Shown: positions 1-64,000, counted from the first letter of the stretch. The stretch is DNA of 64,000 nt from Macrostomum hystrix (GCA_950097015.1 CATNEN010000025.1:8680001-8744000), one strand, 5' to 3'. Notes: generated from the sequence alone by a model not told the origin. Made by a program: numbers and translations.

Positions 1-205
1 GGGGGAGAGTGGTGGAGTGGTTACCTCCACATGAGCTTGATTTTGCAGCAAGGCCACATTCATTTGGGGGTGCAATCACAGGGAGAAGGCTTGGGGACTT
101 GTTGTGCAATTTACACATTTGAGGACCAACCTCCAAGGCACAGTGAAAGTGTACAATGCCTGACAATCAGAAAGTCAGGGCAGATATTTATACCTGTGTG
201 TCTGT
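1..205 (+). mobile_element. SINE family 1, 5' portion, fused to the LINE fragment that follows
   Basis: Same body sequence as the copies at 19243, 50181 and 56636 (AGAAGGCTTGGGG..CCAACCTCCAAGGCACAGTGAAAGTGTACA..GAAAGTCAGGGCAGAT..CCTGTGTG). Homology stops at about 205. Confidence 0.8.
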
Positions 206-1332
206 GCCTATGTATCATAGTTCTCTATGCATCAGAGGCCTGGGGAGCTTTTGTCTCCTGGAAACTGGGTACTCGGGATCGGAACCTTATAGAGAGAATT
301 AATTCTAGAATCTGCAAGTCGATTCTGCAAGTTAGTCCAAACACTGACAGCAATGGTGCTCGGTCCGAATTAGGAAGACTACCACTATTATATAGTATTC
401 AAAAAATAAGCCTTCAATACTGGTCCTCAGTTCGGAGCCGACCAGACTCCATCATCGCGAAATTGGTGGCAGATACAGAATACAGCGATGTTGGCATTGG
501 GGAAAAAATGAATGGTGAAGTAATGCGGAATTGTCAACAGACTAGAATAACAAAGTCCATCAAAACGCACAGAGAGAACTTTGAGTCAGAGTTTCGAAGG
601 CACTGGACTCAGAGGATGGGAAAATCAGCCAAGCTCAGCCACTTCTATTACACGTTTAAGAAAGATTTCTCCCGAGAAAAGTACCTAACAATAATCTCTA
701 ACCCACAACAAAGGCGCACAATGTCCCGATTTCGTCTAGGAAACCACAAACTGGCCTGTGAGACATTGCGCACTGTAAGACCGAAAATCGCCTATGAAAA
801 CAGAACATGTCCAAAATGTAGAGTCGAGGTAGAGAACGAAACTCATATTCTCTTTAGATGCGATTGGTCCGTTTATGTTCCAATTAGAAATAAATTCATA
901 GAGAAAGTGGCAGGTACTGTTCGAAATTTCGAAAGTCTAACAGCTGATGACAAAATTGTGTATTTAATGACACAGGAAAGCACAGAGTTAACAGAAAGTT
1001 TTGTGGACTTCATAGAAAGCATAATTAAAGCTAGATAAAAAGCCACTGCCCTGAGGCCCATAGTTAGAATGCGAAAACACAATAGCTATTCTCCTTTCGG
1101 TCAGTTTTAATTTTCCCTTTAAATTTCAATATTTCATTTCTTGTTTTAATGCCTTTGTTTATTTCAAAAAGTTGTTTTTTTAATATTTTAATAACCTAAA
1201 ATTATGTATGCTACTGTCTTCCTATCGCCTTCTCTTTAAAAAATCGATTTGTTTAACCTCAAACATAAAATAAACAAAAAAATCAGCACCCAATCAGTGT
1301 GCGCACCTCAATAATAATAATAATAATAATAA
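205..1332 (+). mobile_element. 5'-truncated non-LTR retrotransposon (LINE): ORF2 C-terminus, 3' UTR and (AAT)n tail
   Basis: Translation LYASEAWG...REKYLTII...MSRFRLGNHKLACE...RTCPKC...VENETHILFRC matches the post-RT region and CCHC-like zinc motif of CR1/L2-group LINE ORF2. Stop at 1038, T-rich UTR, AAT microsatellite at ~1310-1332. Confidence 0.8.
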
Positions 1333-3856
1333 TGTATGGTATATATGTGCACATATTCTTAGGGATCAGCAAAATGGGGATAATCCTCCTTACTGGCTGC
1401 AGGTCTAGTGTCAAAAAAAATTTGCCAGTGCCCACAGCCCTCCTGCAGTTATTATTAACTCTACAATAAAAGAAAGCAATTAGTCTGCTTTAATGATAAT
1501 AAAGAATGACTTGTAAAGTGACTTGTTAGGGTCCATATTTTATTGGCAATTGATCATTAATGTTATTAAACTTTTTTATTATGTTTTAAGTACTCAATTA
1601 AAAAGATTAGTTTGCTTGTCTTTGACTTTATAGGAAAAATACTATAGGCCTACAAACATGTTTACTATGATAACCACTTAGAACTCCATTCGGCACAGTT
1701 CCTAGATTCCTATAAAGGACAAACATGATCAAATTGAATTAGGTACTGACACCAATAGTTAAAGTTTGTAGGGTTTGACTTTGACATTTTTTAACATTGT
1801 GAACAATGAAACTTTGCTACAATATTCTTTAAGGACCTTTAAAAACAAGGCCTATTATAGTCTGCTAGATCATAAAGATTCAAATTAGTTCATAGCTAAT
1901 CATTCTAAATAGCTATTTTACTACCTTACTTGGGTTTTGACAAGCTATATATTTTGGAAGCAAAGGAACATAATAATCATGAATCGTGATAGACATTTAC
2001 TACTGTTAATTAATATTTATTGTAACATTTTTCTGTAACAATATAAGCTGATGTTGAATAATAACTTAAAAGTAAGTTGTCCAAGAAATAAACCAGTTAG
2101 AAAGCCATTTTAAAGCTTCTGTAGCTACCCAAAGTGGTTTGAAAAGTCATTTAAGATGGAATTTTTTCAAACTAATAGGACTATATACTCCATATGTTGC
2201 TATACTACGAGTATATAAATCAAATTAAAGAAAAACAGTCATAATTTATTTGCGCGTTGAACTTTTATTTTAAGCACGCCGTATCACCCTCTAATCTTAC
2301 AGAAATTTTTCCACTGTCTACTGTCAATCTGTCAATTAGGAACTTGTACTGGGCATTTACTGAAAGTGTACATAATAATAATTGTTCAAAGCAAAGTTAT
2401 TTCTAAAAAAGAAAAATCTTTTGAACTCGTATCACGCATGCATGATATGAACTGAACAAAACTAAAACACGAAAAAGGCTAAATCGTAGCTATTCATAAA
2501 TTAAGTTTTCCTTAAATGCTCGTTTATTTAATTTATTTAACTAGGAATTTCTGAGTGCAAAGTTTTATAAAATTATGGACACTTTCACTTTACGAATGAA
2601 AGTCATGCTGCTGCCATGCATAAGTTTTTCTTTGTGGCGCTTGTACTTATTGGAAGTCTATATGTAAAACATTGACAGATAGGACCTCATGTGGCACCAC
2701 ATTTGATAAAAGGGACTTATTTCTATTGCCCTAGATTATTTAACTTAGGAACCTGCAATACGTAATTGCGTGGTAATTGTAATTACTAGTGCATATCTAC
2801 TTAAATTAAGGTAGTGTAACTATGCAATAATGTACCCCTTCAAAGTAACGCACTCAAAATTTACGCACTATCAGATTTCTAATTATAGAGAATAGAATAA
2901 GCGTATGCAAATAAGTAGCCCTTTCCACGGACACTAAGGAATTGAGGTAATTGCGCCATGGGCGATCCTCCCGGCCCTCCTCCCGACCTGACAGTCGTGG
3001 CGAACAGCCAGCCTGAAACTGCGAGCTGGCAAGTGCTAGTCGTCAAGTGCCATCGGCTACTGGACACTAAAGTTGCACATTTGTTCTGTTTCAAAAGTTG
3101 CATCATCATGTGAATATATTGACAATATAATATAGGCTAATATGGCAGACCATGGTTAGTGGGTATTCTCCTTACTACTATATAATGATGCAGACTATAT
3201 ATATAGTGGCCGTAGACGAGGCACTATGTGACGGGTCGGGAGATCTGTAGAGATAAATGGAGAAAACTCAGGAAAAGGAGCGATGATTATAAATTTGCGT
3301 CTAAACCGAAATAATAGTGATAAGTTTTTTGGTAACAATACTTTATTATTTGTTATAATTATGTAGCTCGAATGCTTAAAACTTATTGAGCTAGCATGAC
3401 TTCAAATGATTAGTATATGCTTATTATATCCCGACAAAAATTAGCATGCAGCAGGAAGCATCCATCCAACTGTCTATTGCAAGAGCTTAATTATCATATC
3501 AGTGCATGGCATAACGTACTGCAGAATCAATATTATTTCTAATCGACTGTGCCATTATGGATAGGTAAGGTAGTGTTGTAGTTAGGACTACAACTATGGT
3601 AGGAAATGAGACTTTCACTAATGGTTGAAAAACTATTTCGCATAGAGTTGTGAATTATTATCGTGCGACTTCTGCATTAACGAAAAGAAAGAATTAAACG
3701 GCTGAATTTAATAATACGATACAAATCATAATTCTATGCACTGAGCTAACTAGTTGCATGTACATTTTCTGGCTGCACTTAGTAAGTATGCATAATCATT
3801 CAAGCAGGTTTACGCCTTTCTGATTGGCTTTTTAGTCGGCTCCATTTTCCAACCAA

Positions 3857-4445
3857 TCACAGCGCGCTGCCACCCACGTCTTCATCCAGGCTCATTCCAT
3901 ACTGCATGCGCCGCCTTCGGCGACTTAAAAAGCCGCTTTGAGTTGTCGATTGCTGCACCTCCTGCTGCTGCAGCTGTTGTTCTTGCTGACCATTGACAGT
4001 TTCAGCCCTGCGACTGCGCCTACTATTAGTTTCGCCATCTGCCGACCGGTTAGGCCTGCGCATGTTTTTATGCAGTAGTTAAAAAACTGCTGATACAAAT
4101 AATTACTGATTTGTCTTACCGAATAGTGTTAACCGCTTTGTCCTCCATCTCGGGCCCCTCCGTGACCGTCTCCTGATCTCTGCCCCGCGGCACCGCTTCA
4201 GTTTGCGTCAAGGCCGATTCCGTCTGCGCGACGATGTTGTTTTGATTGACCCCGCTGCCAGCGGCCGTGGAAAACTGGCCGACATCGCGAGTTGGCGTAA
4301 AGTCCACCGACTCTAGCAGAAACTCCACCGGTTCGGTTTGAGTCTCGGCATTCAGCAACTCCGGCTGCTCCTCCTGGCCCAGGGTGTCGATGCTGGCTAG
4401 GCTGGAGAAGCTGCAGAGCGAGGCGGGAGGTTCGGGCCATAGACT
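3857..4445 (-). CDS. Two 3'-terminal exons (4445-4120, 4055-3857) encoding a disordered tail with TQT-like motifs; probably the 3' end of the TRIM gene
   Basis: Acceptor tag| at 4446, donor cg|gtaag at 4119, 64-nt intron, acceptor cag|g at 4056 with matching phase 2, stop TGA at 3857. Peptide SLWPEPP...AETQTEP...AQTES.LTQTE...RPNRS...GGSAL*. The splice link to TRIM exon 2 is not resolved. Confidence 0.6.
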
Positions 4446-4479
4446 CTAGCCAGCATATCACCTGCAGCAGACTGCAGCA

Positions 4480-4790
4480 CATTGATCCCGGGGCACAGTG
4501 GGTGGGCACTGGTGCATATAATTCCATGACTGTCAAACTGCAGTCAGCGAGGAGGCAATTCTGCCAAATCCGCTGACACCCGAGCACACACAGGCGCGTC
4601 AAGCAGGCACCTCACAAAGGTGTGTGCATCGGGCCCATGAATTTCTCAACATCACACCTCACTGCGCCTTGTGGCTTGGCCCTCGTCGACATAAAATTGC
4701 ACGAAATGAAGTGGGACGCAAGAGGGGGTGAGTGGCAGAGAGCGGTCTAGCGCGTTTACCTCTGGCAGCTCGATTCCACGGTGAGGCCAC
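4480..4790. mobile_element. Two SINE family 1 fragments: body on - (~4480-4680) and head on + (~4724-4790)
   Basis: CAGCGAGGAGGCAATTCTGCC...GAGCACACAC matches the copy at 56710. GGGGGTGAGTGGCAGAG..CGG..GCTCGATTCC matches the SINE head. Confidence 0.65.
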
Positions 4791-5903
4791 ATTCATTCAA
4801 TCATCAATCTGATTACTTGATAGAATTAGAATATACAGCAACCAAACTGCAAAGCAAGCTATACGCGATTTCAATATACGAAATTCATATCCAACATTCA
4901 ATATGCGATTGGAATGTTAAGGCGTGATGGAAAAATTTCGAATGTCCATGTTTGTGCCATTGTTAGCGTGATCCGATAGGCCTAACAATTAATGTTAATT
5001 TTTTAAAAGTTACGATATCAATTTTTTAACATGGGCAGCACCGTCGATCTGGCAGTAATTAGCTCACTTCTATAAAAGTAATATTATTGCGCAATAATTA
5101 GCACGTTTCATGCTTGATAGATGTCTACAGTTTTAAGTTCGTGCTACTGTTAGTAGGCTTCAAGAGGAATAAAAAGAATGATGACTTCACCGAATTGTGT
5201 TCATTGAATGTGCGGTAAAAATAAAAACCTACCTTTCGTTCCTCATTCGTCTGAAATCCAGAAGTCAGAAAGTTTGCGGAAGTACAGTCACAGTCACAAA
5301 TAACACGAGGTAATTAAAAATTCAATGCAATGCCTCTCTTAAATACAACCATCTCCTTTAGCAAAAAACGAAGCGTACAAAGCAAAGCTAAAGCAGGTAA
5401 CTAATTGTGCGGTATTAGTTGCGTAGAAATATAATTAGCGTCATCGACTGCGCTTAATCTTGAATATTCTGTGACACCACAATGTTCCGTAAATAGGCTG
5501 TTGCCCTGTTGTTTGGGCGATATACTCCGGACTGAGTATCAATCTTGGTCGATTGAAAAGTTAAAGTAATATTCTATTAATTTTGTTTCAATTGGTACAA
5601 GGTCAAAAAATCCACAGAGGATCCGTGAGAGGATACATAGATAGCTATTTTTAGACTAAAAGTACATACGAGCTACGCTAGGCGGAAGCCAAATTAGTGC
5701 CCAGTAGATGGAGTGAGGTGGCTGCTAGACGAAGTCTCGTGACTGTGGCGGGAGCCAATCGGTTTCAAGCAGCATGTTTGTTGCAAAGGTCAACCCTCGA
5801 CCCTCGAGCTTGCTTGAAGGATTGTTGCGCAAACGGTTTAGAAATAAACAGACTACTAACCGATAATTACATTTTTGCGCTATGCCAGAGCTACAGCAGA
5901 ACC

Positions 5904-7289
5904 TCATTGCAACCAGAACAGATTCACTGCAGGCCAGCGAAAAGTTTCAACAAAGCGACTCGCATGAACTAGAAAGCAAGCCAATAGAAATTGAAGATTT
6001 GAGGCTTCGAACCTGGAGTTGGAAATGATGCAGGATCGAAACTTGCTAGCGTTAGGCTTGTCCATGTCCTGTATGGAGCCCAGCTCAATGTGACCGGGCA
6101 GGAACCGAATCTCCTTGCTCATAGTCTTGGGCAGGTCGATCTCCATAGCCTGCGACAGGGAGGACAGCTTCTCCTGGACTTCCCGCTTCAGCAGCAGAAG
6201 TTCAATGTCCTTGCCCTGGAGCACGATCTCAGTCAGGGCGCAGGTGCTCTTCAAGGTCTCGAGAGCTGATTGCAGTTCAGCCTTTCGGCCGATCACCTCC
6301 ATGGTCTGCTTGCCGTACAAGTTGTGCACTTCGTCCACCAGCTGCTTCTCGCGCTGGCGAATCTGTGCGCGAAAGATGGACGGAAAGGAACAAGCGGGGC
6401 TGAATGGATTGGCTATGGATTCTTCAATACAAATGGAAAATGAAAACAGTTTTTTGACCTAAGATGGCACCTGGGAGATAGGTACGTGTCTAGTATTGCT
6501 TGGCTATTAACTAGCTGGGTCGCTTACATCGGAGACAAACTCAATGGCCAGCTCTCGAATCTTCTTCTCAGCCTCCGTGATCTGTCTCTCAGTGCTGCTC
6601 ACTCGTTCCATGTACTTTTCGTAGACGCCAATCTTGGACTTGCAGTCGGCCAGTACGCCTTCAATGTCAGCCTTGTACTTGACAACAGCCTCGCTGAAGC
6701 TGGACACTTCGTGCTCCTTGTGCTCATTGAACGCGCAGATAATGCACACGCAGGCCTGGCAGGGCTCACAGTAGAAGCGGACAATCTCCTCCGGGTGGTC
6801 CTTGCAGATAATGTCCTTCTCGGTCTCGACGTCGAATATTGAATGGTCGCGCGTCACCTTGGTCTCCTTGTGCTGCTCAACACAAGCTCTACAGAGTAGC
6901 TTGTTGCAGTCCAGGCACTTGCTGGTGGCCTGCTCCCGTGCCCGCCGGCCAACCATCTTGCAGATGTCACAGCTGGCCGAGCTGCTGGCCGACTTCTGCT
7001 GCCGGTCCATTGTGTCAGACAGGTTGGAGATGAGGAAATTGTCCGGCAGCTTCTTGGCGCCGCCCACCGGCAGCTGTGTGCGCTTGCGGCACAGCGGACA
7101 GGTGAACTCGCGGTAGTCCGAGTACTTCTTGTAGGCAGCCTCAGAGGCGATGTGATTCTCGATGCACACCTCGCAGAATGTGTGCAGGCAGGGCAGACAT
7201 TTCGGCGTCTTGAACGGACTCATACAAATCTTGCACACCAGGAACTCATCGTGGATCTCTTGCACCAGCTTGCCGGCCTGCGTTGCCAT
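5904..7289 (-). CDS. Tripartite-motif (TRIM/RBCC) E3 ligase, TRIM2/3/56-like N-terminus; exons 7289-6528 and 6362-~6000
   Basis: RING (CKIC..CLHTFC..CPLC), B-box1 (CDIC..CLDC..C..C..H), B-box2 (CKDH..C..C..C..C..H..H) and coiled coil. Donor gat|gtaagc at 6527 and acceptor cag|att at 6363 are in phase. The 3' end of exon 2 is uncertain. Confidence 0.9.
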
Positions 7290-8190
7290 AACAGCGGGAC
7301 TGACTCGAGGCAGGACAGCGACCGCGCTGGTTCCAGATGACGCGGCCGAGGAGGTTGGTGAGAGTCGAACCGCTGATTCTAAACGACTGCTTCTCGAGCG
7401 AGATTTGTCATCTGCGGACGCTGCGAAACAGTTGCGAGAGAACTAAAGTGTACCGTGCTAGGAGTTGGAGTCTGATGACTAGAATCCTTCTGCTAGAGCA
7501 CCATTGAGCTCGTGTTACTACGAAAAAACTAACGAACTGTGCGCTCGGCAAGAAGACTGTGTTAAAACTGAAATAACAAGCTAACTGAATTGCTGGCCTT
7601 CTTGATGCACGCATTTAGAAACGAGGTACACTATTTTCTCGTCCTTCAAGCAATGATTTCAGCTGCATCCTATTTGGGATCAGGGATCAGAAGAGGTACA
7701 AGGTATAGGACACGGGGACATTGCCATTGGTTCTTGTCATTGGCCGATGTTCTGCGGTGGCTGAATGTACGCTCATACTAGTCGAAGGTGGGCCTCTCTC
7801 TACAGTCGTACCTCCAAACTGGGTCAAGGAATGGCGAGTGGCAAGAATGGAAGGTGAATCGGGTGGGCTGGAATTTTCCTTTAGATGCAGCGTCCATGTT
7901 CATCCTTCTGCTGCTGCTGCTGCTGCTGCTGCAATGGTTTCCGAGCAACGCAGGGGCAGAGCGGCTGCCATTTAGATCCCAATGGGATGACTCAGTGAAC
8001 ACAGTACAGATGCAACTGCTTGATATAGCCATTTCCAGTCTAGCAGCTGCAGCGAATGCAAACGAGGCAAACTTATGCATCATGAATTTTGTAGGTCAGT
8101 TTTATAATCTAGCAAGTCCTTCAATTCGACATGGTCTCTGATTCGACTTGGTTGGTTATGAAACCGAGACATTGACAGTCATTCTAAATT

Positions 8191-8782
8191 CAGTCAGTCA
8201 GTCAGTCAGTCAGTCAGTCAGTCAGTCAGTCAGTCAGTCAGTCAGTCAGTCAGTCAGTCAGTCAGTCAGTCAGTCAGTCAGTCAGTCAGTCAGTCAGTCA
8301 GTCAGTCAGTCAGTCAGTCAGTCAGTCAGTCAGTCAGTCAGTCAGTCAGTCAGTCAGTCAGTCAGTCAGTCAGTCAGTCAGTCAGTCAGTCAGTCAGTCA
8401 GTCAGTCAGTCAGTCAGTCAGTCAGTCAGTCAGTCAGTCAGTCAGTCAGTCAGTCAGTCAGTCAGTCAGTCAGTCAGTCAGTCAGTCAGTCAGTCAGTCA
8501 GTCAGTCAGTCAGTCAGTCAGTCAGTCAGTCAGTCAGTCAGTCAGTCAGTCAGTCAGTCAGTCAGTCAGTCAGTCAGTCAGTCAGTCAGTCAGTCAGTCA
8601 GTCAGTCAGTCAGTCAGTCAGTCAGTCAGTCAGTCAGTCAGTCAGTCAGTCAGTCAGTCAGTCAGTCAGTCAGTCAGTCAGTCAGTCAGTCAGTCAGTCA
8701 GTCAGTCAGTCAGTCAGTCAGTCAGTCAGTCAGTCAGTCAGTCAGTCAGTCAGTCAGTCAGTCAGTCAGTCAGTCAGTCAGT
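8191..8782. repeat. (CAGT)n microsatellite, ~148 units
   Basis: Perfect tetranucleotide repeat; it produces the SQSV pseudo-ORF. Confidence 0.99.
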
Positions 8783-9361
8783 ACTGCTGACCATTTCATC
8801 CCAAAGCTGTATGTTTATCCTGTTTATTAATTTAATTAGTTTATTAGTTTATTAACACGCTATTAATTTTGCGTGTTAAAATATCATCTGAACCGATTGG
8901 GGACATCTGTGATAAGGCAGCAAGGCACTCACTCTGGGTCCTGTAGGAGTATCGACTAGACAGACCGCTAGACATTGTCGGGACGGCGGCTGTGTCCGGG
9001 CAGTGATAAGCTGATGGAATGGCGAAGAAAGTTTCAACTGGTTCAGCCTTCTTCTGTCAGACTTTTCTGCTCCTTTATCTTGTCCACCCCCGGTCTCTCG
9101 CCACAGCTAGCGCCTTGCGGGGTTGCCTCCACCACCATTTGCCCTCTTAGCCTCCGCGCTGCGGCAAAATTTGCGAACAAATCAAGCGAATTAGGAAAAA
9201 AATGGGATAGGAAACTGTACTCGAGCGTAGGAAGATACGTTCGGGATAACGAGAGAAGCCTGGCGATTGGCGAGGAAAATATCCTGATAGAGATGAAGAA
9301 GTGAAGGGGTTTGGAATACTAGATCAAATGGAATAAAGTAGATAGGAAAATAGGAAAGAGA

Positions 9362-9970
9362 TTGGAATTGGGGATCTGGGAGTAGAGGCAGTGGAATTGG
9401 GGATCTGGGAGTAGAGGCAGTGGAATTGAGGATCTGGGAGTAGAGGCAGTGGAATTGGGGATCTGGGAGTAGAGGCAGTGGAATTGGGGATCTGGGAGTA
9501 GAGGCAGTGGAATTGAGGATCTGGGAGTAGAGGCAGTGGAATTGGGGATCTGGGAGTAGAGGCAGTGGAATTGAGGATCTGGGAGTAGAGGCAGTGGAAT
9601 TGAGGATCTGGGAGTAGAGGCAGTGGAATTGGGAATCTGGGAGTAGAGGCAGTGGAATTGGGGATCTGGGAGTAGAGGCAGTGGAATTGAGGATCTGGGA
9701 GTAGAGGCAGTGGAATTGGGGATCTGGGAGTAGAGGCAGTGGAATTGAGGATCTGGGAGTAGAGGCAGTGGAATTGAGGATCTGGGAGTAGAGGCAGTGG
9801 AATTGGGGATCTGGGAGTAGAGGCAGTGGAATTGGGGATCTGGGAGTAGAGGCAGTGGAATTGGGGATCTGGGAGTAGAGGCAGTGGAATTGGGGATCTG
9901 GGAGTAGAGGCAGTGGAATTGGGGATCTGGGAGTAGAGGTAGTGGAATTGGGGATCTGGGAGTAGAGGCA
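9362..9970. repeat. 29-bp G-rich minisatellite, ~21 copies
   Basis: Unit TGGAATTG(G/A)GGATCTGGGAGTAGAGGCAG. Confidence 0.97.
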
Positions 9971-10282
9971 GAGGTATGGGAAGGAACTGGGGTGGAAGGG
10001 ACAACAGACTCATGAAATCCTTAGTAAACTGGATAGTAAGGACAATATAAATTAATAATTGGAAATCTGGATAACGACAAGGAATGCAAGACAAGAATTT
10101 GGCAATCAACAATCCATTAACTGCTATATTCATTATAATCAGCAAAGCAGGAGGAAACAAGCAGATATGGCACAATGCTGTGGCGAGGTTTCGGTCTGTT
10201 CCTAGCACAATGTGCATTATTTAGAATAGCAAATAAGCTTAGGGCTAGATGACTGGGCCGGTGATTGGGCGGTTTGCAGTGC

Positions 10283-13200
10283 TCAGTTCAGCAGGTGGAA
10301 TGAATAAATGCTTGGCCTGCTGCCTACTACCGCCGTTACTACTAACAAGTAGACAGTGGGGAGAATGGCCGCGCCTGAGCCGCACTCTGAGCTGTCCTCC
10401 TGTAGATAGGTGAGAATAATGTTCACTATATAGATTTCACTCTGAGATTCACTCCAAAATGTCACTCTCTAAGATTCACTCTAAAATGTCACTCTCTAAT
10501 ATTGACACTAAAATGTCACTCTCTAAGATTCACACTAAAATGTCACTTTCTAAGATTCACTCTAAAATGTCACTCTCTAAGATTCACACTAAAATGTCAC
10601 TTTCTAAGATTCACTTTCAAATGTCACTCTCTCACTCTAAAATGTCACTCTCTGAGGTTCACTCCAAAATATCAGTCCCTTTGATTCGGTCCAAAATGTC
10701 ACTCTCTAAGATTCAGTCCAAATTATCACTCCCTTAGATTCGCATCAAAATGTCACTCTCTGAGATTCACTCTAAAATGTCACTCTCTGAGGTTCACTCC
10801 AAAATATCAGTCCCTTTGATTCGGTCCAAAATGTCACTCTCTAAGATTCAGTCCAAATTATCACTCCCTTAGATTCGCATCAAAATGTCACTCTCTGAGA
10901 TTCACTCCAAATTATCACTCCCTTAGATTCGCATCAAAATGTCACTCTCTGAGATTCACTCCAAAATATCACTCCCTTAGATTTGCTCCAAAATGTCACT
11001 CTAGGATTCACTCTAAAATGTCACTCCACAAAAGCCGTGAGCTCAGCATGCTCACCTTGGGATGCCACCTGTAGCAGCTGCTGGGCCGCATCCGGAAGCG
11101 GGATTCCATGCTGCACACGTCAGGTCCGGGATCTTCTCGCGGCTCGCGCAGCAGCTCGGTGAAGTCCAGCCGGTCTTCTTCCGATACTACGTCGTCCGGC
11201 TCCCTCGCCAGCAGCAGCGCCGGGTCGACGGCGGGCGATCGGCCGACTGCCACTAGCAGCAGGTTGGTGCCATTAAGGAACAACACCGTCACGCTGCGGC
11301 CCACGGAGTCTGCTGACTGAAAGGTCTCCCGGCCCTGCGGCTCGCTGCGGAAGTGTTGTTTAGGTAGGTGTTCACAAAGGACCTTTCACCTGTTATCTAC
11401 CTATTGTCAATAACTCCACCTGTTATGTATCACTCTACCTGTTATCTATCACTCCGCCTGTTATCTATCACGCCACCTGTTATCTATCACTCCACCTGTT
11501 ATCTATCAATCCACCTGTTATCTATCAATCCACCTGTTATCTATCACGCCACCTGTTATCTATCACGCCACCTGTTATCTATCACTCCACCTGTTATCTA
11601 TCACGCCACCTGTTATCTATCAATCCACCTGTTATCTATCACGCCACCTGTTATCTATCACGCCACCTGTTATCTATCACGCCACCTGTTATCTATCACT
11701 CCACCTGTTATCTATCACGCCACCTGTTATCTATCAATCCACCTGTTATCTATCACGCCACCTGTTATCTATCACGCCACCTGTTATCTATCACGCCACC
11801 TGTTATCTTTCACGCCACCTGTTATCTATCACTCCACCTGTTATGTATCACTCCACCTGTTATCTATCACTCCACCTGTTATCTATCACTCCACCTGTTA
11901 TCTATTACTCCACCTGCTGTCTCACATTATGTTGCATACAATAGCATGCTGGTGCAGTTATTTAACGCTTATTCAGTGTCAGGGTAAATGATCTGGTGTC
12001 TGGAAAGCCATTCTCTTGTGATTGCTATTTGCGTCCCATGCCGTTAGACATCAATTAACTAACATTTTTGTATAAAAACTTTGAAACAATATGTTAGACA
12101 TGAGGTTTATTTCTGGTCTCATTTAGAGAACGAATAAATAGACACAAAACAGAAATCCGTCTATTAATTCTTAAATCAAACAATGTTAGCATGCACATTC
12201 CATGCGGTCTGGAGCTCGAATCCCACTGTTTTAAGATTTGGGTTTCTCATTTGAGTTCGGGAGTGTGACTCTCAACTCTCTGTCCTGTCCATGGACTGAG
12301 CAGTTGTACATCTACCTCAACTGGGTATCTATGAGTTGTCTAACATTGAATCTCACCCGACTAGAGAAAATATGCAATTAGACCACATGACAATTAATCC
12401 AAATTCACTTTTGAAATAGTACAGACGGATAGGTCACAAGGTGGCACACCAATGCTTATACGCAAGAACAAATTGAATGCCAATGAGCATGACATAAACA
12501 GCTAAACTGTTAAGGTCTAGATATTTGAGTAGATGCACACTATAGTAGACAAATCAAATGCCTTATCAGTTTTGCCAGCTTGACATTTCTGACTAAAATC
12601 ACCAAATTATGCAAAGGACAAAGTGAAAAGCTATGCAAGCAATTTGCATCCGTCATTACAAAAAACAATTGTCTACAATTTTTAGAGCGATAGTTAACAT
12701 GGAAGAGACGGATAGTAACTGATCGTTCTTTACCAGGCAAAAAAGATACAATTAGAGTTGTTTCTTAAAGAAATACGAGTAACAGAATAGTAAGTGCTTG
12801 TCAGAATACCTGCTAAGCTGCCTGGAATGGAAATTGTGTGTTTATTGTCGAAACAGTAAAACAAAGAGTTGATTATAAACTAGCAGATATCTGTCACTGG
12901 TCATTGACCATATAAATTACTCTAGATTTGTTAACAATTTACGATTTTACAAAAAATTTTTTGTAAACAGTAACTTTGAGGGTAGATTTTGCCTACTGTG
13001 GAATTTATAGCCTTTTTCTCAATTTTAAGTCAATATAAAAATGCAACCACTGCTTTACAAAGGTTAATAACTTGTAGTGGTCCTGGACAAATAATATAAC
13101 TATTAGCAGTTCAGAGATGCGCTCCGAACAGTGCTACTTCAGGCAAGATTTTACTAGAGCAAACTGCTAACTTTTTGCTTCACGGTTCAGAGACACGGGA

Positions 13201-16200
13201 GAGATGAGACACGGGAGAGATGAGACACGGGAGAGATGAGACACGGGAGAGATGAGACAGGGGAGAGATGAGACAGGGGAGAGATGAGACACGGGAGAGA
13301 TGAGACAGAGGAGAGATGAGACAGGGGAGAGATGAGACACGGGAGAGATGAGACAGGGGAGAGATGAGACAGGGGAGAGATGAGACACGGGAGATATAAG
13401 ACACGGGAGAGATGAGACAGGGGAGAGATGAGACACGGGAGATATAAGACACGGGAGAATGAGACATGGGAGAGATGAGACACGGGAGAGATGAGACATG
13501 GGAGAGATGAGACACGGGAGAGATGAGACACGGGAGAGATGAGACACGGGAGAGATGAGACAGGGGAGAGATGAGACACGGGAGAGATGAGACACGGGAG
13601 AGATAAGACAGGGGAGAGATGAGACACGGGAGAGATAAGACACGGGAGTGATAAGACACGGGAGAGATGAGACACGGGAGAGATAAGACACGGGAGAGAT
13701 AAGACACGGGAGAGATGAGACACGGGAGAGATGAGACACGCGAGAGATGAGACACGGGAGAGATGAGACACGCGAGAGATGAGACACGGGAGAGATGAGA
13801 CACGGGAGAGATGAGACACGGGAGAGATGAGACACGGGAGAGATGAGACAGGGGAGAGATGAGACACGGGAGAGATGAGACACGGGAGAGATGAGACACG
13901 GGAATGGTAAGACACGGGAGAGATTGGAAAGGTGAGATTTTTTGAGCCAGGGGTGGATACAGAAGCATTGAAGTCTAGGGAAAATGTTCGCCTTCTAAGG
14001 ACTACTTTTCAGTATGAAATTGAAGTGTACTCGAAAGTAAAGTTACCGATAGAATGAAAATCTTCTAGGAGATTACAATCAAGTAAGAATTGGTGTTTCT
14101 CTATCGCAAGCGGGTACCGCCGCTGCTAATAAACTTCTATGCAAAGCAGTTGTACGCACGCATGTGTGTGGTGTGAATAAGTTAATTGGCATACAGACTT
14201 GGCAAACTCGGTGGGAGAACAAGGATCAGTTGGTTTGTGATTCGAGTAAAGAGAAGAGAACGCGGCTAGTCAAACTACATTACTCACCGATAGTAGCGAT
14301 AGCCGAGTTTTATGCAGCTGTGAATGGCATTCTCAGAGGAGGTGGACTCCTGTGCCAGGACAGTCTGAGCGAGCCAGAGCATGCTGGGTAGGGTGAGCAG
14401 CTGGCGTTGCGGAGAGCCGCATGCGGTTGCTAGGCAACCAAGAGCTGGCGACAGAAGCCAGTGCAGCGCCATTGAGGTCAGGCCGCCAGGGGCAGTCCGA
14501 GTGCCTAAGTTCTTTGTCGGCTGGGTGTCCTGCTTGGTGCAACTGCCCTGGTAGTCATATTCTTGCACGCTGCACAGGGCGATGAAGATTCGTTACCATC
14601 GGTCATTAGTCAGCCCCATCTGATACTGGTCACTCCACATCTGGTATTGGTCACTCCACATCTGATACTGGTCACTCTCAATCTGATTTTGGTCACTCTC
14701 TATCTTATATTGGTTACTCTCTCAATCTGAAATTGGTCACTCCACATCTGATATTGGTCACTCCACATCTGATATTGGTCACTCCACATCTGATATTGGT
14801 CACTCCACATCTGGTATTGGTCACTTTTCCTCTGATACTGGTCACTCTCAATCTGATTTTGGTCACTCTCTATCTTATATTGGTTACTCTCTCAATCTGA
14901 AATTGGTCACTCCACATCTGATATTGGTCACTCCACATCTGATATTGGTCACTCCACATCTGATATTGGTCACTCCACATCTGGTATTGGTCACTTTTCC
15001 TCTGATACTGGTCACTCTCAATCTGATTTTGGTCACTCTCTATCTTATATTGGTCACTCTCTCAATCTGATATTGGTCACTCTCCCAATCTGATATTGGT
15101 CACTCTCCCAATCTGATATTGGTCACTCCACATCTGATATTGGTCACTCCACATCTGATATTGGCCACTTTTCCTCTGATATTGGTCACTCTCTCAATCT
15201 GATATTGGTCACTCTCCTAATCTGATATTGGTCACTCTCCCAATCTGATATTGGTCACTCTCCCAAACTGATATTGGTCACTCTCAATCTGATATTGGTC
15301 ACTCTCCTAATCTGATATTGGTCACTCTCCCAATCTGATATTGGTCACTCTCAATCTGATTTTGGTCACTCCCAATCTGATATTGGTCACTCTCTCAATC
15401 TGAAATTGGTTACTCTCCAAATCTGATATTGGTCACTCCACATCTGATATTGGTCACTCCACATCTGATATTGGTCACTCCACATCTGATATTGGTCACT
15501 CCACATCTGATATTGGTCACTCTCCCAATCTGATATTGATCACTCTCCCAATCTGATATTTGTCACTCCCTCAATCTGATATTGGTCACTCTCTCAATCT
15601 GATATTAGTCACTCTCTCAATCTGATATTAGTCACTCTCTCAATCTGATATTGGTTAGTCATAAAATCGTCAGTCGCCCTCACCTGCCGTACACGGACAA
15701 GTTGTAAATCAGGTGTCGCATTAATGGTTTATCAACGTGTCCAAGAAAATGGCCAATCACCTGCGGAGTCAAGCGTTGGGAAGCTAGATTAGATTAATGC
15801 TAGAAAGACCGCGCTATCCCCCCTGGGGAAATACCACGTGGGTATTTCTAATAAGCCACTGCCTACTTCATGATAGAATGATGGCGATTGGTTGAATATT
15901 TCGTGTGGTTCAAAAAAAATTACTATGGGTATTTGAAGTACCCTGTTGTCTTTCTACCGTTAATGACTGATTGCAAGCACCTCGTGTGGATAAAAGCCAG
16001 CTTTAGTTATCAGAAACTTAGTGACGTAGACAAATGCGCGATCGAGACAAAATTGCGCTTACCTCCTGACGCTCATTAGCGGAGACAATGTAGCCCCCGT
16101 CCTCCAGCAGGTAGCATGTGTTGTTGGCCAGCTGCAGGTTGCACAGCGAACCAAATGTACTATTAAAGATGGACTCAGAGATCCAGCGCCAGGATAGAGT

Positions 16201-19200
16201 CACTCCGGCCACTGAGATCGGACAGGTGGGGTCAGTTCCAGCTTTAATTAGTTTGCAAATCTAGGTTTGAAATCCGAGAGTCCAAATGGTTGACCTTACC
16301 AGCCGCTTTGAAATTGTTCGGCGGCATTGTGACCGCCTGAAACAAGGTGACAGGCGGTGGGTCAGGCGGTCCAACTTCTTCGTCGCTGACTATTGGCAGC
16401 GCACTGGAAGCCGTGGTCGATGCGGTGCCAGCGCCGTACGCAGAGAAGACCGACTCTGATTGGCCGGCAGGCTTAGGAATGACCTCTGCAAATGGGGTGG
16501 GTGACAATGTACATTCGGGCTGGCTTTCTAAGTGTACATAGGTCAGTTGGCAATGTGCATGTCCCAACGGGGAGAGGGATTTGGTTTACTCGCTGTTGAA
16601 ATCGATAAAAGAATGTGCATACACCAGACGAGAGATGGGAGATGCGACTTACCACCGCTTTTGAAGGGCACGACTGAAGCAAAGATAAGATCGGGCCTCT
16701 CAAACGCTCGCTGATAATAGCCTTCGAACCAGCCCTCGCGCCAGCTGCGATAGCGCGGTGCCTCCTCAGCAGGTAATACACCCATGAGGCCGCTGAGGCC
16801 GGTGACGAACACGGAGCTGGCGGTCGAACCAGCGATCGACATTTCGCTGAATAGCTCCTCGTACAGAGCCATGTCGAGGGCCACAGCGCGCACCCAGTGC
16901 TCGTCACAGGCGCTGCGGTTATGAATGAAGGTTTCCAGCAAGTTGGCCATGCCTGCTGGTGCGTGTCGTATGTGCTCAACCGTCTCTTTTGCGGCACCAC
17001 CGCCAGACCGTTTGCTCTGTGGCTGCGGCGTCTTCGCAGTTGGCGCAGCTGTGGTCGAGGCAGCTTCAGACGCCGATGCTAGCGAAGGTGGCAGCGGCTG
17101 CAGCGGCCGCCACTCCTGCTCTTGTGGGCTCCGACGCAGGCGACGCACCTGAGGCGGAGTCTGTCGAGTTGGCGGCGGCGGCTGCGGCGGCTGCAGCGGC
17201 GGCGGTGGCGGAGGAATGAAGTACTCTCGACAGTACGGCGTCTTGCTAGACACCAGATAGTCGTGCCTCCGGCTAGGAAACTGAGCGCGCCGACTGGGAT
17301 AAAATCCCCGATCGTCAGTCACCTCAACAATGGTGACAAATGAGTCGACCGATGCATTGGCATGTCGCTGACGGCTTATGGTGATTGCCAGAGCTGAGCT
17401 GAAATCGGCGAATCTATTTCCTGACGGTGGCAGCACAACCGAGATGCTGCGGGTGGCGAGTGGCGGGATCGAGTTATTGAGATGGACAAAGCGCTTTGCT
17501 CTTTAGCGTGAGAACAGTCGTTCGACTCACGCGAATGCGGTCCTGTTGACATTGGTGAAGGCGTAGTTTCTCTCCGCCCAGTAGGTGTGGATTGAGTCGG
17601 AGATTTTCAGAAAATTCGGTATGGTCTCCTCGTACAGCTGAAATTTCGGATTTGTACTGCCGGTGGTCTCAATGATCTTCTTGCGCACCTCCCGCTTGAG
17701 CTCGCTGTCGAACTCCACCTCAATCAGGTCGACGTTCGGAGAGTCCCGCAGCCAACCGTACTGCGGGCGAGGGAATAATCAATAATCGATCGATAAAGCG
17801 TGCGATTAGAGCTTTAAATGACTGCAGTCTTGTGAGACACGAAACTGTTGTTGGTGCGACTTGCTACGAGTTAATTTCCACGCCAATAAAAGCAGCAATA
17901 TTTTCTGTATGTAGAAATGTATCTAGGCTAATATTTGTACCCCAGACTTCCTTGTTCGAGTAAAACCGTTTTCTTTGGTCTGTGTGTGTGTACGCACTTG
18001 AGCCTTAAGTTCCGGATGAAAGACAATGTAGCCATTGGAGTTGATAGCGAATGCATAGCCATTCGGTCCGAATTTGTGATAAGGCACCATCGCTTGCATT
18101 TCCTTCACCGTGACGTCCGTGCCGATGAGGCCTAGGAAAGATTGGTTGCCCTGGAAAACAGAAAGTCATAGTTTAAGGTTCGATATCCATCTTGAACAGT
18201 ACCTGCGGCATAGTGTTCTATCGGCACTGAACACCAACCTAACTGAATTTAGAACAGGAACAAGCTGAGTCAGCTACGGTTCCAGTAAAAAACCCTGCGA
18301 CGATTCCAGTTTTTATCGAGCTACCATTATATTCATAGACCCTGTTTCGATTCTAGTTGCTAAGATTCTTGGCCCCATTCCTACTAAAGTTCTAGCTGCC
18401 CTTAATCTGCCCTGAATTCAGGACGCCCTAAATCTAGGGCTACTAGCTCGTAAAGTACTAACGACTAACTACGAGTACTAGTGGTCCTTGGATTGCTTAC
18501 GAATTCGATAAAAATAGCTCTTTAGCTTACCGATGTATTGTACAGTGGCATTGTGAGACTTGTCATGAGACCAAGGCCCTGTGGAGTACAGCAAAGTCCT
18601 CTATATTTTAACTACTTCGGGTGCGTAAAACTTTAGATGCAGGTCAGAGTCAAATAAGGCCTCACCAGTGAGTCCAGATAGATATTGTGCCATAGGTAGT
18701 ACTCAGCCTCATTAAGTGTCATCGGTCGGCTGAGGACAGTTGTGATGTGCTGAAAAAACGATGAATAATGTTTTTTAATTGTAGCGATGACAGCTAGATA
18801 TCCTGGCTCACACATCAACCAGTCCGATAATAGGCATCAAGCCAGTTTTGTCAGCAACATTTTGGCAGGTTATTTTCGCGTCCCTCCCACTCCCGTCACA
18901 TCCCCGGTGGCATCAATGAGGGATGAGTCGGAGCTGCTGAATATGTTGCAGTATTTTTAGCCGTAGGTCTTCACCATCCGGCCGCCCAACTCTCATCCTT
19001 TTCCGCTCCGCTCCGGATGCAGCTAGCTGCAATAGCAGCGTTGTTGTGATCGTCATTGCTCCCTAGCGTTGATTTCAATCGCAGAGCTGAAGGCATGCCA
19101 CAGCTCTTTGTCAACTATAGACTTATGTATAGGCGTGTAGAACTAGGTAGGTCACTAGCAAATGAGCGCTATATTCAAGCAGTGTTTGAAGTGGATCACG

Positions 19201-22200
19201 ACATTTTTCAATAAGTCGTTCCGCTCCTTTCGTCGCTGACAAGCGGGGTGAGTGGCAGAGCGGTTAACGTATTTGCCGCTCGCAGCAAGGTCTCTGGGGC
19301 GCAGAGAGAAGGCTTGGGGGCTTGTCGTGCAGTTTACACCCTTGAGGGCTAACCTCCATAGCACAATGAAAGTGTACAATGCCTGACGATGAGAAAGCAG
19401 ATGTACACAGCTGTGTGGGTATGTGCCTGCGTACAGTATATATGTGCGTGTGTGCTCAGGAGTCAGTGAAATGGGCACAATTGCCTTCTCGCTGGCTGTG
19501 GGTCTACTATCACCAAATATTATGTTTTTTATTATTCGTCTCAGAGAGTTAACAATCATAAATATTATACGCACGGGGCAGTGGGCATTGAGACATCTTT
19601 TGGCGACCGTCGAGCCGCAGCCAGCGAGGATGCAATACTGCCCGTTCCGCACGTAAGCGAACACGGAAAAGGACGCAGGCACACACTCAAACATATGTGA
19701 ACATCTGACCTGACTTTTTCATTGTCAGCCTGTGTACACTCACTCTGTGCCCTAAGCCTTTTCTCTGGCCGCTGCGCCGCCACAAATGAATTTGGCCTAA
19801 CCACGGATTCGAGCTCAGGAATGCTAGAACTTCAGACGCAAGGATCGCACGCCTTAAATGTCTATGGCCACAGCTTGCTATATCTGTCTCGCTAAACTGC
19901 CGACAAGTTTTGCCATAGACATTTGGAGCGTGTAAAAGCGATGCATTTCTGCATGCTCTGACTAAATCGTTGTTGCACGCTTCAACTGTCTATGTTTAAG
20001 AGGCACTGAACACGGTGCACTCATAACCATTCGCTACTATATACATCATTGCCTGTGTCGCACTCTCGCAGATCTTAGACAAAATGCTCAAAAGAAATTC
20101 GACGGACAACCGCAGCGGAGTTGCGCCACTCACCTGCACTTGACTAGTCACCGCGCCCATGGCGGGAATTTCGGCGAAGTAGCCTGGAAAAATGGTGCAG
20201 AAAATTTCATCACTATAGAAGTATAGAAAAGTGGCTACCCGCCAAATTGAGCAGATAATGAAAGTGGCGATGTTGCGGCGCTATAGATCCTCGATAAGAA
20301 CAGATGATTGACTTTGTTGTGGAAATGGAGACAGAAAATTGAGACGGCAAGATAGATGGTTGATTATTCACTGTCTGTCAACTCACCGCGATTGCTGCAC
20401 GCCACTTCCAGTAGCGGCTCTGTAGGATTCTGGTGCTGTCCCACCGAGTAGGTGAAGATGCGGATCTGACCAGCGAAGGAGTTGGTAAATGCAAACATAA
20501 TGAAGCCCTGGAGCTAGCAAGCATGAGTTGCGGGTGATAATTCCCATTGGGATTTGGGTTGGCGAGAGGATGCTGGGCTAGGAAGCCGCTATTATCTCTC
20601 TGCTTCTAAAAATACGAGCGCAGAAACCATTTTTTTTCGTCTCGTCGACCTCGTCGAAATCAGTCGGGAGGAAAATTTCTAAGCCAAAGCTTGAGTTGCA
20701 AAGCCTTGGATAGCTGACAGCCAAGGCTATTTTTCGAGGCTACTGATAATAGACGTCCAGAATGGAAAAAGCCGAGGGACTGTTGCAGCATGCGAGCTTA
20801 CCTTGTCCAAAAGTGAGCTCCTGTTTCGCCAAGTCTTGATGAGTTGTCGGGTTTGTTCCATACTGTCGCTGACATCGCCGTCAGTAAAAATCATGATCAT
20901 GCTATTGCACATTGCTCCGTGATTGTTGATCGGAGCTTTGTAGAACTGCGGATTACAATACAATAGATCCGTTATGATAGATTCCCAAATAGAAATTACT
21001 TCGAGAAGACAGTCGCAGATGTCCGAAGGCTGTGTACGACTGTTCAGTCTGAGGACTTCAGTCTGTGTCCCCACACCCATTGGAATTTCTGTCTCAGCAG
21101 ATTGTACATGTTTTACAACGGGTTGAACTAGATCGCTAAGGATTTGGCGTTTCGCTTAAAGACACAATTTTTCCCTAAAACTACCGATTATGTTGCCAAT
21201 ATAGCAAATAGTTCTCTCGGTTTCTAATGAACAATAAACTATGTGCTAAGGTTTGTACTGTATATTGTTAAGTGTCACGTACGTCTTCAAACATGCCGTA
21301 GGCAAAGTCGATGGCCTCGTAGAAATTCACAATGCCGTAGGCTGCAAGATCGCTAATCTGAGCGAACAGGCGCTGCAACAGGATCAGAGGCAAGCGCAAT
21401 GAGAAAGACTATGTCTAGCTATCCTCACAAACTAAAGTTTCCCAGCTCACGTCTTTATTTCTTTTTGTCGCTTGAACAAACGTCCTAAAGCAGGTGCCAT
21501 TGGATTTTGAGTCCTCCGGTGCGCCATCCTTGAGCAGGTGAGGCTTCGATGTGTGGTCCGTGGTCACTTGTCGGCCTGGATACTGCGGATGGTTAGTTGG
21601 GCTTGAGAATTCGACTCGCCTATCGCAAAGGAAGCAAATTTTGGTCAGAAAGTACTCGCGACCACTGGTTCGTGTGCTCTGGCCAACTAACTGGATTTGA
21701 AGGCTTAGCATCGGACTTCAAGCGCGAAGCCGGGCTTGTTGGCGAATTCGACTTGGCAGCAGTGACAGCAGATGGCTGAGACAGCCACTGCAGACCCTCT
21801 GGGGGCAAGGAAATTCAGCATGTCAGCAGAGTGACAGGCCTGACATCTCCATCCCCGACTTGTTACTTCATTCCTTGTTAGAAAAAAAGCTTTCGATTTG
21901 TCTTAGCCACTGCGGGCAAGGGCCCTGGAAACAGTTACATTAATATTGGCATAGCCAATTCGCCCAGTTTCCAAAACAGATGCCGGCGTTCCCGCGAGTC
22001 ATCCTTGACTTCGTGCCACGCACACCCACCATGGGCAGGGTTAGCCTAACCTGAGCAACTGCCACAAAGTCGTTCTCGCCCAGCGTGTCGATCAGACTGG
22101 CCACGGCTAGTTTTGTGAGGCCCAGGGCTTGGCCGTGCATCGAGCCGCTCCTGTTTGGAGTGGTCGCGTGCTTGTGTGTGACTGCATATGATTGGAATAC

Positions 22201-25200
22201 AAGCAAGGCGCAGATTTTGATAGCACAGATACTCTAGCACAATGCACTCACTAAATGTCAGCAGAAAAATCACAGGGTATTTCAAATAACCAAATTTCCC
22301 TAAATATTCAACCAATCGCCATGAAAAAGCAGAACACAGCCAAACAAAACTTTTCCGCTCTATCAGATGAAACAACTTCCAGAATAAAAAAACATCGGCA
22401 TCGAGACATCGAGATATTCGACGATTTCTAACTTTCTGTACCTGTGTAGTCTAACTGAGGGCTGGGGCACTGATTGCACGCATAAGTGCACATCAGCTCG
22501 TACGGAGCTCAGATTCGCGCACTCGCAGTGCACCTAAATCAAATCTAAATCATATTCTCCTAGAATTTCGAGTATTTCTCTCTGAAATCTTCCAAACACT
22601 TCAATTTTTACTGCATAACCGCTGTCGCTGCAATACAGTCAAACCAAGACTCACTATACATTTTTCACTGCTTCTCAAATCAATTATAAATTCGGCCTTG
22701 CATGTACGAAGTATCGATTGATTCGTGTGTCAGCTCAGACTTAATCAATTACTTGTTAGCCTAGTATCATGCGATCGTTGTACTTGTATCTGATTACGGT
22801 ACTATTACTCTAGGTGCCTTGTCTAGATTCCCAACCAAATCGCCAGCTTAAGTGTGACTTACGTGTCCACCATGAAGAGTACGTCTCTTGGGCTGGCTGA
22901 GCCTTGCGTGTACCTGCGCATGTGTGCCGGTGCAAATTTTCTCAGCTGACTCAAAATCACCAGAGTTATGATCAAATTGATAGTTTCTGCTGGAGGTCAA
23001 TCGGCACTGGCACGTAATTTGGTGACAATATAGACACGACAGTGTGTACATTTGCCATGAATTTTCGTATGTTATGCCTCGGCCCTTATCGGCGCAAGTT
23101 GCATGACAAGCCCCCCAAAGCCTTCTCAACCAGTCCCAAACCACATAAATGTGACCTCACCGCGGAATCGAGCTCAGGGACATTCGCGCGAGAGATTTGT
23201 GCGTTCAGTCTCTCCGCTACTCAACCAGAGGCAGTTTCTCATCTCAAACTCACCAAGGCCTTCGTCGGACGTCGTATCGATCGATTTTTCCTTTCGGCAC
23301 CCGCCACTTCATGCCTATAGCGCGCGATATTGGTTGCTATTGTAGTTTTTGTAAAAGCAATTGTTTGACACGAGCGAAGCACTGGCCTCTCTTACAATTA
23401 CCTGGAAATATTCTAAAGAATCCGTTCTGTGACCCATAGAACTGCCAGAGCAATTCTGAATCCCGCTTTTTATTTGAGCTGAAAACTTTGTCAAGTTCGC
23501 TTGACCAAGCGATGTCGTTTAACACTTTGACATCTGTGGGTGACAGTGCGGATGCCATATGAATGTTGCACGAATGAGAGTTAGATTTCAATCTGAAATT
23601 AGATTCACCTCCATTGTAGGTTTCCACCGGAATGTGCACAGATGACTGGTTCTTAACAACCTGCTGCAGGAACATCCTGTCATACTGCATCCTAGGATCG
23701 TTCTCGTCTATCATTTTGGCGTCGATGTAAGAAACTTGGTGAGCCTCGATGGCCGGATTCGCTATGTAGTTGGCGGCCACGCCCTCTGCGAATGTCACCA
23801 CCTCCTGGGTAGCCAATGGAAAGAATGAGTAAAATTTGTTTTAAATTTTTCTAGCAGTGAATCGGGCTAAACCGAATTAGCCTCACTTACGCCCTTCGTT
23901 TTCCTATGCCGCTGTTCCTGTCAACCCTGATCGATGCACCCCCAAAGCAGAAGACAGCGTACAATGATCCCCCAATTCCTTATTCTCGTAGACGAGACTG
24001 GGAAGCCTTGTAAGCGCGATCCCGCCTCTCTATCTCTCTCTATGTCTCTCGCGTATGCAATTTGCTGCGATACAGCCCAGCCGGAGGGTCTGCGGCGACG
24101 CATCACACGCGGGATTAGGACCCGGAATTTCGGCCTAAGAAAGCATTGATCTGTTATTTTTGGTCTCCAAAACTGATCACCAAAGTCTATGGCGGCTGTT
24201 GCAGCCTTTGACCTTCTCTCACTCTGGATTCTAATAATTTCTGGACTGTTAGATCAGAACTTGACGTAAGCATGGGTAGAATAGTGTAGCACTGACCCCT
24301 TAGAAATTGAGCAGCACTGACCCCCTTGGCGATTCCGCAGCATTGACCCCCCTGGAGATTGTGCAGTATTGACCCCCTTGGGACATTGAATCCCTTGGGG
24401 CATTGACCCCCTTGGTGCATTGACCTCCTTGGGGCATTGACCTCCTTGGGGCATTGAACCCCTTGGTGCATTGACCTCCTTGGGGCATTGACCTCCTTGG
24501 GGCATTGACTACCTTTGCGTATTGCACTGGAAGAAGGCCAGTTTGGAATGGTAGTTAAAGCGGAGCTACAATATCCAAGGCACAATGGACTCTGCAGCAA
24601 TTTGAAAGTGTTCTGCAGCCCAGCAGAGTGAGTGAAAGGTGTCCAAGCTGCGCAGAAATCTACCAAAGCAACAGAGGAAAATGAGCCATAGACTCACAAG
24701 TGTCTCTCACGGGCCACTCTCCCACCACTTTGGAAATCTTGGCAAGCTGCGCATTAGGGAAGCAAATCCTCTTTTCTCTTTTTCTCTTATTCATCTTCCT
24801 CTCTTGGCTCAGTAGCTGCCTCTGCCATCTTTGACAACCCGCTAAAAGGACCATTTTGCTGTAAGTGAAGAGCCTTGACGAAGCCTTCACTCCACCTCCA
24901 TCCAGGCAATTTCTGCCCCTGGTTAAGAATAGGCTATTTTCACATGGATGGCCTGCATGGCGAGGACAAAATGCAAAGATGACGAAGAACAGCAACTCCA
25001 GCGACATTGCTGCTGCTGCAGCTATTTTATTCAACTCATTCCGCTTTTTTTCTGTATCGCTGCCCACCTGATTGACAGGGACTGCATGAGGGCCAGGTGA
25101 GAGTTGTTCTAGGGGTGTTTAGCAACAGGTGAACAGTTTGGGTAGGAACTGTCACTCTATCCCCATTCCGCAGCCTCCCACCGTGTAATTAAAAGCCATC

Positions 25201-28200
25201 AAGCTGACAACTCGCCTAATTCCCTGCTGCCACCTTGAGCTCTACCCCAGCTCCGCTAAAAGAATACACGGCATACTCTCAGCTGTTTCCCTTCGTGGGA
25301 TAATGGCTTTAAGCCAATGTGGCAAAGCACATGTGTCAAAAATATATGGGAAAATATATATAAAACTTAATGTCAAGAAGACTAGAAGAACAAGTTGTAC
25401 TTTTCAAAAAATTCACAGCATAAAAGCCTTTATATTCACAGAAAAGACTCAAGGAAGACACACACAGAAGACACTTACAGAAGACACTCACAGAAGACAC
25501 TCACAGAAGACACTCACAGAAGACACTCACAGAAGACACACACAGAAGACACTCACAGAAGACACTCACAGAAGACACTCACAGAAGACACTCACAGAAG
25601 ACACTCACAGAAGACACTCACAGAAAACATAAGCTTTGCACCTATTTAAGCTGCTCATTGCGATACAGATGCATGAAATGGCATCAGGTGACTGGTGATA
25701 TCGATCAACAATTAGCAATAAGACAACACGGCATTTATTTTGCAGTGAAAGGCAGGGAGACAAAAACGCGGATATCTTGACGCATCTGATGCCACAGCGC
25801 TGCAGTTTGTGCGACTAAATTATTTATCTGGCGACTTTGCATTCACGGAGAGGAACGCCAAAACCCTGCGCCACCTGCCTCCTCCCCCCCCAATGGGGCA
25901 AGAGAGACGAGAAGAGTAGAGTAGGCTGATGGAGGGAGAGAGAATGGAACAAGCTAGAGACAAGGCCGGGTGCACAGCTCACAACTCATTGGCGGCTCTG
26001 GGGCTCCCCAGCGGGACAGTTTTAATTCAATCGACTCAGCTCGTTCCACCACTGGTTGGAGACTGGATTGTGTGCCTGTGGGCCAGGGCAGCTGGTAAGT
26101 TATTAATTAGGCAATCCTGCTTCTCGGCGACTGTACAGCTGCAGGCATTTTGCCCGTGGTGACATTTCATTTGCTACGCATTTTGACGGTGCAGCTTTGT
26201 GATCAAAGGGCATTGATCAAATATTCACTGCAGTATGGCTCCACTTTCAACAACATCTTCAATCAACTGAAAATACTAAGACTGATTTGACTGGACATTG
26301 TCCCACCTTAATTCCCAGATGTATTCTATGCGAATTCGATTGACTCAAGAAAACTTGAAAAACCCACGAAAAATACTGAAAGTACCTGGCTGAATGCCAG
26401 ATATCTGACACATTTCAGTGACCTGACTCATTTCAGTGACCTGACACATTTCAGTGACCTGACTCATTTCAGTTACCTGACACATTTCAGTTACCTGACT
26501 CATTTCAGTTACCTGACACATTTCAGTTACCTGACACAATTCAGCAATCTGACACAATTCAGCAATCTGACACAATTCAACAATCTGACACAATTCAACA
26601 ATCTGACACAATACAGCAATTTGACACAATTCAGCAATCTGACACAATTCAGCAATCTGACACAATTCAACAATCTGACACAATTCAACAATCTGACACA
26701 ATTCAACAATCTGACACAATTCAGCAATCTGACACAATTCAGCAATCTGACACAATTCAACAATCTGACACAATTCAGCAATCTGACACAATTCAACAAT
26801 CTGACACAATTCAACAATCTGACACAATTCAGCAATCTGACACAATTCAACAATCTGACACAATTCAGCAATCTGACACAATTCAACAATCTGACACAAT
26901 ACAGCAATTTGACACAATTCAACAATCTGACACAATACAGCAATTTGACACAATACAGCAATCTGACACAATTCAACAATTTGACACAATTCAGCCATCT
27001 GACACAATTCAACAATCTGACACAATTCAGCAATCTGACACAATTCAACAATCTGACACAATACAGCAATTTGACACAATTCAACAATCTGACACAATAC
27101 AGCAATTTGACACAATTCAGCAATCTGACACAATTCAACAATCTGACACAATTGAACAATCTGACACAATTCAGCAATCTGACACAATTCAACAATCTGA
27201 CACAATTCAGCAATCTGACACAATTCAACAATCTGACACAATTCAACAATCTGACACAATTCAGCAATTTGACACAATTCAACAATCTGACACAATACAG
27301 CAATTTGACACAATTCAACAATCTGACACAATTCAACAATCTGACACAATTCAGCAATCTGACACAATTCAACAATCTGACACAATTCAACAATCTGACA
27401 CAATTCAACAATCTGACACAATTCAACAATCTGACACAATTCAGCAATCTGACACAATTCAACAATCTGACACAATTCAACAATCTGACACAATTCAGCA
27501 ATCTGACACAATTCAACAATCTGACACAATTCAACAATCTGACACAATTCAGCAATCTGACACAATTCAACAATCTGACACAATTCAGCAATCTGACACA
27601 ATTCAACAATCTGACACAATACAGCAATTTGACACAATTCAACAATCTGACACAATTCAGCAATCTGACACAATTCAGCAATCTGACACAAATTAGCAAT
27701 CTGACACAATTCAACAATCTGACACAATTCAGCAATCTGACACAATTCAGCAATCTGACACATTTCAGTGACCTGACACAATTCAGCAATCTGACACATT
27801 TCAGTGACCTGACACAATTCAGCAATCTGACACATTTCAGTGACCTGACTCATTTCAGTGACCTGGCACAGTTCAGTTACCTGACTCATTTCAGTGACCT
27901 GACACAGTTCAGTTACCTGACACAATTCAGCAATCTGACACAATTCAGCAATCTGACACATTTCAGTGACCTGACACAATTCAGCAATCTGACACATTTC
28001 AGTGACCTGACACAATTCAGCAATCTGACACAATTTCAATGACCTGACACAATTCAGCAATCTGACACATTTCAGTGACCTGACTCATTTCAGTGACCTG
28101 GCACAGTTCAGTTACCTGACTCATTTCAGTGACCTGACACATTTCAGTGACCTGACCCATTTCAGTTACCTGACACATTTCAGTTACCTGACTCATTTCA

Positions 28201-31200
28201 GTTACCTGACTCATTTCAGTTACCTGACACATTTCAGTGACCTGACTCATTTCAGTTACCTGACACATTTCAGTTACCTGACTCATTTCAGTGACCTGAC
28301 ACATTTCAGTTACCTGACTCATTTCAGTGACCTGACACATTTCAGTTACCTGACTCATTTCAGTGACCTGACACATTTCAGTTACCTGACTCATTTCAGT
28401 GACCTGACACATTTCAGTTACCTGACTCATTTCAGTGACCTGACACAGTTCAGTTACCTGACTCATTTCAGTTACCTGACTCATTTCAGTGACCTGACTC
28501 ATTTCAGTGACCTGACACAGTTCAGTTACCTGACACATTTCAGTTACCTGACTCATTTCAGTGACCTGACTCATTTCAGTGACCCGACTCATTTCAGTGA
28601 CCTAAAACATTTCAGTGACCTAAAACATTTCAGTTACCTGACTCATTTCAGTGACCTGACTCATTTCAGTGACCTGACACAGTTCAGTTACCTGACTCAT
28701 TTCAGTTACCTGACACATTTCAGTGACCTGACTCATTTCAGTGACCTGACACATTTCAGTTACCTGACTCATTTCAGTGACCTGACACATTTCAGTTACC
28801 TGACTCATTTCAGTGACCTGACACATTTCAGTTACCTGACTCATTTCAGTGACCTGACACAGTTCAGTTACCTGACTCATTTCAGTGACCTGACACATTT
28901 CAGTTACCTGACTCATTTCAGTGACCTGACACATTTCAGTTACCTGACTCATTTCAGTGACCTGACACATTTCAGTTACCTGACTCATTTCAGTGACCTG
29001 ACACAGTTCAGTTACCTGACTCATTTCAGTTACCTGACTCATTTCAGTGACCTGACTCATTTCAGTGACCTGACACAGTTCAGTTACCTGACACATTTCA
29101 GTTACCTGACTCATTTCAGTGACCTGACTCATTTCAGTGACCTGACTCATTTCAGTTACCTGACTCATTTCAGTGACCTGACTCATTTCAGTGACCTGAC
29201 ACATTTCAGTTACCTGACTCATTTCAGTGACCTGACACATTTCAGTTACCTGACTCATTTCAGTGACCTGACACAGTTCAGTTACCTGACTCATTTCAGT
29301 GACCTGACTCATTTCAGTGACCTGACACAGTTCAGTTACCTGACACATTTCAGTTACCTGACTCATTTCAGTGACCTGACTCATTTCAGTTACCTGACTC
29401 ATTTCAGTGACCTGACACAGTTCAGTTACCTGACACATTTCAGTTACCTGACTCATTTCAGTGACCTGACTCATTTCAGTGACCTGGCTCATTTCAGTGA
29501 CCTAAAACATTTCAGTGACCTAAAACATTTCAGTTACCTGACTCATTTCAGTGACCTGACACATTTCAGTTACCTGACTCATTTCAGTGACCTGACTCAT
29601 TTCAGTGACCTGACACAGTTCAGTTACCTGACTCATTTCAGTGACCTGACTCAGTTCAGTTACCTGACTCATTTCAGTGACCTGACACAGTTCAGTTACC
29701 TGACTCATTTCAGTGACCTGACACAGTTCAGTTTCAGTTCTCAAAACTCAGTTATCATTAGTTATAACTTCAGTTATCATTACCAAAAATTCAGTTAATG
29801 GATTTTGACGGATACATCGGCCCAATACAATGCAGAACGAACGAAGAGTGTAAAATACTCACTGATTAAAAATATTCTTTGATAATTTCTCCTTTAATAT
29901 ATAGTGCACTGGGAGCGCCGACAGTAGCAATAAAAGTAAAACTAGAGTAGTACGCATTCGTATAAACCTTGGAGCTTGCACTCAGTAAGAATCCGAAATC
30001 TTATGAAATAAATTTGCATGTAATAAATGAGATTGCTCTCTTGAAAGCACTGCGTTAATCCCCGTGATTTCTGCGTCAGTTTTTGGCTGCATCGACCTAT
30101 GCCCTAAGCGGCATTCAGAAAGCCAATATTAATTCAAGAAGACAGAAGACACTCACAGAAGACACTCACAGAAGACACTCACAGAAGACACTCACAGAAG
30201 ACACTCACATAAAACACTCACAGAAGACACTCACAGAAGACACTCGCTGAAGTCATTTACAGAAGACACTCACAGAAGACACTCACAGAAGACACTCACA
30301 GAAGACACTCACAGAAGACACTCACAGAAGACACTCACATAAAACACTCACAGAAGACACTCACAGAAGACACTCGCTGAAGTCATTTACAGAAGACACT
30401 CACAGAAGACACTCACAGAAGACACTCACAGAAGACACTCACAGAAGACACTCACAGAAGACACTCACAGAAGACACTCACATAAAACACTCACAGAAGA
30501 CACTCACAGAAGACACTCGCTGAAGTCATTTACAGAAGACACTCACAGAAGACACTCACAGAAGACACTCACAGAAGACACTCACAGAAGACACTCACAG
30601 AAGACACTCACAGAAGACACTCACAGAAGACACTCACAGAAGACACTCACAGAAGACACTCACAGAAGACACTCACAGAAGACACTCACAGAAGACACTC
30701 ACAGAAGACACTCACAGAAGACACTCACATAAAACACTCACAGAAGACACTCACAGAAGACACTCGCTGAAGTCATTTACAGAAGACACTCACAGAAGAC
30801 ACTTACAGAAGACACTCACAGAAGACACTCACACAAGACACTCACAGAAGACACTCACAGAAGACACTATCAGAAGACACTCACAGAAGACACTCACATA
30901 AAACACTTACAGAAGACACTCGCTGAAGACACTCACAGAAGATACTTACTGGTGAGATAGTTAAGACTAAGACTGAGCCAGGTCGGACTCTCAGAGTTGT
31001 CAAACGCAGGTGCCAAAAATTGCTCACCTTGATGGCCCGCATCTTCCTGCTGACGACCTGAGTAAGCTTCTTGGCCAGGTTCTTCACCTCCTGGGCAGCC
31101 GAGGTGTTCCTGACCCGAAAGGCGCCCTGCTGATGAGCCTTCTCATACTCCTGCGGTTTTGAGAAGCAAAAAAAGTTTCGCGCCTGCTTGGCGGAACAGA

Positions 31201-34200
31201 ACATCCGGGTTTAAGCCTCTTCAACTGGCACAGAAGAGAATTCAAGAGAAGAAAAATAATTCAGATAAGTTTAGCTAGAGCCAATTGGCTATGGGCGAAC
31301 CCGGCATCATGGGGTGGGGAGTTGGCAGGTGTTGAGATTAGAGTTCTTGGCTTAAGAAAAAGTCCTCTGCCATAGTATAGTTCTCTCCGTGATCCCAAGT
31401 CGTGCATTCGCAATTTATTCAGCATAATATTCTGCACAATGCTCGCTTTGCTTAGTATCGATGAAGCGTACGTATTTACAAGCTCGGGCCTATGATTAAT
31501 TCTGCGATTCCACCAATTCAACCGGCATGTGACTTCTAGGAGAGCCGCTGACGGGGCTCGCGATGATGCTAGAAGAGAACGATGACTAGTTAGGTAGAAA
31601 GTGAAGAGAGAACATGAGAAAAGGCATTATAGTGAGAAGCCTTGCAAATTGAGAGCCTGATGACGAACATACCTGCCCAGGTTTGACTTGACAGGGGTCA
31701 GGGCGCTGTGTGACAACAAGACTGACAGTCTCCTGTTATGTGACCACTCTCAGACTCCAGGTGACCCACCCCACGAAAGGTCGGTTCTTCCAAAAGCCAA
31801 AGCTGGGAGAACTGATGAAACGGAGAGCGTGAGAAGTACTAGAAAACTAGAAGGTCTTGAGTGCTGGGCGCCGCGACAGGGATCGATCTGACGAGCGTGC
31901 CACCTCTGCTGGGATGAAACTCGCGGGCCTCTTAACTGCTCCCCTCTCTCACTACCTCACTACCTACTCTAGTTCTCAAGCCTTTCCAAGAGCCCTGTGC
32001 TCCAAGAGGTGCCCATTAGCTGCCCCCAGTGTCGATAATCGATTCGAGTCACCGCTCGCACAGAGGTCCGTAAGGGTGTAAGGGTGGCAGGGTGAAATGT
32101 TAGTGCCTTATCCGGGTCTGACTGCAAAATGTCCGAACTGAAAATAGGAAACCGGATGTGAAGCACTGGCTCTCACCTGTTGCACCCGCAACCAATTGCT
32201 CTGACGGATGAAGGTCTGGCGCAGCAGCTCGGAGCCCGTGGCTGCCTGCTGCCGGAGTCTGCAAATTTTGAAGCAGGAGGGCTGGTTGAAAATGACTAAG
32301 CGCAACCATCATTTAGCTCTCTCATGACAATGAGCTCTCATGACAATGAGCTCTCATGACAATGAGCTCTCATGACAATGAGCTCTCATGACAATGAGCT
32401 CTCATGACAATGAGCTCTCATGACAATGAGCTCTCATGACAATGAGCTCTCATGACAATGAGCTCTCATGACAATGAGCTCTCATGACAATGAGCTCTCA
32501 TGACAATGAGCTCTCATGACAATGAGCTCTCATGACAATGAGCTCTCATGACAATGAGCTCTCATGACAATGAGTTTACTCGTGACAGTCCCGGGACATT
32601 TATAAATTTCTTATGGTTTCCTTTGACTAGGACATTAAGTCATCTACAAATTTCCCCGAACGAAAATGTAGTCCTTTTTTTAATCTATGAATAAATTTCA
32701 GTTTAAGATCAAGCGAACGAGTCGCTGTCATGCCTAATTCGCTTCTCATGTCTAATCCAGGCCGAGAGTTTCCAGAATCAGGTCCACCTTAGCATTTTTC
32801 TCTTGCCAATCGACGAGTATTCCACGAGGAAACTTCAAAATTTGAAGACACAGAACAAAAATAGGCTCCAAATGGAAGCAGTTTCATTGCAGTTTCATTT
32901 TTCAGTAATTAGCATTCAGAAGAATTTCTTGGCATATACATCTGTATTTGAGCATATCATTGCTTTGAGCACACTCCAGAAATTTCCGCCTGTGCGTGTC
33001 TGCATGTGCTCAGCTAGAGCAGATACGGGATCTGCTGCGGCTTGGCAGACACTCAAGCAGCTCAAGCAGCTAGCAGCGGCAGATACGGGGAAAGAGAGCG
33101 AAAGTGAGAAGGACTGGAGAGTGCCACGTGGAATGAGCCTGTTCTTTAAGTGCAAACATCTTTGCCAACCAGCCTCCCACCCGCCGCCTTCCCTGCGACA
33201 TAGCATCGCATCTTTATGAAGGGTGCCGTGTTTGTCAGGAGGCAAGCACCGTAATTGCTGGGGCTTGGCTAAAGATGAATAGCTGGACATGCCGGTAAAT
33301 GGAATACAGTGAAGTAAATGAGATAGGGAGCGCGCGGCAATGTCCCTTTGATGCCCGAGACCAACGCGATACATCGCCATACGCGACTTCTCAAATTCTC
33401 TGCTCATTTTCGCCTCGCAAGAGCCAAGTATGTCGTCTTTGAAAGTAGGTCGAAAAAAGTAAAATATAAATCAATAAATGCATGTGTTAGCGCTTAACCA
33501 CACTCAGTGTTATACTTGTTGCACAACAGGAGTCATCTGTGTTGGTACAGCTTTTGCAACAGCACCAGCCATGAAGTATGAGAGGTTTTTCTGAGAGCTA
33601 CATCAACAAGATTCGGTGTCAAATGACCGCCTAGAAACCACATCCTGATAGTTGCATCAATGAGACTTCGGTGTCAAATGACGCCCTAGCAAATACCTTC
33701 CGAGAGTTACATCAATGAGACTTCGGTGTCAAATGACCCCCTAGCAAATACCTTCCGAGAGTTACATCAATGAGACTTCGGTGTCAAATGGCGCCCTAGC
33801 AAATACCTTCCGAGAGTTACATCAATGAGACTTCGGTGTCAAATGACGCCCTAGCAAATACCTTCCGAGAGTTACATCAATGAGACTTCGGTGTCAAATG
33901 ACGCCCTAGCAAATACCTTCCGAGAGTTACATCAATGAGACTTCGGTGTCAAATGACGCCCTAGCAAATACCTTCCGAGAGTTACATCAATGAGACTTCG
34001 GTGTCAAATGACGCCCTAGCAAATACCTTCCGAGAGTTACATCAATGAGACTTCGGTGTCAAATGACGCCCTAGCAAATACCTTCCGAGAGTTACATCAA
34101 TGAGACTTCGGTGTCAAATGACCCCCTAGCAAATACCTTCCGAGAGTTACATCAATGAGACTTCGGTGTCAAATGGCGCCCTAGCAAATACCTTCCGAGA

Positions 34201-36062
34201 GTTACATCAATGAGACTTCGGTGTCAAATGACGCCCTAGCAAATACCTTCCGAGAGTTACATCAATGAGACTTCGGTGTCAAATGGCGCCCTAGCAAATA
34301 CCTTCCGAGAGTTACATCAATGAGACTTCGGTGTCAAATGACGCCCTAGCAAATACCTTCCGAGAGTTGCATCAATGAGACTTCGGTGTCAAATGACGCC
34401 CTAGCAAATACCTTCCGAGAGTTACATCAATGAGACTTCGGTGTCAAATGACGCCCTAGCAAATACCTTCCGAGAGTTACATCAATGAGACTTCGGTGTC
34501 AAATGACGCCCTAGCAAATACCTTCCGAGAGTTACATCAATGAGACTTCGGTGTCAAATGGCGCCCTAGCAAATACCTTCCGAGAGTTACATCAATGAGA
34601 CTTCGGTGTCAAATGGCGCCCTAGCAAATACCTTCCGAGAGTTACATCAATGAGACTTCGGTGTCAAATGGCGCCCTAGCAAATACCTTCCGAGAGTTAC
34701 ATCAACAAGATTCGGTGTCAAATGACGCCCTAGCAAATACCTTCCGAGAGTTACATCAATGAGACTTCGGTGTCAAATGGCGCCCTAGCAAATACCTTCC
34801 GAGAGTTACATCAATGAGACTTCGGTGTCAAATGGCGCCCTAGCAAATACCTTCCGAGAGTTACATCAATGAGACTTCGGTGTCAAATGGCGCCCTAGCA
34901 AATACCTTCCGAGAGTTACATCAATGAGACTTCGGTGTCAAATGACGCCCTAGCAAATACCTTCCGAGAGTTACATCAATGAGACTTCGGTGTCAAATGG
35001 CGCCCTAGCAAATACCTTCCGAGAGTTACATCAATGAGACTTCGGTGTCAAATGACGCCCTAGCAAATACCTTCCGAGAGTTACATCAATGAGACTTCGG
35101 TGTCAAATGACGCCCTAGCAAATACCTTCCGAGAGTTACATCAATGAGACTTCGGTGTCAAATGACCCCCTAGCAAATACCTTCCGAGAGTTACATCAAT
35201 GAGACTTCGGTGTCAAATGACGCCCTAGCAAATACCTTCCGAGAGTTACATCAATGAGACTTCGGTGTCAAATGACGCCTTAATCTTTGATAGATTTTCA
35301 GTGAGAATAGCCAGAAAGAATAACTATAATTGAAATTTTATGTATTCAACGCAATAGAGAACTTTGCACAGCTTCAACAAACCAAAGCTTGCTGACCTGA
35401 ATTGATAATTCAGCCGCCTGCCAAATGTAAAAACAGCTAAAAAATCGGTCTGTTTTCAATTCACCGGAGAGGCTTCTCAATAACAGAAAGTAGAAAGTTC
35501 TGAATGGAGTTGCAGATTCAGCCGAAGTCATTAATAATATAGCTTGCGCGTAGGTTTTTGTCCCTCGGTCTGCGAGTTCTATTCTCACAACGCTATATCG
35601 GCTTTGGCCCTACGAGAAAGTCGCTGGTCCAAAAATCTCCACTTTTGATTTTAGGGAAGGAAAATCGGTCGCGACCTCCACGCCGGGCAGTTTCCTGGAA
35701 CATGCTCGAGGCCCTTCGACATTCGTGAAATGCTTCTACAGCGAAGCTATGAACAATTTTTCCTACACTTTTTTCGCAGCCCTCCAAATGAATAGCAGTG
35801 CACTTTAGTGTGCAGTCGATAAAGTCTTAATGCATGAGCTACTATGCAAAGTGATAGATGTCTGAATACCGGTGGTATGACTTGCAGGTCTGCAAAAATC
35901 ATGTGAATTGCTGGGAACACTTCATTAAAACTTCATGCGCTGGTGCGATAAAATACTAATTGTGATATTTTCCGTGTCTGCGAGGTCCCGTCCATTGTCA
36001 GCGCTGTTTGAGGCGGAAGAGATAAATATCAGATATGTTCTGAAAGCACTTTATCTGGGCTT

Positions 36063-36140
<78 letters not shown>

Positions 36141-36146
36141 CAGATG

Positions 36147-36184
<38 letters not shown>

Positions 36185-38061
36185 CAGACAGATAGATAGA
36201 TAGATATTGTGTCATAGCCGTGTGCTGCCTGTTGGTCATGACAAACGCATTAGCTTTATAAAAAATAATTTGATGTTTTCTGTCCACTACAAGATGGATA
36301 GCGCGCCAGCAAATGCATTCCCCTTCCCCATCCATGTCGCTATTTATCCCAGCTCTGTATGATCGGCCCCAACAAACTAGGAGTGAAGAGTGTTGGGATC
36401 TTTTGTCCATTATACTTTCTGCTAATCGATATGGGCTAAAACCTGTCCCGCTTTACTGGCCTGCCCTGAGCTCTGGCAGCCTCAACGGACCATTAAACAG
36501 CGGCCCACTTTACGAGGAAGCATAAAATATTTGATGGCCCCCTCAGCTTTTGCTGGTCGCAATGCGGACGCGAAACATGCCGCAGCGCCTCCATAATCCC
36601 CTTTCTGGGCTCGTGTGGAGACATTTCTCGCAAGTGATCCACATAGAAATCACTAGCTGGGCTGATTCAAACAGAAAAAAGATAAATAAATGCATGTGGG
36701 TGAATACTAGCGCACACTAGCTCGAAGACCTGGGCGAAACCGCTCCACAGCCTACGGCAAGGAGGGCGAAATCGTGACCATTCCGCTGGATCCACTGAGC
36801 AAATTCAAATTCAAGCACATCAAAGCTGTCACTAAAAAGTGACACTTGCACCATTCGAGTCTATGAGATTGCGAGGCACAGCTCAGCGTATTTTTTTGTG
36901 CATTCCTTAACTGATTATCGACTCGACAACCAGCTTCGAACTTCTTACAGAGAGTTCGGGAGTTCGAATCGAAATTCTTACCGAGAGGTCGGGAGTTCGA
37001 ATCGACATTCTTACAGAGAGTTCGGGAGTTCGAATCGAAATTCTTACCGAGAGGTCGGGAGTTCGAATCGAAATTCTTACCGAGAGGTCGGGAGTTCGAG
37101 ACGGACTTCTTACTAAGAGGTCGGGAGTTCGAGTCGGACTTGTTACCAAGAGGTCGGGAGCTTGAATCTCAACCTAAGGCAAAGTTGTATCCTTAGCAAG
37201 ACACTTAACTCTCTAGTGCTTCAGTTCATACAGCATCAGCTGGGGTAGAAATTCTGAGTTGGGTGTGGCGGCCTCCTCAGTCCATGGACTTAGCAGTTGT
37301 ACATATCCACGTACTTGCACATTGTGCACATCCTATTCTGCAAGCACTTGAACAAATGTGGTTAAAAATGTTTAAAATAAGAAAATGTCCCTTAGAATTA
37401 AAAATCTGACGGCCTGACTCGTCAAAAAAGCGGAGCGAAATTCTTCATAGAGCCGCTAAAAGACATTTCGTCAGTGACCTCCTCGCCTTCCATTGCCAGG
37501 ACATCCCCTCCCCTCCTTCCTAGTCCGCCCTGGTTCCTGTCTCATTAGGCGCGATTATTATCCGCCGAGGACCGGTGGCGTACGACACCCTCCCTCCCTC
37601 CCTCCTCTGCCTCTGTCTCGCTCATTAAAACTGCATCTCATCTCAGCCGCAAGCGACCAAGTACGAACAGTTCAGCTGTTTGTTGGTCGCTTGAAACTGC
37701 ATGCCCTGTGTTTTTATATAGTTTTAATTGTAGGATTGAAGACTAATATGTATTTCTTGCACATGATTGCGTGTCCGTCAGCCTGCTCAGGGCCTTTTTC
37801 ATTAACAGCTGTTACTACAGTCCCTCTCTCCCCTCCCCTGTCCCCAGTTACAAGATCGACTAATATGTATTGATAACTAACTCGTTGAATTGAAAATTCA
37901 CATGGAACAGTGTGACATGCTGTCTGTTAAAATAGGCATAATTTTTAATCGACTCCAGTCACAATAGCCGCAGACACTCACTCATCGATGGTTGCAGGAC
38001 CAGCTGCCACAGCCGAGAAGGAGCAGCAGACAAAAACAAGCAGCGATTTGAAGCCAGCCAT
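10283..38061 (-). CDS. CACNA2D: Voltage-gated calcium channel auxiliary subunit alpha2delta, complete, 24 exons, ~1256 aa
   Basis: Exons (-): 38061-37982, 32258-32177, 31150-31028, 23804-23609, 23533-23402, 23314-23254, 22913-22863, 22150-22051, 21582-21451, 21372-21283, 20945-20802, 20465-20387, 20183-20134, 18749-18666, 18578-18531, 18150-17998, 17760-17531, 17446-16653, 16527-16300, 16211-16063, 15760-15684, 14569-14288, 11344-11056, 10399-10283. All introns are GT-AG with matching phases (3771 nt). Signal peptide [20 protein letters not shown]; [12 protein letters not shown]; VWA VDTSGSMHG and IFTDG; Cache [13 protein letters not shown]; EYDYQGSC; C-terminal ECG followed by a hydrophobic GPI-type tail. 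The exon 1-2 assignment is the least certain. Confidence 0.93.
10435..11030. repeat. 27-bp minisatellite with higher-order variants, filling the last alpha2delta intron
   Basis: Unit AAAATGTCACTCTCTAAGATTCACTCT. Confidence 0.95.
11385..11915. repeat. 19-bp minisatellite (intronic)
   Basis: Unit CCACCTGTTATCTATCAC(T/G). Confidence 0.95.
13190..13922. repeat. 16-bp purine-rich minisatellite (intronic)
   Basis: Unit GAGAGATGAGACA(C/G)GG. Confidence 0.97.
14610..15655. repeat. ~21-bp minisatellite filling most of an alpha2delta intron
   Basis: Unit TCTGATATTGGTCACTCCACA with variants. Confidence 0.95.
15870..15990 (-). repeat. Dispersed repeat family (AATATTCAACCAATCGCC core), copy 1
   Basis: Reverse-complement similarity to 22230-22440, 48820-49015 and 59365-59525. 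Confidence 0.6.
19243..19560 (+). mobile_element. SINE family 1, near full length
   Basis: Head GGGGTGAGTGGCAGAGCGG (A box), shared body, degenerate ATT tail. Confidence 0.8.
19680..19870 (-). mobile_element. SINE family 1, diverged 5' half, inverted relative to the copy at 19243
   Basis: CATCTGACCTGACTTTTTCATTGTCAG..GTGTACACTC..TGTGCC is the reverse complement of the family body. Confidence 0.6.
22230..22440 (+). repeat. Dispersed repeat family, copy 2
   Basis: AAATATTCAACCAATCGCCATGA..GATGAAACAACTTCCAGAAT..CATCGGCATCG..GAGATATTC is shared with 48880-49015 and 59445-59520. Confidence 0.7.
23040..23185 (-). mobile_element. SINE family 1 fragment
   Basis: GCATGACAAGCCCCCAAAGCCTTCTC..GACCTCACCGCGGAATCGAGCTC matches 56880-56960. 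Confidence 0.65.
24300..24510. repeat. 17-bp degenerate minisatellite
   Basis: Unit CATTGACCTCCTTGGGG. Confidence 0.85.
25455..25625. repeat. 14-bp minisatellite, copy A (~12 units)
   Basis: Unit CAGAAGACACTCAC, the same as 30143-30945. Confidence 0.95.
26398..29735. repeat. 3.3-kb 18-bp satellite with two subfamilies and higher-order structure
   Basis: Units ATCTGACACAATTCA(G/A)CA (~26530-27760) and CCTGAC(T/A)CATTTCAGT(G/T)A (flanks and 28060-29735). A rare CTAAAACAT variant doublet recurs 900 bp apart (28602, 29502). Confidence 0.98.
30143..30945. repeat. 14-bp minisatellite, copy B (~55 units, higher-order blocks)
   Basis: Unit CAGAAGACACTCAC; the variant block CATAAAACAC..CGCTGAAGTCATTTA recurs. 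Confidence 0.97.
32325..32575. repeat. 16-bp minisatellite, ~15 copies
   Basis: Unit TGACAATGAGCTCTCA. Confidence 0.97.
33600..35280. repeat. 55-bp minisatellite, ~30 near-identical copies
   Basis: Unit CATCAATGAGACTTCGGTGTCAAATG(A/G)CGCCCTAGCAAATACCTTCCGAGAGTTA, head to tail with no spacers. Confidence 0.98.
36063..36206. repeat. (GATA)n microsatellite
   Basis: Direct reading. Confidence 0.98.
36941..37300 (+). mobile_element. SINE family 2 copy whose tRNA-like head segment is amplified into seven 33-bp units
   Basis: Units TTCTTAC(C/A)GAGAG(G/T)TCGGGAGTTCGAATCGAAA. The last unit runs into CCTTAGCAAGACACTTAACTCT..TGCTTCAGTTCA, the core seen at 56460-56500 (-). Confidence 0.75.
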
Positions 38062-38802
38062 CGAGGTGTCTCGCAGCTACTCGGCGCTCAGTCTTTCATT
38101 ATGCGCTGGCCAGTCTTCTGAGATTCTCTGGTTCCGTGTTTGCTGTTAAACAATTAAACATCAAACCAATCAAAGCTTGGGCAGGGTTGGAGCTGGGCCT
38201 ACCAGTCGCCAGGGATTGTCGGATAATTATAGCAGCAGCTGGGGGTCTCGGGCCGCCTCTTGGCAACCCTCTCAGCCAATCAGGGCTCTCCTGGCTTCAC
38301 CAAGGACAGCCATTCATGCCTCATCTCCTGCATCAGATTCTCCCAGAATACGCTCTGTGATGTCTGAGTGAGCTGCTCGAAATTAGAGCAAAAAAAAGTG
38401 AAGATGAAGTATCAGCGGAGTGCTCTCAGGCCAGGTCACAATGGTTTTGGCGTCTCAGACATCGAGTTAATCCGTTGAAAAAGAGTCTTCGCAATTCCAT
38501 TCCCAATGGTATTAGCTGAAATCCTATTGAAATGAGAATCCACCCTAATATAGTTGCTATTATTGTCGTTTACCTTTTAGATGAAAAATTCCTATCCTCA
38601 AAATTGACCGATTTCTTATGCCGAGCACAATGAGCACGCTTTACAATGCATTTTTTTAATGTTAATTTTGGTTGAATTGTGATGAAATACAATGCATACA
38701 ATCGAATTTCTGAATACAATGAATTTTTGGATCGCTATTTATATTCACGGCTTTGGCAAAGGTCGCATTCAACTCTGGAAAACAATCCATCGCTAAGAAA
38801 AC

Positions 38803-39330
38803 ACTGAGCACATCATCAGTGAGCAGTCTGTGAGCACACGAGCTCAACATGACCCTGAGATCATCAGTGAGCAGTCTGTGAGCACACGAGCTCAACATGA
38901 CCATGAGATCATCAGTGAGCAGTCTGTGAGCACACGAGCTCAACATGACCATGAGATCATCAGTGAGCAGTCTGTGAGCATACGAGCTCAACATGACCAT
39001 GAGATCATCAGTGAGCAGTCTGTGAGCACACGAGCTCAACATGACCATGAGATCATCAGTGAGCAGTCTGTGAGCACACGAGCTCAACATGACCATGAGA
39101 TCATCAGTGAGCAGTCTGTGAGCACACGAGCTCAACATGACCATGAGATCATCAGTGAGCAGTCTGTGAGCACACGAGCTCAACATGACCATGAGATCAT
39201 CAGTGAGCAGTCTGTGAGCATACGAGCTCAACATGACCATGAGATCATCAGTGAGCAGTCTGTGAGCACACGAGCTCAACATGACCATGAGATCATCAGT
39301 GAGCAGTCTGTGAGCACATGAGCTCAACAT
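38803..39330. repeat. 48-bp minisatellite, ~11 copies
   Basis: Unit GAGCACACGAGCTCAACATGACCATGAGATCATCAGTGAGCAGTCTGT. Confidence 0.97.
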
Positions 39331-40971
39331 CTTTCCATTGTCATGAGATCACCAGTAGGACTTTTGCTGCATCCGTTTCCACACTTGCCCACTCCTCACC
39401 GGTAGAAAAAAATGAGCCACACGAGAGAAAATAATGAGTCGCGTTAGAGGGCCGGCCATAATGCTGGCGAATGTGTGAACCTGGTAATCAGCGAGCTGGA
39501 CTGCCCGTGAGACTGATTGAGAATGAACAGAGAGAAAGTGAGGATGACTTAATGAAAGAAGAATAATGAGAAGAATGAGTATTAAAACCGATCAGGTTTG
39601 ACAGTGCATTTGAGTCGCTTGACTGTCAGCACTCAATCTTCTAGTGTTCGGCTCATATTTGAGCATTGAAGCTACCAATGGGTAGACTACACATTAGAGA
39701 AAAATCGTTAGTCAGGTGAGTTTACCTGCTAATTTATCACAGATTTTTGGCAACCTCCCGGGAAAAGATGACGGTCGCGAGAGGGTTGTGCAAAGCCTTC
39801 AGCCTTTTGTATAATATTACACGGTGAAAACTTCCTGATTATAATGGATTGAGTCTCAATTGCCTCCTGGTTTTTGTTTCTCCTGGCCCTGTTGGCCTAA
39901 CAATAAACTGCCGGGGCAGGGAGGTTCTTATGCTCAATGAAACAGTTTATAATGACTAATCTTATAAAGAATTTTGACATTCTGTCATTTCGAACTCGTA
40001 GAAAACTCCTCTTAATCAATAATGAAAGGCGCCAATCCATTTGCGCCACTAGAAGATCATAATAGCAAAAAACATGAGTTGTTACTATGAGTAGTTAAAT
40101 AGAGACTGAAGTTCATAAAACCTGTTTAAATTGTCGATTCAGTTAGGCAGAAAAATGTAGAATGAACTCGCCCCAGTCAGTTCATTCCTATCTGATGTAT
40201 CGCTGACTGTGATATCACACATTACAGCCAAACATCGATGCCACATCTGCAGCATGAAGCATTCAAGCCTGACCTAAATAAACAGTTGGATATGGCATGT
40301 GATACACCGCCTGTTCAATCGACTAGGCGAATCTATCTGCGCATGCCTGAGGCAGAGGTTGAGGATCTTCAGCTCCGGTACAATGCAACAGAAGTGAAGA
40401 TTCTGTGCTTGAAAGATCGCGACATTCACAGTAGTCGACAGCTTCGAAAATAATTCAATCGTATTATCCTCCTAATCTTGGGATCTATCTGATACTTTCC
40501 TGACTTTGCCTTCCAAGCTTAGCAAAAGTTTCCTTCGCTGTTCTTCAAGCTCTTGGAAATTGGAACCTGGGCGGGTCATCTCGCCTCTTCTTCAGATTTT
40601 CATCAATGATTTGTCAGCGTTCTGTTTTTTTCCTGTTGGCTTTGATCAAATGATATGACAGCAGGGCCAGCTGTCAGGCTACTGTAAAGCAAGCTTGCCA
40701 TAGTCTTCTAGAATGAGGGTCTGCACGAAAAAAAGCCAGCGGCAGTTGGAGTTGCTGAAACCACTCGAAAAAGACTTCTAGTTTTTGTTCTCGAAGCTTT
40801 TACTTTTGTTCAGAGGTTGCACAGTCATGAATGTACTCGTAATTGTGAGTAAGTATTAAATTTGATTCGAATGAAAGAAAAACTACTCGATAATTTTACG
40901 TAAGTTTTGTGTAAAAGACGAAATAATAAATACTTCAAAATAACAGACTACCGACGGTTGATACTATATAG

Positions 40972-42408
40972 ATGCTCAGCAGCGATACCTTCTCAAGGAC
41001 GGAGCTGCCACTGGTCGGGCTAGAATATTCAGTACCTAGTCAGTGGTATCTTCTAAGCTTTGGCGAACCGCTTCAGCCAGGACAAAAGTACCGAATTGAG
41101 ATCACGGACTTTCGGAAGCCGCTTGAGCCCGATCTTCGCGGTCTCTACCTGAGCGTGTACACCGAAGGAGGCAAAAAGCACTACTTGGCTGTCAGTCAGT
41201 TGCAGTCAACGGACGCTAGGAAAACGTTCCCGTGTTTCGACGAGCCTGCCTTTAAAGCACGTTTCGATGTCAGCTTGGTGCATAGGAAGGATTTCCGAGC
41301 CATCTCCAACATGGAGTCCCGACTAATTCGTCCCTTGGCGACACCTTCTAGGTGGTTCCCGAACGCAGATACAAGTCAGGATTGGGTCGAAGAGCAATTC
41401 GAGACCACACCAATCATGTCCACCTATCTACTGGCATTCATTGTGTCCCAGTTCGAATACAAGCAGAGCAGAGACTCGCGCGGACGCCTCTACCGAAACT
41501 GGGCCCGACCCGAGCTGGTGAACATGTCTGACTATGCCATCACTGCCGTGACCAACATCACCGAGTTCTTCGAGAACTACTTCGATGTACCCTTCCCGCT
41601 CAACAAGACCGATCAGGCGGCCGTGCCAGATTTAATCGCTGCCGGTATGGAGAACTGGGGCCTCATCACCTACCGCGAGAGCCGCCTTCTATTCGACCCC
41701 AAAAAGGATACAACATCCAGCCTGCAGAGCATTGGCAATGTCATCTCTCACGAGGTGGCGCATATGTGGTTCGGCAATCTGGTCACGCCGCAGTGGTGGG
41801 ACGACATTTGGCTCAACGAGGGCTTTGCCACGTTCACTCAAATCCTGGGTGTTCGACAACTTCACCCGGATTGGGACATCGACGCGCAGTTTGTAGTTGA
41901 CTCGCAGCTGTCTGCCTTCCACGCCGACTCCAAGGGCTCCAGCCATCCGATCTACATGGAGGTACACAATCCTAGCCAAATAACCGAAATTTTTGACACC
42001 ATCACATACAGGAAAGGCGCAGCGGTGCTGCGCATGCTTTACTATTTTGTCGGCGACCGCGTGTTTCGTCGCGCTATCGGAGCCTATCTGAAGCAAAATA
42101 GCTTTGCGAGTACCTTCCACACATCACTATACGACAGCCTCACCAAGGAGGCGCAAGCCGACAAGGGAATCAAACTGGACGTTGCAGAGATCATGGACCG
42201 CTGGATCAAGCAAATGGGTCACCCAGTACTGGCCTGCTACCGCGAGCCATGGAGTATCAAACTGCAACAGAGTCACTTCCTCAGCGATTCGAGTCAGCGG
42301 CGGAGTCAAGAACTGACATCGCTTGAATTACTTGACCGCTATCTATTCAAGCATTTCTTGAATTTGTCGAAAGGCTCAACTTGCGCTTCATTATACACTT
42401 GCAAATAA
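40972..42408 (+). CDS. Truncated inverted duplicate of the aminopeptidase N gene (478-aa open frame; coding or pseudogene status unknown)
   Basis: 40983-42301 is the reverse complement of 44523-45841, with only 3 substitutions seen and no indels. It keeps AGMEN, HEVAH..E and the catalytic Tyr and lacks the TM anchor and the C-terminal domain. Confidence 0.85.
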   Translation: MLSSDTFSRTELPLVGLEYSVPSQWYLLSFGEPLQPGQKYRIEITDFRKPLEPDLRGLYLSVYTEGGKKHYLAVSQLQSTDARKTFPCFDEPAFKARFDVSLVHRKDFRAISNMESRLIRPLATPSRWFPNADTSQDWVEEQFETTPIMSTYLLAFIVSQFEYKQSRDSRGRLYRNWARPELVNMSDYAITAVTNITEFFENYFDVPFPLNKTDQAAVPDLIAAGMENWGLITYRESRLLFDPKKDTTSSLQSIGNVISHEVAHMWFGNLVTPQWWDDIWLNEGFATFTQILGVRQLHPDWDIDAQFVVDSQLSAFHADSKGSSHPIYMEVHNPSQITEIFDTITYRKGAAVLRMLYYFVGDRVFRRAIGAYLKQNSFASTFHTSLYDSLTKEAQADKGIKLDVAEIMDRWIKQMGHPVLACYREPWSIKLQQSHFLSDSSQRRSQELTSLELLDRYLFKHFLNLSKGSTCASLYTCK

Positions 42409-42424
42409 ACGAAAATAAAATGAA

Positions 42425-42730
42425 GATCTATCATCCATAAATGAAGCTTTCTAAAATTCTTTGAAGCAGTATGTTTTGAAAGATATATTTAAAGAGCAGA
42501 ATTTGATCTGCTTCCAATAAAAAGTTATCAACATTTTAATGTGAAAAACGCGAAAAGTTCCTATCTCGCTTGTGCATTTTTTCCGAGAAAATCAGCCTTA
42601 AATTTTTTTCCAAGAAGCAAAATGTCTTGCCCTTATTTTTTATGTGGTCCTTGCTTATTAGTACAGCAGACGAAAATCAAAAGCCGAGCATACACAGCTG
42701 CTTCGCTTTTCAACCCACTTGGGCAAAATT
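42425..42730 (+). repeat. Dispersed repeat family, part shared with 48515-48820
   Basis: TCATCCATAAATGAAGCTTTCTA..AAAGAGCAGAATTTGATCTGCTT..AAAGTTATCAACATTTTAATGTGAAAAACGCGAAA occurs at both loci. Confidence 0.85.
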
Positions 42731-43249
42731 TCACTCTATTTGAGCTTCTGAGCTATGGATGCATGTATCAACGGCAAAGTCCAGTTTGATTCGTTAGCAG
42801 TTGTGAAAATTGCGAATGTACTTATCGAATTAATCTTAATTATTAAAGCGTATGAACACAGATTTTTTTCTGATCTGCCCTAGAATGTCGCATTTGTAAT
42901 AAAATATGTTTCTCTGGTTCCAACCTCACCTTCTTGTCCGTCGCACTGCTTCAATAACTGGTTTTAAAGTTACTAAAGTTGGTTCTTTGTTTCACACCTA
43001 TTTTGGGATAAATACACCTCAAAAGCGTCTGTAAATAGTGTCCACAGCGAAATTCAGACGAAATCACTATTACTGGTCGATAAGACTAGAATAGACATCA
43101 TGCCGAAAAAATAGGAGCAAGCTTATAGTTCAAAAAGAGGAAATTTAATCGAAGAAAAAGAAGTCTGCAAAAAGTGAGGCCTTTGATTTCAAGCAGGAAA
43201 AACATTTTACTTTGCAATCAGGCGTTTGCCGGTGGGCGGTGACTGCAGC

Positions 43250-46200
43250 CTAGTTTTCCTGCTGGTCTAGCCATCGGCGCACCACATGCAGATTAGACTC
43301 CATCCAGCGAATGTTGATCCTGACTCCCTCTAGCGACTGGTCCATCGCCCGCTGCGCCGAGCCCAGCTTGTTACGATTCTTCTCCTTGAACTCCTCCATC
43401 TCAGACAGGCGCTGCGGTGTGTTAAACTCATTCAGCAGCGAGATGAAGTAGGAGGTCGCGAACGCACTGGGCACTCGCTCGATGATGAGATCCCAGTTGT
43501 CTCTCAGGTAATCCCACACGATCTGCAGTCCGTTGGCATTGCTCGAGACCACACTAAATACGGAGGCTGCATCCTGGCGTCGAATCTTTTCTTCGTCTAG
43601 AGCGTAGTCCAGATAGCGGTTGAGCAGCCACGGCTGCGGTGAGCAAGCCAGAGCTCGTAGGATGTCGGTGTGCAGGCCCGGGTGCGCCACGGTCTGGCTG
43701 CGCTGGTAGAGCGCGTCCCAGTGAGCCTCGGAGGCCGCCGAGGTGATTCCCTCACACAGAACAACTCTGCGGACGTCTGGTGGCAGATCACCGTAGTAAC
43801 CATCGCTAGCAAACCTTTCAAATAGACGGAGAGCGTCGCGCCGGCAATCAGGCACGCCGTACTGGCAGGCAACTGAAGAAATGAGGGCACGGCGAAGCCG
43901 GCGCATGTGGGAGTCGCTAGGAGCCGTGTCGATGCCCAGATCGGCGTAGGCCGGGGCCAGCAGACGTCGCATGTGTGCGCGGAACGGGCCGTACACTGCG
44001 GAGCTACGATGCAGCATGGAGTGCAAAAGGGACAACTTAGTCATAGCGGCACGCCATGGAGCGTAATGCGTCTCTTTACGCAGGTATCGTGTCATGTTTA
44101 GCGGAATGCTGTAGTCGATAAGGCCAGCCGCTGCAAGGCTGAAGCTATCATCCAGCATTCTGACGCGGTCCTGCGGCATGAACACCTTGTGATCGGTGAT
44201 AAGTTGAGATATGAGGGCACGCCAGTTGTCCCGATCATAGTTGACCCGGTAGAAGCCAGCCGAGCGCAGGTTCAACAGGTACCAATCACCTGGAGCGAGT
44301 GATTTAGCTTCGAAGGTCTGCGACTCATGTCGCATCCATTGTACCAGGCTGGAGACGTCTTCAAGATGAGCTGCTTCTGAAGCGTTGGACTGAGTTATCA
44401 TCGTAATTGGAACAATCCAGGTATAGTTGTACTCAGATACAAACCTGCGTTGAATACAGGGTTTTAAGTTGAGCATATCGACAAATTCAAGCAACGCCTT
44501 GTCAGTTCTTACCTGGCGTCCGGCCGCTGACTCGGATCGCTGAGGAAGTGACTCTGTTGCAGTCTGATACTCCATGGCTCGCGGTAGCAGGCCAGTACTG
44601 GGTGACCCATTTGCTTGATCCAGCGGTCCATGATCTCTGCAACGTCCAGTTTGATTCCCTTGTCGGCTTGCGCCTCCTTGGTGAGGCTGTCGTATAGTGA
44701 TGTGTGGAAGGTACTCGCAAAGCTATTTTGCTTCAGATAGGCTCCGATAGCGCGACGAAACACGCGGTCGCCGACAAAATAGTAAAGCATGCGCAGCACC
44801 GCTGCGCCTTTCCTGTATGTGATGGTGTCAAAAATTTCGGTTATTTGGCTAGGATTGTGTACCTCCATGTAGATCGGATGGCTGGAGCCCTTGGAGTCGG
44901 CGTGGAAGGCAGACAGCTGCGAGTCAACTACAAACTGCGCGTCGATGTCCCAATCCGGGTGAAGTTGTCGAACACCCAGGATTTGAGTGAACGTGGCAAA
45001 GCCCTCGTTGAGCCAAATGTCGTCCCACCACTGCGGCGTGACCAGATTGCCGAACCACATATGCGCCACCTCGTGAGAGATGACATTGCCAATGCTCTGC
45101 AGGCTGGAGGTTGTATCCTTTTTGGGGTCGAATAGAAGGCGGCTCTCGCGGTAGGTGATGAGGCCCCAGTTCTCCATACCGGCAGCGATTAAATCTGGCA
45201 CGGCCGCCTGATCGGTCTTGTTGAGCGGGAAGGGTACATCGAAGTAGTTCTCGAAGAACTCGGTGATGTTGGTCACGGCAGTGATGGCATAGTCAGACAT
45301 GTTCACCAGCTCGGGTCGGGCCCAGTTTCGGTAGAGGCGTCCGCGCGAGTCTCTGCTCTGCTTGTATTCGAACTGGGACACAATGAATGCCAGTAGATAG
45401 GTGGACATGATTGGTGTGGTCTCGAATTGCTCTTCGACCCAATCCTGACTTGTATCTGCGTTCGGGAACCACCTAGAAGGTGTCGCCAAGGGACGAATTA
45501 GTCGGGACTCCATGTTGGAGATGGCTCGGAAATCCTTCCTATGCACCAAGCTGACATCGAAACGTGCTTTAAAGGCAGGCTCGTCGAAACACGGGAACGT
45601 TTTCCTAGCGTCCGTTGACTGCAACTGACTGACAGCCAAGTAGTGCTTTTTGCCTCCTTCGGTGTACACGCTCAGGTAGAGACCGCGAAGATCGGGCTCA
45701 AGCGGCTTCCGAAAGTCCGTGATCTCAATTCGGTACTTTTGTCCTGGCTGAAGCGGTTCGCCAAAGCTTAGAAGATACCACTGACTAGGTACTGAATATT
45801 CTAGCCCGACCAGTGGCAGCTCCGTCCTTGAGAAGGTATCGATAAGACGCACCGTCTCACGAGTGAGGCGAATTCTGTCTGCATGCAGCCGGATAACTTT
45901 GGTTGTATTGGCGACACTTATTGTTATGTTCACACTACCAGAGAAGTAGAAAGCGCTCTCATTGTCGCCATAGATGAATGGCGCCAGAACCAGCTCATAG
46001 TGTGTGGGAAAAACATCGGTTGGCAGGCGCAGATTCTCACCGTAAAAGCTAGATTTCGATGAGGAGTCTCCGGTTGGTTTGGATAAAGATGCGTTGGACG
46101 CAGTGGAAGTGTTTTTCGCATCACCGTCGTAGCAGGCCGCACCTGAGACAGCAAAGAAGATTGCCAGAGCGGCAACTATAATTGCGCAAATCAGAAGAGC

Positions 46201-46386
46201 ACCGACCACGGCCACAGCCGCAAAGCTAATGTAAAAGCCGCGATTTCTCCACGTTTGCGATGGCTGCTGATGATTCGCCTGCTGACCGTCCGAGTCGTCA
46301 GGCCCGGAGGCGGAAACATTGGCGCCGTCTAGGTGGACAACATTGTTTCCATCAGACGACGGTACGTATCGAGCGTAGCCGCCCAT
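43250..46386 (-). CDS. Membrane-anchored M1 zinc metallopeptidase (aminopeptidase N-like), 2 exons, 1022 aa
   Basis: Exons 46386-44513 and 44444-43250; 68-nt intron ag|gtaaga...cgcag|g, phase 2. Type II TM segment (FYISFAAVAVVGALLICAIIVAALAIFF), DARKTFPCFDEPAFKA, AAGMENWG, HEVAHMWFG..WLNEGFA, ITYRKGA, and an ERAP1_C-type C-terminal region ending NIRWM. Confidence 0.96.
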
Positions 46387-48164
46387 TGCTTGCGATTGGT
46401 TTCTCTGCGTTTTTCTGTACTAAAATGCTAACGCTGCTGTTTTAGTATTTGCTGCTTGTTGTAACCTTTCGGGTGAATAAATTTTTTCAGATCTGGCTTT
46501 GAAAATGAAGCCTGAAAAATCTCGAGATCCAACTTAGACGCGCAGAAGGGATTTAGATAGCGTCAGGTATCAAGAGGAGTGATATCCATGGGCTGTATCT
46601 GATCTTTGTACACCGAGAGCACCGACCAATGCCGCGCTATACTAGTCCGCATTGGCTGCGTGGGGAGTAAATGAGCTCTTGGAGGCAGACCAGGACAGGA
46701 AGATGAATAAACTGCGCGACTGGAATGGGAATCCTTAACCCAACAGGGATGAGAGGCCTATGAGAGGAATGGGGCATTGGCCTGTGCCCTGCACCCCAAT
46801 ACATCGGCGCTTTAACTTCAGTGCCTCGGGGCTGGTGGAATCTAATTTGACTTGTGTCTTTCCGCGCCTCTCCTGCTGACCCAGACTTTTGTGGACATGC
46901 GCAGAAAATGCCAGAAATTTAAATTTGTCCGTCCGGCTGTGGGACTTCGGCTGCGCACACCTTGCCAGTGGGGGCTTTTTAAGTTTCATGCACAAAATAA
47001 ATAAAAACTACGTATTTCTCGACTATTTCGTCTCTCCAAGCGTCCTTCCTTCTTTGCAAGGAAGCAATGTCCATAAAGTTTCCGCAGGGCAAAACCTATA
47101 TGGCTGTAAAGAAACTATTGAGCAGTTGAACTAGAAAAATCAATGGTCATCGATTCTGTTGCCCGTCTCACTCGCCGGTGTCCTGCCAATGCCTCTCACC
47201 AGAGAAGGCTGCTCATACTTTTGACGCGCCTTATAAAATCTGTAATCACATATTGACCGCGAGGATAAGAGCGTTCGACTTTATCTACCCAAGTCATCTC
47301 ACGCCTCGCTTCACTGACTTCATGTGACTTGAAACGCTAGCAATAGGCCAAGGATCTTGGTCACTGACCCACTCGCGTGTCTGAAGTGTGTTCGAAGCTG
47401 CCAAAGATTCGATTTTTAATGAACTGTTCAAGGGGTGCTAATACACAACACGACAAGCAGTGAAAAAACTGAAGCTTCAGAATTGGACCAGAAAGAAAGA
47501 TTTCATTTCTCTCCCTCCCTCCCGCTGTCTCATTTCCGAATCCAGCCTACATTTATACTCGTACTTTATTTCGCATCAAGTCGAAATCTATAAATCTAGG
47601 CCGACTAGAAAAAATGTAGACAGATTCATAAATGCCAGCTGGACGAAATTTCCTGCAATTTTTATTGCTTCCACCTCAGTTTGTTAAAACGAGCCCCCGA
47701 GGCACAAAGTCAGACAGGCACTTTGCATGTCCGCGACAGCTCCGACAGATTCAGTGTGGGTGCGATGGTGAAAATCACTGTCGATGAGGCACAAATTCCC
47801 TCAATTTTCAGTCTCAACTCACATGCAAAAAGATTAGCTGCAAGAGTTTCATATTGAAATATGACGTGACTCGTTTGTAAGGATCACTGACTACTAGGCC
47901 ACACTAGAAGAAGAAGGACAGGACACTTCGTTTCTTGGAAAATTTATTAAAGGCCCGAAATTCACGAAAAATGCCCTTGGCGAGATAATGAACTTTTTAC
48001 GTTTTTCACATTAAAATGTTGATACATGTTTATTGCAAGCAGATCCAGCGCTGTTCTTTTAATATATTTAGCAAAACATGTTGCTTCAAAGAATTTTAGA
48101 AAGCTTCATTTAGGAATTATTTATCTTCAGGAACAGAAATGAAATTGCCAAAATATGTTTAAAA

Positions 48165-48210
48165 TGCCGAAGCTTTTCGTCCTAAGCGGACATCGTCAGG
48201 GTCGATTTAT
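48165..48210 (-). ncRNA. Minimal type I hammerhead ribozyme core
   Basis: Minus strand: CC CTGACGA T GTCC-gctta-GGAC GAAA AGCT TC GG. Invariant CUGAnGA and GAAA boxes, perfect 4-bp stem II, palindromic AAGCTT stem III, UUC cleavage triplet (C17 = 48169). Stem I is truncated to 2 bp. Confidence 0.7.
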
Positions 48211-48475
48211 TGAAAAACGAAAACGCAGGTGTTTAAAGTAGGTTGTTGTACATTGTGAGTTAAAGTCCGATGGACGGGTCAAAAGGCAAACCATGATCAA
48301 GAGGTTGGAGAGGAACGCACACACAACGCAGAGTGAGAGCCCGGCTCATACGTCAGAACACTTGGAGCTGTTGGCTTGCACCGTTCACCGCTAATTGGAC
48401 AGTAAGGTTTGGCTTGAGGGCCTTGATGTACATGGCTTCAAGAATGGTCAGTTTGTAATCTCGTTTTTCAATAAA

Positions 48476-48514
48476 TTGACCCTGACGATGTCCGCTTAGG
48501 AAGAAAAGCTTCGG
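48476..48514 (+). ncRNA. Second, inverted hammerhead core with one stem II mismatch
   Basis: CC CTGACGA T GTCC-gctta-GGAA GAAA AGCT TC GG. Confidence 0.55.
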
Positions 48515-49015
48515 AAGAAGATCATCCATAAATGAAGCTTTCTAATTAAAATTCTTTAAAGCGATATGTTTTGCAAGATATATATTTAAAGAGCAGAATT
48601 TGATCTGCTTGCAAGAAAAAGTTATCAACATTTTAATGTGAAAAACGCGAAATTTTCCTATCTTGCTTGTGCATTTTTCCGGGAAAATCACCCGTAAATA
48701 AATTTTCCAAGAAACAAAGTGTCCCGTCTTTTTTATGTGGTCCTTGCAGTACAGTAGAGTAAAATCAAAGGCTGAGCATACACAGCTGCTTCGCTTTTCA
48801 ACCCATTTGGATGGATGTATCAAAATGAATAACTACGTGGATTATTTCAAATAGGCAAATCTTTCTTTTTTCTGTATCTCCCGAAATATTCAACCTATCG
48901 CCATTAAAATCCAGAAGACGAGATACAATTTTCTGCTTGATCCGATAAAACAAACTTCCAGAATCGCAAACCGTCGGCATCGTCGAGATATTCAACGATT
49001 CTCGTCGCGGTGTCT
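48515..49015 (+). repeat. Dispersed repeat family, longest copy
   Basis: The left part matches 42425-42730 and the right part matches 22290-22430 and 59445-59520. Confidence 0.75.
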
Positions 49016-49046
49016 GGTGACAAAACCAGAACATAAAATTTCATAA

Positions 49047-49864
49047 TGTAGTGTCAGCTTGTCATTTTTTCCTCATTTTCCCTACTTACTTCTTTTAGGA
49101 GGGGGGAGTGTAGTGTCAGCTTGTTTGCCCTTCTATCTCCCCGTGTTATTATTCAATACTTATTTTTAGACACGTGTGTTTTGCTAAAAGTCACCCATGC
49201 CAAGCCGGGCGGACCAGCCGGGGGAACGGACGCCCACCACCCCGCGAGCGCTACCCCTGGGCTACAGTCCCGGCCAATCAGCGAGCGACCCGGCCTCACT
49301 ACCTGTCTACCCTCGGCAAGAAGCTACCCCGGGGCTCAGAACGGCGGTCGCAAGTCTACTGTGATTTGTCGCCTTGGCTCAAGCTACAGCCAGGCATCCA
49401 CCTCGCCGATCGACCTAATTTGGGGTTAAAATGACTCTATAAAAGGAAGCGTGTTTTTGCAGTGACTTTTTTCGTTCTCCGCAATTCGCCTCACACTGTG
49501 AGAAGCACGTGCAAACCAGTCCACTTTGTTTTGTCTCTCCCCGCCCGACCACGCTCCGCTTGTTCAGTTAGGTAGCTTTCGGCGCTACGCGTCTTGAGAG
49601 TGCACCGCTGACAAGGGTGGTCTAGATAGGCGCTTGTTGTCGAAGTCAGTACGTGCTCTCTTCGGAGACTCCGCCGTCCGGCAGAAGGAGTGCCAACCGA
49701 TAGGATCTGCGGGGGCAGCGGGGGCGGCGGCTGTGTCGGCGGCGGCGGCGGCGGCTGTGTCGGCGGCGGCGGCGGCGGGTGACTTTTAGCAAAAAACACG
49801 TGTCTAAAAATAAGTATTGAATAATAACACGGGGAGATAGAAGGGCAAACAAGCTGACACTACA
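49047..49864. mobile_element. Non-autonomous TIR (MITE/foldback) element with TGT...ACA ends
   Basis: 88-bp inverted repeats at 49109-49196 and 49777-49864 (1 mismatch). An extra 16-bp terminus at 49047 has ATAA on both outer sides. GC-rich interior, no transposase. Confidence 0.85.
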
Positions 49865-50180
49865 ATAATGTGACCATGCCGGTTATTGTTGACTCTATTG
49901 TATTAAATCTATTGTTAATTATTTTATTTTTTTAAACCCAGGGACTACAAAATGCCTACAAGTATGAAACAATATGGATTCGCAATAACTCGTTGAGGTA
50001 TACACAGAGCAACATCCGTATGGAGGAATTTCACGAAAATTGGTCATCAGATTTGGGAGCTGTTTTGAAGTAGCCAGTGAGTAGTTGAAATAACCCGTGG
50101 TATAGGGGATAATAGCCTGGTCTTTCTACTGTTAACGATCATTGTTTGTAGTCTTTGCCTTCCCCTATAGACTAAAGACA

Positions 50181-50488
50181 GGGGGGTCGGTGGCAGAGCG
50201 GTTATCGCGTTTGCCTCTCGCACCAAGGTCCCTAAGTTCGATTCCAACCTTTAAGTCCCTAAGCCAACCTCCAAGGAACAGTGAGAGTGTACACTGCCCG
50301 ACGATGAGAAAGTCAGGGCAGATGTACACACCTGTGTGAGCGTATGCCTGCGTACAGTATCTGTGTGCGTGTGTGCTCAGGAGTCAGCGAAATGGGCAGA
50401 ATTGTCTCCTCGCTGGCTGCGGGTCTAGTGTCACTAAATCATGTGCCATTACCCGCTGCCCTCCGGAAATTATTATTATTATTATTAT
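50181..50488 (+). mobile_element. SINE family 1 with (ATT)n tail and target-site duplication
   Basis: A box TGGCAGAGCGG and B box GTTCGATTCC; flanked by TATAGACTA(A/G)AGACA on both sides. Confidence 0.9.
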
Positions 50489-51676
50489 AGACTAGAGACA
50501 CTTCTTAAATGATTAATCTCTAGCTGTGTGCCAGATTTTTTGTCTATGACTCAGATCGTTTAAATTCTAGCCAATAAAACGAATCACCACGCAGTTATTT
50601 AACAGCGATTGTTACGCGAGCGCTGGCAGGCTTTGGGCCGCTGATTATTTATGCATTGCAAAAGTTCAAGATGGCTATCAAAGCTCGTATCAAATTAATG
50701 GATTTCGAATCCATCATGACACGCTACTTCTGCAACGCACGGCTAGCAACAGATAAACATAATAAAGCATGCTACCTCCTTAATTTTTTGTTTAGTCTAA
50801 TTTGACATTCAAATCAATGTCCTTTGTACAACTGGGTTATAATGTCAACCCGACCCCGAACCCCTGTGGGAATGTGCACTGCCTGGCGATGAGAAATTCA
50901 GGGCTGATGCGCACCCCTGTACTTGTGTGCGCTTAGGGGTCAACGGAAGGGTCGACTGTCGCAAAAATGATGCGGCAGCAAACCCCCATTAGCGAGATGG
51001 ATGACAGGATACTGCGAGTAATTGCATGGCTTGTAATAAGAAGCTCGGCGTGTCACGAACGACAACTGAGACTGCATATCTGAACTCATGGCGCCCGCTA
51101 TTTCCTGAGTTTACAGACATTATCTTCGTGACTGTCCACATGAGCACTGCCTATCTACTTCCTCGAGTGAATTCTCGAGGCGCGCATAAATTTGATACTT
51201 GCTGCATTCGGTGGCACATTAGATAGATATAAGCGCCTGGAGTGGTAATTTAGCATTTCTCGGTCTAGCAAACACTCCAATCCACCCTGCATGCGCGACC
51301 TAGTTCTCCAACCAAACGGGGTGGGTGAATATCGAACTTTCGAAAGTTTTTATTTTTATTCTTATTTAAGCGCACACGCCATCGACAGGTGCTGATTTAT
51401 TTTATTTTTTTGGATACGGTAAATTAAATTATTCGACGAACAAAAAAACAAAAAAATAAAAGTATAGTAAAAATAATTTTTTGTTCGACAAAGGAAGCCT
51501 ATGGGAGCTTTAAAAAATGAGTAAAAGGCGCAAGGGACAACCGGAATCAAATCGAATATAATAATTATGATACGAAGGAACGAAGATATTAGGAACGAAG
51601 AACAATACATTGAAGATTCGACGCAAATTTTATCTGTTTACTTTTCCTTAGCAAAATTTTCTTTTGCAGCGTTAAA

Positions 51677-51848
51677 TTGCGCTCATACCCCGCGTTGCTG
51701 TTCAGCTGTGCCCAAGTCATTGCGCTCATACCCCGCGTTGCTGTTCAGCTGTGCCCAAGTCATTGCGCTCATACCCCGCGTTGCTGTTCAGCTGTGCCCA
51801 AGTCATTGCGCTCATACCCCGCGTTGCTGTTCAGCTGTGCCCAAGTCA
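51677..51848. repeat. 43-bp minisatellite, 4 copies
   Basis: Unit TTGCGCTCATACCCCGCGTTGCTGTTCAGCTGTGCCCAAGTCA. Confidence 0.95.
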
Positions 51849-53104
51849 GATGGAAAGCCGCGTCTGTGAGTGTACGTGTGCCTGGACGCCGTCTCCTCTG
51901 CAATGAACTAGTTCTTTAGAAATTAAATTTCTCCTCCCCGCAGAGAAAGCTTGTCTTTAGCGCTTCGCATGCAAGAAACGCTTCAAGCCGAAGCAGCTGT
52001 AGCTGATGAAGAAGATTAGAAAGACGTCAGTTGCTGGCAAAACAGTCGCTACGCTTGCTACGCTAGTAAAGAGAGACTATAAAAAGAGAAGGACATCCTA
52101 CCATCCTCCTAGAAGCGGCAGTTACGGCAGTTATTTCGGTTACACTCGGTTACTTCAGGACGATGGCAAACGCACGGAGTGGCATGTTTTATTGATGCTT
52201 CTAGGGCCCTCTGCATCAAAACATTTCTAGGTAGTAGAAGCAAGTCGAAATGTTCAATTTAATTTAGTGCTGAAAATCACCAAACGCTTTGCAGCTCTGA
52301 TCTTTCATGATCATAGTGGAATACCTCTTTCATTCTGGACTCACGCATCATAACTACCAGATTAGCATTGAGATCGTGTTGATCTCTGATGGAATATACG
52401 AGTATAATTTCTGAGCATTATCTGAAGAACTGGACTACTGTGGTTAGTAGTGTCTACAGAAAACTGTGCACTTCCACCCCGGAGACAATGGTTCTGATCG
52501 TGAGATAAGCCGAGGAACCCCACCAGTTGACTCCTAGCTGTTCAGCAAGCCGACTGTAAAGAATAGCTCGCTCAGTCGGACAAAAAATATTGCCAATCTG
52601 TGCTGCTCTGAGCAGTGACCCATGCTCTGCTCATGAACTGTCCGGATTACCTTCTCTGTGTGTCAAAGCAGCTTGAGGTGTCTTTCTTTACCAGTTGGAA
52701 GCAATCCCTCGCCTCAATGCAGGCCTCAAATCCGTCCCGTGAGCTGGCTGGCCTCGATGCCGTCTCCGAGGTGCCGGCACTGCCCGCAGCCGCGCCTCTG
52801 GACCGATTCCGCGCGCGATTTTCGCCTGCCTACTTTTCCTTCCGTCTGGCTGCCAACTCTCGCTTGACGCCGGGGCGTCAAGACGGCTTTGACGCCAGGA
52901 GGCGGTCATAAATCCCGCAAAAAAACTGCCCCGGCAGCCACCCCTCCGACAGGAACAGCCAGGCTGCAGCGCAACGAGGCGCGAACAAATGGCGGGCTCC
53001 CTCCAAAGCAGATAAGTAGGCGACAGCCTGCGAGGTCCCAGCTGAAAAAAATTCTTGAGCTAGAGGGACAACTGGTTTGCAGAGCAGAAAGAAAGGAGCA
53101 GAAA

Positions 53105-54412
53105 ATGAGCACTAGGATTCAGGACAATGGAACAGCGGTTCCAGCATTGAGAAGCTTTGGTGGTAACTCAACAGTGGAGCCGCCTCTGGAGTTCCTGATT
53201 GTCCGGCCGTTCACTCTGCTGTTGAACCTGTTTGGCACCGCTCTGTGCTCAACCGCTGTTGGCGTGTTCCACAAGAAGTACAGACTGACGCGAGACGCTT
53301 TTGAGTTCGGCCTCCTGCTGCTGCAGTGGCTGCAGGTGCTTTATTGCGGCATTGCCACCATCTTTGTAGCCATGGACCTGCTGATCTGCCTCACCCAGCT
53401 CAAGGACCATCCGCTGCTGCAGCACTCATTCTCGGTGAGATGACAGTTTATGCTGTACTGTGTAAAATACTGTAAGATTCTGAATGATTTTCTGAACTGA
53501 TACCAGAAATCTGGAACCTGCATTATCAAATATATATTTTAAATGAATTTTTAAATAATTCAGGTGTTCTACTCGCTAACCTGTGCCGCCTTGATTATGA
53601 AGAACCTGTGGACCCTATGCGTGTCCTGCTTCCGCTCGGCTGCCACAATTCGGCCGTTGGCCTTTCGCACCTTCCTGACTGTCCGCTTCCAGCTGGTGGT
53701 GTTCAGCCTCCTGCTGGCGCTGTCAGTCGGCTGCGGCCTGTTCTCCCTGGCCTGCAGCTACATTGTGCCCGAACCTGACAGGGAGCGAATCCAGATCAGC
53801 TACATGCTGCCCCTGATCCGCATCACTCAGTCCTACATCCCGGTCTTCGGCATCCTGGCCACCTCGTTGGTCCTGTCTAGCTACTTGCTGATGTACAGAC
53901 GCCGCGCCCGCCAGCTCAACATGTCGACCGCGGCTGGCCGGCGCAGCTTTCAACAGCAATCGGCACGAGCCACCTGCATCGTCCTCTGCTTGTCTCTGTC
54001 CTTCACCGCCTTTGAGGCACCCGGAGCCGTCGTCAGCCTGATGAAGAACCTCACCAAGACACAGATTAGCGTATTCTACATGCTGAGCGACATGCTGATC
54101 AGCCTAGACAGCAACTTCAACTTCTTTGTCTTCCTGGCCCTCAGCAGTAACTTTCGAGCCGCCCTGCTGTGCTCGCTGAGGCAGTGCTGCCACTGTTGCC
54201 TCGGCGCTAGAGGCGGCGGCGCCGGCGGGGCGACCTCCAATCATCACCTGTACGCTTCCGTGGCCGCCTCCAGTACGAGACATCGCGGTAAATGCGGCGC
54301 CGCGTCGGCTGCCACTGCCAGAGCCACTGTCTCCGGCGGCGAGGACGAGGAGGAGATCATCGAGCTGACGGCAGTGCATAATCGACGGCCGATGAACGCT
54401 GCGTCAGTCTAG
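53105..54412 (+). CDS. Divergent class A (rhodopsin-like, peptide-receptor-type) orphan GPCR, 2 exons, ~392 aa
   Basis: Exons 53105-53434 and 53564-54412 (tcg|gtgag...ttcag|gtg, phase 0). Seven hydrophobic segments, N-terminal sequons NGT and NST, TM3 end FRSAATIRPL, TM6 FEAP, TM7/helix 8 DSNFNFFVFLALSSNFR. The start codon could lie further upstream. Confidence 0.8.
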
Positions 54413-54849
54413 ATAATACAAAAATGACAATTTCTGAGATTTACTTTAAAGGACATGAACGTACTTTTATAGACATTTAAAGACAGACTCAGAAACTTAT
54501 TACAGGATGCGAGATGCACAATTCGATGAAACTGCTCGGTTGTTTGGAGTCGGCACAGCGTGTTTTCAGTTTCAAAGTTTGAATGTGTTAAAAAAAGCCA
54601 TTGCTTATGTCGCTTGTTTACAGTAACGCTCTAAGCGCCAGACATTTCGCTAGCTAATATTATCGACAATTTTTGCCTATATCCGCAGATATTGGTGCCA
54701 TAATATGTAGCTTCTGATAATTAAAATACATATGTCACGCCTAGGCTTACTGTAATTAGTCGCTTGGTGTTTTGCATTCGAAAAATGTGCGCACACTGCA
54801 ATTGTTATACTCAAAGTTTTTGTGAAAGGTGAGCTAGAGCACAGTCATT

Positions 54850-54960
54850 CATGAGCCGGACTCCAGAGGTCGGAGTTTCGAATCTCAGCCAGGAAAAAAA
54901 ATTGTGTCCTCGAGTAAGACGCATAATTTCCTATCGCTTCAGTCCACCCTGCTGCAACAT
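54850..54960 (+). mobile_element. SINE family 2 fragment
   Basis: GAGGTCGGAGTTTCGAATCTC..GTGTCCTCGAGTAAGACGCATAA..GCTTCAGTCCACCC resembles 56460-56560 (-). Confidence 0.55.
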
Positions 54961-55104
54961 GAATTTTTTATTTCGATACATACTCGTATATTATCGATAT
55001 AAACATTTGTCAATTGTTCTATGACGGGGAAGTGGGAGTTTAAACTCGAGGAAACTGGGGAACATGTGGCGGCATCAATTGTCGATTCACAGAGGGAAAT
55101 GAGT

Positions 55105-55452
55105 GGGTGTTAATTATCTATCCACTGAGGTGCAGGGTGTGTTAATTATCGATCCACTGAGGGGCAGGGTGGTTGTTTTTATCGATCCACTGAGGGGCAG
55201 GGTGTGTTAATTATCGATCCACTGAGGTGCAGGGTGTGTTAATTATCGATCCACTGAGGGGCAGGGTGTGTTAATTATCGATCGACTGAGGGGCAGGGTG
55301 TGTTAATTATCGATCGACTGAGGGGCAGGGTGTGTTAATTATCGATCGACTGAGGGGCAGGGTGTGTTAATTATCGATCGACTGAGGGGCAGGGTGTGTT
55401 AATTATCGATCGACTGAGGGGCAGGGTGTGTTAATTATCGATCGACTGAGGC
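55105..55452. repeat. 32-bp minisatellite, ~11 copies
   Basis: Unit GCAGGGTGTGTTAATTATCGATC(C/G)ACTGAGGG. Confidence 0.95.
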
Positions 55453-56276
55453 ACAGTGGTGGGTGTTTATGTTTTCTGAGAGACATGGGGTGAGTATACC
55501 ATGTGGGCTTCTGCAGCAGGCAATCTAGACAATTTGACACGAGAAACAAAATTTAATTTTAGCAAAATATCTGGCCCCTCCTTCCAAGAGTCGCCGATAA
55601 AATCAATAGCTCGAGGCCCATTCCCCACCTCCTGCCCTCAATCGATCATCCGATTCGAAGTCACAGGCATTGCTACTAAACCGACCGACTGTTTAGAAAG
55701 CTGCATGCTAAACGTCAGCAACGCTCCTACAACATGCTAATCGGATCAGAAGAAAGAGCTAGGGAAGAATAAATCACCTCCCTGGAGACCCGGGCAACAA
55801 TGCCTTTCTTCCGATTCGATAGAGAAGAAAATATAATAAAACAGAGACTTAGAAGAAGTGAAATTCCAGGGCCTGTTAATGCAATATTTAGACAGGCTGC
55901 CGATTCTGAATTTTAGACCTACGGATAACAACTGGGAGTGGGGCGCCCAGAGTCCGAGGTTCGAATCCGCATCGAGTCCACAGTGCGTTTGTACCCAAAG
56001 GCCTTTTTGAAAATAGAAGAGCGCCCCTGTCCTTTAGATGCTTTCAGTTTCATCAATACATGTATGTAATCCGTACAAGCCTTTATTTGCAAATTAACTT
56101 CGTATTCTCAACCAAAACTCACTATATAACACTGTGAGTAGCCAGTGCTACAAAAATAGCACCAGATTTTTTATTACCATAAGGGGCATTTAGTTGCTAA
56201 GAGGACGTTAAACTAGAGAATTCACCTGAATAGGAATCTACCTACTTATGAATCTACCTACCTATGAATCTACCTA

Positions 56277-56600
56277 ATAATAATAATAATTAATAATTGA
56301 TTACACCTGCCCCAATTGGGTCAGATGTGCAGCCGACAGCACAGCCGCAGCTAATGCGCGGCGCATCTGAAGGCTGCGTACAGCTGTTCAGTCCACGGAC
56401 TGGGGGGACGCCACACCCACCTTCAATTATCCCAGCTGATGCTGGTACCCATTTAACAGCTGGGTGAACTGAAGCAATGCAGAGTTAAGTGTCTTGCTAA
56501 AGGACGCAAATTGTTCCAGTGGAGTCGGGAATCGAACCCCCGACCTTCAAGTCGTGAGTCCGATGCCCTAACCACTAGGCTACAACCTCTTACTAGGCTA
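56277..56600 (-). mobile_element. SINE family 2, full length (tRNA head, conserved core, ATT tail)
   Basis: Minus strand: GTAGCCTAGTGGTTAGGGCATCGGACT..GGTCGGGGGTTCGATTCCC..GCAAGACACTTAACTCTGCATTGCTTCAGTTCACCCAGCTGTTAAATGGGTACC. Confidence 0.85.
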
Positions 56601-56635
56601 CAACCTCTTGTAGCTAACCTCTTGTACCTAATAAT

Positions 56636-57007
56636 ATAACAATAATAATAATAATAATTGCAGGAGGGCTGCGGGCAATGACAAATCATTTAGTGACACT
56701 AGACCCGCATCCAGCGAGGAGGCAATTCTGCCCATTTCGCTGACTCCTGAGCACACACGCACATAGATACTGTACGCAGGAACACGCTCACACAGGTGTG
56801 TACATCTGCCCTGACTTTCTCATCGTCAGGCAGTGTACACTCTCACTGTGCCTTGGAGGTTGGCCCTCAAGGGCGTAAATTGCACGACAAGCCCCCAAGC
56901 CTTCTCTCCGCGGCTGAGCCTAAAAAAATGTGGCCTCGCCGTGGAATCGAACTTAGGGACCGTGGTGTAAGAGTCAAACGCGTTAACCGCTCTGCCACCG
57001 ACCCCCC
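56636..57007 (-). mobile_element. SINE family 1, full length
   Basis: Reverse complement of the 50181 and 19243 copies, including the A box, B box and ATT tail. Confidence 0.9.
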
Positions 57008-57470
57008 TATGAATCTATCTACCATTGAATCTACCAAACTGTGAATCTATCTACCATTGAATCTACCAACCTGTGAATCTATCTACCTTTGAATCTATCT
57101 ACCATTGAATCTATCAAACTGTGAATCTATCTACCTATGAATCTATCTACCGTTGAATCTACCAAACAGTGAATCTATCTACCTATGAATCTATCTACCG
57201 TTGAATCTACCAAACAGTGAATCTATCTACCTTTGAATCTATCTACCATTGAATCTACCAAACTGTGAATCTATCTACCTTTGAATCTATCTACCGTTGA
57301 ATCTACCAAACTGTGAATCTATCTACCTTTGAATCTATCTACCGTTGAATCTACCAACCTGTGAATCTATCTACCTATGAATCTATCTACCATTGAATCT
57401 ACCAAACTGTGAATCTATCTACCTTTGAATCTTCCAAACTGTGAATCTATCTGCCTACATATGAATCTAC
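57008..57470. repeat. Composite TGAATCTA(TCTA)CC minisatellite
   Basis: Direct reading; the same motif occurs at 56235-56277. Confidence 0.9.
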
Positions 57471-59017
57471 CTCGAGTGAGACGTGTCTGTTTAGGTGCAT
57501 CTTAACTAGCAGATGACCATCTGGTCTAGTTAGAAGCAATTCTCAGTCATTCAGCCAGAATTGGTCTATGACCTAAACCGAATTGTTGAGTTCACACCTC
57601 AGCAGAGTTCAAACTACAGAGGGTGTCCGCAAAGCACAGAACTTACAGAACCTATTGGTAAGTTCTGTTCTTGTAGGTATCGAATTTTTACTAATTAGCG
57701 CACCGTACATACGATTTAAGACATCATGAAAAAAATTAAACGTTGGTTTGGTTTTCGGTAGATAATGCATTGTTGATTTAGCTCGTAAAGCAATAATATT
57801 TAACGTCAAGAAGCAGACGGACATAATAAAACAAACTCGCAGGATAAGTATTGGAAAAATTCTCTGAATGGGTATAGCAAATAATATAATTCAGTTGGTA
57901 AAAATAACAGTGCGCTGCAATGAAGGTGTTGCAGTCAGTTCAGTTCAGGAGCTGTTTGGCCGTGTCTGCATTGCAATCAATTAATAATTTCCGGGTTTGT
58001 TAGAAAAGAGTGAGACAAAAATCCTAACGAGGAAATGACACTCGCTCACAAAAGAACTATTAATTAAAATAATGTGATATAAAAATTCTATGTTTTAAAA
58101 GCATGCAAGCGATTAAAACAGTATATTTCAAGACATTCTTGCAGTTTAGGGAGTAAATAAGTTAAAATGAAGCATTATAGTTAAACGATTCGAAGAATAA
58201 TCAAACCTTACATATGAACAATTGTAGCACATTGGAAACACTTTAGGCGATAGTACATTCAGAGAAAGCTACTTATAGTACAGTAGTTTCATTAGGGATC
58301 GAGAGAAATCACAAAACTCAGTCTTGCAATTCGATTGCCTGTCGTAATAGAAGGTGAGTCAATCAACATAGTATAGAATGAAAACTGTCTCGCAATCCTT
58401 GGAAAAGGTTTTAATTTTACATTTTCCTAGAATTATGAATCCAATTCTCAGCAGTTAAAAATTATCGAATTACTGACAGGCATCGTTAAGAAGTAGTACT
58501 TAACTTCGCTATAATTGAAGTGCGTCAAAGTTATTCGTTAAATATTTCCGATTGACGTAAGTTTAATTATAGGTAATTGTTACCAATTCTTTCTACTTAG
58601 TGTTAATCGCTTAAATAAAATGCTCAAGTCATTCTTTATATTCTAAATTTATTTATTAAGCGTAAAGAATATATTACTAACGCTTAATAAATGACATACA
58701 AAACTTTAATTCTATGTTGAAAATTAATAAAATTAAATATTTACTAAAGATGAGACGAAAATATTTACAATTTGATATGTAGTGGGCTTTTAATATAAAC
58801 TTAAGTTTTTTTTTTAAACGATTTTACCCGCCAATGTCCTGAAAATGAAGCGAGGTATGTTGCCCTGCTCCTCGAGTTGGGCTTCAGCTAAGTAAGAAAA
58901 CTATACTCATACTCATGAGAAGATAAAAACATGAATTAGCTTCCCAAACGGAAATCCTAAATGAATGTCAGTGCCAGTCCTCGACAAGGTGGCAGGTGTT
59001 CAATGTGTTCTTCATCT

Positions 59018-60514
59018 TCATGGACTCGCCGGTGGCATCTGGCGACGCCGGAGTCGCTCCGTCGCCGCTTCGTCGTCGCCGCCGTTGCAGCAGGCCAGGA
59101 TGCGACGCCGCAGACGTTCGCGCCGAGTTCGGCCAGTCAGCACGAAGGGCCGCAGCGAATCGTCTGGCGCCGGGGGTGGCACCACGTTGAACTCGAGTTC
59201 AGCTGCCGCCAGGTAGTCGTGCATGTTGTCGCTCTCGCTGCCTGGTGACTTCTTCAGCCACTCCATGGACGGCTCGCTCAGGCCCTCCGGGTAGTGGGGT
59301 GCCGACTGGCCCTCCACGCAGCGAGACGAGATCTGGAACGGAGGCGGAGGATGAAGCATTTCATTAAGTTCTGGGATCGCGTTAGCAGTAGAAAGACCAT
59401 TGGGTTGTTTCAGTTTGCCCACATTTTTCTTTTTTCTGCATCCGCCAAAATATTCAACCAATCACCATGAAGTCCAGAGCTAAAAGTTTCCACTCTATTC
59501 GATGAAACAACTTCCATAATCACAAAGGGGCGAATTCCCTGTGGTCTTCCCCAGGGGCGAATTCCCTGTGGTCTTCCCCAGGGGCGAATTCCCTGTGGTC
59601 TTCCCCAAGGGCGAATTCCCTGTGGTCTTCCCCATGGGCGAATTCCCTGTGGTCTTCTCCAGGGGCGAATTCCCTGTGGTCTTCCCCAGGGGCAAATTCC
59701 CTGTGGTCTTCCCCAGGGGCGAATTCCCTGTGGTCTTCCCCAGGGGCGAATTCCCTGTGGTCTTCCCCAGGGGCGAATTCCCTGTGGTCTTCCCCAGGGG
59801 CGAATTCCCTGTGTTCTTCCCCAGGGGCGAATTCCCTGTGGTCTTCCCCAGGGGCGAATTCCCTGTGGTCTTCCCCAGGGGCGAATTCCCTGTGTTCTTC
59901 CCCAGGGGCGAATTCCCTGTGGTCTTCCCCAGGGGCGAATTCCCTGTGGTCTTCCCCAGGGGCGAATTCCCTGTGTTCTTCCCCAGGGGCGAATTCCCTG
60001 TGGTCTTCCCCAGGGGCGAATTCCCTGTGGTCTTCCCCAGGGGCGAATTCCCTGTGGTCTTCCCCAGGGGCGAATTCCCTGTGGTCTTCCCCAGGGGCGA
60101 ATTCCCTGTGTTCTTCCCCAGGGGCGAATTCCCTGTGGTCTTCCCCAGGGGCGAATTTCCTGTGGTCTTCCCCAGGGGCGAATTCCCTGTGTTCTTCCCC
60201 AGGGGCGAATTCCCTGTGGTCTACTGTTAATGTCGAGTCTCTGAATGCCTAGGAATCGATTGGTTTCTAAAAATAGTTGCATTTCTTAAAGCCGTGCAGT
60301 TGCAAAGACGCATTCTATTCAGTAATATTTTAATTTGTACGATTACATTCTTTACATTTCAAGCAACAATTCTTCTAATTTCAAAGTGTAGCAGTGCTCA
60401 GCTCACCTCCAGGTTGTAGTCCAGAATCTCGGACGTGTGAAAATCTTCGTCATCGTCTCCGAAGGGATTCATAACGCACATAGCCACCTTGAGCCAGCCC
60501 ATCAGAAAGAGGAA
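59018..60514 (-). CDS. BEST: Bestrophin chloride channel, last two exons only (60514-60407, 59332-59018)
   Basis: [36 protein letters not shown] is the bestrophin TM4 and acidic Ca-clasp signature. The intron after NLE lies at the position conserved in bestrophins. Acceptor cttttcttctaaattggccag|. Upstream exons were not recognised. Confidence 0.88.
59527..60225. repeat. 27-bp minisatellite, ~26 copies, in the last bestrophin intron
   Basis: Unit CAGGGGCGAATTCCCTGTG(G/T)TCTTCCC. It abuts a copy of the dispersed repeat (59365-59525). Confidence 0.98.
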
Positions 60515-61394
60515 CTGGCCAATTTAGAAGAAAAGTTCGCCCAGTCGGCCACACTGACCGTGCTGTCCCCTAGACTCAATCAGCAGCTAGACGAGCTCTA
60601 CGAAAAGGTCAACGGCGCGGCGGGTTGCGTCGCCCTGGACGCCGTTCAACGCAGTCCACGCTGGGAGCTGGTTCGCCTTTTGTTGCTAGCCATTCGCAGC
60701 ATCAGCAGCCTCAGCAGCTTCAGTCGCATTACAATAGTCTTCAGCACACGCATCATTCAGATGTTCAGCTTCCTGATTCTCAGCTGCAGCAATTGCAACA
60801 GCAGCAGCAGCATCAACAGCAGCATCAGCAGCAGCTGCTGCCAATTCCTTCGCCGCGCATTCTATGGCAAGGCACTTTCGAGTTTACCAAATCCGCCACC
60901 AGAATGTCCTTCCAGCTGCCAGTTCGCTTCGTGGAGATTCTGTCGGCGCCTGATCAGCCGCCAAATCCTTGGAGCTTTCATCATTTTGAGCAGAACAAGC
61001 AAACCGCCAGTTGTGCAATTCTAAAGCCGGAACTTCATCCCACTGTCGAGGATCACTTTCGCAAATATCCCAGCTTGTAGAGTGCAGAATTACGGTACTA
61101 TTTATTTTAACCAATCATGCGCTAACTACTCTACTGATCCGCTTAGTAGTATTTTTAGAAAATGCGAATTAGAAAACATACAAGTACAACATGTGATTCA
61201 TTTTGCCAAAAAAGGAGAATCGAATCAATCAAAAATCATGTGACTACTATTAATAGTATCCAATCAATTTTTATGTCATAAGCAACCAGCGATCCCACCA
61301 ATCATGTTACCCAAAATCAATCAAAAGGTCAAGAAAGCGATAATCCATCTTTTTGCGCTTCTACTAGTTTAGTTGTAAAAAGTCTAACCTCTCA

Positions 61395-61960
61395 AGTTGT
61401 CAAGCGTTGACCCAGACTTTTTGACAACATTTTGACACCTGTACTTTAAACGCACTCATCGAACCCGAGAGGGTCCGATTCTCTATAAATACAAGAGCTC
61501 CGAAGCGAGCCCAGATTCAGAGTCTCGCCGAGACGAGCAGAGTCTCGCAGAAAAGAGAAAACGGAGAGTCTGAAGTGGATTGGACTCCAGGTCCAAGACT
61601 TGTGGTAAGAGTTCCTTGATTTATCCTAGTTAATTAATTATTAATTAGTAAAGCTTTCTTGATCTAAGTTAAACCTCTCCGAGTAATCGTTAAACCAACG
61701 ATTACAGCGTAATCACAGACGTGTGATTATATTGAATATATTACAAAGGGTGAGCGCGGCGAGCGCCAGACTCGAGGTAAAACCTACCAGGGCTGGTAAG
61801 AAGGAACACACTCCACAAGTGACTATTGGTTAACCGACATCAACGATAAATCAGAACCAGGAAGATACCACACCTGATTACTATTGGCCCAGTGTAACCG
61901 CAACCGAGACGAGGAGAATAGATTAAATTCTCTTGCCTTCAAACGATCCAGGTACCTGAA
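61395..61960 (+). other. LTR-like or promoter-like unique segment
   Basis: TATAAATA at ~61485, donor-like GGTAAG at ~61605 and ~61797, TGT near 61398 and TTACA near 61745. No second LTR, PBS or gag/pol was seen. Confidence 0.25.
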
Positions 61961-62199
61961 AGACAACCACAAGCCAAGCGCATCAAAGCACTAAAACTTC
62001 TGCTAAATTAGTATTAATTACTGGGGCACCCAGCAGTTGCTGGAAGTGATCAATTCCTAAAAGAGAAACAAGGAACTTATCAAGCTTTTATCGGGTGCAA
62101 ATTGTTCCCATCAATGGGGAAGATGTGCAGCACTTGTTGGACACTTTTGGATCCTGTGTGAGTCTTCAGAGCTTTAGTTCCAGCAACTAAGAGAGAGAG

Positions 62200-62762
62200 A
62201 GAGTAGGGTGAGGATATGAGAGAGTAGAGTGAGGATATGAGAGAGTAGGGTGAGGATATGAGAGAGTAGGGTGAGGATATGAGAGAGTAGGGTGAGGATA
62301 TGAGAGAGTAGGGTGAGGATATGAGAGAGTAGGGTGAGGATATGAGAGAGTAGAGTGAGGATATGAGAGAGTAGGGTGAGGATATGAGAGAGTAGAGTGA
62401 GGATATGAGAGAGTAGGGTGATGATATGAGAGAGTAGGGTGAGGATATGAGAGAGTAGGGTGAGGATATGAGAGAGTAGAGTGAGGATATGAGAGAGTAG
62501 AGTGAGGATATGAGAGAGTAGGGTGAGGATATGAGAGAGTAGAGTGAGGATATGAGAGAGTAGGGTGATGATATGAGAGAGTAGAGTGAGGATATGAGAG
62601 AGTAGGGTGAGGATATGAGAGAGTAGGGTGAGGATATGAGAGAGTAGAGTGAGGATATGAGAGAGTAGGGTGAGGATATGAGAGAGTAGAGTGAGGATAT
62701 GAGAGAGTAGGGTGAGGATATGAGAGAGTAGTGTGAGGATATGAGAGAGTAGTGTGAGGATG
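62200..62762. repeat. 21-bp purine-rich minisatellite
   Basis: Unit GAGAGAGTAG(G/A)GTGAGGATAT. Confidence 0.97.
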
Positions 62763-62851
62763 TAAGATCGAACGTGTTTTAAGATAAGCGCTACAACGCT
62801 TACTAAATCCTGAACCGCCGCCAGATGGCCCTAGTCTACAGTGAGCTGCTT

Positions 62852-63075
62852 GAAGTTTTCTTTCCTGAAGTTTTCTTTCCTGGAGTTTTTTCCCTGAAGT
62901 TTTCTTCCCTGAAGTTTTCTTCCCTGAAGTTTTCATTCCTGAAGTTTTCTTTCCTGAAGTTTTCTTTCCTGAAGTTTTCTTTCCTAAAGTTTTCTTCCCT
63001 GAAGTTTTCTTTCCTGAAGTTTTCTTTCCTGAAGTTTTCTTTCCTAAAGTTTTCTTTCCAGAGTTTCGCTTTCCT
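62852..63075. repeat. 15-bp minisatellite
   Basis: Unit GAAGTTTTCTTTCCT. Confidence 0.95.
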
Positions 63076-63084
63076 AAACACTGG

Positions 63085-63790
63085 GTGCCCACCCACCCAC
63101 CTGTCTAATTAACCTGGCTGCCCACCCACCCACCTGTCTAATTAACCTGGCTGCCCACCCACCCACCTGTTTAATTAACCTGGCTGCCTACCCACCCACC
63201 TGTCTAATTAACCTGGCTGCCGACCCACCCACCTGTTTAATTAACCTGGCTGCCTATCCCACCCACCTGTCTAATTAACCTGGCTGCCCACCCACCTGTC
63301 TAATTAACCTGGCTGCCCACCCACCCACCTGTCTAATTAACCTGGCTGCCCACCCACCCACCTGTTTAATTAACCTGGCTGCCTACCCACCCACCTGTCT
63401 AATTAACCTGGCTGCCCACCCACCTGTCTAATTAACCTGGCTGCCCACCCACCCACCTGTCTAATTAACCTGGCTGCCCACCCACCCACCTGTCTAATTA
63501 ACCTGGCTGCCCACCCACCCACCTGTCTAATTAACCTAGCTGCCCACCCAACCACCTGTCTAATTAACCTGGCTGCCCACCCACCCACCTGTCTAATTAA
63601 CCTGGCTGCCCACATAACTGTCTAATTAACCTGCCCACCCACCCACCTGTCTAATAAACCTGGCTGCCCACATAACTGTCTAATTAACCTGATTTTTCTA
63701 TCTAATCAACTTAGCTACCCACCCACTTACCTATCTACTTGCATACCTACCTGCCTGCTTACCTACCTACCTACCTACCTACCCACCTAC
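63085..63790. repeat. ~29-33-bp minisatellite decaying into (CTAC)n
   Basis: Unit CCCACCCACCCACCTGTCTAATTAACCTGGCTG. Confidence 0.95.
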
Positions 63791-63797
63791 CCATCAG

Positions 63798-64000
63798 GTG
63801 ATTCTGGCCGGCGACCCGATGCAGCTCGGCCCAGTGGTCCAATCAACCTGGGCACTGAAGTTCGGCCTAGGCGAGTCCCTGCTCCACCGCCTCATAGAGA
63901 CCTCGCCGGCCTACGCCCGACGTCCCGGTCGCTATCCGGACGACGGCTACGATCCCCTGCTGGTGACGAAACTGCTGGAGAACTACCGCAGCCATCCCGC
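63798..64000 (+). CDS. Internal exon of an SF1 UPF1-like RNA helicase of the MOV10/MOV10L1/Armitage type (runs off the window)
   Basis: Acceptor ccatcag|. Peptide VILAGDPMQLGPVVQS..A.KFGLGESLLHRL...YDPLLVTKLLENYRSHP contains helicase motif III and the NYRSH motif typical of the MOV10 family. Confidence 0.88.
   Translation, partial: MILAGDPMQLGPVVQSTWALKFGLGESLLHRLIETSPAYARRPGRYPDDGYDPLLVTKLLENYRSHP

Follow-up and report, generated by a model that had tools for sequence, protein, structure and literature searches.

How did a nearly identical inverted copy of part of an aminopeptidase N gene come to lie just downstream of that gene in the flatworm Macrostomum hystrix, and does the copy do anything for the gene? 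We addressed this question within a 64,000-nt stretch of one strand of the genome (the window; GCA_950097015.1, CATNEN010000025.1:8680001-8744000), in which positions are counted from the first letter. An earlier note, made from the sequence alone, had described the locus as a candidate self-targeting hairpin-RNA locus under arm-to-arm conversion. The account that we consider reasonably probable is a real local inverted partial duplication that had a fold-back or template-switch origin, whose arms were later homogenised by gene conversion, and whose copied part is functionless. The structure is known from one published assembly.

The parent is an intact, two-exon aminopeptidase N (M1) gene on the minus strand (43250..46386), as defined by ORFs, Pfam matches and splice sites. 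Exon 1 (46386-44513) and exon 2 (44444-43250, stop TAG), both on the minus strand, are separated by a 68-nt GT..AG intron (44512-44445), and the M. lignano orthologue runs across the predicted splice junction as expected. The product has 1022 aa, an N-terminal membrane anchor and the M1 domain order, with Peptidase_M1_N (2.4e-37) and Peptidase_M1 (2e-73) encoded by exon 1 and ERAP1_C (5.5e-88) by exon 2, all above Pfam cut-offs. The HEXXH-18-E zinc motif occurs as HEVAH...18...E (residue 438), and the GXMEN exopeptidase motif as AGMEN in place of GAMEN; among 120 homologues, 106 had GAMEN and a single one AGMEN, and paralogues on contig C1 also carry GAMEN. In a word-based protein database search the closest protein was from M. 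lignano (61%) and no M. hystrix protein was matched. None of the nine neighboring ORFs gave a Pfam match above cut-off.

Residues 183-621, which comprise the end of the N-domain and the entire catalytic domain, are encoded by the segment of exon 1 that forms the right arm (44523-45841, minus strand). Its inverted copy, the left arm (40983-42301), has its sense on the plus strand and lies tail to tail with the gene, 0.94 kb past the stop codon. A repeat search and a base-by-base comparison gave arms of 1319 nt with 0 indels, a coordinate sum of 86824 and 1316/1319 identical positions, and tblastn showed that the left arm encodes the same residues at 99.5% aa identity. Chance is far from sufficient to explain a 1.3-kb repeat at 99.8% identity. 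The arms differ at exactly three sites (41715, 42260 and 42289), a count to be read with the caution that short-read polishing may have removed true arm differences; at all three the copy has A/T and the gene G/C. The first is synonymous, whereas at 42260 the gene encodes R and the copy K, and at 42289 the gene encodes P and the copy S. Since this Pro is common to the gene and the M. lignano orthologue (FLSDPSQ), the copy holds the new change. Two of the three mismatches are located within 42 nt of the inner edge, as would be expected for the edge of a conversion tract.

Just outside 40983, identity drops to the random level (~25%), and on the inner side it ends at 42302. The spacer between the arms is asymmetric, unique in the genome and 2221 nt long (2083 bp if the remnant described below is counted), and it contains exon 2. 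These arm limits, the indel-free alignment with its constant sum, the three substitutions and the spacer with exon 2 all agree with the earlier note. The total structure occupies 4.9 kb and has unique sequence on both flanks. The arm sequence has no other occurrence in the 220-Mb assembly, in which the next paralogues are 67% identical. Twenty 10-kb genome pieces (200 kb) contained no further unique near-identical local inverted repeat of at least 150 bp, a sample too small for calling such repeats rare or common. In this sample, only a minisatellite foldback turned up.

The copy is spanned by a 478-aa ORF on the plus strand (40972..42408; ORF and Pfam searches). It opens with an ATG that lies 11 nt beyond the duplicated segment and directly follows a TAG, and its stop codon overlaps an AATAAA at 42404. 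As neither the membrane anchor nor any of ERAP1_C is encoded, and the N-domain is short of its first ~70 positions, the ORF probably represents a fragment without function. The copy as a whole is promoter-less, anchor-less and C-terminally truncated, and nothing points to an independent function, from which we infer that it is functionless.

Evidence on the age of the event comes from the inner edge. An 81-bp remnant (42302..42382, plus strand) follows the left arm; it can be aligned to the final 9 nt of exon 1 plus ~47 nt from the start of the 68-nt intron, with 46 matches, 5 mismatches (5/51) and 4 indels. The indels are a 1-nt deletion, a 6-nt deletion by which the exon end was lost, a 1-nt insertion that turned the donor GTAAG into GTCAAG and thereby destroyed it, and a 30-nt insertion. 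Since intron sequence is present in the copy, copying occurred at the DNA level. The earlier claims of a DNA-based duplication and of a diverged, indel-bearing intron remnant without a donor were thus borne out; the insertion in it also exists, but measures 30 nt and not 27 bp. Comparison of 42302-43250 with exon 2 revealed no homology beyond a 32-nt intron match, and a longer original copy is not indicated.

The remnant (5/51 substitutions and 4 indels) is significantly more diverged than the arm (3/1319; Fisher p = 3e-6), although it is only 81 bp long and a scar from an error-prone junction of a young duplication could mimic age. Given an intron remnant that is ~10% diverged and has four indels, the event appears older than the arms look, as had been proposed. 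The same contrast makes arm-to-arm gene conversion, or a single recent conversion, the best reading, with the reservation that so short a remnant could be a junction scar. Arm identity far above the divergence of adjoining sequence is the pattern by which conversion palindromes are recognized, here over a short remnant, and the earlier suggestion of arm homogenisation is supported to that extent.

Next to the remnant, alignment defined a 20-nt filler (42383..42402), and a genome search identified a solo ~254-bp interspersed repeat unit with a 66-nt extension (42403..42722, plus strand). The loop-facing end of the unit proper (42403-42656) adjoins the duplicated patch. The family has at least 40 genomic copies (about 80%), commonly arranged in '-'...'+' pairs 0.2-5.6 kb apart. 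A complete foldback-type copy of it (47908..48810; repeat and genome search) lies 1.5 kb upstream of the ATG of the gene, and the 66-nt extension is shared only with 48745-48810. The most likely course of events is as follows. Repair would start from a break at the repeat unit downstream of the gene; the 3′ end would fold back or switch template and prime in the intron, and ~1.4 kb of the gene (from mid exon 1 to two thirds into the intron) would be copied before the end was rejoined. The result would be an inverted copy and a single-copy spacer of a few kb, which is the signature of a fold-back event. Gene conversion would afterwards homogenise the 1319-bp arms and stop at the first indel.

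It has been reported that fold-back inverted duplications have spacers of 0.77-70 kb, with a median of 3.4 kb (PMC3907307), and the 2.2-kb spacer falls inside this range. The M. hystrix locus also shares with these duplications (Hermetz et al. 2014, PMC3907307) a non-duplicated spacer of a few kb, and the repeat element at the spacer/inversion junction may be a further resemblance. However, in humans such duplications extend over megabases, are accompanied by terminal deletions and derive from dicentric intermediates (PMC3907307), whereas in M. hystrix synthesis would have stopped after 1.4 kb and the end would have been recaptured. At the spacer/inversion junction, which consists of the filler and the repeat unit, microhomology is unreadable owing to the 20 nt of filler. 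With regard to conversion, the closest parallel is with the human Y palindromes P1-P8, whose arms are >99.7% identical around a unique spacer and owe this identity to intrachromosomal conversion. The arms of those palindromes, however, measure between 10 kb and 1.4 Mb, and each of the two contains complete testis genes, whereas the M. hystrix arms have 1.3 kb and one of them is no more than a gene fragment.

The strongest competing account, which we regard as unlikely but worth weighing, is that the duplication is young and experienced no conversion, and that the 81 bp and the filler are the scar of error-prone, repeatedly aborted repair synthesis, likened to polymerase-theta-type templated insertions. 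Arm divergence of only 0.2% would be consistent with a young age, and substitutions become steeply rarer with distance from the end at which priming would have occurred (5/51, 2/42 and 1/1277 in succession). Short templated inverted insertions at breaks have been documented (PMC11724301), and the 30-nt insertion contains local repeats of a CTTGAATT motif and is followed by the filler. However, no template of at least 11 nt was found in the window either for the insertion (the parent intron itself excepted) or for the filler. In addition, the ~10% substitutions are scattered on both sides of the insertion. Known polymerase error rates are far below this value, which argues against this account.

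That the palindrome is a working genetic device and not a scar, either a self-limiting RNAi loop or a recombination flip-flop, seems improbable to us. In the flip-flop version, the 2.2-kb spacer would be inverted by crossing-over between the arms, and exon 2 would come to lie on the anchor-less copy; the promoter-bearing exon 1 would then end in the remnant, so that the locus could switch between encoding a full-length membrane peptidase and a truncated one. In the RNAi version, occasional skipping of the weak ATTAAA signal could yield a pre-mRNA with a 1.3-kb hairpin, and the resulting siRNAs could cap expression of the gene itself.

This RNAi version corresponds to the self-targeting hairpin-RNA locus of the earlier note. 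Read-through of a weak poly(A) site would form a perfect 1.3-kb stem, siRNAs diced from it would tune the gene's own mRNA, and selection together with conversion would hold the arms identical; we consider this quite improbable. The orientation is right, as had been stated: a minus-strand read-through transcript would contain sense and antisense arms together, the second of them 0.94 kb past the stop. The 1319-bp inverted repeat with 3 mismatches is likewise complementary to the target gene, as an hpRNA locus requires. It is also correct that the gene strand contains no AATAAA from the stop codon as far as the left arm. However, an ATTAAA on the minus strand (43144..43149), 101 nt after the stop codon, is the best candidate for the gene's poly(A) signal, and a second ATTAAA is present on the same strand at 42540-42535. 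The position given before for the latter (42535-42540) was exact, whereas that for the former (43143-43148) was off by one. Apart from the signal 101 nt after the stop, four poly(A)-like hexamers (AGTAAA, CATAAA, ATTAAA and AATATA) precede the arm, and cleavage at any of these sites would separate the arms. Because of these signals, absence of AATAAA is weak evidence, and as the proposed built-in RNAi regulation was based only on this absence, it is unsupported. A hairpin RNA would arise only if transcription ran past the gene's poly(A) signals.

General features of the animals are compatible with such a hairpin: Macrostomum responds strongly to long dsRNA (PMC11075559), small-RNA machinery is present in flatworms (PMC5594548), and in Drosophila hpRNAs derive from inverted target fragments, sometimes beside the parent, e.g., Dsim-hp58 (PMC10317233). 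On the other hand, strong self-silencing would probably be costly for a conserved and intact gene that exists in a single copy; conversion alone accounts for arm identity; and no match to Rfam families, and hence to a known ncRNA family, was found in 36-50 kb. The Drosophila loci resemble the M. hystrix locus in that the inverted repeat derives from a coding-exon fragment near the parent gene, is perfectly complementary to it and is evolutionarily young. However, both of their arms are in a separate non-coding unit, whereas here one arm is the working gene, and for them Dicer-2-dependent siRNAs and target de-repression have been demonstrated (PMC10317233).

With respect to arrangement, the locus also resembles certain plant genes, in which an intact gene and an inverted truncated copy lie tail to tail and read-through would give a hairpin directed at the gene family. 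Rice Lgc1 is a tail-to-tail pair of glutelin genes, one of them truncated, that produces read-through dsRNA, and the Arabidopsis PAI1-PAI4 and soybean CHS inverted repeats are comparable inverted gene copies. For the plant genes, silencing is the observed phenotype and there is documented loss of the terminator or an upstream promoter, whereas the M. hystrix locus has poly(A)-like signals between gene and copy. Mouse oocyte endo-siRNAs have been sequenced, and in this case too a gene-derived inverted repeat could direct siRNAs against its founder gene. Their sources, however, are processed pseudogenes at other loci.

It is very improbable that the left arm, or its placement, is an assembly artefact due to a mis-join or to a PacBio read that was chimeric or folded back. 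The assembly (SR1) was made with canu from PacBio continuous long reads and subsequently purged and polished (PMC10468722), a procedure that leaves room for such an error; in addition, a single assembly shows the structure, and no independent sequence from M. hystrix turned up in the protein database. However, a fold-back read with a missed adapter would give an exact palindrome whose spacer is absent or adapter-sized. Here, the spacer is 2221 bp, asymmetric and unique, and neither the 3 arm differences nor the diverged, indel-bearing remnant could result from technical copying of the same molecule. Moreover, typical long reads exceed the 4.9 kb of the whole structure, which is flanked by unique sequence on both sides. 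The source line was highly inbred and long PacBio reads were used, and Illumina, RNA-seq and Iso-Seq data are reported for M. hystrix along with the PacBio data (PMC10468722). The chimeric read, considered the main alternative in the earlier note, is therefore not a likely source of the palindrome.

Least credible of all is capture of the fragment by a transposon (Pack-type transduplication) with the ~254-bp unit as one terminal repeat. Units of this family mostly come in '-'...'+' pairs, and the fragment does sit at the inner side of a '+' unit, but no partner unit was detected to its left in 36000-40990 (word size 7, E = 1). The left flank occurs only once in the genome, and the fragment, being single-copy, offers no evidence of past movement, whereas captured fragments have two termini and several copies.

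On the structural reading alone, that is, a fold-back duplication with later conversion, the locus is a clean, datable example suggesting that in a flatworm a palindrome bearing a gene can arise through repair of a break beside a foldback-type repeat. Conversion can then hold a dead fragment identical to its live parent, and it also exposes the live gene to mutations that arise in the fragment. If read-through proved true, the locus would be an animal gene that carries its own RNAi trigger and would provide a snapshot of the earliest step in the birth of an hpRNA.

The gene at this locus, with two exons on the minus strand, encodes a predicted M1 aminopeptidase N (43250-46386, 1022 aa). Exon 1, from the ATG at 46386 to 44513, contains the Peptidase_M1_N and Peptidase_M1 domains, and exon 2, from 44444 to the TAG at 43252-43250, contains ERAP1_C, all far over the Pfam cut-offs. 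The 68-nt GT..AG intron (44512-44445) was placed from splice sites and reading frame, and the Macrostomum lignano orthologue matches the proposed junction, reading through it as predicted. The gene product has a hydrophobic anchor at its N-terminus. Family and database searches were run for each exon, the joined-exon protein being used for a frame check and for tblastn against the window only. The closest database relative of the encoded protein was a M. lignano protein (61%), and no independent M. hystrix sequence was found in the protein database search. The exopeptidase motif reads AGMEN in both arms of the inverted repeat described below (45166-45183; 41641-41658 in the copy), in contrast to the canonical GAMEN. 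Among 120 homologues, GAMEN was present in 106 and AGMEN in one, a coral protein; GAMEN also occurs in all three readable aminopeptidase N paralogues on contig C1. At least four paralogues are clustered on this contig (C1:15,357,900-15,514,500, assembly G000), with DNA 67-69% identical to the studied gene.

The repeat finder identified an inverted repeat, 40983-42301 and 44523-45841, with arms of 1319 nt and a spacer of 2221 nt. Base-by-base comparison detected exactly three arm differences (41715, 42260 and 42289) and no indels, in agreement with the arm coordinates, substitutions and lack of indels reported in the earlier note. Outside 40983, identity becomes random at once, and on the inner side it collapses at 42302. 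Searches of the whole M. hystrix SR1 assembly (220,453,370 bases, 42 contigs), in which the window is C25:8,680,001-8,744,000, found no further occurrence of the arm sequence, the nearest paralogues being those of the C1 cluster (67% identical).

The left arm is sense sequence for residues 183-621 on the plus strand, and sits in a 478-aa ORF. This ORF opens 11 nt beyond the duplicated segment, at an ATG immediately preceded by a TAG, and its stop overlaps an AATAAA at 42404. Judged by Pfam domains, the ORF product would be devoid of the membrane anchor, the first ~70 N-domain positions and the entire C-terminal domain. The start and end of this ORF call for no special explanation. Among the arm differences, a single one is synonymous, whereas the other two alter an amino acid (K/R and S/P); each time, G or C in the gene corresponds to A or T in the copy. 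The gene's proline at the S/P site also occurs in M. lignano and in a mollusc, which places the origin of at least this substitution in the copy.

From 42302 to 42382, the copy retains similarity to the terminal part of exon 1 and to ~47 nt of intron sequence. This alignment comprises 46 matched and 5 mismatched positions plus four indels; of the indels, one deletes the last six bases of the exon and another destroys the splice donor. The presence of intron sequence shows that the copy was made from DNA and not mRNA, as previously proposed; the insertion noted in this remnant is also present, with a length of 30 nt rather than 27. The remnant is far more diverged than the arms (3/1319; Fisher p = 3e-6), which indicates either an old duplication whose arms were homogenised or very error-prone formation of the junction. 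Judging from sequence comparison, arm-to-arm gene conversion, suggested in the earlier note, is the probable explanation, homogenisation having halted at the first indel. It is favored because scattered substitutions at ~10% flank the insertion on both sides, more than repair polymerases produce, and because no template for the inserted bases was found in the window. In addition, all but one of the three arm mismatches fall in the 42 nt next to the inner edge, a position that fits the margin of a conversion tract. A recent duplication with an error-prone junction would be a less probable, though serious, alternative.

With regard to origin, we infer that the copy arose by fold-back. The chromosome would have broken near 42402 and its right-hand end been resected; the exposed minus-strand 3′ end would then have folded back, primed in the intron near 44466 and been extended rightwards to 45841 before rejoining to the left flank. 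These steps would yield exactly the observed order and orientation, including the single-copy spacer. Sequenced human fold-back inverted duplications all have a spacer (766-70,466 bp, median 3.4 kb) and their junctions often carry a repeat (PMC3907307), and yeast breaks, too, can acquire short, templated insertions in inverted orientation (PMC11724301). Here, a 20-nt filler (42383-42402) separates the remnant from a solo repeat unit of ~254 bp (42403-42656), which has at least 40 genomic copies at ~80% identity, typically in inverted '-'...'+' pairs 0.2-5.6 kb apart, and is foldback/MITE-like. A break at or within this foldback element is a plausible trigger. The solo unit turns its pair-interior end toward the duplicated patch; however, capture of the fragment by a transposon is unlikely, because no partner unit was found left of the copy (36000-40990), neither the flank left of the copy nor that at the gene's 3′ end recurs in the genome, and the arm sequence is single-copy. 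The repeat family is also represented upstream of the gene, by a complete 0.9-kb element (47908-48810); this element and 42403-42722 alone share an extra 66-nt extension, about 90% identical. On sequence grounds, the two local copies may be related by local duplication, not separate insertions. They differ by ~12%, close to the divergence of the intron remnant.

A selected RNAi function, in which a read-through hairpin would target the gene's own mRNA, is very unlikely. A minus-strand transcript reaching 0.94 kb beyond the stop would hold sense arm, exon 2 and antisense arm. However, the only positive argument of the earlier note, lack of AATAAA, is countered by an ATTAAA (a common variant poly(A) signal in animals) 101 nt past the stop, and by AGTAAA, CATAAA, a second ATTAAA and AATATA before the left arm; the ATTAAA motifs had been recognized, one coordinate being off by one base. 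Cleavage at any of these hexamers would part the arms. In addition, arm identity requires no selection, conversion being sufficient, and an Rfam search of the region found no family. Long dsRNA does silence genes efficiently in Macrostomum (PMC11075559), small-RNA machinery is present in flatworms (PMC5594548), and Drosophila hairpin RNAs (hpRNAs) arise from inverted target fragments, sometimes beside the parent gene (PMC10317233). Incidental low-level siRNA output is a more likely, putative consequence than a selected function.

Also very unlikely is an assembly artefact, such as the chimeric fold-back read considered previously: when a PacBio adapter is missed, the resulting read is an exact palindrome about a single point, whereas the locus has an asymmetric, unique 2.2-kb spacer, real arm differences and a diverged, indel-bearing remnant not producible by a technical copy of one molecule, all within 4.9 kb, below typical long-read length. 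The assembly, from the inbred SR1 line, was built with canu from PacBio data; haplotigs were purged and the sequence was polished with Arrow and Pilon (PMC10468722).

Other repeats were detected nearby. A 48-nt minisatellite (38716-39435, ~15 units, core units 99-100% identical) sits within a 222-aa ORF of the minus strand, for which Pfam gave nothing above cut-off. A 3.3-kb array of period ~18 nt (26398-29733) contains long ORFs, of 571 aa on the minus strand and 473 aa on the plus strand, and is possibly a repetitive-protein gene. The window is unusually minisatellite-rich (8176-8782, 9363-9991, 33589-35282, 59526-60222 and 62197-62767; periods 54-63 nt, units 95-99% identical), several lying inside ORFs. 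The same 13-nt-period repeat occurs in direct orientation at 25434-25629 and 30142-30949, 4.5 kb apart and ~92% identical, and an 88-nt near-perfect inverted repeat (49109-49196/49777-49864, 98.9%; spacer 580 nt) flanks two 102-aa ORFs that mirror each other. A family search of the genome for TROVE yielded two ordinary loci and no near-identical convergent pair. A control sample covering 200 kb of the genome contained no other local inverted copy apart from one minisatellite foldback. One piece of it, L013, has a 233-bp direct repeat (464-696/5180-5412; C25:8,000,464-8,005,412), 100% identical and 4.5 kb apart, which is another very young local duplication.

The locus is probably a further example of fold-back inverted duplication combined with palindrome conversion, and may represent a proto-hpRNA.
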